Assembly: GCA_036785375.1 (NCBI GenBank)
Contig: JAWMAR010000030.1
Span: 992,001-1,056,000, forward strand
DNA length: 64,000 nt
Source: Leucoraja ocellata
Lineage: Eukaryota
Direction: 5' to 3'
Part shown: positions 1 to 64,000 of the stretch, in pieces
Layout: every line of letters begins with the position of its first letter
Numbering within the stretch: the stretch's first letter is position 1
Position numbers and translations under genes: made by a program
Notes under the pieces: model-generated
Seen by the model: the letters and a program-made list of their open reading frames with translations, nothing else
Told to the model about the DNA's origin: nothing
Databases searched by the model: none

Positions 1-2737
1 CATTTCATTCTTCAATTTTGCCTCGTTTCTTAAAAGCTTCACGTCCACAAAATATTCCATCATACATGAAAAAAAAATGAAGTGGCATTGTTCACAATTT
101 ATATACAACAAAAACTTACTCTATTACCGCAGATGAGTTCATAACTTTTGTTTTTATCATTTCCTGATATGATTCATCAGCTTGTTGTGAAATGAAATCA
201 ACTCAAAGAGAGACAATTTCAATATATCGGAATGATGCAAATCAACTCTAGAGATTCCGCTTCATATTTTTATTGCAGCAATTTTTTTTGCTGGCCTAAA
301 GGAGAACTCCTAATAAATGAGTTTATATATTTTGAAGGTATATTTTTCTCCATCTTATGAACCTAATTAAGCTTGAAGAACAACATATTTTCCTAAATGC
401 ATGATAAACAGATCTAGTTACTCAGAAAATATTAGTTTTAAATGGAGCTGATAGATCAGAATTGAAATATTCTGATTTCATCGGTGCAGCAATTCCCAGA
501 CCTGCATTTCAAGTAATTTAAGGACTTCCTTTAGATAGTTTTTCATATTCTTTTAACTGACATTTTATCTTCATTCCGACATCTCACTAGATTACACATG
601 CACTAAGACAATGACAAGTCTTCTTCAGCTGTCACTTCTTATTTTGGATAAGAGGAATGTCTTATACTGGTGCACACCAATAATAGCTGCATCAAAAAAC
701 AGCAGAGACTATCTGCCTCTGATGGAAAGACAGCAATTCACATTTGTGACACTCATTTGTCAATTAACAGAACCCATCCAATGTTGACACTTGGGGCTTA
801 AGAGATGCAGGCTAGTGTGTGATGAATTAAAAAAGACAGATGAGTAAGCTATAAGCTGCAAAGTAATACTATAATGTGCCTTAGATACGAATATCAACTG
901 ACATGTCTGACAGGTCATACAAGGTTTTGTTTTACTTTGCACTGTTTGTGTGCTTCATACTTTGCCTTCTTTGTTCCCTTTTCATCAAGGCCCTAATGTC
1001 TCATTGTGACAGGGGAAGACACTCGAGCTATTTTGTTCCAAATGCAAGTTGCTAAACTTGATCTGTCATCAAAATGCAAAATGGTTCCTACTGTGGTTAA
1101 ATGGGCGAGAGGCCTTCAGAGTTTTGCAGAGATCCACATCATCTGCAAAATGCATCCAACTTTCATCAGCAAATGCAAATAATGATCATACACAGATATC
1201 CATGCAAATAAAATGTACATACATCAATATGCATCCGTAAATATTCATGCTTGTAAATATACATACATGCTCAAAAATAAACAGCAAGCATGCATATTAA
1301 TGATATTTGAACAAGAGCTCTTTGCAATTTGCCCTTTTATTGTATCTTTGTATTATAAACGGTCTTTGACAAAAAGCCAAAAGCTAAGACAGGCTTTTCA
1401 GGTAAAGACATCTAGCATTTACAAAGTTAATGTCTACTTAAGAGTGATAATGTCTTTCCAAGGTTTACATTAATATGCAATGTACACCATCAGAGCTACT
1501 CTGACTGCCAAAGTGATCTCAGCAGGGTTTTTGCTCAGCAGAAAAAAAGTTAAATAATGGTGCTTTCAACAGATAATTACTGGAATGATTTAAATTTTCA
1601 ATTTTAATGCTTTTTCCATAGAAGACGGCTTACATACGCAAGTGAAAATTACTTGATTTTTTTTTCTCCCCTCCCAAGTAACATGGGATCAAACATATAC
1701 ACAGAGACCAGGCATTTCATAAAATTTGTTTAGTTGTCAAGCTGAGTTAGGAATTGGACCAAACATTTTACAATCATTAAGATTTACAAACTCCGTGACG
1801 TGCTATTGAAATGTTATGGCGGAAAGGAACAAACTGAAGTTTTTTTTATGCAAGCTAATTCAACAAAGATGAGTATAATGATCTCGGTATCTCAAAAAAC
1901 ATTCTACATATTGTGCTGTGCATTTCGTTTCACCCTTACAATTTTTGAGTTATTAGCACCTTCGAAACAATCTATTGTTCCAGCGAGAATCTGTAACGGT
2001 CGGCTCTCTTAGAAGTATTTTGTCAAAGCCCAAATCACTCAACCACCTCGCCCACATCACGAATATTTCTATCCTCCTTTGTTTGCTTGTAAACCAATCA
2101 CGTTGAAGAGGCCAACACTTCCATGTACGTTAGATGACAGCTATTTCCACACCAACACTTGACAAGAGTTTCAATTTTTCTTTCACTTTCGACATGTTTT
2201 GTGAGCTTCCACTTCATGCAGCTCATATCAGATGAGTGAAATATATTTCACTACCTGCACCTGTTATTTTTTTAATGTAATATCCATGTAAAAAATATAA
2301 TAGATAAAAAGACAAATACGTATAATAATAAATGCAGACATTTTAACATATGCCTCTTTGTAAGTAACTATATATTTTGTATGTGAACAAGGTCTCAAAT
2401 TTTCAATTACCTTAATAATTGGCTAAAATTACCATGTTAAGAAGGCAGTGTACATAAAAATGATGCTTTAAAAGCATTATTATTTCTGCTACTGACAAAA
2501 TATCTTAATATTTCAAGACCCAAAAAGGTTTGCAGCCAAGATTGCGGGGAAAAAAAAAATGTGGGGTAGAAATATTTATACAGAAAAACAGACGACATAT
2601 TCGATATCCAGGTCCAAGTAGGCGTGCTGTCCCTTGTCGTCAGAGCGCATACGAGGAGGACATGACGATCTCAGGCTTGTCACGGTAGCTCAGCTCAATC
2701 TCAGAGGAGTCAGCATTGCAGAGCACCGTGCCTGGAT

Positions 2738-2890
2738 GGCACAGCGGTGGAGTTGCTGCCTTACAGCACCTGCAACGCGGGTTCGATCCTGACATAGGTG
2801 CTTGTCCGTACGGAGTTTGTACGTTCTCCCTGTGACCTGCGTGGGTTTTCTCAGAGATCTTTGGTTTCCTCCCACACTCTAAAGACTTCA
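2738..2890 (+). mobile_element. tRNA-derived SINE (HE1/V-SINE-like), 3' truncated
   Basis: A-box-like ggcacagcggtggag, B-box gggttcgatcc, core ggagtttgtacgttctccctgtgacc...ggtttcctcccacactc shared with other copies in the window. Confidence 0.8.
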
Positions 2891-2929
2891 TGGTCTGGTT
2901 ATGTTCCAGTTTCGATTTGAACACAAGGA

Positions 2930-3065
2930 TATGTCTGAAGAAGGCTTCCGACATGGAACGTCACCTATTCCTTTCCTCCAGAGATGCTGCCTGACCCGTT
3001 GAGTTACTCCAGCATTTTGTGTCTATCTTCAATATAAACTACCATCTGTAGTTTCTTCCTACACA
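2930..3065 (+). mobile_element. Penelope-like element terminal repeat fragment
   Basis: gtctgaagaagg...gatgctgcctgacccgttgagttactccagcattttgtgtc, the same repeat that follows the GIY-YIG C-terminus at 27607 and 57868. Confidence 0.7.
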
Positions 3066-3439
3066 ATGTTATGTTATATTGGGGCAAGATATCTAACATA
3101 ATGGCAGCTTACATCATCAGTTGAAAAGTACAAATCATTAAATTTTACGGCATTGAGAAATGATGATTAACCCAAGTGGTTTGTAGTGTTTGACGAGGGA
3201 AATAAAGTGAGTTGTTAACCTTAGAAAGGAGGAGCCTACATGCAAAGTGTTACTCAGGCTTCAAAGTCAAAGCTAAACCAAAAGAGTAGAAAAGAATGTA
3301 CATCTGCAGATATTTTCATTACTAAGAAGCTTGCCTCTGTGCTGAAAATTCAATAGCATCACTTTTTATCTGACCCTCTTACCAACAGGTATAGAAATCA
3401 CTCGACGTACACCAAGTTTACTAATGGACAAATTGTTAC

Positions 3440-3660
3440 ATAGCACAATACAGCAGAGGAACGGGCCCTTCAGCCCATAGTGTTTGCCAAGTTAAACTGA
3501 TCAAATCCTCTTCAACATGATCCTTATCCCTCAATTCCTTGCACTTACATGAACCTATCTAAAAGTCTCTCAAGTGCCACTATTATATTTGCCTTCATCA
3601 CCACCCCGAGCAAAGACCTCCAGATACCTACTGTGTAAAGAAAACTGGCCCCGCATAAAA
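3440..3660 (-). mobile_element. CR1/HER1-like LINE 3' fragment
   Basis: ggcccttcagccca...ctatctaaaagtctctcaa, homologous to other CR1 3' ends in the window. Confidence 0.55.
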
Positions 3661-4093
3661 ATATTGCCTTTTGATGAAGAGAAATTCTCTCTGGAACACT
3701 GCCCTGTAAGAATTTTGTATTAGTTTTCTTCCAAGGACTGTTAGTATTCTCCACTTTAGGCAAGGTTGAGTCAGCAGTACTGCCACAGTTTAAATTCCTG
3801 TTTGAGAGATGACCTGTCTGACAGTGTACATTCACTTTTATATTGAAGCATTAATTTGTTCTGGGTTCAGGCCTCAAGTGGGATTGCCAACCTTCTGACT
3901 AGGTTGAGTATCACCATGAAGACAAACAAAGGCATCACGCGTTTCCTGTGAAAACCTGCCATGTCCTCTGGGCATCCCCATGCACTACATTGCACACATT
4001 AACAAGGTCCCCATCAGTTCCAGTGAGATCGTTACACACACCTACCTCCAAAATTGTGGAGGCTATGAATGAGCTGCATGTCTGACTCAGTGT

Positions 4094-4297
4094 TAAGGGC
4101 CAGTCCCACTTGCCGATTTTCTCGGCGACTGCCAGCATCGACCGACTTATCAGGTCACTGAAAGATTTGCGGAAAATGACGAGCGGTTTTTTCAAGTTTC
4201 GCGACATTTCTTTCGTCACCGCTGGATTTTGAAATGTTCAAAATCTTTTGGCGAGACTGATATGATGCCGTCAGTCGGCGAAAAAAAATCGACAAGT
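4094..4297. mobile_element. Non-autonomous DNA transposon (MITE, possibly PIF/Harbinger-like), one end truncated
   Basis: CpG-rich. acttgccgattttc near the left end pairs with aaaaatcgacaagt at the right end. Starts taagggccagtcccact. A related end (aaggggcatgtcccact) occurs at ~60882. Confidence 0.5.
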
Positions 4298-4599
4298 AAA
4301 TCAACCAAATCAGATGATTGCCAGTTCTGCTTGAGACCTGAACCCATAACTTATCAACTCTTCAATAGAACAATGTTTCAATGACAGATGCACCATCTCG
4401 TAAACAAAAAATTAAACTGCGACTATATTTACCTCTTGAGATGGATACAACAGATATTACTTGACTGTTCAAAGGAAGAGCTGTCAGATGTCCTGGCTAA
4501 TATTTAAAAAAGAACATTGATTAAAATGGTTTTTATTTTGCTTATCTCTTGTTGTTTACCCATCATGATGTTCACAAAAGGGACTGCTACTTTGCTTAC

Positions 4600-5060
4600 A
4601 TTAGAATAGTTTATTGTCACGTGCATCAAAGTACAGTGAAAAGCTTTCTTGTTGCATGCTATCCAGTCAGCGGAAAGACTATACATGATTACAATCTAGC
4701 CCTCCACAGTGTACAGATACAGGATAAAGGGGATAAAGTGCATTAAAACATTATTCATGTTTATTAAGGATTAATGTTTAGTGTTTTCTGAGTCATTCAT
4801 CACTGTCACTGTAAGTCATGTTGATACTTGTGGGCGGAGCACCAACGCAAATTCCTTGTATGTGAATACTTGGCCAATAAACCTACTTACTTATAGTCCA
4901 AATAAAGTCAAAAAAAGTCTCCAATCAGGTAGATGGTAGGTCAGGACTGCTCACTTGTGGAGAGGATGGTTCAGTTGACTTATAACAGCTGTGAAGAAAC
5001 AGTCTATGAATCTGGAGGTGTGCGTTTTCACACCTGTACCTCTTGCCTGATTGGAGGGCG
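4600..5060 (-). mobile_element. Rex1/Babar-like LINE 3' fragments (a + strand tail nested at ~4790-4892)
   Basis: ttattgtcacgtg..acagtgaaaagc 3' end shared with 8375 and 57330. Nested gcaaattccttgtatgtgaatacttggccaataaa(ctta)n tail shared with 24410 and 58565. Confidence 0.55.
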
Positions 5061-5654
5061 GGAGGTGGGGAGGGGGGGGGGGGGGGGGGGGGGGGGCAGG
5101 GAGAAGAGAGAAGGGAGTGCATCCTTCATTAAGCTCCTGCACAATTTAATTAGCTGCAGTGGTTTTCTTCGAATTGCACAGGAGTACAAAAAAAAAATGC
5201 TCAGCACGTCAGGTTCACCATTCCGAGTGATCGTGTCTGATCCTGTCCTTCAAGTCAACCGTTGACTGAGATGGCTGATGCCTATAATATTAGCTCAGCT
5301 TGTACTTATAGTTTTGTCACTTCTCGCTGGGAGCGGAGGGTGTACTCAGACTGATCTGCTGAGATTTTTCTCCTGCTCTGAGTTTTGAAACTTCCACATT
5401 CTTTGTCTATCCGCTGGCCCTCCCCGACTGCTCCAATTCACCCATTAACCAAACAACATTGTTTACAGCTTTTATCCCCCGTAATCACACTGGTTTCAAG
5501 CTACCAGACACTTGCCCCAAGCCCCTTCCTCTCTGCAACTCGACAAGTTATTTTGTTTCCTTTTTAGTTCTCACCTGCCGAGTATTTCCAGGATATTCCA
5601 TTTTTCATACTAGGACAAATTCCTTGAGGTGCTACATGAAGAGTGCTTTCAACA

Positions 5655-6435
5655 TTTGGGCGGCAGTGGAGCTCCAGCGCCTGAGACCAGAATTCAATCC
5701 TGACCTCAAGTGCTGTCTGTGTGGAGTTTGCTCATTCTCCCAGTGACCATGTTGGTTTCTTCGATTCGCTCTCTTTTCCCTTCCCCAAGACGCGTGGAAT
5801 TGGAGGTTAATTACTTCTCGAGTCATACATTGTGGAAACAGCCCCTGCAGCCCAACTTGCCCATGTCAACAAAATTTCTACACTAGTCCCATCTGCTTGC
5901 ATTTAGCCCATATCCCTCCACAGTCACCCTATCCATGTACCTGTTATGTTTTTTTAAACATTGTGATAGTACCAGTCTCAACTACCTCTTCTCACAACTC
6001 ATTCCATCTACCTACTACCCTTCATGTAAAAAAATGTCCCTCATGTTCCTATTAAATCTTTCCCTCGCACCTTAAACCTATGTCCTCTAGTTTTTGATTC
6101 CCCTACTCTGGGTAAAAGACTCTGTCCAATTTACCCTATCTATTCCACTCATGATCTTATACACCTCTATAAGATCACCCCTCAACCTCCTATGCTCTAG
6201 GAAATAAAATCCTAACCTGCTCAACCTCTCTTTATAGCTCAGTAGCTCAGGCCCTCGAGTCCTGGCAACATCCTTGTAAATCTTTTCTGCACCTTTTCAG
6301 TTAATTGGCTTCTGTAAAATTGCCCCTAATGTGAGAGCAATGAATAGAGATTGGGATAACACGGAACTAGCATGAACAGGTGATCGATGGTCAATGTGGA
6401 CTTGGTGGTCTGAAGGGACTATTTCCATGCTGAAT
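5655..6435 (+). mobile_element. HE1-like SINE interrupted by an antisense CR1/HER1 3' fragment (~5820-6297)
   Basis: SINE core to ggaggttaatt, which resumes at 6300 as ttaattggcttctgtaaaattgccc. The intervening sequence is the reverse complement of a CR1 3' end. Confidence 0.65.
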
Positions 6436-7672
6436 GTCCAAAATAAAATTACACCTTGTGCTTTTATGTCAAACTTACGAAAGCCCTGCAACAAATGCAA
6501 CAAGACTTTATTATATATTCCAAAACATTATAATCGTCCAATATATAATTTCCTTCTTTGTTGCTTGATGTTCTTTCATGTTTACTTCCTGGTTTTTCAA
6601 TAAACAGCAGACCAAGATACCAGCACACCTCCCATTTTAGATATGTCTTCCTTTCATGCTTAGCTTCTACAGAGGAATCAAATTGGACATCCCCACATCA
6701 TTTCTTGTATTTTCTAAATATGTATTATTCTGTTATTTGCATTAGTTTTGGCAGGGATTTACCTGATAGCATCAGCTAACAAACAATAGACAATAGGTGC
6801 AGGAGTAGGCCATTCAATGTGATCATGGGTGATCATCCACAATCAGTGCCCCATTCTCAGTATTTAATTTACATTCACTGGATCTCAGTAAACATGGTAA
6901 TAATAAATCTATAGCAGAATACCGACAGCAGGTTTTTTTTTCTCACAATTCCAGCAACTACAGTTTCTTGTCTCTATGAAGTCCTTCATCCTGGTTGAAC
7001 TGCACTAATATTATCCTTTCCACGTTGTCTACTATATTATGCCGAGTTAATACTGGTTTCTGTAGGATGTTTCTGAAAAATAGAGGAATATAATGTCAGG
7101 CTTTCAGTAATCAATATCCACCGGGGATATTTCCTGAGCATATTCATGTCAATTGAAAGCAGAATCAATAGCATCAAGGTGTTGATTGGTATCCTTAGTA
7201 CCCAGCTGGACAACATGTTAATCACCAAGCATCGCAAGTAATTCAAACAACTTGGTTCAGACCCTTGAATGATGCAATACCATCCAATTATTTAAGATTG
7301 TTGACAGCTATATGTAATGGCTTTGAATGATAGCTGCCAGCTGAAACCATGCCTCAGGCTGGTAAAAAGGGGAAGAGCTTCCCGTTCTTTGATGCCCAGA
7401 GTTTCTGACTGCATGCTTCAAGCCAGCTTCACATCACCAAATCAATGGCCTGTCTAAAACCACTGGATCAAGCTGGCTCCAAAATAGAGGTTTGTCACCA
7501 AGAGCAGGAGAGCTTCCAGCAGTTCTACGCAGGCTGTAAGATCAAGTTGAATCATGCTTAACCTACACCTCAGCTCTGGAGGAATCTGATCTGATATTTC
7601 AAGTGTTATCTATCTGTTGATATCTTAAATATAATAAGGGGAGGGAAAAAAGGGCATTTATTAATAAATGAT

Positions 7673-8245
7673 TATACCACCTCAGGCAATTGAGGAAATT
7701 CAGAGTGTCTCCGAGGATCCTCCAGTGCTTCTACTCAGCGGCTGGTTTGAGAATAGCTCTGCCCAGGTCTGCAGAGAGTAGTGCGTTTGGCCGAACGCAC
7801 TATGGGAACTTCACTCGCTGGAACTATACATCAGGAGGTGCAACTCATGCCAATAAAATCATGGGAGACCCCTTCCACCCCTGCAACGGACTGTTCCAGC
7901 TGCTACGGTCAGACAAACGCCTCTGTTGCCATGCTGTGAGAACGGAGAGGTTGAGAAGGAGTTTCTTCCCAGAGGCCATTAGGACTGTAAACTCCTATCT
8001 CACCAGGGACTAACTTTTACTGTACCACTCTACTGCTTTTTTTTAAATTTGCTGTTTTTTTTCCCTTTTTCCTTCTGCACACAATATTTAATATGTAAAA
8101 TATGTGATTCTGTTCCATTCTGTTTGTAGTTTGTTTGGTTGTTTGTTTGTTTGTCTTTTTGCACAAAGTCCACGAGCATTGCTACTTTTCATTTCACTGC
8201 ACATCTCGTATGTGTATGTGACGAATAAACTTGACTTGACTTGAC
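7673..8245 (+). mobile_element. Rex1/Babar-like LINE 3' fragment, internally deleted
   Basis: Near-identical to 9221-9613 (LRQLRKFRVSPRILQCFY...RLRRSFFPEAIR). Ends aataa(acttg)n. Confidence 0.8.
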
Positions 8246-8634
8246 TCGCTGAATGTGGGTTTAATCCCCATAAGTCTAAAACTTTATTGCAGGTACCAGA
8301 ATATATTGGCTTCACCGCTCAGTGCAGAAGAGAATATTTTAACAACGTGAGATAATCTAATAATTTAGTTTAGCTTATTGTCACGTGTACTGAGATACAG
8401 TGAAAATATTTGGCAAAATGAAACATTCAACATAGAGGCACCAAAGCTGAAGGTAGATTAAAGAACACTGCACATTGGAGAACAATCTGGTATCTCACAA
8501 AAATCCCTTCTTCTGTGGAAAAAATACCACAGGACAAAAGAATGGAGAGCAACTGGAGGAACTCAGCAGATCAGGCAGCATCTGCGGAGGGGAAGGGACA
8601 GTTGACATTTTAGGTCGAGACCCTTCATCTAGAT

Positions 8635-8852
8635 CAGGGGTTCCCAACCTTTTTTGTCCCTGGCAACTTTGATAGCACATAACAATGTCATTTCAATTAT
8701 TTATGAACAACTAATGAAGAACAGACACCGGTATACCAGAACCAAACACAGTCAGTCAATGAGAATAAATATGTACAAATCCAGAATCAACAAATTTACC
8801 CCCTGGGAAATTCACCCCTGGGGGTAAATTTACCCAAGGATGGGAACCCTTG
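8635..8852. mobile_element. hAT (Charlie-like) MITE with 8-bp TSD
   Basis: TIR CAGGGGTTCCCAACCT / AGGATGGGAACCCTTG (14/16 match). Flanked by atctagat (8627-8634) and atctagac (8853-8860), the NTCTAGAN target typical of Charlie-type hATs. Inserted in a Penelope-like terminal repeat. Confidence 0.85.
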
Positions 8853-8975
8853 ATCTAGACCTGATGCATTCAACCTATCTATTCCCCTCATTATTTTATA
8901 CATCTCAATAAGATTACCCCTCAACCTCCTGCACTCCAAGAATTTAAGTCCTAGCTTGCCCAACATCTCCAGGCA

Positions 8976-9903
8976 ACATGATTGTAAATCTGTGGAATTC
9001 TCTGCCTCAGAGGGCGGTGGAGGTGGGTTTTCTGGATGCTTTCAAGAGAGAGCTAGATAGGGCTCTTAAAGATATTAAGAGTCAGGGGATTCCATTGAGT
9101 ATAAATGGGGATCCTGTGGATAGGGTGAACTGTTTTAAATATCTGGGAGTCCACATCTCTGAGGATATGACATGGTCATCACACGCCTCAGCACTGGTGA
9201 GTAAGGCAAGGCAGCGCCTTTACCACCTCAGGCAATTGAGGAAATTCAGAGTGTCTCCGAGGATCCTCCAGTGCTTCTACGCAGCGGCGGTGGAAAGCAT
9301 CTTGTCCGGGAACATTACCATCTGGTTCGGGAATTGCTCTGCCAAGGACAAGAAGGCTCTGCAGAGAGTAGTGCGTTCGGCCGAACGCACTATGGGAACT
9401 TCACTCACCCCCCTGCAGGAACTATACAACAGGAGGTGCAACTCCAGAGCAAACAAAATCATGAGAGACCTCTTCCACCCCTGCAACGGACTGTTCCAGC
9501 CGCTACGGTCAGGCAAACGCCTCCGTTGCCATGCAGTGAGAACGGAGAGGTTGAGAAGGAGTTTCTTCCCAGAGGCAATTCGGACTGTAAACGCCTTTCT
9601 CACCAGGGACTAACTGTACAGAACGTTTTTCCTTCTATTATTTATTATGTAAAATAATATGCGTGTTATGATTGTGTTTATAATTTGTTTGGTTGTTTTG
9701 TTGTTCCGCGAGCATTGCCACTTTCATTTCACTGCACATCTCGTATGTGTATGTGACAAATAAACTTGACTTGACTTGACTTGACTTGATATGGGGAGGA
9801 GGCAGGAGCAGGGTACTGATTGGGGATGATCAGCCATGATCACATTGAATGGCGGTGCTGGCTCAAAGGGCCGAATGGCCTACTGCTGCACCTATTGTCT
9901 ATC
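8976..9903 (+). mobile_element. CR1/HER1-like LINE 3' end (8976-9090 plus 9788-9903), host of the Rex1 insertion
   Basis: VNLWNSLPQRAVE...FKRELD and the 3' tail gatgatcagccatgatcacattgaatggcgg. An uninterrupted homologue lies at 43648-43845. Confidence 0.8.
9091..9787 (+). mobile_element. Rex1/Babar-like LINE, 5'-truncated, RT C-terminal region with intact frame
   Basis: VDRVNCFKYLGVHISEDMTW...KARQRLYHLRQL...ESILSGNITIWFG...RRSFFPEAIR, then (acttg)n tail. Splits a CR1 3' end between gtcaggggat and atgggg. Confidence 0.85.
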
Positions 9904-10809
9904 TTTGCACTCTTTCCAGCTTGACAAAATCCTTCCTTTAGCTGGGTGGCCAAAAATGAAGACATTACTCCAAATGTGGCCTCATCAACATCTTGTACAA
10001 CTGTATCAGAACATCCCAACTTCTATGCTCAGTACCCTGACTGATGAAGGGCAATGTACCGAAAGTCTTCTTGACCAGTCTATCTACCTGTTTTCAGTGA
10101 ACTAGGTACAGTATCTGCACCCCTAGATCCATCTGCTCTGCAACATTCCCCAGAGCCCTCTCAATACCAATACACCACAATAACAGTGTAAACAGTAATA
10201 ACTCTATATGATCACCCTTCATCCACCTTCAAGAAATAAAGTCCTAGCCTACCCAACCGTTCCATATAGCACAGGACCTCAAATCCTCGCAACATTCTTG
10301 TAGATCTTGTCTGCACTTTTTCCAGCTCAACAACATTTCCCCTGTTGTAGGGTGACCAAAACTAAACACAATACTCCAAATGCAACCTCAGCAAGTACGG
10401 TATGCACATTCGGTTAATAGAATGTCTGCAAAGCCCAATGCGTTTCAGTTAATCAACAAGTCTCCCAAGAAAAACACTTTGGCTCCATTTTCTGAATTTC
10501 TTCCATGGTTTGCATTGTATCTTGTATAGATGAGCCTCAGTTCTCAACTGCACCAAAAAAATCTATTACCGTCAACCTTACACCATTCTTTTATAATTGT
10601 AAATCTTCTATCATACCTGTAATCATGTTGTTCCGATGGAATATGTGTGTGTAGCTATATCATCCTGACCTCTCACTGCACCTTCCTTTCTGTTGTGATG
10701 ATGCTCCGTTTTATGTGCTGTGTCAATTCAAGTCGGTTAGGTCACAAAGACAATGTTAAGTAATGTACCTTGCACAGTTTATTATTGGGTGCAACAGATG
10801 GTATGGGCT

Positions 10810-10972
10810 AAAGATAGACACAAAACACTGGAGTAACTCAGCGGGGCAGTCAGCATCTCTGGATAGAAGGATATTCCTCCTATCCAGAGATGCCGCCTAA
10901 CCTGCTGAGTTACTCCAGCATTTTGTGAACATCCTCTGTGTAAACAAGCATCTGCAGTTCCATCCTACACAG
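10810..10972. mobile_element. Penelope-like terminal repeats in inverted arrangement
   Basis: cacaaaacactggagtaactcagc...gcatctctggatag / ctatccagagatgc...gctgagttactccagcattttgtg. Confidence 0.7.
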
Positions 10973-11700
10973 ATAGCATGGGCTATTAATTTTAACATTG
11001 CGTGGAAATTTTCAGCAAACCATATTTTTGATCCAAATAAATATCTCAATAAAATTACTGGTAAATAAAACAGCTTGTGCGGTATCAAAAAGAAAAGTTG
11101 GCTTTAGGCTATTAAATGAAAGTGAACATCACAACAATCTAGGCAAGCATATTTCATCAGTACATTTGGTTTAAACATTAATTTTCAAAATTTTGCTGGC
11201 AATGTGACTTCATTTATTTTAAAACAAGGGGTCTTGGCTGCCCTGGGAAAGATAAATGAGCAAAAAAATGAACACTAACACAAAATTAATTCCTTTATTG
11301 AGAGTCTTGAACTTAATGTAAAAATATTTAAATATCTTTCAGCAGTAATAATCTTTAACACACTCTTGTCTGAGGCAAAGGATGTAGTTTGAAACTCAGA
11401 AAGACTGAAGATATAATGCAGAGAATGGAGTATGTTGTCAACAGCATCATTCTGCTCCCATGGTTGGGAAGTTAAATATCTCTTTGAGTACTCCCACTTT
11501 AAAGAAGTATAGGGTTTGTCCAAATATCTGGGCTACTGCTCACCCACTGATGCCACTGAAAGTAGCCCAACTGGTAAGTCACCTCATGTTTTTTGTGTGT
11601 GTGGTTGATGGTACTACCTACATAACCTTGCTAATGTAACAATGGTGACTGCACTTCAAAAGTATTGGTTATAAACACAAGCGCCACATGCCAACCAGGA

Positions 11701-11923
11701 AAGATGGACACAAAATGCTGGAGTAACTCAGCAGGACAGGCAGCATCTCTGGAGAGAAGGATAGGGTAACGATTCGGGTCGAGACCCTTCTTCAGACTTC
11801 AGGTCTCGACCAGAGATGTCACCCATTCCTTCTCTCCAGAGATGCTGCCTGTCCTGATGAGTTACTCCAGCATTTTGTGTCTATCTTTGATTTAAACCAG
11901 CATCTGCAGTTCCTTCCTACACA
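11701..11923. mobile_element. Penelope-like terminal repeats in inverted arrangement
   Basis: ~85-bp inverted arms (gacacaaaatgctggagtaactca.. / ..tgagttactccagcattttgtgtc) around cccttcttcagac. Confidence 0.75.
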
Positions 11924-14900
11924 AGTAACACTTCAATCTCTGACATGACTCGGTTTACCATACAAATGGAACTCCAATGTTGCAAGTTATTACTTCTCCC
12001 CTGAAAGCTTGTTTATCTACCTTCAGCAAAATGAAAGGGCAGACACAATTTCATGCAATGTTAGTTTCAAACCACTGGTTCATTAACGATATTAATTCTT
12101 TGATAAGTACACATTTTAACATGACACATTGGAGTTATATCTCTGAACAGAGTTTGGCAATTATTAATATTTGACAGAATCAGATCTTAAGTGAATCAAT
12201 TAAACCAGCTTTCACAATTTTAACAGAGATAACTGCTTCAGACTACAATTTCTACACGACAAAGACGGCCATTCAGCTTTTTTGAAACTTGACAGGTCAA
12301 ACAAAAAGCGAAACAAAAAGCACCTTCTAACCATCATCTCTCCTCTTTACTTGTCAGATTTACTTTACTAGTGTCTCCACTGAAATGTATTCCCCGTGCC
12401 AACTGCCACAAGGTGATTTTTCATGTCTTGTCAAAAAATATCTTCTATTCGTTCCATATTAACATGTCACATTTGGTGATCAGGCCATTTCTACAGACAT
12501 AGATGGGCATGGTGCTCATGATGGTGTGGCTTTCATGTCCACATGATAACAAAGGTCAAATCTGTAATGTCAGTGTATTCAATGCATCAAATAGATTCAT
12601 GGCAAAAACGCAGAAATTGGTTTTGCTGTGAAAGTGTTGCAAAGAGGTATCATTGCAAATTTTAAATCTCAAGTAATCTTTTCTATACATTTAAGTATCA
12701 GGTCTCCTTGACTCCTGCTACACATGAGTAGCCAATACATTTTCGAACTGTTTCCAAGTGTGAAAATGCCCAATTTCTCAAACCATTGAAACATTTGGCA
12801 AAGTGATCATGGGGAACTTCTGAAGTTCAGCAAACTGCATCACTGTTCATGGACACTGCTTCATTTCACAAGAGATCTTTTTATTAAGCCTAGATATTTT
12901 GTAGCACTCAGGAAACACACAAACATTGACTGAAGTTATTCTAAGTCCCATCAAGTCCTCTAGAGAAAACTGATGACAAACGGATCTGCTTCACTGAAAT
13001 ATTACTTGAAAATGCATTCTGTTTAATACAGAACAAGCAATAAAATTACACATTAAAAATCAAATGGAAAATAGAACTGAAGGTGCATGCCTGCACATTC
13101 TGATACACATAAAATTAAAACCTGAAGTAAAATAATTAATTAATTGATAAATTGGGCAATTATACAATATGCTGCTTTGATGATGGCTTTGAAAAGTAAC
13201 CCATGAAAGTACTAGGCTTGCAAGAGTAAAATAATAAGCTTTTCTTGCTTCCAAGTAAGAATTTAATTGTTCCATGACAACAAAACACTGGACTCTCGAG
13301 TTTCCACCTCTGCTCCACAATCCCAAAACTGAACTGAACCAGGTCCTCGGAGTGACTGGTCAATCCCCTTACTCTTGGTAATTGTGACTCACTAAGTATT
13401 GGAAACTTCACGTCTTGTCTACTTTTTAACCGGTAAACAATAGTTAATTACTGCTAGTTAAAGTAACAATGAAAGGAAACACTGTAGATAAGTCAATAAG
13501 TCCTGGAATTCGTCAATAGATCAGGCTGCATCGGTGGAGTGAGAAGTAGTTCATATCAACATGGTTAAAGAACGACTGGCATGTTTGGCTTGATGAACTC
13601 ATGGCAAGAGGCAGTCCATCAGGTTTTAATAATTGAAGGTTTTTTAAACATAAAATTAAAATTGATCCTCTCTGCAATTTGTCTCTTAATCCCAACATTC
13701 TGAATGAGGATCCAGACCTGAAATGTCCTCTGGAGATGTTGCCTGATCCACTGCCTTACTCTACCACTTTAGTGTTCCACACATTCTTTCCCACCATTTA
13801 CTCTCCCTCCTTGATTTAAGATCGACATGACCCAGTCTGTACTTCCTTCAGTCTCTATCCTATTAATCATACAGTTATTACAAATATACAAATGCCCACA
13901 CTCGTGCAGAATACAGATTAACTACAAAAACCAACATGCACATTTAGTTGTTTGACACATCATCTTCCCTACACTACAGAGGGCAATCAGGAAACTGCTG
14001 AACCAAATATTAAAATCTAATCATATCAAGTGCAGCTAACAGCAGATACAGTTATACAGTACATCTTGCTTCTGTGCATTACAGACCAAATAAATTACAT
14101 ACACTGTCTGAAGGACAAATCTTGGTCAGCATAGACAGGTTGGGCCAAAGGGTCTGTCCCTGCGCTGTGTAACTATGAAAATATAGCAACATTCAAGAAT
14201 CCTAGGCACATTAAGTATTCACTATTTCATTTTATAACCCCGAAGGTCAACTAAAAACTAAAACACGGAACTGTAATTAGTATCCAAATGCAGTCCATTT
14301 CTATCACTATTTAAAGTGTTTTTTTTATTAAAGTAATATTCTGTAAATCTACACATCACTTTTTTTTATATCATTCATTTAACAATCTTAATATTCACAG
14401 CATTTAACTCACGTTGCTACAGTTAGTCTTTGTTTGCAAATCATCTCGAATTTAGGAACCTAATGCGCAAGTTCCGTCTACAAAGGATATTTTTCAAAAA
14501 TAATTTCACTAAATTAAGGAGGCATTTGATGCAGAACCAGATCCCCAAGGTTCAAACAAAAAAATGCTGTAACAAAGCCTTGATTAGACAGTCAAGTTAT
14601 ATTTGAAAACATTTACCGACAACCATTCATCCAGAGACTAAGAACAATCCCCGCAGTTATTTTCTTTTAATTTAGGAAATGCAAAGAACACATAGTGCTA
14701 TGTAGTGCTCCATAATGTTGAATTATTTTGTTCTAATCCATTTGCAACATATATTTTTTTGATGGGTTCGAGCTTTTAAAAACATGTACATCCCAAAGTT
14801 TAATTCAGTGCTTTGTATGCTCATTTAGCAACTTGGTTAGACTGCATTAATATACTAAGTTTTCGCTCTCTGCATTCCTGTGTTTTTCTGCCTCAATTAC

Positions 14901-15339
14901 ACTTTTTTTTTAGAAAATAGATAGTCTCATATCCCTTTTAAAGCAATTTTTTCCCATACTGAGATTCATATAATATACGTATCATCCAAAACGTTTGGCA
15001 TTAAGATTTTTTTAGTGCAATCTAAATTAATACTTTAAGAGGTAGGGTCATGCTAGTTGGAAAAGCAGCAGGATTACCAGTTGAATCCGAAACATTGTCA
15101 GTCCATTTCCACACACTGGAGTGTGTGACCCATCAAATTTATCCAGGACTTTGTTTTTCCACTAGTTGGCGAACTAGGTTTTTTTACATAATCAATCTGA
15201 ACATCATTTTCACAAACTCATCAAAACTGGATTATTGAAGAGTTTCAAATGAGTAGAGTAAATATGCATGTTGGCTTTTGTAGACAAATCTGTATTCCGC
15301 ATCGTGGAAATAGACACATAGCTTATTTAGATCTGTCCA

Positions 15340-15497
15340 GGAAGGAACTGCAGATGCTGGTTTACACCGAAAATAGACACAAAATGCTGGAGTAACTCAG
15401 CAGGACAGGCAGCTTCTCTGGATCGAAGGAATGGGTGATGTTCCAGGTGACCTGAAATGTCACCCATCCCTTCTGTCCAGAGATGCTGCCTGTCCCA
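15340..15497. mobile_element. Penelope-like terminal repeat fragment (inverted)
   Basis: ggaactgcagatgctgg..acacaaaatgctggagtaactcagc and an inverted ccagagatgctgcctgtcc. Confidence 0.7.
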
Positions 15498-17472
15498 CTT
15501 AATTAGATCTTTCAGTCAAGTTTGCAGAGCCCAAAGCATGGTGAATCTCTCAGAAGGTAACAGTCCTAAGAAACCAAAACATTAACTGTTATGAAGTATG
15601 TCTTGTTATATAAATGACCCAAGAATCTTCAAATCTACTTATGTGCAGTTTCCGAGAAATTTTCGGAGCTTCATGCCAAATTTAGTTCTGTGAATTTGTA
15701 TGGTTACAATGCATCGCAGTGTTGCGAGTGTGAAATTTGTATGTCCTTGAATTTTACACAATACATATGTTTCCATGGTACAATGCTTGATGAATTCTGT
15801 ACCGATTATTTTCATGGTGAAGTGGAGCCAAACCTTCAAAAACTATTAACTAAAAATGTAAACAAATAAGACAGCATCATGTGACACATTTATCATTGTA
15901 TCCTTTTTCACGCTATAATGGCTCAGTGGGGTTTTTCAAAATGCAATAATTTTGAAAAATAAACAATTCTCTTTACAATATCATAATAAGACATATTCAA
16001 CTGTAATGGATGTGGTATAAGCACCATACAATAACATATATGCATTAATTCTCTGCGGTAAAAGAGCTCATTTTAATTTTGCAAGGATTCTTATCAAGTC
16101 TATATGTATCATGCAATGTTGATACGAACCACTAACATGCCAGTATGTTTTTCTTGATTCATTATCTACTTTATGCTACCTTTAGAATAAAAACGATCCA
16201 TGTCTTTCAACTATGAAATAAGTTGTGTCTCATCAATGGCAACTAATTGCCTGTACACATTCCTTCTGTGAGATGCATATAATACCAACATAGCGGACTT
16301 TATCATCCATATGATTGAAAGGGTATCTGGAACACCATCACATGGATGCTACTTTGATCACTTTTATGGGAACAGCCAGCCATTGAAATCAGCTTTCAGA
16401 TCATTAGGAAACAAAGCATATGACCCGAGAAATTATTTTTGCTTAAATTAGCAATTAACACAGATTTGTGTCACGCCCCAGTCATCAAGTAAAAACCGTG
16501 ACTAAAACAGCTGAACAGCTCATTGTAATTATTAGGTCATAGATAGTATTTTTCTGTGCATTGTTATATCAAAAGTCAATATTAGGGATGTATATGGATA
16601 GTGTTTCTGGATAAAATGATTTTCAATGACATCTGCTGAATAGCTGGAGGTGGTTTTGATACCCCCTCCCACCCCCACTCCACCGGCCACCTTCATTGAA
16701 TGAGATTGAATGAGCAGAAATGACTGACAGCATCCTTATTGACAAGGATCCAGGTTCTTTAGAATTGAATTTATGAGCTTTTCAGACAAGCAAACTTCAA
16801 GAGAGTAGGTAGTTCAATTGCTTGTCTGGAGCAGATTGCAAACCTCTCCTCACCTACAGAAATACACAGACCTGGACTCTCAGCCGTCACCTGATGATTT
16901 CCAGCCATTTCTTTGAAAGCGTTGATTCCACTGCTCTCTGTCCCACACAAATGGCCGAAGACCATGGCTTACCATTCATTTGACATCAACATTGGCGTTG
17001 ACATTCTGTATTAGATGGTAGAGCCAGACTTTAAAAAAGTAACAGACCTGCTTCTCAATTTTAAGGACGCCTCGAACTTGTGACAAGCTTGAAGCCAACA
17101 AGAAGTCTGCAATACATTTCTTCTGATTTGCCCCTTATTGTACTATTTTCTGACAGGAGGAGTGACAAGTCTGGGAACTTTTCCACTGTGTGTTCCTGTT
17201 GTAAGTTTAAGTTAATCAATGTATCATGGTTTGTAAACAAACACATTCAAATTATGATATATAGAAACAATGGAAAGATGCACATTATAGTTATCAGACT
17301 AAAAGGAAATCTTTCAAGTCTAGATGATGCATTATAATTCAATAGCTTTACTGTAGATCATGTGTAGCAATGCCACTCAAGAAATGAGATGCTCACTGCA
17401 GAATTTAAGTGCTATTACTTACATCCTTGGAGATAAAGTGCGATGATATGCTCTTTGTGGATAGAACCTTAC

Positions 17473-17573
17473 CTTAGTAGGTTGAAACTAAGATCTAAGC
17501 GTTTTGTGAAAAGTCCATGTTTGCTGCCAAGTTGTTCAGGGATTGCTTCACATTCTTGACTGATGTAAGAAAC
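17473..17573 (-). CDS. lrmda: lrmda coding exon 2 (101 bp)
   Basis: Minus strand: tgcag|GTT TCT TAC ATC...CTA CTA AG|gtaagg = [34 protein letters not shown], matching human [34 protein letters not shown] including the first LRR (LDLSFNLL). In phase with exon 1. No further lrmda exon was recognised, so 1-17472 is probably intron 2. Confidence 0.93.
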
Positions 17574-17944
17574 CTGCACAACACAAATTATTTATTTTAA
17601 ATATTAAATACATTTGAAATAAGCAGATTAAATTGGCATTTAACATTTCTGTATATCTAAATGCATTTCGGCACTGTTTGGGAAATGGTGTACAAACACA
17701 TGGATACACGTGTTATCTTTAATATAATTGAAACTAGATTATAAAGTTTTTAACAAGTAAGATGAGTGTGATTAAAGATAAGTAATGAACCCATTTGCTT
17801 GTCGGTGTGGGTTTGATGGGCTGAGGACCCTGTTTCCGCCCTCTGCCTCTCTGACCACTGGACTGTGAATTTACAAATGAACAGGTTAGTGAAATGAAGG
17901 AAATAAGAGCAGCAAACTTTGTTGTGGGTAGGATGGCAATATTA

Positions 17945-18310
17945 CATAGAAACGTAGAAAATAGGTGCAGGAGAAGGCCATTCGGCCCTCCGAGTCAGCA
18001 CCGCCATTCATTGTGATCATGGCTGATCGTCCCCTATCAATAACCCGTGCCTGCCTTCTCCCCATATCCCTTGACTCCACTATCCCCGAGAGCTCTAACT
18101 AACTCTCTCTTAAATCCTCCAGTGACTAGGCCTCCACTGCCCTCAGTGGCAGGGAATTCCATAAATTCACAACTCTCTGGGTGAAAACATCTTTTCTCAC
18201 CTCAGTCTTAAATGACCTCCCCTTTATTCTAAGACTGTGGCCCCTGGTTCTGGACTCACCCAACATTGGGAACAATCTTCCTGCATCTAGCTTGTCCAGT
18301 CCTTTTATAA
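17945..18310 (-). mobile_element. CR1/HER1-like LINE 3' fragment
   Basis: catagaaacgtagaaaataggtgcagga..ggccattcggccc tail. The minus strand encodes the RTRGHSLRI..VVNLWNSLP-type C-terminus. Confidence 0.8.
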
Positions 18311-19184
18311 TTGTACAGTAAAATTAAAGAGGTCTGCATTTACGATGAATAATTCTTCATTCACTTTTTTAATCCACAGTAGAGAATTGGTGATTCAGTA
18401 AATCGCTCGAAGTTGAAACACAGCAGGGAATGCATTGAAAACTCAGCTCAAAACCGTTCTGTCTCTCTATATTCACCTCCTTCAGAATCTGTTTAATGCA
18501 CCGTTTGTCACCTCAAACATCTGATCTGTGACTTGGGGCCACATTCTCCCTTCTGCTCAGGGGTGTCTTGGATTGTTACTAACAACACCACATAGTCACG
18601 GGTTCTGACATCACCCATCATCAGAATCAAGAACACAGTTGCTCCCCCCTTGGTGGCACCAATCATCACTAATGTTCTTCAGAAAATAATCCACTACAAC
18701 TTCAGACGTACAGCAACATTGATGTCTTTTACATGCTTTCCGGGGTGACCCAGCAAGCCATCAGCTGCATACAACAACCAACATTAAAACATATTGTGAT
18801 TGAAACTACCATTGATTTCCGCATCAAGCTCAGATGCAGCAAAGTCATTTACAACCAAGTCAATCCACCTCATGAACATTTAGGGATTGTCCACTGCACT
18901 CATAGAACTATACCTTGAAGTCACAATTTCATCTTAAAACACAATATCCAGTTATGTCCTTACCCAATTTCAGGCAGAGCAGTCAGAGGTGATCATAAAG
19001 TGATATCCAGCAAGCCCTGGTAGCACCAACGTGAATGAGAATCCTCACGGCAAAAAGCAAGGAAATTCCCCTCCACTCCTTTGCTCAGCTTCAAACTGGA
19101 CACTGCTCCATGTTGAACAACACTTGGAAGAAGCACTGAGAGCATCGAGTCCACAAAAAGTATTCTGGACAAAGAACCCCATCA

Positions 19185-19461
19185 GGGGCGGCACGGTGGA
19201 GCAGCGGTAGAGATGCGGGTTCGATCCCAACTACGGGTGCTGCCTGTACGGAATTTGTACGTTCTTCCCCATGGTTTTCTCCGAGATCTTCGGTTTCCTC
19301 CCACACTCGAAAGATGTACAGGTTTGTAGGTCAATTGGCTTGGTATAAGTGTAAATTGTCCCTAGTGTGTGTAGAATAATGTTAATGCGTGGGAATTGCT
19401 GGTCGTCACGGATTCGGTGAACTGAAGGAACGGATTCTGCGCTGTATCTCTAAACTAAACT
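19185..19461 (+). mobile_element. HE1-like tRNA-derived SINE, near full length
   Basis: ggggcggcacggtgg, B-box gggttcgatccc, conserved core, (taaac)n tail. Confidence 0.85.
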
Positions 19462-19752
19462 GTGCAGGGCATCTTCATAAGCATGTCCACACCACCTCGC
19501 TCAGACACAACTCAAATGGTTCAGCCAATGTTACAACTACTACTTTAACCCAATTTTCTTAAGCAAAATTAACGCAGCCACAAAAAACAAGTTGAAGTTA
19601 CTGAATTTAAGAAGTGAGGTGGTCCTTTTCTATCATCCTCAACAAAGTAAACAAAATAATTTTTGCTCCTTAAAAAAACAAAAGTTACCAACATTACTAT
19701 TCACAGGACAAGAAACAGCAATATAAAATACATTGTCTGAATACATTGTCAA

Positions 19753-19885
19753 AGTCTGAAGAAGGGTCTTGACCTGAAACGTCACCCATTCCTTCTCTCC
19801 AGAGATGCTGCCAGTCCCATGGAGTTACTCCAGCTTTTTGTGTCTATCTCCGATTTAAACCAGCATCTGCAGTTCCTTCTTACAC
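19753..19885 (+). mobile_element. Penelope-like terminal repeat with hammerhead-like core
   Basis: gtCTGAAGAagggtcttgacctGAAACGTCacc, followed by the family repeat. Confidence 0.75.
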
Positions 19886-21069
19886 TATGTAAAATACATG
19901 CAAGCTTCCAGTCTCTGAAGAAAGATTTATTTTATTTTGATTACCAAAATGGGGAGTTTCTACCTCAGATTTCCTCTCAGCGACAGGAAGAAGATAAAAG
20001 TCAGGCTTTTATACGAGGACAGCTTCACAGAAGCAGGCACAAAAATATGTTAACAGATCACTTGGCCCTGCTCCCAGTTGAAACAAATAAGCAGCGGGAA
20101 ACGTCTTTGAAGAGTGTGGAAAGAATTCCACCTCCATATAAAAATCTTTAGAGAACTTCTCCTTCAAAGAAAGAACACCATAACACGTGTAGAGAAAGTT
20201 GAAAACTGCTTAATTGGGGGGGGAGGGGGGGGAGAGTTTTGCTTTGTCTTAAATTTCCAAATAGAAATTAATTTAATATTTGCTCAAAGATTTTGTGATA
20301 AGTTAGCGCCAATGCTCAACAGATATAGTTCATTCTGTGTATAATACTGTGAATTAGTAATCGCTGGTTTCATGCATTTCCAATTCCACGTTAACTTCAG
20401 AAACTCAAATGAAAGTTATCAGCTGCAGGGTAAATCATCAAAACTATTCATATCAAAAGATGTGAACATACACATGCACAGTGCTTTTGTGTACTGTCGA
20501 AAAAAAGTACTGGGCACAAAACAAACAGGCACTTGAGAAGCATTCAGCATTAGAATCACATGATAAAGAGGAATGCTCTTTTCTTGAGAAGCGAGATGGC
20601 ATATAGGTCAATTAATTAGCAGGGTCGACTCATTCAACAATCTGTCCTCTGTTCAATCCGATATAATTAACAGACTGGTTTGACCATGAATACAGTCAGG
20701 ACCGAGCATACCTCGATAAAGCAATGAAGATGAGAACATCAGAAATTCGCAGAAAGTCATTGGGTCCTTCACAAATTTAAAATAGAACTGCAGCTTTGTT
20801 ATCTCACCTGCAAATGACTCTCATCGGTTAAATACAGTAAACATGGAGATTCTAAACACTAAACGAGAGTAACGCAACCAGTTGCTTATCCAAATAAGAA
20901 CCCTGCCTCAGTGACAACGTTTACTCTCTGTTCTCTACAGAATATATCAACGCTGAATTAAATGTCCGATTGTCATTAGAAAGGTACAGGTGGCAGGCCC
21001 AGAGAAATACATACATTTACATAATCGTGGACCTGGCCTGAGTAAGCAATGTACAGAGAATGTGACCAT

Positions 21070-22025
21070 TCACATGTTCACAAGTCCCAAGAGCAGAATT
21101 AGGCCATTCGGCCCTTCATGTCTACCCTACCATTCAATCATGGCTGATCTATATTTCCCTCTCAACCCTATTCTCATCCCTTCTTTTATAACCCATGACA
21201 CCCTTACTATTCAAGAATCTGTCAATCTCCATCCATCTTAAAAATATCCATTGACTTGGCCTCCACAGCCCTCTGTGGCACTGAATTCCACAAATTGACC
21301 ACCCTCCGGCTAAAGAAATTCCACCTCATCTCCTTTGTGGCAGAAGCAGAGAGATAGAATTGTACCACACAGTAAAGTAAAAATCAACCGTTAACTGAAC
21401 AAGTGGCAGACAAGTTTGATTATTTGTCAATTCAATATTTGTCAGTTTGTTATTATTAATAGTGAGAGAAAAAAACCTTGGATGAACATTATGTATTAAA
21501 GTACCTCCAAAGTCCTTCAGCCCAACTTACCCACACCGGCCAATATGTCCCAGCTACACTAATCCCACCTCCCCGTAATTGGTCCAAACCTGTCCTATCC
21601 ATGTACCTGTCTAACCGTTTTTTAAAAGTTGGGATAGTCCCTCCTCAACTACTTCCTCTGGCAGCTTGTTCCATGCACCAACCACCATTGGGTCAAGATA
21701 ATAGCGTTCACGTTGCGGCCCCGTTTCCACCAATCTTTCCACCACTATGCACAAGAAGCACAAGACAGACACCATTGTATGCAGGTGCCGAGAAGTGTGT
21801 TCGGTTCTGGCTGAACAACTTCTGGTCTTGTGTGTGGACTCGACAAGAATAAGACCCACAACACTTTGTGTGAAAAGGTTACTCCTCAGATACCTATTAA
21901 ATCTTTTCCTGTCAACACCTTGTAGCTATGTCCTCTAGTCCTTGATTCACCTACTCTGGGCAAGAGACTGTGCATATACCCAATCTATTCCTGTCATGAC
22001 CTTATACACCTCTTATACACCTTGT
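21070..22025 (-). mobile_element. Two CR1/HER1-like 3' fragments (21070-21335; 21505-22025, with an insert at 21689-21858)
   Basis: ggccattcggccc tails. Minus-strand translation VGAWNKLPEEVVE. Confidence 0.7.
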
Positions 22026-22209
22026 AGCAAAGTAGAAAAGTGCCCCAACTATAAAATACTGTTACACATTCACAATGAAAATTATTTGATTTTCAATGAT
22101 ATCCATTCATTGTTAGTGCACATGTCTACTGCATTTCAAATGTAGTTAACTCAATATAAAACATTTTGGAATATGATGATCAATTATGCTTTTCTTTAAG
22201 TTTACTACC

Positions 22210-22521
22210 TTAGTTTAGAGATACAGCACAGATACAGGCCCTTCGGCCCACCGAGTCCACCCCGACCAGCAATCCCCGCACACGAACACTATCCTACACA
22301 CACCGGGGACAATTTTACACATACACCAAGCTAATTAGCCTATAGCCCTGTACGTCTTTGGAGTGTGGGAGGAAACCGAAGATCTTGGAGAAAACCCACG
22401 CAGGTCACCGGGAGAACGTACAAGTTCCGTACAGACAGCACCCGTAGTCAGGATCGAACCCGGGTCTCTGGTGCTGGAAGCACTATAAGGCAGCAGCTCT
22501 ACCGCTGTGCCACCATGCCGC
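22210..22521 (-). mobile_element. HE1-like SINE, full length
   Basis: Reverse complement of the 19185 element, with ggatcgaaccc B-box and (gttta)n tail. Confidence 0.85.
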
Positions 22522-22879
22522 TCTCAAATTATTGGTATCAAATCAGTTCGAAAACAAGTCAAAGGTGCAAGAGATTGCAGATGCTGGAATCTGCAGTGAG
22601 AAAAACCAAAGATGTTGGAGGAAATTAGTGAGTCAAGCGGCATCTTTGATGAGAAATAGACTGCTGACATTTCAGGTCGAAACCCTTCATCTAGACTGAA
22701 TGAGCAGTGGAACAATAGCCAACATAAAGAAGACGGTTTCAAAATATTAAATTAAATCAAAACAGTAATCTGCTGTTAACCTCACAATCAAAGAGTTGGC
22801 CAATGATCATAGTCTCTGATGGACGAGAGAGAGCAGTGAAGGTCAGCACTCCCACAACATTTTAGAGCTAGCAGAGGAC

Positions 22880-23200
22880 TTATGGGAGAGTCTAGAACCA
22901 GATATCATAGCCTCAGAATTAAAGGACATTTCTTTAGGAAGGCGATGAGGAGGAATTTATTTTATTAATCTGTGGTATTCATTGCCACAGAAGGCTGTGG
23001 TGTTCAAGTCAATTGATATTTTTAAGGCAGAGATAGATAGGTTCTTGATTAGTATGGGTGGCTGGGGTTATGGGGAGAAGGCAGGACAATGGGGTTAGGA
23101 GGGAGAGATAGATTAGCCATGATTGAATGGCAGAGTAGACTTGATGGGCCGAATAGTCTAATTCAGCTCCTATCACATGAATTCCCATAAAAGACTGTGA
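22880..23200 (+). mobile_element. CR1/HER1-like LINE 3' fragment
   Basis: gagtctagaaccaga..tttaaggcagagatagatag..gccatgattgaatgg. Confidence 0.75.
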
Positions 23201-24387
23201 CCAATTGCTGGTTAACGGAATTAGTATACTTGGGACCTTGATGTTTTCGTGGACACATTTCAATGCTATATATGTCCACAAAAATTGCTTTTATTTGATC
23301 GGCAAAAGATGCCAGTACGCATACAATAGTTCATCTCGCTATTAGCTGCTGCACATCAATCTAGTTTTTACATTTTTTCGAAGTGCCCAAAGACTGTATT
23401 GGCACATACTGTCATGAAAAAAACAATGACTGACTACCTCGTTTTTTTAAAACTAATTCTAACTTTGAAAATTATTTTTATTTTACCATTCCAATTCTTG
23501 GGGGCTCATGTTATTGACCTCCCCGTGGTGAGCCCTGTCAACTGACGAACGACAACAAACAGAGACAGCAGCAGAAATAATGCAACCTCAGTCGCCACGG
23601 CTTGGCGCCAACCTGGAGCATGCGCCCTTTTTAGGGTCAAACCGGGTAGCATCACCCTGCTGCAGCTGAATGCGGAAGGCCAAACTTGCTATAGCGCCTG
23701 GAGGGCATTAAATAACTTCTGCTGCCTCAAACGCAAGAAGACGACCTGGTACTACAAGTACCGCACATTAATTTGCAATTCCTCATGACATGAAAAAATG
23801 TTATTACTGAAAGAGTAAAACTTCAAACTTTTTAAAACTCTGATCAAGTAACTTTGGGTACCCAGTTGTGGCTTGGAATCGTAAACTAAACAAACAGCAA
23901 ATAACTTTCTTGAAACAATAAGCTTTAAAATTCCACATGAATGTAACGTTTTGTTTGGTATTTTAAAAGGAATATAAAACAAGTTTGAGATTAAATATCC
24001 AGCTTTCAAACCTATTTATCTCCATCATGAAATGGAAAGACACCCGTCCATTAAAAGGTCTTTGTAATAAAATTGGATAAATGAATCATCAAACACATAG
24101 TAATGTTTCTCATTTGATTTGACCAATGTTATAGAACAGTAAAATGGCTCCAATTTCCCAATTCGATTTTTTTTTACATCTGACCAATATACATAATGGT
24201 ATTTTACATAAAAAATGTTGTCAAAGTGTTTCATTTGTTCAAGTTAAATGTACAAAAAAAAAGAAACTGATACTGGAGACTGAAAATAGAAAATGCTGGA
24301 AAATGCAGGTAAAGCAGCATATGTGGAACGAGAAGCAGTCAACATTTTGGGACTGAGGCCCTTTCATCAAAATACCTTTTTATATAT

Positions 24388-24728
24388 AATTGAATTGAAT
24401 ACATTTTATTAGCCTAGTATGTATACCTACAAGGAATTTGCCTTGGTGCTTTGCTCGCAAGTAACAACATGATATACAGTAGACAATTAATAATAAAACA
24501 TTATAATTTAAACATGTGAAGAATTAAATAAAGTACCAGAGCACATGGAGGCTACAGACTTTTGGCTGTCGAGGAGAGCTATTGCTCGTGGAAAAAAAGC
24601 TGTTTTTAGGTCTGGTTGTGGCAACTTTGACAGTCCGGAGTCGCCTTCCAGAGGGAAGTGATTCAAAGAGTTTGTGGCCAGCATGAGAGGGGTTAGAGAT
24701 GATCTTGCCCGCTCGCTTCCTGGCCCTT
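24388..24728 (-). mobile_element. Rex1/Babar-like LINE 3' fragment
   Basis: RARKRAGKIISNPSHAGHKLFESLPSGRRLR, same family as 58542-59790. (ttcaa)n tail. Confidence 0.8.
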
Positions 24729-24877
24729 TTCAATCATCTTTTCAAACAAGCTTTCACTGTTCCAGAGAGTGATGGTGCTGAGAATGCTGATCGACATGAT
24801 TAAGAGTTTTTGATACTCAGTGGGCAGTCCAAATCATCATGGTCCGACTTGGAAGTGACATTAACACATATCTGTAA

Positions 24878-25090
24878 TAGGCACAAAATACTGGAGTAAC
24901 TCAGCAGGACAGTCAGCATCTCTGGAGAGAAGGAATGGGTGATGTTTCGGGTCGAGACCCTTCTTCAGGCCGCCCAAAACATCACCCATTCCTTCTATCC
25001 AGAGATACTGCCTGCCTGTCCCGCTGAGTTACTCCAGCATTTTGTGTCTATCTTCAATTTAAATCAACATCTGCTGATTTTTTCCCACAC
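24878..25090. mobile_element. Penelope-like terminal repeats in inverted arrangement
   Basis: Same structure as 11701-11923. Confidence 0.75.
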
Positions 25091-25238
25091 CTTTAACACA
25101 TATCTGTATCTTGAAGGTTCCTTTATTACGGAATCAACTTGTCCTTCTGACACATCAATCAACACTTCAAAAACTGGTCACGATGGCATCATGGAACAAT
25201 ATTTTTTAAAGTAGAATTTAATCATATTTCCTGATAGG

Positions 25239-25625
25239 CTTCTTCTTCTTCTTGCGAATGAAACATAAACCAAAGGAATAGTTAGATCTCAAGCCGGGTG
25301 TAGAGCAGCCAGGTTGTTGTCTCTGTTGACGTCAATGTCTGCCAGGCCCTGAGCTCCATTTGGTGGGTGGTAGAGCAGGCACCCAGAGATGACATGGTTG
25401 GCTGTGTGTTGTTCTGCTCCGCATTCACAGGCTGGGCTCTGGAGGAGTCCCCATCTCCAGAACCATGTCTGTTGAGCTTCACCCAGGCTCCTCTGGGGAG
25501 GTCAGACCCTGGATAGATTTTATCTGGTGAAGAGATGTAGCTGTGTAATGGAGATGAGGTTGCCTTCCACTCCTGTGACCACTTGATGGCTATCCAGTGT
25601 GCTTTTGTCTCAGTCCTGGTAGGCT
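25239..25625 (-). mobile_element. RTE-like LINE 3' fragment
   Basis: (AAG)n tail (cttcttcttcttctt). Minus-strand LPRGAWVKLNR..CGAEQHTANHVI-like C-terminal motif across frameshifts. Confidence 0.55.
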
Positions 25626-26628
25626 TGATCTAAGGAATATCCCACGATAATATATGGTTTTCCACGTGCATGTTGATCTCTCCCACACTTCCAACCAGAG
25701 TGGGAAGGGTTAGTTGTCACCAATGATCAGAAACTCCAATGGAACTACCACAGGAGCTAAACTGGGTATCCGATGTTGAGTGACTCGCTGACTGATAACC
25801 CAAAGCCTTCCCATCCTCCACAAGACACAAACTAGGAATATGACAGGTCAGTCCCCTCTTACCTGGAAGCTCAACACCAATTCAAAACAGAGACAAAAGG
25901 AATTGCAGATGCTAGAATCTTGAGCAAACCACCATGTTGAAATAACTCCGATTGGAAGGATTGGATAGGTGGCATTTTGGGTTGCGACTCTTCTTCAGGC
26001 TCTGACAGAGTCCCAACCCAAAACATTGCCTGTATGTTCCCACCACTGGTGCTGCCTGACCCACTGAGTAACTCCAACACAAATGTATTGACATCTTATA
26101 CAACACCAAAAACACCCATTCCCTCACCACCAGTGAATAGTGTTACAATGTGTGCCACCAACAAAATGCATTGCAATTAGTTGCCTGGGCTACTCAGACA
26201 GTAGGTCCCAAACCCGTGACTTCTACCACCATGAACAAGGCCTGCAGGTGCATGCAGGTTTCCCTCTTACACCATTGAAAATATGGGTCTACGATCCAAA
26301 ATTCCTTCCCGATGGCATCGTTGGCGTTGGGGCATGTGAAGGACTAGCAGACCACCACCTTCTCAAGGGCTTACACAGAATGTCCTCATCTCACCAAAAA
26401 GTGTTTCTAGCTCTTACTCATTACAACATCTCTTGACATCAGCTTTAAATTAATCAATATCACTGACATCTAGAACTGTATATGCAATTAAATATCAGCA
26501 AGATTGTAAACAATGTGTTTGGATTTCACTATAAGCCATCCCTCTCCATGGCAAAAGTGATTTAGTTGCAAATATCCAGTCTTCCCCAGGCATTCTGCCA
26601 GTTCCTGCTTTGCTAGTCTCTCTCATAA

Positions 26629-26898
26629 GGGCAGCACAGTGTTACAGTGTTGCAGCTGGCAGAGCTGCTGCCTCACAGCACCAGAGACCTGGGTTAGATC
26701 CTGACACTGTGTGGAGTTTGTGCATTCTCTCTCTGTGTCTCATGGGTTTCATCCCACATCCCAAAAGCATGTGGGTTTGTTCCTAATGTGTAGAAAGTGG
26801 ATGCGAAAGTATTAGACGATATCAAACTAGTGTGAACTGGTTGGCATGGAGTTGGTGGGCCTAAGAGCACATTTCTATACTGTATCCCGAAACTAAAC
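26629..26898 (+). mobile_element. HE1-like SINE, diverged
   Basis: gctgctgcctcacagcaccagagacctgggttagatcc..ggagtttg, with an aaactaaac tail. Confidence 0.7.
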
Positions 26899-27606
26899 AC
26901 GTAGATAGATGGGAAAGGTGGTGTATGGTATGCTTGCTTCATTGGTTGGGCATTGAGTACAAAAGTCAGGAAGTCATGTGTTGCAGCTTTAGAGGACTTT
27001 GGCTAGGCTGTATTTGGTATAATGTGTGCACTCAATTCCCTTACCTTAATACCAATATCTCATGTGCTTACATGTTTGGTAACATACTTGTTCATGTAAT
27101 GCCTTGGAAGATTGTGTTAGCTAGAGGGCTCAAATTACACGAGAGCACTATTCCAACAAACAAAATGGTCTCATGCATGGGCTGCACTACCTATTATGTC
27201 TTATGATGCCTTTCAATGGGTGATTTTGCCAAAGTTTTTAGGATTATTCAAAATATCAAGTGAATTTATTTAAATAAATTGACACCAAGGTCAGAGGTGC
27301 ATCCGATGTACTACCAGTCTCCACAGGGTAGAAACCTGGGCAACAGTGGAGCCCAGCGGTATAGCGATGAGAGACGCCAAGAGCCAATCTCTCATTTGGA
27401 AAAATTGTTTGTTCATGTCCTTATAAATAGTTGCAACAAAATGTGATTCTTTAGGGATTAAGACCACTTCCCAAGACTTGGGCAAGGCCACCATATTTGT
27501 GGAAACCTCACAGATCATATCAGGCTGTGATTAGAAGGACAAGAAACAAGTCTATCAGTGCTACTCCTCCAGTCTAATATAAAGTTAATGCCTTGGACTT
27601 TAAAAA

Positions 27607-27876
27607 CACCTCATATTTTGCTTGGGCAGCTTACACCCCAGAGGTATGAATATTGACTTGTCTAACTTCAAGTAACCCTTGCTTTCCCTCTCTCTACATC
27701 CATCCCCCTTTTCCCAGTTCCCCAACCAGTCTGACTACAAAAGGTCTGAAGAAGGGTCTTAACCCAAAACATCACCCAGTCCTTCTCTCCAGAGATGCAG
27801 CATGTCCCGCTGAGTTACTCCAGCATGTTGTATCTATCTTCGGTTTATACCAGCATCCGCAGGTCCTTCCTACACA
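27607..27876 (+). mobile_element. Penelope-like element 3' end (GIY-YIG C-terminus plus terminal repeat)
   Basis: 27607-27675 encodes HLIFCLGSLHPRGMNIDLSNFK*, followed by ggtctgaagaagggtc.. and the family repeat. Confidence 0.75.
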
Positions 27877-29207
27877 AGTTCACACCTTGGGCAGACTTGA
27901 GCCTCACAATGAAACTCCAAACAAAGACTCAATCTGTTGTAACTCCTTGCCTACCTGTTTTAAATCACTATCACTGGCAAAACTAAGTGAGATTTTATCA
28001 AAGGCCAAAATATTATCAGAACCAAACCCTGAAACAGAGATTTACAATCTGTCATGGCAATAAATGTGTCTCCTTTCCTGCTGAATGATTAGAGGAATCA
28101 ATTTTGGCCAGCAAATATAAAAGTGTTTAATTGATTATACAAGCTGATAGCAATTGGAAAGTATAGCCAATTCTGTCAATAAAGCTTCGACAATGATGGT
28201 GACCACTATTTCCACTAGTTATACCCAGTACCTATCTCATATGTTTGTTGGTCGCTGTTCATTATTGGCAATATTACATTTACTGTTCTGTTTGAAAGAG
28301 AACCAGGTGAGACTTCCATTTGTTGCAAGCTATTGATGGGTTTGCAAATATAAGCATTGAAAAGTCAGGGGAACTCTATTAGAAGTTCCTGAATTTATGA
28401 TAAGTGACTTTGCAGACAATAACGGGCGCAGGTGAAACACATTAAGATAAGTCACAGCTTTCCTAAACTAATCTAAATTTGTAACATTCTTAGAGTGTTA
28501 TCTCCCCCAAGCCAACTCTCCTGCTAAAGTTATTAACACGAGTGCTTTAAGTGGAATTTAACCCACTGTAGATGGGCCACTGACCTTCCTTATTTTCTTT
28601 CCAACATCCATCTTTTCCTTAGATGAGATGCGTGCAACTCACCTCATCCACCATTCAAGAAAACTCATTCTAGCCCAGGTGCGTGGAATGAAACCGCCAA
28701 TTGCATGTTTTAATCTCGCCCTTCAATCTTCCACTATTTTGCTATATTTCAAAACACTCCCTAGATCAGTAACACTCCCGTCTTCTGCAAATACTGTATT
28801 CAATTAAATTAACGGCTTCCCTCTAATTACAAGGGACAGGATTTGCAAGAGGAATATATGTAAATGTAAAAGCAAATTTGATGAACAGCAAATATACGTA
28901 TCAATCCTCTCAAAATAATTAGGTGAAAGCGCTAATCCATAATTTTTGGTATTATTTACGTTAATTTATTTTTTCAACACGTTTTTTTTTTCAAATGACC
29001 AAGATGTGCAAGGTTAAGTGGCGAGTCACACAAGTGGCGAGTCAGTTGACATCAAAGTGGGCAAAAGCCCCGGAAAAAAATGTTGTGACCTGCAAAATAT
29101 AACTAACGAGCATAAAACAATGAAATAAACCCTGCACCTAACAAGTGAACTAGTTCTTCTTTTGTTCTGTGTAAATAAAGGCAAGTGTTTAAATACTTTG
29201 CACTTAC

Positions 29208-29258
29208 TTGAGTTCCATCAACAACGACCCCTACATCATTGCTCGCCATCACTGACAT
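29208..29258 (-). CDS. lrmda: Leucine-rich melanocyte differentiation-associated protein (C10orf11), coding exon 1
   Basis: Minus strand reads ATG TCA GTG ATG GCG AGC AAT GAT GTA GGG GTC GTT GTT GAT GGA ACT CAA|gtaagt = (MSV)MASNDVGVVVDGTQ, resembling the human N-terminus MAGLVVRGTQ. Consensus donor. The start may be 29258 or 29249 (stronger Kozak context). Head-to-head with znf503, as in human. Confidence 0.8.
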
Positions 29259-29399
29259 GCTAATTTATATTACAGAGAAAGACTGAGAATGCCGTTGTTT
29301 GTTTTATTTTTACGGTTTTGCAAGCTGCCAACTGCAGTTCTGTATTTTATACAAGGTTTGTTTGGAAGTACCGCTGTAGCGGAGCAGTGACCTGCCTGT

Positions 29400-29875
29400 G
29401 GAAATACACAAGAGCGCTTCACTTCCGCACTCCTGTCAGCTGAGTCGGAGCGGAAGTCAGTCTCCTAAACGTCGAAAAGGAGGGGCAAAATGACTTAAAA
29501 AGCAAAGCTTTCGGAATTGCATTACATGCAATTATGATGCAGCATATTCCCCCAAAAACTATGCATGGGGAGTTGGTTTAACCTTGGGGTTACTTTTTTT
29601 TGCAAATGCCCCGTGCAACCCTAAACCTCAAAGGTCACTCCCAGCCCAGGCCCTGATCCAGCGACTGAAGACGAGAGCGGCCGCGCTGCATTTATTCGCA
29701 TTTCTCCAACGAGTCGGACTAATTTATCTTTTGTGCCGCTCATGTTGGAGCCGTGCAGGCAGTAGTGTAGACTGAACCATCAAAGCTAGTTTCCACCCCC
29801 CACCCCCCTCCCACGGGGAGAAAAAAGGAAAAGTTCCCTTCCCGCCCCGATAGCTCAGCGCATGCGGAAGTCTAG
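29400..29875 (-). promoter_or_regulatory. Probable lrmda promoter (CpG-rich, ETS/GABP, NRF1, GC box)
   Basis: ACTTCCG 29421-29427, CGGAAGT 29451-29457, CCGCCC 29842-29847, and GCGCATGCG overlapping CGGAAGT 29858-29871. Lies just upstream of lrmda exon 1 on the minus strand. Confidence 0.6.
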
Positions 29876-32659
29876 CACTGCAGAATACTGACTCAATCTC
29901 ACATCCTACTAACTACTAATGTAAGGCGACCACACTGATATTTCACATAAGTAAGTTTTGATGCATGGACTATACTTTTCATTGATCCGGCCGTTCGCTG
30001 CCGAGAGATTGTTTTGTTTTTTGAAATTAACACCAAATTCCTTCTGAGTCGGGTTATACGGAGAAATACAGCAACAACAGTGATGTCTTTGTCACAGAGG
30101 GAATATGTGCATTTCAGAGTAGAATCGACCTTAAAATTGTTTGCGTTCGACTATTAATAATCAGGTATGGATTTTGATATTTACCCGCGTGCCAGAAAAA
30201 TGTGTCAGCGTGTAGGTTGTTACTGTAAGCGCTCGCTTCGGCACGGTGCCGTTTGGGGTCGAGTGGGCTATTGATATAACGATGAGTTGTTTCGGAAACT
30301 ATGTTAGTTTTCCGGGGGAAAAAAACCCCATCTCCTCTTGCAATTCTCTCAATCGATGTAACGGCCGGATTTCGACTTGCACATTTTGTGTCATTTTTAT
30401 AATTTTTATGTTTCAGCTGTTCATCGGTGAGGCACCTCTGCTGCGAAACTAAATAACTTTACAGCTAAAATAACGTCGGTTGTTAAAATGCTATTTTTTA
30501 AAAGAAAAATATCCCGTTCGACCAACATCAGATATCCTAACTAGCTCTTGTTTCCAGCAATAATTATATTTGCATGCGATGAGTGATTCATAAAAATGTC
30601 AGGCTGTAAAATATAGGCACGTACTTCAAACTTTCTATTTAAAAATCATGAATTATAGCCACGAAAAATGTGTTCCCATTTAGGGTAATACGAAGTATTT
30701 GCTGTCTTGTACTGAGACCCATCTGTCATCTAGACAATAAAGAAAGCCGCTGTTACTTTTTCCCTGACGTTGGAAATTTATGGGTGCCCTACACTGGCCT
30801 AATAACTCAAGCATTGTGTCAACGTTTGACAGGCTTGCAGAAAAACAGCAACCCTGTTATCAATCAAACAACCCTTTGCATATTTTTAGCTGCGCTCTGA
30901 TCTTCAAGACACGTTTATGTATGAATTATATCATTATGAATCATTCCACAGATTTACTGTAAGGCGGGACGTGATCTATCACGTCTTTCAAATCAACAAA
31001 AGGAAGAGAGATTTTTACAGTTTTCGCCATTTTAGAGTGCTTGACACTTGTGGGATTTTACACTGGAATAAATATATTTTATAACAAATCTTATCCGTGC
31101 ATGCCGCTGTAAAATCGGCACTTTCCTCCCCATTTTAAAGCCGTTTTGTAGATTGTATCTAATCTTTTTTTTTAGAAAGAGAAGAAAATGATCCTTAAGC
31201 TGCCTTTCCTCAAAGTAACTATTTTGATATATCGGTAAAGTCGCGCCGTGACATTCAGGACTGAGTTTCTCTTGAGTTTTCATTTGTAGTAGCAAAGATA
31301 TACTTCCACCTCAAAACATTGTTGCTCTCTCTCTCTCGAAAGAAGAGTTCGGGTTTGGTTAGCATTTGTCATTGTTTCTTTAATATTGTTTCCATCTTTT
31401 ATATTTTTAAAAAGCTCAGTTAAGAATGGACGCATAGAATAACTTCAAAAACCTAATTTCTATACGTCAACGCGTAATTCTTCATCATCACCCAGAAACT
31501 ATTATTCCAAATGGTTAATATTCAACGCTCGCCGCAATTTCATGACATCAAATATAATTTCAATATATCTTAACTAAACTAACTACATAACAATCTTTTA
31601 AGGCCAATTTAAAAATTGTTTTAAAATGACAATGTTCCAATGATTTAGTTTTCTGGACCATTGAGATTGACACGGGATAAAGAAAGCAGACTTCTCTAAA
31701 TGTGTGGTAATCTAAAAGTATAACCGAAATAAGTTCTGATTCAAGAAGACGACACAACCCCAAATAGAATCTCCTGGGATACGAGTTTTTTCATGATGAT
31801 GAATGCAAACATCACCGCCATTGAAAGCTATACAAGATTCCACTGGTCCACGAACAATTTTTCTATCGACCTAAGTAACTAAAAGGATTCCGACATTTTG
31901 ATTATTGTAATAGACTGGAATTAAATCGCAAGTCTGAAAGTAAAAGCAAACCTTTCATTATTACCTGAAACTTTAAAACTCCCCCCAGCACCAAACCGGC
32001 CCTTGATCCTATAGCTAAACGGCGATATCTTCACTTTCTAAAGTGTTTTTAACAGTGCTTCGGCACACTGGAATAGATGCAATATTTTACAAGAACTAGC
32101 AACAAAAAGTACAGGACAATGAAATATTAATGTGTTTCGTGGTTCTAAATCGCGCATGGATTTTCCCACTTTGCGCGCACCTGATCTGGCATAATTTAGG
32201 CTGAATGGGGAGCATGGAGGGTCCCAAACCGCGTGTGTAATTTTAAAGATTTCTTTAGATTTATTAGATGACCGCCACAGAGCGAAAACAGCGTTGGAGA
32301 CAGCGCATCAACTACAAAGATGCGAACGAGAAACAAAGAGAATATCAGCCGTCCTGTCCAAATATTATTCATGGAGTTATGGAATCTTAATGCTGATGCG
32401 GTTTTCCTCTTAGCTTTCTTGAGAAAATAATATTGATTAACAATGACGGAGCATACTCTAAAGCGAGTCGTAGAAGATGGGACACTTCGTGTTATTTGGC
32501 TGCTTCTATCTGTGGCCCAATGTTGTTGAATCTATTTAAAAGAAAGCGAAGCGTTTAACAGACAGAAACTTGCCTTCCGCCGTTGTGTTTTAAGATGAGC
32601 GGCCGGTCCTGTTGCTTTTTAAACCAATTTCGTTCCAATCCGCTTTCTGCTGAAATCCA

Positions 32660-32860
32660 TCCCAGGATTTGTCAGATCTGACCTGACCTGTCAAGCGGAT
32701 TATCATACAGAGAGATTAATAGGGGAGGCGGGTTGCAATAATAATCGCTTTGTTTGATGTGACAAGTTTGATAGGCGTTGATTTACTTACAAACTGATAG
32801 GCTTTTAATTGAGCGCCTCCATCCAAGTTAGATGAAAGGAAGCCGCGGCATTTTGTGTCT
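32660..32860. promoter_or_regulatory. Candidate conserved non-coding enhancer upstream of znf503
   Basis: Dense motifs: CTGTCA 32688, CTTTGTT/TTTGATG (Sox/TCF) 32748-32759, TGACA 32760, TGATTTAC (Pbx-Hox) 32779-32786, TGATAGGC twice (32769, 32795), TAATT. Conservation itself was not tested. Confidence 0.6.
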
Positions 32861-34699
32861 GAAAAGCTGCCCAATTGCCCGGGAGTCTGAATACTTATTA
32901 GCCGGGTACGTGAGCGGTCAAATACTTCTTTTTGAATGTATTACTTTTTTTTCTCCCCCAAATGATAAATCTCTTACATTGTACGTAAATCGAATTATGT
33001 TGACATGTCAACCAGTGACTTAGAAGTGGGAAAGGTTGAGTATCTTGATAATGGCTTAACTTTCTAATTAAATTAACCTAGTTCCTGGAACAACATTCTC
33101 CTGTGTTTGTAAAGTCTTTTTCCCGGATGAATTTTTACTCTTTTTAGACGTCAATGAAAGCTGGTCATTGGTGTTACTTTTGATCAAATCGTGTTGATCC
33201 AACCTGCGGTTGTTTGGATCAACAAAATAACTTGGGCACAAAGGTGGTCGTGTAGTGAAAGGGAAAATGAGACTGTTTGGTTCGTTTCGGATCTGCATTT
33301 TTTTTTAAAGGACGGCAGAATACTGGACACTGTTACTTCCTAATATTTCATTATTTTCAGTCAGACTTGAATAGAGGCGTACAAATGGCCAAGCGCTGTA
33401 TCTCTCGAAAGTGTAAATTTATGTATGTCCGTGTGTGTTGAATGTTTTAATTTGATTTGTTTGCCCCCTCGCCCTCTAGTTGCACTTAAAAACCCCAAAC
33501 AACTGAACCGCACAGTGTGCCCCGAGTCTCTCCTCCGCTCTGAAGTGAACACATCTCCAAAAAAAACTTCCCACAGTCGACTCCACCTAAAGCAATTAAT
33601 CTTTTAGTTTTTTTCTCACCGGGAGGCAGGACAAATACAACAAGAACAGATAGTCGTCTCTATGGTATAGTAAGGAAAACAGCTGTTCCAAGCAGTTAAT
33701 GCAAATGAACACAAATGAAAGTACAGCGTTTCAGTGTTTACGGCACTTCATCCATCAACCTGACGAGCCATTAAAAAGAAAGAACTGTTCTGTGCGGATC
33801 GAATTTACGCTAACACTTGGGAACCGTTGAGTCCTCTTCCAACACCATTACACACCTGGATAAATTTGAGCTTCCTTCCCTACATTATTTAAGTAAAATA
33901 CTTAACAAGAACCCTCTTTATAATAGGATTAAGTAGCAATATCATTTCCATTTCACTCGCTCAGACTTTGCAAATCTGATTCGCAAATACCTTTACATTT
34001 TTGAAATATTAGTATAATTACCTAAAAGAGGATTCTTTATTGCGGTGATATATTTGTAAGAAAAAGCGCGATTTCATTCCGGGAAGCCATTAGTCAAATT
34101 TAGTTGCCCATTCAGTAACTACAGTGCTTTGGCGTAACAAATATTTACATTTCCGTTGTACATGCTGAAATTAGACTGCCTCCGTTTTCGGTTTTGTGAA
34201 ATTTTGACATTGTTTGTCGGTATTGTTTGACATTGTAAAAGTGGTGTTATTTATCGAGAAGGTGGTTCGCGTTGGGTTCAATCCGGATAGATAGTCCATC
34301 TCAGAAATTGGCAACGACCCCAGCACTTCCCGTGTACTTCGCTTGTCAAACGTGTTTTTATCTTCAAGTGACCTTTTGTTAATGTTGTAGATTGTGTGGG
34401 CCACCATGTCGAGGCCGGAAACAAAAGCAAAGATTGATTAGCACATACATTTGCCAGTGAAAAGAAGACAACATCAAACAGAAGTCAAAATCTTAACAAC
34501 CGCCCATCTATCCCCTTTTTAAATTGAAGAGCGGCATAATAGACAAAAAGCAAAGTTTGGCGTCTGCGAGGTTCTTAAGGATAGATTTTGCTGCTAACGC
34601 TAACTCGATTTGCTTTTCTTTATATAAAAAAAAGCAGTAATGTTTGGCGTAGTTTGTGTGGAGAAAGCAGTGCGATAGTTGTGCGTGTGATATGAACCT

Positions 34700-34870
34700 T
34701 TTAAAGCAGTGACTTTGATCAGACCGATCATTTGTTCTAGCTGTCAGGTTTAGCATGTCAAGACTTTCAACGTGTCAATCTTAATATTTTTCAAACGCTG
34801 CTCCGTGTGACCGGCGGGTTGATTGATCGTTGATACCATCTCAATAATGCCATTTTGGTTGTAATGTCCC
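34700..34870. promoter_or_regulatory. Candidate proximal enhancer of znf503
   Basis: CTTTGAT (TCF), CTGTCA plus two TGTCAA (TALE), and TGATTGAT (Pbx-Hox) within 170 bp. Confidence 0.45.
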
Positions 34871-35144
34871 GTAACGACCCGAAGTGAGATTTCTCAATTT
34901 AAGATTTAAAAAAAAATATATGTGTGTATATATATTGTTTTTCAATAAGTAAGAAATGTTCAACGGGGGAGTAAGCCATTAGCGACTGGAGTGGAGGTGT
35001 ATAATTCGTTCAAGCGAATTGAAGTGCGGTCTACTGCGCCTGTCTTTTGTTCGCATACAAATTGAGTTTACTCTGAGAACGATTTATTTCCCTAAATTGA
35101 ATGGCTCTTTTCAAAAGCCGTCCTTTTTCAAGTCACACCAGGCT

Positions 35145-35460
35145 TGTAATCAGCAACAAAAGCTGACATAAATCAAGCCAGATTGACAGGGTTGACAAAT
35201 AACTGATTGATTGCGGTTAAGGGAATTGACAGTTGGAAGGGTGGGGGTATAGAATTGTAAGCATGTGACATTGAGATCCTTCTCCGGATTGGACTGAGAT
35301 CGTCACATGCTGGACGTCTAAAATGTTACCTTAACACAATAACCAACACACATACGCACACACAAAAAGTTAACACCATATCCCCGTGACCCTCCAATCA
35401 CCTCGGGGTTTGGTGTTCATTGTGTGATTTGATTGGAAGGCGGCAAAGGCTTTAATCTCA
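35145..35460 (+). promoter_or_regulatory. znf503 proximal promoter with TALE/Hox sites, inverted E-box pair and CCAAT boxes
   Basis: ATAAATCA 35168-35175, TGACAG 35184 and 35227, TGATTGAT 35204-35211, GCATGTGAC 35261 with GTCACATGC 35302, ATTGG 35288 and 35432, CCAAT 35394. Confidence 0.65.
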
Positions 35461-35659
35461 AAGTAATTCGATGTTTGAAGTGTTGACGTCCAGATTGTGT
35501 GTTGCATGTTGTGTTGTGTTTCGCTGAGCGGCGGTGCTGCTTCGCTGATGAGCGCCGGGGAGGTTTTGGGCAGGGTCTCTCATTCCGTGAGTGAAAGCTA
35601 CCACCACCACCGCCGCCGCCGCGTCGTCGAGCGATACAGTTCCTCTCGGAGTGCTGGCC

Positions 35660-35890
35660 ATGATTACATCGCCTTCCGTCTCTATCCACAGAATTACAGC
35701 GAGTGATAACAGCAGCCGAGGGAACACGAGTAGTAAACCGTTCTACCACTCCGTACCTCCCTCTGACCCTCTAAGGCAAGCAAATCGTCTTCCTATCAAG
35801 GTCTTGAAAATGCTTACGGCTCGCACTGGACACATTTTGCACCCCGAATACTTACAGCCGCTACCATCTACGCCCGTAAGTCCCATCGAG
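35660..35890 (+). CDS. znf503: Zinc finger protein 503 (Nolz-1/Nlz2), coding exon 1
   Basis: gccATGa at 35660. Translates MITSPSVS...KPFYHSVPPSDPLRQANRLPIKVLKMLTARTGHILHPEYLQPLPSTPVSPIE, then GT donor (gag|gtacgt) at 35891. The residues IKVLKMLTARTGHILH and QPLPSTP match ZNF503 rather than ZNF703 (IRVLKMLSAHTGHLLH, QPLSSTP). An in-frame TGA lies upstream at 35588-35590. Confidence 0.95.
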
Positions 35891-36261
35891 GTACGTTTAT
35901 GGGTTTTTTTTGCCATTCTTTTCGCTAACGCACGGTTTTCTGGTCTAATCTGTCGATGTGATACTAACGTGGAAACACGAGACTCGATAGATTCCCCGCG
36001 TACAATAAAGACCATCTCAAACATGTACGGTCGATACTCAATTTGGGAACATCTGCTAGGGGAAAAAATACCCCACCAAGTACCCCATCTGTAATCATAG
36101 CTGATATTAAAATATTAGTTAGTGTGGATTGTTGTTCCCTGTCGAGATTTGAACCATTGAATTAACAATTGGCTATTGTGGGAAGACGGGAGGTTGGAGA
36201 ATATGTTTACAGCAGCCGGAAGTATTGTTTCATTTTTTTTATTTATTTAATTTTCTTGTAG
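35891..36261 (+). other. znf503: znf503 intron (371 bp, GT-AG, phase 0)
   Basis: gtacgt donor and T-rich tract ending ttcttgtag at 36261. Splicing gives the conserved junction SPIE|LDAKKSPL. Confidence 0.93.
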
Positions 36262-37725
36262 CTTGATGCGAAAAAGAGTCCGCTGGCACTTTTGGCTCAG
36301 ACATGCTCTCAGATCGGAAAACCAGACCCCCCTCCGTCCTCCAAGCTCACGTCTGTGACTTCAAACGGGACGAGTGACAAGGAGTCCGGAAAATCCGCCC
36401 CGTTGAAACTTAGTGATATCGGCGCGGAGGACAAGTCGAGTTTTAAGCCGTACTCCAAGCACAACGAGAAGAAGGAGTCCAGTTCGTCGGGATCGTCGGG
36501 CGGGTCTGGAGAGAAGTCTGGTTTCCGTGTGCCGAGCGCCACCTGTCAACCATTCACACCAAGGACAGGCAGCCCCAACTCAAGTACCTCCTCGCCCATG
36601 CCCTCCGACGGCAAAGGCAGCGACAGTCAGGAGAAGAAAGACATCGACTCCGTGAAGAACAGCTCCAGCGACAACGGCACAGCCACCAGTGTCGGCCACA
36701 ACCGGATTAGCGTCAACTGCGCTGGGATAAACGTGGAAGTGAATCCACACCAGGAGACTTCGGTTTCCAAGCCCATTATTTCGGAAGCATCGGCTCTGGG
36801 CTCTGGACTTGTTGCCCCTGTTTCGCCCTACAAACCCGGGCAGACAGTCTTCCCGTTGCCCCCGGCAAGCATGGCCTATCCAGGAACACTCGGTGCCTAC
36901 GCCGGCTACCCGCACCAGTTTGTACCGCATGGAGTCAGCTTGGACCATGCCAAATCCAGCCTGGTCGGGGCGGCTCAGCTGGCCAGTTCTCTGGGCTGTG
37001 GTCTGTCCGGCAAGCCGGCCGGTTCCAGCCCACTAGCCGGCGCCTCTCCACCCTCCATGATGACGGCCAGTCTGTGCAGAGATCCCTACTGCCTCAGTTA
37101 CCACTGCGCCGCGCACCTTGCCGGGGCGGCCAGCAACTCTTGCTCCCACGACCCCACCGCTCTCAAGACTGGATACCCACTGGTTTATCCCTCTCACCCC
37201 CTCCACGCCGTGCACACGACCATGGCCAGCAACGCTGGCACGCCGACCCTGACGGGCCACCATTTGTACCCCTATGGTTTCATGCTTCAAAACGATCCTC
37301 AGCCGCATATCTGCAATTGGGTCTCGGCCAATGGACCATGCGACAAGCGATTTTGCTCCTCAGACGAACTGCTCAACCACTTGCGGACGCACACTGCTTT
37401 CTCCGGGACTGACAAACTGATGGCCGGCTATCCTAGCTCGTCCCTGGGTAGCGCGGCGGCAGCTGCTGCTGCAGCAGCCGTGGCTTGTCACATGCACCTC
37501 CCGCCTACAGGGGCGCCGGGGAGCCCCGGAGGTCTCACGTTAAGGAGCCCCCACGCTTTAGGACTCAGCAGCAGGTATCATCCTTATGCCAAGAGCCCAC
37601 TGCCGACCCATGGAGGTCCAGGACCGGTCACCACTCTCCCAGTGCCGGCAACAGGACATTATTATTCCCCATACGCACTCTACGGCCAGAGACTAACAAC
37701 AGCTTCAGCATTGGGCTACCAGTGA
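36262..37725 (+). CDS. znf503: Zinc finger protein 503, coding exon 2 (Sp motif, FKPY motif, buttonhead box, single C2H2 finger, C-terminal YSPYALYGQRL)
   Basis: LDAKKSPLALLAQTCSQIG (Sp motif 36277-36318), FKPY (36442-36453), FRVPSATCQPFTPRTGSP, VAPVSPYKPGQTVFPLPP, CRDPYC (37075-37092), finger CNWVSANGPCDKRF..ELLNHLRTH (37312-37392), ending RLTTASALGYQ-stop. Total protein is 564 aa. Confidence 0.97.
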   Translation, partial: LDAKKSPLALLAQTCSQIGKPDPPPSSKLTSVTSNGTSDKESGKSAPLKLSDIGAEDKSSFKPYSKHNEKKESSSSGSSGGSGEKSGFRVPSATCQPFTPRTGSPNSSTSSPMPSDGKGSDSQEKKDIDSVKNSSSDNGTATSVGHNRISVNCAGINVEVNPHQETSVSKPIISEASALGSGLVAPVSPYKPGQTVFPLPPASMAYPGTLGAYAGYPHQFVPHGVSLDHAKSSLVGAAQLASSLGCGLSGKPAGSSPLAGASPPSMMTASLCRDPYCLSYHCAAHLAGAASNSCSHDPTALKTGYPLVYPSHPLHAVHTTMASNAGTPTLTGHHLYPYGFMLQNDPQPHICNWVSANGPCDKRFCSSDELLNHLRTHTAFSGTDKLMAGYPSSSLGSAAAAAAAAAVACHMHLPPTGAPGSPGGLTLRSPHALGLSSRYHPYAKSPLPTHGGPGPVTTLPVPATGHYYSPYALYGQRLTTASALGYQ

Positions 37726-38450
37726 ACACAGACAGACATTTTAAGAGCTGCAATGTGCATTGCAAAGAAGGCTTATGTGGGTCCAATTTCAAAACAGTCA
37801 GGAAAAAAGAAAAGTTTTTTTTTAAATACAAAATGTTGACCTAGTTTTCTTCTGGTTAAATAATACAATCTGATTTATTTTTCTTTCGTGAAGCCAGCCA
37901 TCTCAAAGGTGAACCGATTAGTGCATACGTAGAGATTTCGCCCTATGGAATTGTTTGTTTGAAAATTAGGATATGTAAATAGTTTTCTTGAAAGTTTTGA
38001 AATACAATCCAGGAAGTCTCATACAAAGCAAATTGCAGTTTAAAGGGTCATTCTATGGTGTTCATTAATGGACGGGTTCCGCGAACGCTGTATTTATTTA
38101 TGTTAGCTTCAAGCGGGGGAAAACCATAACAAAGTGCATTACTTAACAAAAACAAAAACGGATAGGTAACGTGAAACAATGTAGAAAAAAAATAGGGGTT
38201 TTCCTAAGTTTCTTTTGAATTGCTATGATTGTATTGTATTATTTAATGTCTCTTGGGGGAAAAAAAAGAATTTACATGCATGTTTGTTACTAAATTCCAA
38301 CTTGTCATTATAATTTCAAATTACAATTATTTTTAAGGTGTACCATGGAAAGAAAATTGGTATTTTTTGTATGTATTCTGGAAATAAGAAGCAGTGCTAT
38401 TCAAAAATATGACGTCTTATTTTGTTATTAAATGAATACTTGATTACAAA
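37726..38450 (+). other. znf503: Probable znf503 3' UTR (end uncertain)
   Basis: AU-rich sequence after the stop. TGTAAATA at 37974-37981, TATTTATTTAT at 38091-38101, candidate poly(A) signal ATTAAA at 38427-38432. No transcript evidence available. Confidence 0.5.
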
Positions 38451-38717
38451 TTGTAACTTCCGTTCGCATTATATAGGTTTTAAAAATTTGGGTCTGGTAT
38501 TTAATAATTTTTCCGCATTTTTATAGTAATGCAGCGTTTTTTAAACTTTTTCCGTTTCCAACTGAGGACTTCTTATCAGTTGAGAACGCGAATATACCTT
38601 TATAAGAAATATTAAATATAAATGTTATTTTCATTTATTTTACACAATTGTTTGGCATCAAACCGTAGTATTTTTTTTAACGGGCAGAACGTACATTCTG
38701 CGAATGTACGAATTCAC

Positions 38718-38726
38718 CTCTCTCTC

Positions 38727-38758
<32 letters not shown>
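38718..38758. repeat. Compound microsatellite (CT)n(AT)n(AC)n
   Basis: ctctctctc atatatatatatat acacacacacacacacac. Confidence 0.9.
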
Positions 38759-40289
38759 CACTGACGAAGCAGGACACACAAAGCTGTCGCCAGTTCGATA
38801 AAACTGATTATACTTTAAGACATCGAAATACAATTTGACCCGCTCTTTAAATTCGGCTTTGTCAACGTGCATTAAACAATTTAGTGTCGCGGCACACATA
38901 TATAAAACATAAAACCACATAGCCATTGAAACAATATGCCAGATGTTTAAAAGAGGCTCATTATCAACCCGCCTACTTTTGCAAGAACCCCTTGTGTTCG
39001 CAGGAGTTGCAAACTTGATACCACAGAATCCGACTTTTCTCATCAATCTGATGCAAAATAATCCGATGCGAGGTGGAACAAAGTCACCCCCTCCCCAAAT
39101 CTGGAGATTCATAAAACCCAAATCAATTGCAAAAAGGTGGACACGTCACTTTAAATGACAGCTTTCCTTTCTCCGAACTCCCGTTGGTTTCAACACTGCT
39201 GGATAAACGTGTAAAGGGGAATAGCTGAACGCGCAAACAAAATCCGCTTTCACAAGTTGACTAAAACCAGCCAAATATACGTGATTCCACCCACAAAAAA
39301 ATCTAAATGTTAAATAAATGGCAGTCCTGGTGTTATTACAGGATGCTCTCGTGGTTGTTTTTTAAATATATTGAAAACCAAGTCTGTTTCAAGGAAATAT
39401 ACTCCGAGTCAGAGACAATATAGATTCATATAAAATTAACAATAACCCAAGCGCCCCGTTACAAATAGCTCTGAAATAAAAATCCTCCGATCCAAGTATT
39501 TTTTGAGTCAAGTGTGAATGCTCACTATTTTAAAATTCCTTCAAGATAGTAACATTACTGAGAAATAATAGCAACTTCTACCTGCGGTATTGGGCGCGTG
39601 TCCAAATAATCTATTCAGGAAACTGACGTGAATCAAAGGGATATTGTCACGATGAACATATACATTATTCGTATATGTATTACTCTTATACATTAATCGA
39701 TACTAAACTTGTTTTAATAACTTTTAACTCCCGCTGCTTATTTTCCAACGGACAAGAAAGCAGATTATAGTAAATCTCAGGACACACGATGCGGAATAGT
39801 GTATTTCATTTTTTTTTTTTGAAGTGATGTTTGGACACTTTATCGCGCTCTTTTCATGTTGTTCTCGTCGGCGCTGTTCTTTTTTTTTTGCGTCCCTGCA
39901 GTTTCGTGAAAATAAATGGTACCGACCCTTACATTTTATAAATATCTAATCACGGCGAGGGAAAGTAATGTTAAGAACAACGAAACATGTGTTGCCCAGT
40001 TAAGCAAACGAAGAGGGGTTTTTCCCTCTGATGTTTACGTTCTTTATTGCTTAGAATGCTCACAGTTACAACAGATTAAGATTTAATCCAGTAACAAGCG
40101 TTTGACATTTTATTTTAAATGCGCCACTGTTGACTTTAAATCTAATATTAATTGTGTTTAATATTCACTTTATTGGTCAGATTGTTATGGAGTAGCGACG
40201 TGGATCATTTTGGAGTATTTTTCAGATAACCTTTCATTGGTTTGGTTTGATGCTGCGACTAGTTAAGTTATTTTTAAGAGCAACTTTAT

Positions 40290-40988
40290 GCCTGAAGAAG
40301 GAAACTCGACCTGAAACGTCACCCATTCCTTCTCTCAAGAGACTCTGCCTGTCCCGCTTTGTTACTCCAGCACTTTAGAACAAGGAAATATAGAAAATAG
40401 GTGCAGGAGTAGGCCATTCGGCCCTTCGAGCCAGCACCGCCATTCAATATGATCATGGCTGATCATCCAAAATCAGTACCCCGTTCCTGCTTTTCACCCA
40501 TATCCCTTGATTCCCTAATAGCTAAATCGAACTCTCTTGAAAACATCCAGTGAATTGGCCTCCATTACCTTCTGCAGCAGAGAATTCCACAGATTCGCAA
40601 CTCTCTGCGTGAAAAAGTGGTTCCTCAACTCGGTCCTAAATGGCTTACCCCTTATTCTTAAATTGTGGCCCCTGGTTCTGGACTCCCTCAACATCGGGGA
40701 CATTGTTCCTGCATTTACCCTGTCCAGTCCTCTAAGAATGTTATATGTTTCTTTAAGAACTCCTTTCATCCTTCTAAATTCCAGCGAACACAAGCCCAGT
40801 AAGTCGACCCCTTCGTTCATCATATGTCAGACCCGCCATCCCGGGAATTAACCAACGCTAGGCTCCCTCAACAGCAATAATGTCCTTTCTCAAATTAGGA
40901 GACCAAAATTGCACACAATACTCCAGGTGCGGTCTCACAAATGGCCCCGTACAACTGCAGTAGGACATCCTTGCTCTTAAACTCAAAG
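40290..40988 (-). mobile_element. Penelope-like repeat (+, 40290-40375) followed by a CR1/HER1-like fragment (-, 40385-40988)
   Basis: Minus ORF LGLCSLEFRRMKG..RTRGHNLRIRGKPFRTELRNHFFTQRVANLWNSL is the CR1 ORF2 C-terminus. Confidence 0.8.
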
Positions 40989-41737
40989 CATGTGTCTATC
41001 TTTATGTTTGAATCATTTTGCTTATTCTATGCGAAAAAGAAGTATTTCTAAGACAAGGCTCATGGTTCCATGTGAATATGATTTAGGTTTTTAGGGGTTT
41101 GCGACTCTAAGTATTTGCCTCTTTTTGTTTGAGGTTGGGTTTATAAATAGGGAAAGAGGATGTGTTATTGGACCGGGTGTCTGCGTTTGCCGAGTCGCTT
41201 CCTCGATGCGGGCCGTCAGTGTCGATGGTTCCACAAGTTGACAGCGCCGCCGGCCCCCGTCACCGGCACCGAACCGATCAGAGATCAGACCTGCTTCAAG
41301 AAGACACCAAGCAGAAGGGCAAATCACGTCAAAAGACACCCCGCAGAGTCGCAGCTAGCGCAGGGCCAAACATTCGGCCTCCTCGCATTCGGCAGGCGGG
41401 CTCGTACCTGCCCTTCCCAAGTCTACCATTCGCTCTGGAGTGATAAGATGCAGCCCTCTCCACGGGGGTAGTATCTCGAGGGGCCAACTTCCATTTTGTG
41501 TTCACGGTGACTTCAGTTAAAGAGAGATGCCAGTGCACAGAAAACAGAAACACAGACAATGTCCGAAAGGTCTCGCTGGTTTTAAGTAAGGTTAAGTGGC
41601 GAGCCGCCGCGCCTCTCCCTGGTTGCTTTGATCTGCGTGATAATATCCTTTGATATCTCGCTGCAAGGCCATCAAAATGAAGCCGGCCAAACCCGTTTCT
41701 CAGGAAGAAACTCGTTCATTTGAAGTTAATTTGCAAC

Positions 41738-41856
41738 GTGTAGGAAAGAACTGCAGATGTTGGTTTAAATGGAAGGTAGACACAAAATGCTGGAGTAATC
41801 GGCGGGTCAGGCAGCATCTTTGGAGCGAAGGAATGGGTGACGTTTCGGGTCGAGAC
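41738..41856 (-). mobile_element. Penelope-like terminal repeat
   Basis: gaactgcagatg..gacacaaaatgctggagtaa..gggtgacgtttcgggtcgagac. Confidence 0.7.
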
Positions 41857-42279
41857 TAATTTGCATGTGTTCGGGTCTAATTCAGACATGTCACATGTAG
41901 GACAATGTTGGCGATGGGAAGTGGTGAGTTGTCTGTAGAATTTGTGGAAACTGCTCGTCCACAAAATCCACAGACGACTCACCACTTCCCATCGCCAATT
42001 TTCAACAACAAAGGTCTTCGGTAAACAGTAATTAATCTTTGATTTTTTTAATGTCAACCCGTTCATTTGAAAACAATGCGAGCAAAACCAACCAAATAAA
42101 TTGTCACGCAGAGATTTATTCCACCATTTATTCTATATAACTAGGCTGGACACGAAACTAAGACATATCTCGGTATTTTGTGGTTGCAAATAGCGCAATT
42201 AGAATCGAGTTTGAGTGAATTTTAAAATGAATTGTTGAATTGTTTTCTCTGGAACGCCGGTGGCGGAGAGCAGTTTAAT

Positions 42280-42980
42280 GTGCAAGAAGGAACTGCAGAT
42301 GCTGGAGAATCGAAGGTAGACAAAATTGCTGGAGAAACTCAGCGGGTGCGGCAGCATCTATGGAGTGAAGGAAATACACAAGGTTTCGGGCCGAAACCCT
42401 TCTTCAGACTGATGAACTCAGGAGTATCTAACGTTATGAGAGGCAGAGATGGGATAGACAATCAGAATCATTTTTTTCCCCCAGGGTCGAAATGTCACAG
42501 ACCAGAGGGCATGGAGAGCGGGCAAATTGAAAGTAGATGTTTTTTTTGCACAGAAGATGCGAGTAGCGTGGAACCGCGGAGGCAGATACGATAGTAGCGG
42601 ATAGTAGACTTTTAGATAGGCACAAAAATATGCAGGAAATGGATGGGATATGGATCTTGGGTAGGCAAATTAGGTTAGTATATTTTGATATGATGTTGGG
42701 CATAGTCATTGTGGGCCGAAGGACCTGTTCCTGTGCTGAGCCTTTCTCTGCTCTCTGATTGTTGGCAATGAGGAGGAATTTCTTTAGTCAGAGGGTAGTG
42801 AATCTGTGGAATTAATTGCCACATACTGGAGACCGTCAACGTATACTTTTAAGGCATATTTTGATCAGTAAAGGTTTCAGGGGTTATGGCAGGAGAATGG
42901 GGTTGAGGGGGAAAGATAGATCAGCCATGATTGAATGGCGTAATAGTCTTGATGGGTCTAATTCTGCTCCTAGAACGTAT
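42280..42980. mobile_element. Penelope-like repeat (-) followed by CR1-like 3' fragments (+)
   Basis: ggaactgcagatgctggagaatcgaagg (same subfamily as 57656), then ttttagataggcac..gggccgaagg and gtgaatctgtggaat..gccatgattgaatgg. Confidence 0.65.
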
Positions 42981-43647
42981 TAACATGTATAAGACATGCC
43001 CTTCCTGCTTAATATATAACAAGTAGCTTTGAACACAACATCAATGTAAATGCCAGATGCTGAAGTGAAATGAGGAGGTTGAGTTCTGTAAATGCATACA
43101 CAGCGACTGATTGTCAAGGGTAGATTATATTTCTTTGGATGATTTCTTTTGTTTGGTTTGGAAGATATACAAGAAGGCAACAATTTATCTTGCACCAACC
43201 CACACACTGCAAGCGCATTAAGGTTTTACTCGAGTCTTTGACAGGGTAGCTCTGCTGGAAGAGCAGCGAGATGAACAGAGACCTAAACCTGAACCATTAA
43301 TTACACAAAGCAACATTTCCATGTGGCTATTCCTTTCTCTGCTACCACTAACTAGCAGGCTTCAATAAATCAACCCAACAAAATATTGACATGAAACACT
43401 TGATTATCGATTTAAATCCAAAAATCCCATTCCTCCCCATGTGTTTTCACCGGCGATTATCGACAGTAGTGGTTCTTTGAAAACAAGGATCTAAAGAAGA
43501 GTCTCGACCCAAAATCTCATCCATTCTTTCTATCCAGAGATGCTACCCGTCCTCTTGAGTTAGTCCAGCATTTGTATCTAGTGGGATGTTTTAACCACAG
43601 CAAGACTTTGGACCTGCCTTCCACTGCCTTACCACCTCGGCAATTGC

Positions 43648-43845
43648 AAGAGGGCGGTGGAGACAGGTTCTCTGGATGCTTTCAAGAGAGAGCTAGATAG
43701 GGCTCTTAAAAATAGCGGAGTCAGGGGATATGGGGAGAAGACAGGAAAGGGGTACTGATTGTGGATGATCACCAATGATCACATTGAATGGCGGTGCTGG
43801 ATTGAAGAGCCAAATGGCCTGCTCTTGTACCTATAGTCTATTGTA
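43648..43845 (+). mobile_element. CR1/HER1-like LINE 3' end
   Basis: agagggcggtggag..ttcaagagagagctagataggg..ggggatatggggag..gatcacattgaatggcgg. Confidence 0.8.
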
Positions 43846-45220
43846 AGACACTTCTATAGATGTCGTCGCTGAGTCTGCAGCAACAGAACTTTGATTCAAC
43901 ATTCAAAGACTGTCTGCAATTTGCTACATTCCCAACAATAAGTCCATGCATGTCAATGCTGCAGCCATTGATTCAATTTTAGGAGCGTAACTATTTTACC
44001 CATTGCAAGCTCTGTTGGGGCTATCAATGTTGCCTGGGCATTAGCACATAACAGATTTTATCTTTGCCTTGTCTGGAAATTATCAAATCAGTCAAGATTT
44101 AATCCCAAGGTCACACTCTGTGGACGGATGGCAAATGAAACGCACTTGGTTCCTGGCATGGTAACCTTGTCCCCACCCAGAGCAGAGCAGAAAGTGCAGT
44201 TTCCTGGCCCGGGACCAGATGGTAGGTAGGCAAGGGTCCTGTACAGGCTCAATCCTCAGAACTGGGTGGTTCTGATTCCTTGGCATAAGATCCAGGATAT
44301 CTTGCGTCCAATGCAGTCTGTGGGCTTCCGAGGTACTGATGAGGCCAAAGTGGGGAGTGGACTCTTCCGTAGATGGGGCAGGTTGGCCGCCAATAGGGTG
44401 GGCATGTGGGCAGTTATGCCTTGTGGCGCATCTTCCACTAGGGATGTAGGCCATCCATGTACTCCTTATGTAGGAGCTCAAAGTCCGCAATACTCTTCTT
44501 CATTTTGGGCAGTCATGAGGTTGGGAATCTTTGCCAATGGAAATTTGCCTTTTATGTAAGGAGGTTTCAAAATGCCCCTTTTCAGCTTACTATTTCATAA
44601 GTGTCTTTGAGCACATCAATTTAAATACCAGATCTTGAACACAAATGAGGAGTTTGAGTTCTGTAAATGCAGACACAAGTAACTACAGAAGCTGGTTTAC
44701 AAAAAAAGACATTAAATGCTGGCATAACTCAGTGGGTCTGGCAGCATCTCTGATTTACAAAAAAAACACAAAATGCTGGAGTAACTCAATGAGTCATACA
44801 AAAAAGGACACAAAATGCAGCCAATGTCCTTTCAAGGGTAGATTATATTTCATAGGAAAACATATTTTATTTGTTTTGGAAGATGTACAAGAAGACGGTT
44901 GTCTGCTTGGTCATTACATCCTATGACAAAGATCAGAAAACAAAATGTTCCAGGAGTCTGGTGTCAGGCATGCAAACAATGTAGCCAGGCCCAAGCCACA
45001 GACGGCGTGGAATTAGGGTCTCAGTGCTGAGGTCTTGGCCTGAGAGAGGACGGGTTTGCTGGTCCTTCCAGTGAATTTGGATGATTTTGCATGAAATAAA
45101 GTGGCAGATTATTAATTTGTGGTTCCAGGGTGCAGGTGGTCCCACTATGTGATGAATGGTTATATGTTGGTGGCACTATCATTGAGTACTAAATACCATA
45201 TACTTGTTGATTACCAGCGC

Positions 45221-45615
45221 ATTCATGTCTACAAAGCCCTCAATGGGCTTGCCCCCACCTACATTAAAAGTCTGCTCACCCACCACACCATCTCCAGGTC
45301 CCTCAGATCGGCTGACTTGGGGTTGCTGAATATCCCGCGGTCTAGGCATAAGCTCAGGGGCATCCGCACCTTTGTGGTTGCAGCTCCTAGACTGTGGAAC
45401 AGCATCCCTCTTCCCATCAGAACTGCCCCCTCCATCGACTCCTTTAAGTCGAGACTAAAAACTCATCTGTACTCCCAAGCCTTTCTTGACGTCCTCTGAG
45501 CGAGGGCTATATGTATATAGTTTGTTATACTATTCTTATACCAATGTAAAGCACTTTGGCCAACGAGAGTTGTTTTTTAAATGTGCTGTATAAATAAATG
45601 TGACTTGACTTGCTT
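45221..45615 (+). mobile_element. L2-clade LINE 3' fragment
   Basis: YKALNGLAPTYI..RSLRS..FVVAAPRLWNSIPLPIR..SFKSRLKTHL is a typical L2 ORF2 C-terminus. tgtaaagcactttg..aataaa with a (gactt)n tail. Confidence 0.8.
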
Positions 45616-45744
45616 GATAGTGTAGGTTTCAGTTGGTAAACAGCGTGTGACTGGCAATGGCATCCACCTCAGGTGCTAAACAGCACATAGCAGGAAGTCA
45701 TAAACTCACAAAGGGTTCCAACCTGATAACATCATTTGGGCCTC

Positions 45745-46095
45745 AGCAGAAAAGCTGCTGCATCACGGCCCCAGAGACCAGGGTTGGATCACCATCTCAG
45801 GTGCCCTCTGTGTGGAGTTTGCACGTTCTCCCCGTGAAGGCTTGGGTTTCCTTCTGGTGCTCCGGTTTCCACCCACATCCCAAACACGTGCGGGTTTGTA
45901 GGTTAATTGGCCTGAGTGTGCAGGGAGTTGATGTGAAAGTGGGATAGCAAAGAACTAGTGTGAACGGGTGATCAATGGTTGACCTGGACTCAGTGGCCAA
46001 AGGCTCTGTTTCTACGCTGCATCTTTCAACCAATTTCTCCATTTCCGTCCACAGATGCTGCTTAGCCCACTGAGTTCCTCCAGCAGTTTGTTTTT
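45745..46095 (+). mobile_element. HE1-like SINE plus a short Penelope-like repeat fragment
   Basis: gtgtggagtttgcacgttctccccgtg..ggtttgtaggttaattggc, then gatgctgc..gagttcctccagca. Confidence 0.7.
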
Positions 46096-46689
46096 GGCCA
46101 TTAACTCACTATGATAGTTTTGGTTTGTAAATAGTACAAAAGCTTCAGTTGGTAAACAGCAAGTTAGTCTTGGTTATTAGCTCATGGCACCACCTCCAGG
46201 TAATAAACAGCATGTCACTGGTAGTTATCACTCCATGGTTATTGATTCCAAGTACCATCTGCAGCTGGTAAACCAAATGTGCCTGGTTGATTTTAGCTTG
46301 CAGCATGAGCTCAGGTGGTTAGCAGCACATGACAAGCGGATATTAGCTCCAAGCATGGCTTCAGGTTGCAAACTGTACATGATGGATGGGTATTAGCACA
46401 CAGCACAGCCTGAGGTAGAAACTGCACAAGACTGATATTCATTTGATCTTGGTCTGGATTCAGAAGCTAGGCAGCAACCAGTGGCGATGTCCTTGCAGTG
46501 TAGACTTCACCTGGCTAACACTATGCAATTGGTGCTTATGAGAAGGGGGTTATTAGATAATGGCTTCAGTGTCTGATATTATCAGCACACCATGGATTCT
46601 GATAGTAAACAGTATGTAGTGATCAGCTTGCGATGCCAGTTTAAAATGTCAAACAACATGTGGATTTTGGTTGGCAGCTCACTTTGTGT

Positions 46690-47835
46690 CTTCGATTGGC
46701 AAATTGAATATGACACTGTGATTGCAATCCAACGGCCCTGACATCTAACATTATGAGGTGCATTAAGAGACTGGTTATGGAACACCTCATCTCCAGTCTC
46801 CCAGGCAGCCTTGATCCATTGCAGTTCACCTATCGTGCAATGGCTCCATGCCAGACGCCATCTCTCTGGCGCTACACAGTGCAAGAATACCTAGCTATGT
46901 CACATGCATAGTTTTTTACTATTGCTCTGTCTTCAACACTATAGTCCCAACAAAGACATCCCCAAACATCTGGGTCTAGTCCCTGGCTATAGTCCCAACA
47001 AACCCATCTCCAAGCATCCCCCTCTGCAACTTGATCCTTGACTTCCTGAACCACAGACCACAATCAATAAGGATAGGTGACAAAGCATCCTCCCTGATAA
47101 TTCTCCACGCTGGTGACCCACAAGGATGTGTTTTCAACCCCTCACTATGCTCCCTGTGCACTCACGACTGTGTGGGGGAAATCACAGATGAAATCACCAT
47201 CGCGGGCCGGATCTCAAATAACAACAAGGGGAAGTACAGGGAGGAGATAGAGAGCTCAGTTACACGGTGTCAAGATAGCGACCTCTCCCTCAGTGTCCAC
47301 AAGATGAAGCAGCCAGGCATTAACTTCATGAAGTGAGGTGGTGTACAGGCCCCTGTCACAATCCATATTGCCTAAGTGGAAATGATCATCTTCAGGTCCC
47401 TAGGTGTAAATATCATCAAATATTTGTCCTTGACCAACCATGACCTTCAAGCTGCCCAGGGAAAGCAGCTAACATAATCAAGGACCACTTGGAACCTGCT
47501 CATCCCCTTAAATCCTCTCCTGAGAGCTTGAAAGGAGGCCCCATTGATTCAGAAACAGCTTCTTCCCCACTGATAGCAGGCTGCTGCAGTCCTCCCATAA
47601 GCAAGGTATTAGTCTCGATCTTCCAACCTACTTAATTGTGGACCTTACACTTTTTTTAAACTACACTTTCTCTGCGACTGCAAAGTATATTGCTGCAACA
47701 TGATATTCTGCACTCCAATATCTCTCACTTTGCAAAACCTTTTGTGTGGTGTATTATGGTTGTGGTGTGGTTGATTATCCTCATGCACTGTATGATTTGA
47801 CTGGATAGCACGTGTACACGTGACAATAATAAACA
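46690..47835 (+). mobile_element. Degraded Rex1/RTE-like LINE RT remnant
   Basis: [30 protein letters not shown] motifs. 3' end cacgtgacaataataaa. Confidence 0.65.
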
Positions 47836-49061
47836 ATAGAATACAATACTAGCTCTCAGTGTGAGCCTCCATTGGTAAACAGCATGTGACTGGTGATTAT
47901 TAGCTCTTGGTAAAAATCTCAGAACTAGCATTTGTTAATTTGCAGTGGTGAATAAGCTGGTAATCACCACGTGACGTTTTAATTAGCATGCAGTACCAAC
48001 TTCAGGTGGGAAACAACAGATAACTGGTTGTTATCAGGGAACATCATCAATTTCAAGTGATAAGCAGCACATGGTCAAAGCCTATTGATTCAGTCAAACT
48101 CCAGCGAGTAAACAGCACATCACCAGTGTACATTTGCACACGGTGTGGGCTTCAGGAGGTGTGCGGCTGGCAGCTACCAGTTTGCAGCATGGCCTCAGGT
48201 GGTCAAGAGCTCCCACAGGTAGTTACTAGCTCATGTAGCTGGTCTGAATTGGTAACTGAGCAGTGACCAGCAAACCGCACCCTGTGGTGTCCGCAGAGGG
48301 TGGCAACCAACATTTTAGCTCAACATGCCACCTTCAGGTGGCACATAGTTTAGACTGGTGGTTATCAGACTCAATTGGGTTTTGATTGGTAACCAGAACC
48401 CAATTATTTGTGCAAACTTCAAGCAACAATCAGCTGATGGGTATTGGCTTACATCATCGATTTAAAGTGGTAAGCAGGACGTAATTGGTGGTTGTTAAGT
48501 TGTGCCATCCATCTTGAGCTGGTAAAGGAGCATTTCTAATGGCCAATAACTAATGGTATTGATGCTAGATTTGGATGGTAAATAGCATGTGACTAGTGTC
48601 TGCTTGCACCATCTTTCAGAGGTAACAGTGAGAGACTGACAGTCATTAGTTCATGTCACTGTTTCATGTGGTGAACAGCTGAGGATTATTAGGTATAGTG
48701 TTGGCAGTTATTAGCTCGTAACTTCATCTTGAGATTTTCTTTGGCACATGACTGGTGTTTGTAATCATGAGCTGGCAGCATGATTTAAGGCAGTCAATGC
48801 CTATGATAGGACTATTGGCACAGGTTACAGCTTATCCGCAGAGCAATCCTAGTCTCACCCTGTAAGGAACATCTCCCTTGTCATATCCATCCCTTCTCAT
48901 CCTCTTTGCTTGATACCAGCTTTTTTTCTCTCACTCTTTTTCCAGTTACATAGAACTTATAATGACACATAGATAGAACATATGGAATCATTTACATCGA
49001 ACATATGATTGCAGATGACAACAAGATTTCTGGGGTCAGGGACAGTGAGGATATAGTGATA

Positions 49062-50095
49062 TAGGAAAGAACTGCAGATGCTGGAAAAAAGTATGGTCTT
49101 GACCCGAAACGTCGCCCATTCCTTCTCTCCATAGATCCTGCCTCACCCGCTGAGTAACTGCAGCATTTTGTGTCTACTTTTGAATTTACAAGATTCTGAA
49201 GAAGGGTCTCAACCCGAAAGGTCACCCATTCCTTCTCTCCATAAATGCTGCCTCACCCACTGAGTTACTCCAGCATTTTTTGTCAACCTAAAGCAGGATA
49301 TAGATCGGGGGGTGGGGGTTGAAATGCCAAATGGAGATTAATCTGAGCAAGTGTGAAGTGTTACACTTTGGGTGGTCAAATATAAGGGGAAAACTGTACA
49401 ATTAAAGTCATGACTCTTAACAGCTTTGATGTACCAAGGGATCTTTGGGTCCTAGTCCACAACTACCTGAAAGTGGCAACACAGTGGTGGTAAAGAAGGC
49501 ATATGGTATGCTTGCTTTCATAGGTTGAGGCATTGAGTATAAGACCATTTGAAGTATTGTGTCCAGTTCTAGTCACCACATTACATTTCTCGTCGCCCCA
49601 TTATGAAGCCTTTGGAAAGGGAGCAGAGGACGTTTACCAGAATGATAACTGGATTAGGAGGTATTAGCTACAGGGAGAGGTTGGACAGACTAGGATTGTT
49701 TTCTCTAAAAATGCTGTTGGTTACAGAGAGACCTGATAGAAAAGTACCTAAAATGATGCGAGGCATAGATAGGGTGGACAGTCAGAACCTTTTTCCGAGG
49801 ATGGAAAATCAAATGTTGGAAAACATAGATTTACAGTGAGAGGGGCACATTGTAAAGAAGATGGGCAGGGCAATTTTTGTTTACATAGAGGGTGATGAGT
49901 GCCTGGAATGCACTACTGAGGGTGGTGGTTGAGGTAGATCTGACAGTGGCATTTAAGAGACTTTTGGACAGGCATATGGATATGCGGGAAATTGATTATG
50001 TGTTGATAGACAAGAGATGGTCTCGACTTAATGTTCAGCACAGACATTGTGGGCCGAAGGGCCTGTTCTTGTGTTCTACTATTCTATGTTCCATA
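49062..50095 (+). mobile_element. Penelope-like repeats (49062-49290) inserted in a CR1/HER1-like fragment
   Basis: Tandem and inverted family repeats. CR1 translation LEREQRTFTRMITGL..SYRERLDRLGLFSL and AWNAL..VVE..FKRLLDRHM. Confidence 0.75.
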
Positions 50096-50832
50096 AAACA
50101 GTAGAGCACAGCAACAGTGTGTAATGGACAAGCAGAACTATACCCAATACTCCAAATGTGGCCTAACCAAAGTCGTATAAAGCTACATCACGACTTCTTC
50201 ATTCATATCCCTTCACCGACCAAGGCAAGCAGACCATTTGCTTCCTTTACCAGTATATTAGTTCTGTGCTGCTTTCTTCTATGACTGTGTAAACAGACAA
50301 TATCTGGAGGTTATTATTCACAGTACTGGCCTGCTTCTTAAGCAGTCCCTCGGGATTTAGAATGACTCTCTTCCATTCTAATTCCATGGGTTTCAAGGTG
50401 ACCTGTGAGTCAGTGTAGGACCAGAGGTTCTGCATGTGTGAGACAGGCAGTGTTAGATGGGAAGGTGTTTACTATGTAAAGTGTCAAACTCCTTAGTCTG
50501 AAGAAAGGTCTCGATCCAAGATGTGACCCATTCCTTCTCTCTAGAGATGCTGCCTGTCCCGCTGAGTTACTCCAGCAGTTGGTGTCTATCTTCCTTGTAC
50601 ATTAAGCTTCTTTGTGCTGACCAGCTTATTTGGTCTCAAGATTCTCAAAGTTGCCCTAAATAATCTTTGTCCATTTTGAGCAGCCAAAAGACATCAGGGA
50701 TTCTCAAGGGCTGATGGAGATATCCTGCTCTTTCAAAGAGACTTTTTGAGAACATCAAGGTATCATTCCCTCTTCAGCCTGGTAACTTTTCCATGTGACT
50801 GCATTCAGTAGTGTTTAAGTTTTTGGAGTCTG

Positions 50833-51106
50833 GTTTAGAGATGCAGCCTGGAAACAGGCCCTTTGGCCCATCAAGTCCATGCTGACCATCAACCTACCCG
50901 CATCCTACACACGAGGGACAATTTACAGAAGCCAATTAACCTATAAACCAATTAACCTTTGAAATGTGGGAGGAAATCAGAGCACCCGTAGAAAACTCAA
51001 GCGCTCACAGGGAAAATGTACAAACTCTACACAAACGGCAGCTGAGGTCAGAATCAAACCCAGGTCTCTGGCGCTGGGAGGCAGCAGCTCTACCACTGTG
51101 CTGCCC
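50833..51106 (-). mobile_element. HE1-like SINE
   Basis: Reverse-complement SINE: gccaattaacct..tgtgggaggaaa..caaactc..gcagcagctctacc. Confidence 0.75.
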
Positions 51107-51714
51107 ATATTTACACCTCTTGGACATGTAAATGGTGCAGTCTGCTCATAGAAGCCAACTGAGCATATTGGGCAAGGTGAGAGGACGCTGATGTCATCCC
51201 ATTTATTCTGCCCGGCTCCACGGCAAACGACACACGATGGATAATTGACAACTAATGGAGTTGGTTTAACGTGATAAACATCATGGGATTAGTGGTTATG
51301 AGTTCACAGTGTCGGCACCAACTAGTAAGCAGCATGTGACCAGTAGTTATTAGCTCCTGGTTCTGGATTCAGGTGGTAAACGACATATGACAGGCATTTA
51401 CGAGCTCATGGTGCAGGCACTGGTTATAAACAACACATGACTGATAGTTATTAGTCACAGTATTGGCTTCAGGTGTTAACAGCCAGTCACTGGCAGTTAT
51501 TAGCACAGGGTGCAGGCTTCAGTTTGCAAACGATACGGGCGGATGTTTATTAGCATGTGATGCCGGCTTCAGATGATAAATGACACAAGGTGGTTATTAG
51601 TATGCAATGCCACCTCTTCTTTTAGGACCCTGTTACTAGTGGTTATTAATTTGTGATGCCTGCCTTGTGTTCACTATCGACAGCTAATGAGAGATGTCTC
51701 CACTTCATCTGTAC

Positions 51715-52020
51715 GCTCACAGTCTTTTTCCCCATGGTAGTGCATTCGAAGACTCGGGCAGAGGCTTAAGGAGAGGAGGGGAAAGATTTAAGAGGGACCC
51801 CAGAGGCAACCTTTTCACACCAATGGTAGTTTGTATCTGGAAAGAGCTGCCAGAGGAAGCTGTAGAAGCGGATACAGTTACGACTTTTAAAAGACATTTG
51901 GACAGATATATGGATAGGGAGGATTTAGGGGACCATGGGACATATGGAGGCAAGTGGAACTAGTCCAGTATGTCTGGACAAGGTGGGCCGAAGGGTTTGT
52001 TTCCTTGCTGTACAGCTCCA
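51715..52020 (+). mobile_element. CR1/HER1-like LINE 3' fragment
   Basis: GERFKRDPRGNLFT..WKELPEEAVEA..FKRHLDRYM. Confidence 0.8.
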
Positions 52021-52262
52021 CAACTCCACTAGTCTGCCATATAGTTGCATAGTCTCATTTAAGGAAATAGTTGTATAATTTTTTTTTAAATCACATGATA
52101 AGTGGTAACATTGTTTGTGCATTCAGCCTCATTAACATGGAAATAAATTATTGGCCCCTAATATCTGCCAGCTCCCAGCAGAGAAATCTCAGCAATCCCA
52201 TTCTCCTTTCCCCTCCAGCCTTCGATTCTTTTCTCTTTCTCTCTTAATTGTCTATTAACTCT

Positions 52263-52550
52263 CACAGTGGGGCAGCGGAAGAGTTGCTGCCTTACAGCAC
52301 CAGAGGCCTGGGTTCAATCCTGACTGCGGATGCTGTCTGTACGCAGTTTGTACTTTCTCCCTGTGACCCCATCGGTTTTCACCGGGTGCTTCCGTTTCCT
52401 CCCACACTCCAAAAACGTATAAGTTTGTATTAAAAAAATTGTAAATAGTCCCTAGTGTATAGGGTAATGCTCGTGTTCACTGGTTGATGATCACTGGTTG
52501 GTGAGGATTTGGCGGACTGAAGGGCCTGTTTCCACGCTGTAACTCTAAAG
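52263..52550 (+). mobile_element. HE1-like SINE
   Basis: gagttgctgccttacagc..gggttcaatcc..ttcctcccacactccaaa..gaagggcctgtttcc. Confidence 0.8.
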
Positions 52551-53583
52551 TCAAAACTCTTCTTGGATTTTTTGCCATTTATCCAGATGAGGAAGTAATT
52601 TCTAAAAGCAAGTCGACAGACCAGCACATCTTTGGGATGTGGGACTATGCTAACAAAGCCAACAATGATCTATAATAAAATCAATTAATCATTAAAACCC
52701 AGTCAGGGACAACGTACAAATAACTAAAATGTATCACTCGTACTCCACGACATTTCTAATCAAGATCATTGCTGTCTTGGGTTTGCTATCCAACCTGTTG
52801 ATTTCCATCTATGTGAAAAATATATAATTTAATGGTAAAGTCAACACATTTCTGCTATGTTCTAGGTCCCTGTATCCTATAACTTGCTGATTTCTAATCT
52901 TATATTCTAACCATTGCAAAAAAGCATTTTCACAAGATTTTTACCATACCATTAATATTCTCAATATTATTTAACAGCCGAGATGCCATATCTTATTTAC
53001 TTAGTTGGTCTACGTTATACTTCCTTGGGTCATGATGTCTCCTTGTAATGTGCTAAGATCTGCACACATCATTCAGGGCAGGGTGGATGTCACCCCATCC
53101 GCTTCATCAGACGTATTATATCCTTAAGTCAGAGGTTCTGAGCTTGTACCTGGCTTTTTCACCAAACGTGAATTTTATGCATTGTCTGAAGAAGGGTCTC
53201 AACTATTCCAACTCTCCAGAGATGCTGCCTGTCCCGCTGAGTTACTCCAGCATCTTGTGTCTATGACGATTATGCAAGTGGTTTCAAGACTCTCTCAACT
53301 AAAAGTTGATGATTATTCTCCAGGTAAATGTTTTGCATTTGCGGTAATGTATTTATCATATGGTTTGCATACATTTGCATTTCTTTCCATTAAACAACAA
53401 TGCTATATTGTTAGAATCTAACCCACTGTCTGTCAGATGTGATTGCAACTTGTTTGTCTTGTTTCTGTTGTCATCCATCTCATTTTATGATAAAATGTGG
53501 ACATGTTTCTACTAACCTTTTCTCCTAATAATTTTCCTGTATTACAGTTACAATGATACAAATGTTCGTCCAGTGAACTTTCC

Positions 53584-53654
53584 CAAGGAATGACTCTCTA
53601 AAATTCAGTCTGAGGTTCAAGGAATTGCTCTCTGAAATTCAGTCTGAGGTTCAA
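53584..53654. repeat. 34-bp tandem duplication
   Basis: caaggaatgactctctaaaattcagtctgaggtt / caaggaattgctctctgaaattcagtctgaggtt. Confidence 0.85.
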
Positions 53655-54399
53655 AGTGCATTAATAACGTTTGATACAACAAAGGAATACTACACTAGCT
53701 TTTCCAGAGAAAGTTTGTATATCAGTAATGCTGCAATTTGACTTTTCACTACATGATAATTTCCTAGATGATTGGTGAAACTACATATAAGATAACCGCA
53801 TGATCAGTGCTGCCCTCATTCAAAAGGCCGAGGAATGCATACTTTTTCCATGGTGTGTCTGAACGAAAGCAACATTACACTGACAATCTCAAATATGACA
53901 AGGTTATTCATGATTTATACCAATTTTTAATAAGTTATAACAATCTATTCCTAACAAAGACATACTATACTTGAAGAAGAGTCTTGACCCAAAACGTCAC
54001 CCATTCTTTCTCTCCAGAGATGCTGCCTGTCCTGCTGAGTTACTCCAGCATTTAGTGTCTGGGGGATAACCTGCTTGTGCCCATGTATTTTAAATAATTC
54101 TCACTACTGATACAAGTCAAGTGTTGATGGGCACGCTCAGAGGAGTTCAGACCTGTGACCACCTACACTCAATGTTGTATTAGTACATCTTGCAAACACT
54201 GTGTACGAATGGTGGAGGGAATAAATGTTTAGAGATAAATAAATGACGGTGCAGAGTTTTAATGGATGGTGACATCTCTGAATGTCAACGTTAGATGGTT
54301 GGATTCTCCCTGGTTGGAACTGAGTATGTCTTGGCACATTGGTAATGTTAATGCAATGTGACTGAACGTTACCCAGAGCACCCTGCACTTAGGTATTGA

Positions 54400-54990
54400 T
54401 TGCCCCATTTGCTAAATGGTTTCAAATAGTATTGAACATTGCAGAGTCAGTGAATGGCTCTGTTTCTGGCCTCAAGATGGAAGGGAGGTCATTGATGAAG
54501 CAGCTGAAGATGACTGGAGCCTCAGGAACTCTTTCCACGACACCATGGAATTAGGACAATTGATCTTCATCAACGTTCAACCATGGCTCTTTATGTGAGG
54601 TATGAAAGCAAGGATTGGAATGCTTTCCCTTTAATGCCCATTGATTTCAGTTTCACCAGGGGTGTCTTGATACTGCATTTAGTCAAGTGGTGCCTTGATG
54701 TCAGGAGCAGTTATTTTCTTCTCACCTCTGGCAGCTTTAAATCCACATTCGGACTGGGACTGTGATAAGGTCCAGGATTGAGTGGTCATGGCAAGAACAA
54801 ACTAGCCATCAGTCATCAGGTTATTGGTGAGTAAGTGCCACTTGATAACATTGTTGACAACATCTTCCATCACGTTGCAGATAATTGACAGTGGATTGAT
54901 TGGGTGGTCATTAGCCAGATTAAATTTGTCCTGCTTTTTGTGAACCAGACATACCTGGACAATTGTTCACATGGCCTACTTTGTATTAAT
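54400..54990 (-). mobile_element. Old CR1-like RT remnant
   Basis: Minus-strand ALDIKA..D and PINYLQ/DNLMTD..F-like RT motifs, with stops. Confidence 0.45.
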
Positions 54991-57329
54991 TTTGAAACAG
55001 GTTTGTTGCACGTGGAACTTGTTCTGGGGGAGTGCAGACATTTTCCGTACTAACCTAGTTATATTATTTAGCCCCTATGTCAACTTTAAGTGCTGGCTGT
55101 TTCAACAATTGTCTGTGTTTAAGCTTCCCTTTCACTTGTTTTGTATGCTGTTTCTTAATCTCCTGTTCTTTCATGTTTGGCAAAGGCCTTTCACATGGTT
55201 TCACATGCCTTTCAAATCTCCTAAAAGGCAATGTTTGCCCTATTGTTCCAATACACCTCCATCAATTGACCCTCACCCCCTCCTCACATTTGATACATGA
55301 TATTTTCCTCCTTACACCATTCAGAATTTGTAAATAATCGTGTGAAATAAATATGCAAAGAATCTTGTTTCAGAGAATTGAGTGCCCTTGATCTTTCAAG
55401 TAGGACTTTCACCACTTAGTTGTTTTTTTAAAAACGGGTTCGGACTGATTTAAACATTTGTCTTTCCCCTTATTCTTGATTTCAACCTAATTAAAACAAA
55501 ATGATCACGGTTTGTATATTAACTATGCACGAAGAAAAGAGAAAGACATGAGCTATCACAGAAAAAGAAGTTTCGCAATATCTTCTAAGCGGCCACAAGT
55601 TGGAAAAAATTGTATTAAAGTTTGACAAATCCAAACCGGGATGAATTTTTGCACAATGTTATAAATGTATTATCACGTTTTGAATCATCTAACATTCAAT
55701 GCGAGTTTATTCAAGCATCACCACTTTAGGCGTTTTCCCCTATTACATGACATCAAGTAGGGAATTATGAAACCTGGAAAAAATTACGACTTAAGAAGAT
55801 TGTTTATTCCCCATTTCGGTTAGTTTCTCTGTTTATTATATCTAAAGTCAGGGTGTTGCACATAAGGGATTAAAAACTACATATGTTTCTTTTTTGTCAT
55901 AAAGTTTACAGTACTGTAGTTTAAATAAATCACTGTGATAAATTAAGATGACATTTGTACTGCAGAAAGCAGCTGCCATGTTTTTACAGGTCTGTATAAA
56001 TTACAATCAAACGGAGATTTCAAATAAATTCCCGTGATCTCTTGGCAAAAGATTGTCGTGTTAAAAAGGTATTTGATTTTTTTTGAATTACATTCTTGGA
56101 AGCCACTGAAAAGAAAGCTCTCCAATTCATAGAGGGAGTTTATTGCTTCAGTGTACAGTAGCTGTGATTTATTTATATGAGTGTGTGTAGAGAAATGTGA
56201 AAGAACAGCACTCCTCTGCTGTGCCTTTGTTAAAATCCTAGGCTACAATGCTCACTTGAAATATCTTCTATCAACACTAAACTAATAAATATAGAGGCAG
56301 ATGTTGCTACTCATCTTAAGCAAAATTGTTCCATACTCAAGTTATAAAACTGCCACCTGTTAATTAAAGTTAAATCAGTAAATCTGGGATCAAATTGTCA
56401 ATTCTCTATGGTATGCATTTTTCCCTCAATATAAAAATATACTTCCTCTCTTTGTAGAACCATGTTTGATTGAGAATACTAAAAAGCCCCATGAAACCAG
56501 TTTGCTGAAGCGATTTCTTTTAAAGGGGTAGAAGTGCAATGAAACAAATGAAATTGTATATTGGTTGGGCATATAACAGGCAGCCAATCCATAACCATCA
56601 CAACAAATTCTACTCGAACATGTGTAATAATCTTGATGCAATGAATGAATTGACAACAAAGTAATCAAATTGATTGATACTTCATGAAAGGTTTCAAATA
56701 ATTATTAATTAATTTGTTGATGGTTCTGAAGTCTTAATTAATGAATTAGTTGATTAACATTTCAGAGCAATCATGTTTGTGAAAATCAATCTAAACTTTA
56801 TACTTATGATACAGTACAGGCATATCTTAGCTTTTTATGAGATTTTCAAGAGTTCTAACTGTTTCAGGCAGAGAAATTCTCATGACGACAATTGCTTTAA
56901 AGTACAGACATGGAAACATAATGCCCACCTGGGCAATTATATTACCTAATGGATGACTGACAGAAATTTTAAGGACTCATCATGCAAATATCATTTTATG
57001 AACTAATTTTTTTTAAATGGGAAGAAATATTTAGCATGGCTTTTGAAACTTAGAGAAAATATAATATAACACATTCAAATCTACCAAATAATAATAAAAC
57101 ACCATCACCTGTTAGTTTGGACCATTTCAGAAGGGATAGAGAACAACATATCTTGGTTAAGAATTGAAGGATAAATCATGGCATTATCAACCTGTATCCA
57201 CTCATACCATAAAGGAGGAAGTATTAGTAGAAGAGATAAGTTTATTGGTTGGGGTACGGGCGTGGATGGAGATAAATTTGAAAAGCAGTTTCCCACCATA
57301 GTCAGTGAGATGCCAATATTGTTGCTTAG

Positions 57330-58495
57330 TTTACCATTGTCACATGTACCAAGGTACAGTGAAGAGCTTTTGTTTGAGAGCTCCTCAGTCAAAGAAGACT
57401 TCACCTGATTACAATCAAGTTATCCACAGTACACAGATAAAGGATCAAAGGGTACAGCAGTACAAGATAACGTATAGTTCAAAGGACACTAGTACGGTAG
57501 ATGGGAGGTCAGGCTCCTACCCTAACTGAAGGGAGCACCGTTCAATTGCCTGATGAAAGCAGGAAAGAAACTGTCCCTGAATCTGGAGGTATGCATGTTA
57601 AAATTTCTGTACCTCTTACCTAATAGGAGAGGGGAGAAGAGGGAGTGACCGGTATAAGGTTACACAGAAAAGCTGGAGAAACTCAGCGGGTGCAGCAGCA
57701 TCTATGGAGCGAAGGAAATAGGCAACGTTTCGGGCCGAAACCCTTCTTCAGACTGATCGGGGGTGGGGGTGGGTGGGGACAAGAAAGGGAAAAGGAGGAG
57801 TAGCCAGAAGGCTGGAGGGTGGGAGGAGACAGCAGGGGAGCTGAGGAAGGGGAGGAGACAGCAAGGACTAACAGAATTGGGAGAAATCGATGTTCATGCC
57901 CCCGGGGTGCAGACTCCCCAAACGGAATATGAGGAGCTGTTCCTCCAATTTCCGGTGCTGCTCCCCTTCCTCAGCTCCCCTGCTGTCTCCTCCCACCCTC
58001 CAGCCTTCTGGCTACTCCTCCTTTTCCCTTTCTTGTCCCCACCCACCCCCACCCCCGATCAGTCTGAAGAAGGGTTTCGGCCCGAAACGTTGCCTATTTC
58101 CTTCGCTCCATAGATGCTGCTGCACCCGCTGAGTTTCTCCAGCTTTTCTGTGTAACCTTCGATTCTCCAGCATCTGCAGTTCCCTCTTAAAAACAGTGAC
58201 CGGTATAATATTGGTTCTTGATTATGCCACTAGCCTTGCCGAGGCAGCATGAAGTATTGATAGAGTCAATGGAAGGGTGGTTGGTTTGTACGATGGTCTT
58301 GGCTACCTCCACAACCCTCTGCAATTTCTTGCAGTCTTTGATGGAGCTGTTCCTAAACCAAGCTGCAATGCATCCCGATAAAATGCTTTCTCCTGCGCAT
58401 CTGTAGAAGTTGATGAGGGTTGTTGGGGACATGTCGAACTTCCAAAGTATTCCAAGGAAATAAAGGCTTTGGTGTGCTTTCTTGACCATGGCATT
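57330..58495 (-). mobile_element. Rex1/Babar-like LINE 3' fragment, host of the Penelope insertion
   Basis: KKAHQSLYFLGILWKF..ESILSGCIAAWF..LQRVV at 58195-58495. Continues at 57655-57330 to the ttgtcacatgtacc..acagtg 3' end. Confidence 0.75.
57656..58194. mobile_element. Young Penelope-like insertion with perfect 199-bp inverted repeats and TSD
   Basis: Arms 57656-57854 and 57961-58159 are reverse complements. Spacer 57868-57960 (-) encodes QHRKLEEQLLIFRLGSLHPGGMNIDFSQFC*. agtgaccggtataa is duplicated at 57644-57657 and 58195-58208. Confidence 0.9.
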
Positions 58496-58541
58496 GTCAC
58501 AGGGAGAACATGCGAGCACACCACAGACAGTACCCGAGGTC

Positions 58542-59790
58542 TGAATGAATCAATGAATGAATACATTTATTGGCCAAATATTCACATACAAGGAATTTGC
58601 CTTTGTGCTCCACCCCCAAGTTACAGCATGATATACAGTGACAGTTAAGAATGATACATAAAACATTAAACATTAATAATAAAACATTATCGATTAAACG
58701 TGTGAATTAAATAAAATACCAACACAAAATTAGGCTACAAATTTTTGGTTATTGAGTAGAGCTACTAATCGTGGAAAAAAAGCTGTTTTTATGTCTGGCT
58801 GTGGCAGTTTTGACAGTCCAGAGTAGCCTTCCAGAAGGAAGTGATTCAAAGAGTTTGTGGCCAGGGTGAGAGGGGTCAGAGATGATCTTACCCGCTCGCT
58901 TCCTAGCCCTTGCAGTGTACAGTTCATCAATGGAAGGAAGGTTGCAGCCAACAACCTTCTCAGCTGATCGGGCGATCCGCTGCAGCCTCCAGGTGTCGTG
59001 CTTGGTGGCTGAGCCAAACCAGACCATGATGGAGAAGGTGAGGACAGACTCTATGATGGCCGTATAGAATTGGACCATCATTGCCTGGGGCAGATTGTGC
59101 TTCCTCAGCTGCCGCAGGAAGTACATCCTCTGTTGTGCCTTTTTGGCTGTGGAGTCGATGGTAGGTCCCCATTTAAGGTCCTTGGAGATGATGGTTCCCA
59201 GAAACTTTTAAAAATCCACAGATGTGACTGTGGTGTTGTTGATGGTGAGTGCGGTCAGTGGAGGGGGAGCTCTCCTAAAGTCTACAATCAATTCCACTTT
59301 CTTAAGAGCGTTGAGCTCCAGGTTGTTGCAATGGCACCAGGACGCCAGCTGTGACACTTCCTGTCTGTAGGCAGATTCCTCCCCATCCTGGATCAGTCCA
59401 ATCAGGGTTGTGTTGTCCGCAAACTTGAGAAGCTTGACAGGGGAGTCAGTGGAGGTGCAGTCATTGGTGTAGAGAGAGAGTAGAGGAGAGGGGAGAGTAC
59501 ACAGCCTTGTGGTGCTCCTATGCTGAGGGTTTGCGGGTCTGAGATGTGCTTTCCCAGCCTCGCATGCTGCTTCTTGTCTGTCAGGAAGTTGGTGATCCAC
59601 TGACAGATGGGTTCAGGCACAGTCAACTCAGAAAGTTTGGCGTATAGTAGATCTGGCACAATGGTGTTGAATGCAGAGCTAAAATCAACAAACAAAATCC
59701 TCGCATAGGTCCCCTGGCAGCCTAGGTGCTGGAGGTTGAAGTGCAGGCCCAGGTTGACTGCGTCATCCACAGATCTATTGGCCAGATATG
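58542..59790 (-). pseudogene. Rex1/Babar-like LINE reverse transcriptase, frameshifted, 5'-truncated
   Basis: YARILFVDFSSAFNTI, GAPQGCVLSPLL, KFADNTTLIG and QRMYFLRQL..ESVLTFSIMVWFG spread over three frames. (ttca)n tail at 58542-58562. Confidence 0.88.
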
Positions 59791-59857
59791 CATCATGCCA
59801 CACCAAAATCATCGCATAAAATCTCCATTGCACCCATTCTCAGTACAATATTGAAGA

Positions 59858-60098
59858 TTTCACCCAGAGAGTGGTGAATCTCTGGAATTCTCTGCCACAG
59901 AAGGTAGTTGAGGTTAGTTCATTGGCCATATTTAAGAGGGAGTTAGATGTGGCCCTTGTGGCTAAAGGGGATCAGGGGGTATGGAGAGAAGGCAGGTCCA
60001 GGATACCGAGTTGGATGATCAGCCATGATCATATTGAATGGCGGTGCAGCTCGAAGGGCCGAATGGCCTACTCCTGCACCTATTTTCTATGTTTCTAT
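59858..60098 (+). mobile_element. CR1/HER1-like LINE 3' end
   Basis: FTQRVVNLWNSLPQKVVE..FKRELD. Tail ggcctactcctgcacctattttctatgtttctatg. Confidence 0.85.
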
Positions 60099-60984
60099 GC
60101 AGCAGAGCCAATGTTTTATAAAGGCTCTTTGTGATTTTATGATTTTTGTTCTCTATACCCATCAGTTTAAACCTCAAATGTCTTGTGCTTTTATATCCCC
60201 TTTCTCAATTTAACCTGCGACTTTCAATAATGTACAGGCGTTCTAGAGATCTCTGCATTCCTGTGCTCTTTTTTGAAACTGTGTCTCTTACTTTATTTCC
60301 ACAAAATCGAAGGCTGCATGCATTCAAGAAACCCTGTACATCTTCTGTGGGCACCTTGGCTGACAAAGTAAAATATGTTTAAAGTGCCAGAGAGTGGAAA
60401 CACGGCAGGAAATGAATGGTAAATACTCTCCAGTGACTTAAACCATCAATCCATCTTCTTCCTGCCAAATAAGCAGAATTAAAATCATCCCTTTAGAGAT
60501 CCAACAATATTAATTACAATTGTAAATCTTGTCCACCATTTGCTGTCTTTGATCCAAGATCAGTGGGACTAGCTGACAGTCTAAGCTAATCAGTCTGAAA
60601 TTATTGCCAATAAGTTTTATAAAGTCATCAGAGGCTGGCATCAAATGCTATTTTAAACTAAATTGTGAGAATACAATTTGGGATTTTTGCAAGATAAACT
60701 GGAGTTAACAGCATGATTATATGCATTTGCTGTTACAGCAAGATCTTTGCCTGAATTAACAAATAGCCAGTGTCAAGCTAGCTAAATGTGCACTGAGATG
60801 GCCAACTTTAATTTTGTGGGCTCAATTTCGCTGAATTTAGCTTTTAGTCTTGTGAAAAGAATGATACTAATAGAAACCGTAAAGGGGCATGTCCCACTGT
60901 ACGAGCTAATTCAAGAGCTCTCCCGAGTTTAAAAAAAAAACAAACTCGTGGTAAGCACCTAGAATGTACGTGGCGGGTACGCTT

Positions 60985-61310
60985 AGCTTAAAGATACAAC
61001 ATAGACCCAGGCCCTTTGGCCCATTTTGTCCACATGAGCCTTCAGTCACACATTCACAGCAGTTCTCTGTTATCCCATTTTCTCATCTAGTTCCTACTCA
61101 TTAGGGGGCAATATGCAGAGGCCAATTAACCTACAAATCCATGTGTCTTTTGAGATATGGGAGGAAATGAGCACACAGATGAAACCCACGTGGTCACAGG
61201 GAGAACATGCAAACTCCACACAGACAGAGCCGGAGGTCAGGATCGAACCCAGGTCTCCGGCGCTGCAAGCGCTGTAAGGCAGCAACTCTACCGCTGCGCC
61301 ACCGTGGCCG
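60985..61310 (-). mobile_element. HE1-like SINE
   Basis: ggatcgaaccc B-box, ggagaacatgcaaactccacac core, ctaccgctgcgccaccgtg 5' end. Confidence 0.8.
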
Positions 61311-62934
61311 TCTTTACTAATCTTTCATTCTTGGTAACAGAAACCTAAATGGCAATTTTATTTTTGTCAACAAATTTCAGCCATATTTTCTGTAATACTC
61401 TGATTGCTTTAAATGTAACTTTAAAATTTACTGCCCCAACTTTTTCCGTGTTATGGTTAGTTCTAAATGCAACAAGGTATGCTCTATGAATTTTACCAAC
61501 TACTTTGGAAAGCATGCATTCATATAGATGTCTGATATCTTCAACTTCATATGGTTTATACAAATGATGGAGTAACAAAATGATTGAAAGTAATAATTCT
61601 GAGAAATATGCAAAGATCAAACCCCCTTAATCCAGGACATCTGGGACCACATTTTATAACAGTACAACAAGATAAGCATCTAGACAGCACAAGTATATTG
61701 ATGTGAACCAAAGAATTAAATATGCTCATACAAAGAATGTATATTAATATACCAGTGAATGTTAGACAATGTATGGCCTATGAAGCAATTTGGCACACAA
61801 TATTATTCCTTTACTGTGTTTAATCTGAGTTGCATTAACGGACTTAGATTCCAGAAAATGTCTGTGATGAACATTGCCAGATATTGTATATAACCCTTAG
61901 GGCTTTTTCTGGTCTGAATACAAGACATTCAACACTGATAATGCCGAAACATTCCAATAACTTCAAAAAAACAATCTGGCAAGAGTAAAACTGCTTACAA
62001 TTATGTGTCATAAGTTCATCTTATCTTACAGTCTTCTGTCACTCATATTGCATCTGTTATTACTGCTGCCTCCAACATTTGACTATTGCAACACGACAAA
62101 AACAACAAAAATCTAAACGACAACTGCAGAATCAACATATTTATCCTATGGGTATTCCTGACATTTTGCAGCCGATAATGAAGATAGTGCAAACTAATAA
62201 AAATAATTCAGCACCAGGTAACCTGCTGCAAGTTAAAACAAGCTATATTTCAAAGAAGGGATTCTCATGACACAAACCAAAAGAGCAATTTGCATGATTT
62301 ATTCGTTTAGTTTTAACAAATTTAATGCTTACCTTTTAGTCTAAAACTTTGCTCAACTATACGATGTAAGGTTTTTTTTGAAATATGGCGAATGCAAGCA
62401 GTATAAGCATTTAAGAAGAAGTTGTACTCTCTGTCAGACTAGATACTTCTATGAAGTATTTGCGATTTACATTCCAATATCAAGGTTAAAATATTCTTAG
62501 GATATTTTTAAACAACTGATATAATATATTTGCCCAAGTGTCTATTTATTTCAATGTGGTTCCTCTGACCAGTTCACTGAAGGGCTGATACTGGTGTGCT
62601 TTGTCAGAAGTCATCTTGTGCCTTGGATAAGTTGAAGGTTTCAGTTGGCGTACAAGAGAAGACAAAACTCCTTGACCTGGATTCGCCAATGGGTTAAAGA
62701 AATGATGTTCCTCACTAATCATGAAGCAAACTCCCCGAAGATCAAGCAATCTCTGCAGCAGGAATTTCCTTTTTGCCCTGTCTGTTGCTGTCAGTCATCA
62801 GTTCAAGGGATCCCTGGAGTGAAATGGTTGTGATGTCAACAATTATGGTGAGCGTTCAATCATAATAAAAAGTTTCATATTGTTTTGACATGTACCATTA
62901 AAGCAGGTACTTTGGCCAAAATGAGTCTACTTCT

Positions 62935-63142
62935 ATGTTATCCCACTTTCTCATCCACTCCCTACACACTTGGGGCAATTTCCAGAAGCCAATTAACCTA
63001 CAAACCTGTCTTTGGCATGTGGGAAGTAAAACCATGTGGTCATAGGGAGAACATGCAAACTCACACAGACAGCAGAAGTTGGGATCGAACCCGGGTCTCT
63101 GACGTTGTGAAGCAGCAACTCCACCAGCATCACCACTGTGCA
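62935..63142 (-). mobile_element. HE1-like SINE, partial
   Basis: gccaattaacctacaaac..ggagaacatgcaaactc..gggatcgaacccggg. Confidence 0.75.
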
Positions 63143-63774
63143 ACTCATGACCTCACATAGAGCATACCAGGGAACAACTTATAATTAACATTTAAGTCTA
63201 TATACACTGTTGAACAAGGCTTACAAAATATATCTGATCAGCGCAGAAACTAAAATATTGCAAATAGACTTTCTAAAAGGAATACAGAATAGTACTTGTA
63301 AAATTCTTTATATTTTAAAATACGTATGTGAGGAAAGTGTAATCCAAATACTTCAAATTAATCTTGTGTGTGAAATAGATTGCTCAGTGGTAAATATGGC
63401 TCAACAGATGAATAAATCTCGTAGGTCTTATAGAACAAACTATTGCTGGGATATATTACTGCGGGAAGAATTCATAAATAAACATTAATTCCAGAGATCT
63501 CTTAAATGCAATGCAGAAGGTTGCAGAAAACAGAGCCTGGAAGAGCACCAAGAGTTTTGCTGTCATCTCCACAGTAAAACTTAGACCATTATTTCTGACA
63601 GCTGAACTGCTCACAAAAACTTCATTCCAGCAAAAACTTCTGTACCCATTGTCTTACAGTGTGAATCGACCAAAATTCAGACACTGGCCTAGATTTTGCA
63701 GTCAGTGGCAAACAGAAGGCAGACGTCATTCGATGTGCTTATGCTTGCACTTGCCCGTGGGCTTAGAGTTGGAC

Positions 63775-64000
63775 AGTCATACAGGGCGGAAACAGGCCCT
63801 TCGGCTCAACTTGCCTATGCAAGATGCCCCATCAACACAAATCCCGCCTGCCCATGTTTGGCCCATAGTCCTCCAAAGCTTTCCTTTCAGTGTACCTGCC
63901 CAAACATCTTTTCGATGTTGTTATAGTCCCTAAATCCTCTGGCAGCTTGGTCCATATACCCACCACACTCTGTGTGGGGGAAAAACGTTGCTCCTCGGGT
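63775..64000 (-). mobile_element. CR1/HER1-like LINE 3' end (runs off window)
   Basis: ggaaacaggcccttcggc..cctctggcagcttg..ccaccacactctgtgtg. Confidence 0.7.

Follow-up and report, generated by a model that had tools for sequence, protein, structure and literature searches.

A decayed 51-bp tandem array downstream of a NocA/Nlz zinc-finger gene of Leucoraja ocellata, a probable minisatellite relic

The stretch of 64,000 nucleotides of Leucoraja ocellata DNA analysed here (the window) contains a tandem array of a 51-bp unit, with ~44 unit-equivalents (2,244 aligned bases, ~2.2 kb) divided between five blocks and a sixth remnant. It lies downstream of a NocA/Nlz zinc-finger gene, exon 2 of which occupies 36262..37725 of the plus strand (Pfam nlz1, E 1e-22), and which was named as znf503 on first reading of the sequence. 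Judged from its sequence, the array is probably a single-locus, independently decayed minisatellite, likely GC- and CpG-rich in origin, that is now likely drifting without function. The original prediction had offered two kinds of reading. That of a decayed minisatellite relic is supported by the period, the star-like divergence of the units, the decay of CpG and near-neutral change. The other, a homotypic enhancer, boundary or structured-RNA array, was supported by none of the tests that were run.

The repeat was detected in several ways. In a seed-free lag test a lag of 50-51 gave the highest identity for every originally delimited block except block 2, which peaked at 40, and the 300-bp windows covering 46101-46500 and 51101-51700 were more than 2.5 sd above the window mean. 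A model derived from the unit gave 26 matches in the 64 kb, all on the plus strand and all within 45617-51659. A profile was trained on blocks 3-5 only (32 training units), with 538 tiles as the null (maximum 20.4 bits). The held-out blocks 1 and 2 scored 40 and 61 bits respectively, and leave-one-out scores of the training units were 16-46 bits. The repeat is present in all five of the blocks that had been proposed, and the predicted TAAAC-like anchors are each found in place. The limits and the count require revision. Block 3 extends to about 46714, a remnant at 50256-50332 (28 bits) had been missed, and the aligned bases correspond to about 44 unit-equivalents in place of the suggested 35-40 units. 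TRF, proposed as a check, did not report the array at a score of 30. Candidate remnants at 44908-44954, 50772-50801 and 51125-51151 scored 11-15 bits, which is within the null, and were dropped. No additional units were found in 180 kb of flanking contig.

All pieces of the array are on the plus strand. Block 1 (45102..45220) has ~2.3 worn units, the last of which is cut by the 3' fragment of a LINE on the plus strand (45221..45616) that we take to be of L2 type, from the look of its ORF2 end rather than from a library match. This element was predicted to split a single unit in register, and that is borne out: the register is kept across it, and a contig of organism F, where the element is absent, runs directly from 45220 to 45617. 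Block 2 (45617..45738) is followed by two high-copy short interspersed repeats (45744..46098), and then by block 3 (46095..46714, ~11 units), which has a 218-bp insertion at 46615 in the second assembly copy of the locus. A decayed plus-strand LINE (46761..47846), recognized by eye from reverse-transcriptase-like fragments and giving no Pfam match, precedes block 4 (47847..48835, ~18 units). Beyond a stack of SINE- and LINE-like interspersed repeats (48978..50255) is the sixth remnant (50256..50332) with ~1.3 units, which is matched with E 0.0056 and exceeds the null maximum. Two further short interspersed repeats, separated by a short spacer (50484..51112), lead to block 5 (51216..51665), with ~8.5 units and the most regular period.

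The array was found at one locus only, appearing twice in the assembly, although small remnants elsewhere could escape detection. The two assembly copies are likely two haplotypes, and the depth of the array is single-copy in four runs. Four patterns of 23-26 letters, searched with 3 mismatches, matched 2, 2, 5 and 5 array units per assembly copy. Outside the array one pattern gave 8 matches vs 0 for the control, and another 18 vs 36. None of the 27 other pattern-matched loci that we examined has a neighboring unit, and the remaining matches were rejected as further arrays, being single short matches without tandem neighbors. Exact and gapped unit patterns matched this locus alone or gave no match. 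The proposed search for dispersed copies in the genome thus found none. A protein search gave no second Nlz gene, and no description of the array was found in the literature searched, which included few subscription journals and no supplements.

The inferred ancestral unit is 59% GC and has five CpGs, in a region that is 41% GC. Units differ from it by 27% at non-CpG positions (K2P 0.34), and pairwise identity between units is ~55%. Identity of adjacent units is 0.570 vs 0.554 when permuted (p 0.058), that within blocks is 0.548 vs 0.545 between blocks, and the spread of pairwise identity is 0.078 vs 0.075 in column shuffles. The divergence of the units is star-like, i.e. there is no ongoing homogenization. 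The end of homogenization likely dates back more than some 150 million years, and the extent of divergence suggests that decay has probably lasted for more than 150 million years. At five column pairs TG and CA are both common and CG is rare, indicating CpG decay on both strands; columns 20-21 have TG 15, CA 11 and CG 3 (n = 44), and columns 43-44 have TG 18, CA 16 and CG 2 (n = 46). Columns 26-27, 29-30, 4-5 and 33-34 are lopsided between TG and CA and were not counted as former CpGs. The observed/expected ratio of CpG in the array is now 0.28 vs 0.48 for the window. Calculated on the 35 units having at least 35 aligned columns, retention is 0.79 for A/T columns, 0.67 for G/C and 0.46 for former CpG, with heterogeneity p of 0.14, 0.50 and 0.26 respectively. 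Once columns are sorted in this manner, retention is even inside each class.

The consensus carries words that we take to be FOX-, E-box- and TAAT-like. The FOX site is intact in 11/48 units (12.2 expected), the ZEB site in 8/48 (7.2 expected) and the TAAT site (ATTA) in 19/49 (18.7 expected), where the expected counts rest on rates drawn from the array itself. Survival of these three sites matches the neutral rate. The E-box CACGTGAC (CACGTG) is intact in 1/47 units, and CATGTGAC (CATGTG) is its product by CpG decay. None of 33 units has all four sites together. Outside CpGs, raw retention is 0.76 for motif columns, which were chosen post hoc as the best kept, vs 0.67 for the others. For G/C columns it is 0.71 in motifs vs 0.62 elsewhere (p 0.02, or p 0.07 on removing columns adjoining CpGs). 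Apart from this weak residual the binding motifs are not preferentially retained over linkers, and the suggested per-position comparison reveals even decay within base classes. The apparent grammar is a remnant of such decay, with A/T columns persisting longer than those of G/C and CpG, and it is largely explained by slower A/T decay together with a linker that was formerly CpG-rich.

Folding was ordinary in nine of ten array strands, the remaining one, in block 5, having z -2.65. A search of 38-58 kb against Rfam gave 20 weak matches, all of them outside the array and below the gathering score. Neither the stable shared fold nor the Rfam family expected of a structured-RNA array was found. 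The repeat had also been considered non-coding on the grounds of stops in all six frames. This does not extend to the unit with its CpGs restored, where one minus-strand frame is open. A dead coding repeat with 17 codons per unit on that strand, in favor of which are this frame and the divisibility of 51 by 3, is nonetheless very improbable. Shuffled units average 3.3 open frames, with at least one in 99% of them, so that the open frame is no sign of coding. Moreover, retention by codon position (0.74, 0.75 and 0.70) has no pattern, unit spans vary from 44 to 52, and the flanks give no Pfam match.

Recent change in the array was examined by comparison of the two assembly copies. They differ at 26/2143 positions of the array (1.2%), compared with 115/6982 (1.65%, p 0.16) for local unique DNA, 1.95% for local repeats, which are thus more variable (p 0.03), and 29/4989 (0.58%, p 0.007) for the znf503 region. 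Variation in the array is thus not reduced as it is in constrained DNA at the gene. Of the variant sites counted, 27 belong to motif columns and 17 to the other columns, where 54% are expected in motifs (p 0.37), and so motifs are not avoided. Variants from contigs of other organisms were listed for 40 of 620 rows. Indels of 2-9 bp within units, and the 218-bp insertion, are tolerated. In four other organisms array-dominated and non-array contigs, the latter being largely transposon pieces, diverge by 2.4 vs 3.1%, 2.8 vs 5.2%, 5.0 vs 5.2% and 6.5 vs 7.3%. The array contigs are slightly less diverged in all four runs, significantly so in one (X10, p 0.0003). In organism F block 5 has 33/669 differences vs 103/1420 in block 4 (p 0.046), and between assembly copies block 5 has 2 differences per 438 bases. 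The recent change of the array is near-neutral, with small residual slowdowns.

It is possible, if rather unlikely, that the array stems from a single ancient element, either a transposon (Helitron-, MITE- or LTR-like) or an integrated virus, in which it formed an internal or subterminal tandem repeat, the remainder of the element having decayed past recognition. The copies all seem equally old, which a single insertion would produce, and the unit was GC- and CpG-rich in its 41% GC surroundings. Minisatellites are known to arise from transposons (PMC9659126), and the Helitron central repeats and Alu- and LTR-derived minisatellites described there resemble the array in their once-uniform units of middle length. 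For the array, in contrast, we found neither a parent element nor element ends, and no dispersed copies. There is no second array in the genome, and the 27 other loci are without tandem copies. Six-frame translation of the flanks (43801-45242 and 51661-54062) gave no transposase- or virus-type Pfam match, viral contigs gave 0 unit matches, and the one match in a metagenome contig is alone, without tandem copies, and was taken as chance. No end-like inverted repeat was seen among the 25 longest of 240, although ends of such age may be invisible. With a transposon or viral origin the array would be equally functionless today.

A second alternative, which we consider improbable, is that a portion of the array, block 5 being the likeliest, was co-opted as a weak znf503 enhancer by way of those FOX, E-box and TAAT sites that have survived. 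The array is 7-14 kb from a developmental gene for which conserved enhancers, UREA and UREB upstream of Nolz-1/Znf503, are known (PMC3551757). Like these and homotypic-cluster enhancers it is near the same gene and has FOX-, E-box- and TAAT-like words in its consensus, but it lies on the downstream side of the gene, it shows no preferential retention of motifs and its variation is above that of the gene's constrained zone. Block 5 changes slightly more slowly, keeps ATTA in 6/9 units and contains the strand with z -2.65. However, its units are no nearer the ancestral unit than those of block 3 (0.743 vs 0.741), FOX and ZEB sites are intact in just 2/8 and 1/8 of them, and the low-variation zone of the locus is at 28-38 kb (0.2-0.7%), outside the array. 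An extended form, in which a CpG-island-like minisatellite with FOX, CACGTG and TAAT expanded early in cartilaginous fish and acted as an enhancer, with block 5 still working, seems to us equally doubtful. If true it would be a datable case of a tandem-repeat-born enhancer within a developmental regulatory block, and the array would gain in importance were block 5 an active znf503 enhancer.

Single-locus GC-rich minisatellites (VNTRs) occur in vertebrates. The array shares with them a single locus and head-to-tail units some tens of bases long, with a high GC and CpG content while young, and as expected of a minisatellite its 51-bp units have no dispersed family. It differs in showing no sign of copy-number variability, in units that are only ~55% alike and invisible to TRF, and in its separation by transposons into six pieces. 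Under the preferred minisatellite reading, slippage or unequal exchange would have amplified the unit at this site to 44 or more copies that were nearly identical. The five CpGs of the unit could then have been lost through germ-line methylation, point changes and indels would have put an end to exchange between copies, and transposons would later have split the array. Such a fossil array documents neutral decay cleanly at one locus of a slow-evolving lineage, with ~44 replicates of one 51-bp sequence. It also cautions that AT-biased decay and CpG loss can give a dead repeat the appearance of a retained motif grammar. The predicted inverted pair of GCATGTGAC upstream of znf503 is present, at 35261 on the plus strand and 35302 on the minus strand. 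The tie between the array and this promoter 9-mer is weak, because the CATGTG of the array derives from CACGTG by decay.

The region downstream of znf503 contains a worn tandem repeat of 51 bp. Repeat families whose copies are spaced 50-51 bp apart emerge without seeding, a two-unit model gives 26 matches from 45617 to 51659, all on the + strand, and a circular profile divides the region into units. The array of the original prediction is therefore real. Its five blocks lie at 45102-45220, 45617-45738, 46095-46714 (block 3 extending to about 46714), 47847-48835 and 51216-51665, with a sixth remnant at 50256-50332. Blocks 1 and 2 were excluded from the training set of the profile; they score 40 and 61 bits compared with a null maximum of 20.4 bits over 538 tiles. 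Outside it no tile of the window exceeds 20.4 bits against the unit. The total is 2,244 aligned bases, a sum that takes in a few weakly scoring block edges, or about 44 units.

An L2-type fragment (45221-45616) interrupts one unit in register, as judged by the units of the circular profile. A contig of organism F, ~7% diverged, runs from 45220 to 45617 without the L2, so the array is older than the insertion; contigs of organisms C and D, unlike that of F, continue into the L2. The proposed order of events thus holds, although a great age of the array does not follow from the L2 alone, itself a young insertion. The remaining gaps between blocks are occupied by high-copy repeats. Contig C167, which carries the second copy of the locus, has an extra 218-bp insertion within a unit at 46615 (~5217-5434 of L030), which the other assembly copy lacks. 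With TGTGGTG at its start and CACCACA at its end, the insertion resembles a solo LTR.

The restored unit has 59% GC and five CpGs, one of them inside the E-box and the other four in linker sequence. Five column pairs hold both TG and CA, with CG rare, the signature left when methyl-CpG is lost from both strands. The units differ from the restored unit at 27% of non-CpG sites (K2P 0.34). Neighboring units are hardly more alike than distant ones (0.570 versus 0.554, p = 0.058) and no subfamily structure was found among the units; the array therefore appears to have been uniform once and not homogenized since. With about 50 million years between them, whale shark and zebra shark show a dS of 0.06-0.11 (PMC13100897), or an annual rate of 0.6-1.1 x 10^-9 per site. 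Such rates would put the duration of the decay at 310-570 million years, and a rate of 2.2 x 10^-9 at about 160 million years. The inferred age of more than 150 million years is approximate, because the rates are borrowed from other lineages and may not apply to this one.

A grammar of FOX, E-box and TAAT sites had been proposed from the best-kept words; these names, like ZEB below, are putative motif assignments. Those words correspond to the A/T-rich part of the unit. Counted over the 35 units that have 35 or more aligned columns, A/T columns are retained at 0.79, G/C columns at 0.67 and former CpG columns at 0.46, evenly inside each class (p = 0.14, 0.50 and 0.26 respectively). Intact FOX (11/48), ZEB (8/48) and ATTA (19/49) sites are not preferentially kept, since the array's own average rates give expected counts of 12.2, 7.2 and 18.7. 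CACGTG is intact in one of 47 units and any CANNTG in 14 of 47, and the full set of four sites survives in none of 33. There is a residual signal in the G/C motif columns (0.71 versus 0.62 in other G/C columns, p = 0.02; p = 0.07 with CpG neighbors removed). The E-box-like GCATGTGAC does occur as an inverted pair upstream of the gene (35261-35310, spacing 32 bp, inside the low-variation zone), but the array site matches this sequence only in its decayed state.

Recent variation was compared using 46 variant sites in the array: 26 from the contig rows listed (40 of 620) and 30 from the assembly copies, with 10 common to both. Among these rows and copies, 44 of the 46 could be mapped to columns, 27 in motifs and 17 elsewhere (p = 0.37). 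The assembly copies differ by 1.2% in the array, 1.65% in local unique DNA, 1.95% in local repeats and 0.58% in the gene region. In four other organisms, array-dominated contigs diverge by 2.4, 2.8, 5.0 and 6.5% and non-array contigs by 3.1, 5.2, 5.2 and 7.3%, among listed pieces other than those with a roughly equal array/repeat mix; of the four, the gap is significant in X10 only. The small slowdown may be due to lower CpG content.

We consider it likely that the array is a very old and probably dead minisatellite. It was located only on C30 (the contig of the window) and C167 by BLAST and six patterns, and its bins are at single-copy depth in four runs. A neighboring unit is absent at all 27 other pattern-matched loci examined. 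An array of equal size elsewhere in the assembly would very likely have been hit, while the pattern searches could miss remnants of a few units. This distribution argues against a relic of a transposon- or virus-derived repeat, as does the absence of transposase or viral Pfam matches in the flanks, and we regard such an origin, which would be hard to tell from a minisatellite, as unlikely. Viral contigs gave no match to the unit, and metagenome contigs one lone match. That block 5 is a putative working enhancer remnant is more doubtful still. It does change more slowly than block 4 in organism F (p = 0.046), but its units have not stayed closer to the ancestral sequence than block 3 units have. 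The suggestion of structured RNA is not supported, with no Rfam match in the array and nine of ten strands folding like shuffles (the other at z = -2.65). Nor does the restored unit have stops in all six frames; it has one open frame, which is fewer than chance. The accessible portions of the literature, including PMC3551757, PMC9659126, PMC13100897, PMC10587355 and bioRxiv 10.1101/2025.06.08.657570, contain no description of the array.

The window (G000:C30:992001-1056000, in an assembly of 3.44 Gb) has exon 2 of a NocA/Nlz zinc-finger gene at 36262-37725, recognized by its Pfam nlz1 match; the name znf503 comes from the original prediction. The organism is presumably a cartilaginous fish, as the original prediction has it and as its types of SINE suggest. 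A second copy of gene and array lies on C167; its protein is the same and its DNA 97-99% identical, and we infer that C167 represents the second haplotype. A protein search of G000 with the exon gave two matches only and no znf703-like paralogue, possibly a limit of the search. Interspersed repeats are absent at 28001-38000, where the assembly copies differ by 0.2-0.7%, and this is likely a constrained regulatory zone around znf503. Outside the gene the copies are ~1.3-1.9% apart (window 3075-64000 against C167), a large distance for haplotypes of a single vertebrate, with a lesser dip to 0.65% at 12001-14000. Long hairpin-like stretches at 41907-42001 and 57765-58000, possibly inverted repeat pieces, have weak matches to miRNA models, with scores falling well short of the gathering thresholds. 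A 34-bp tandem unit at 53584-53654 (2.1 copies, 91% match) is younger than the array and unrelated to it.
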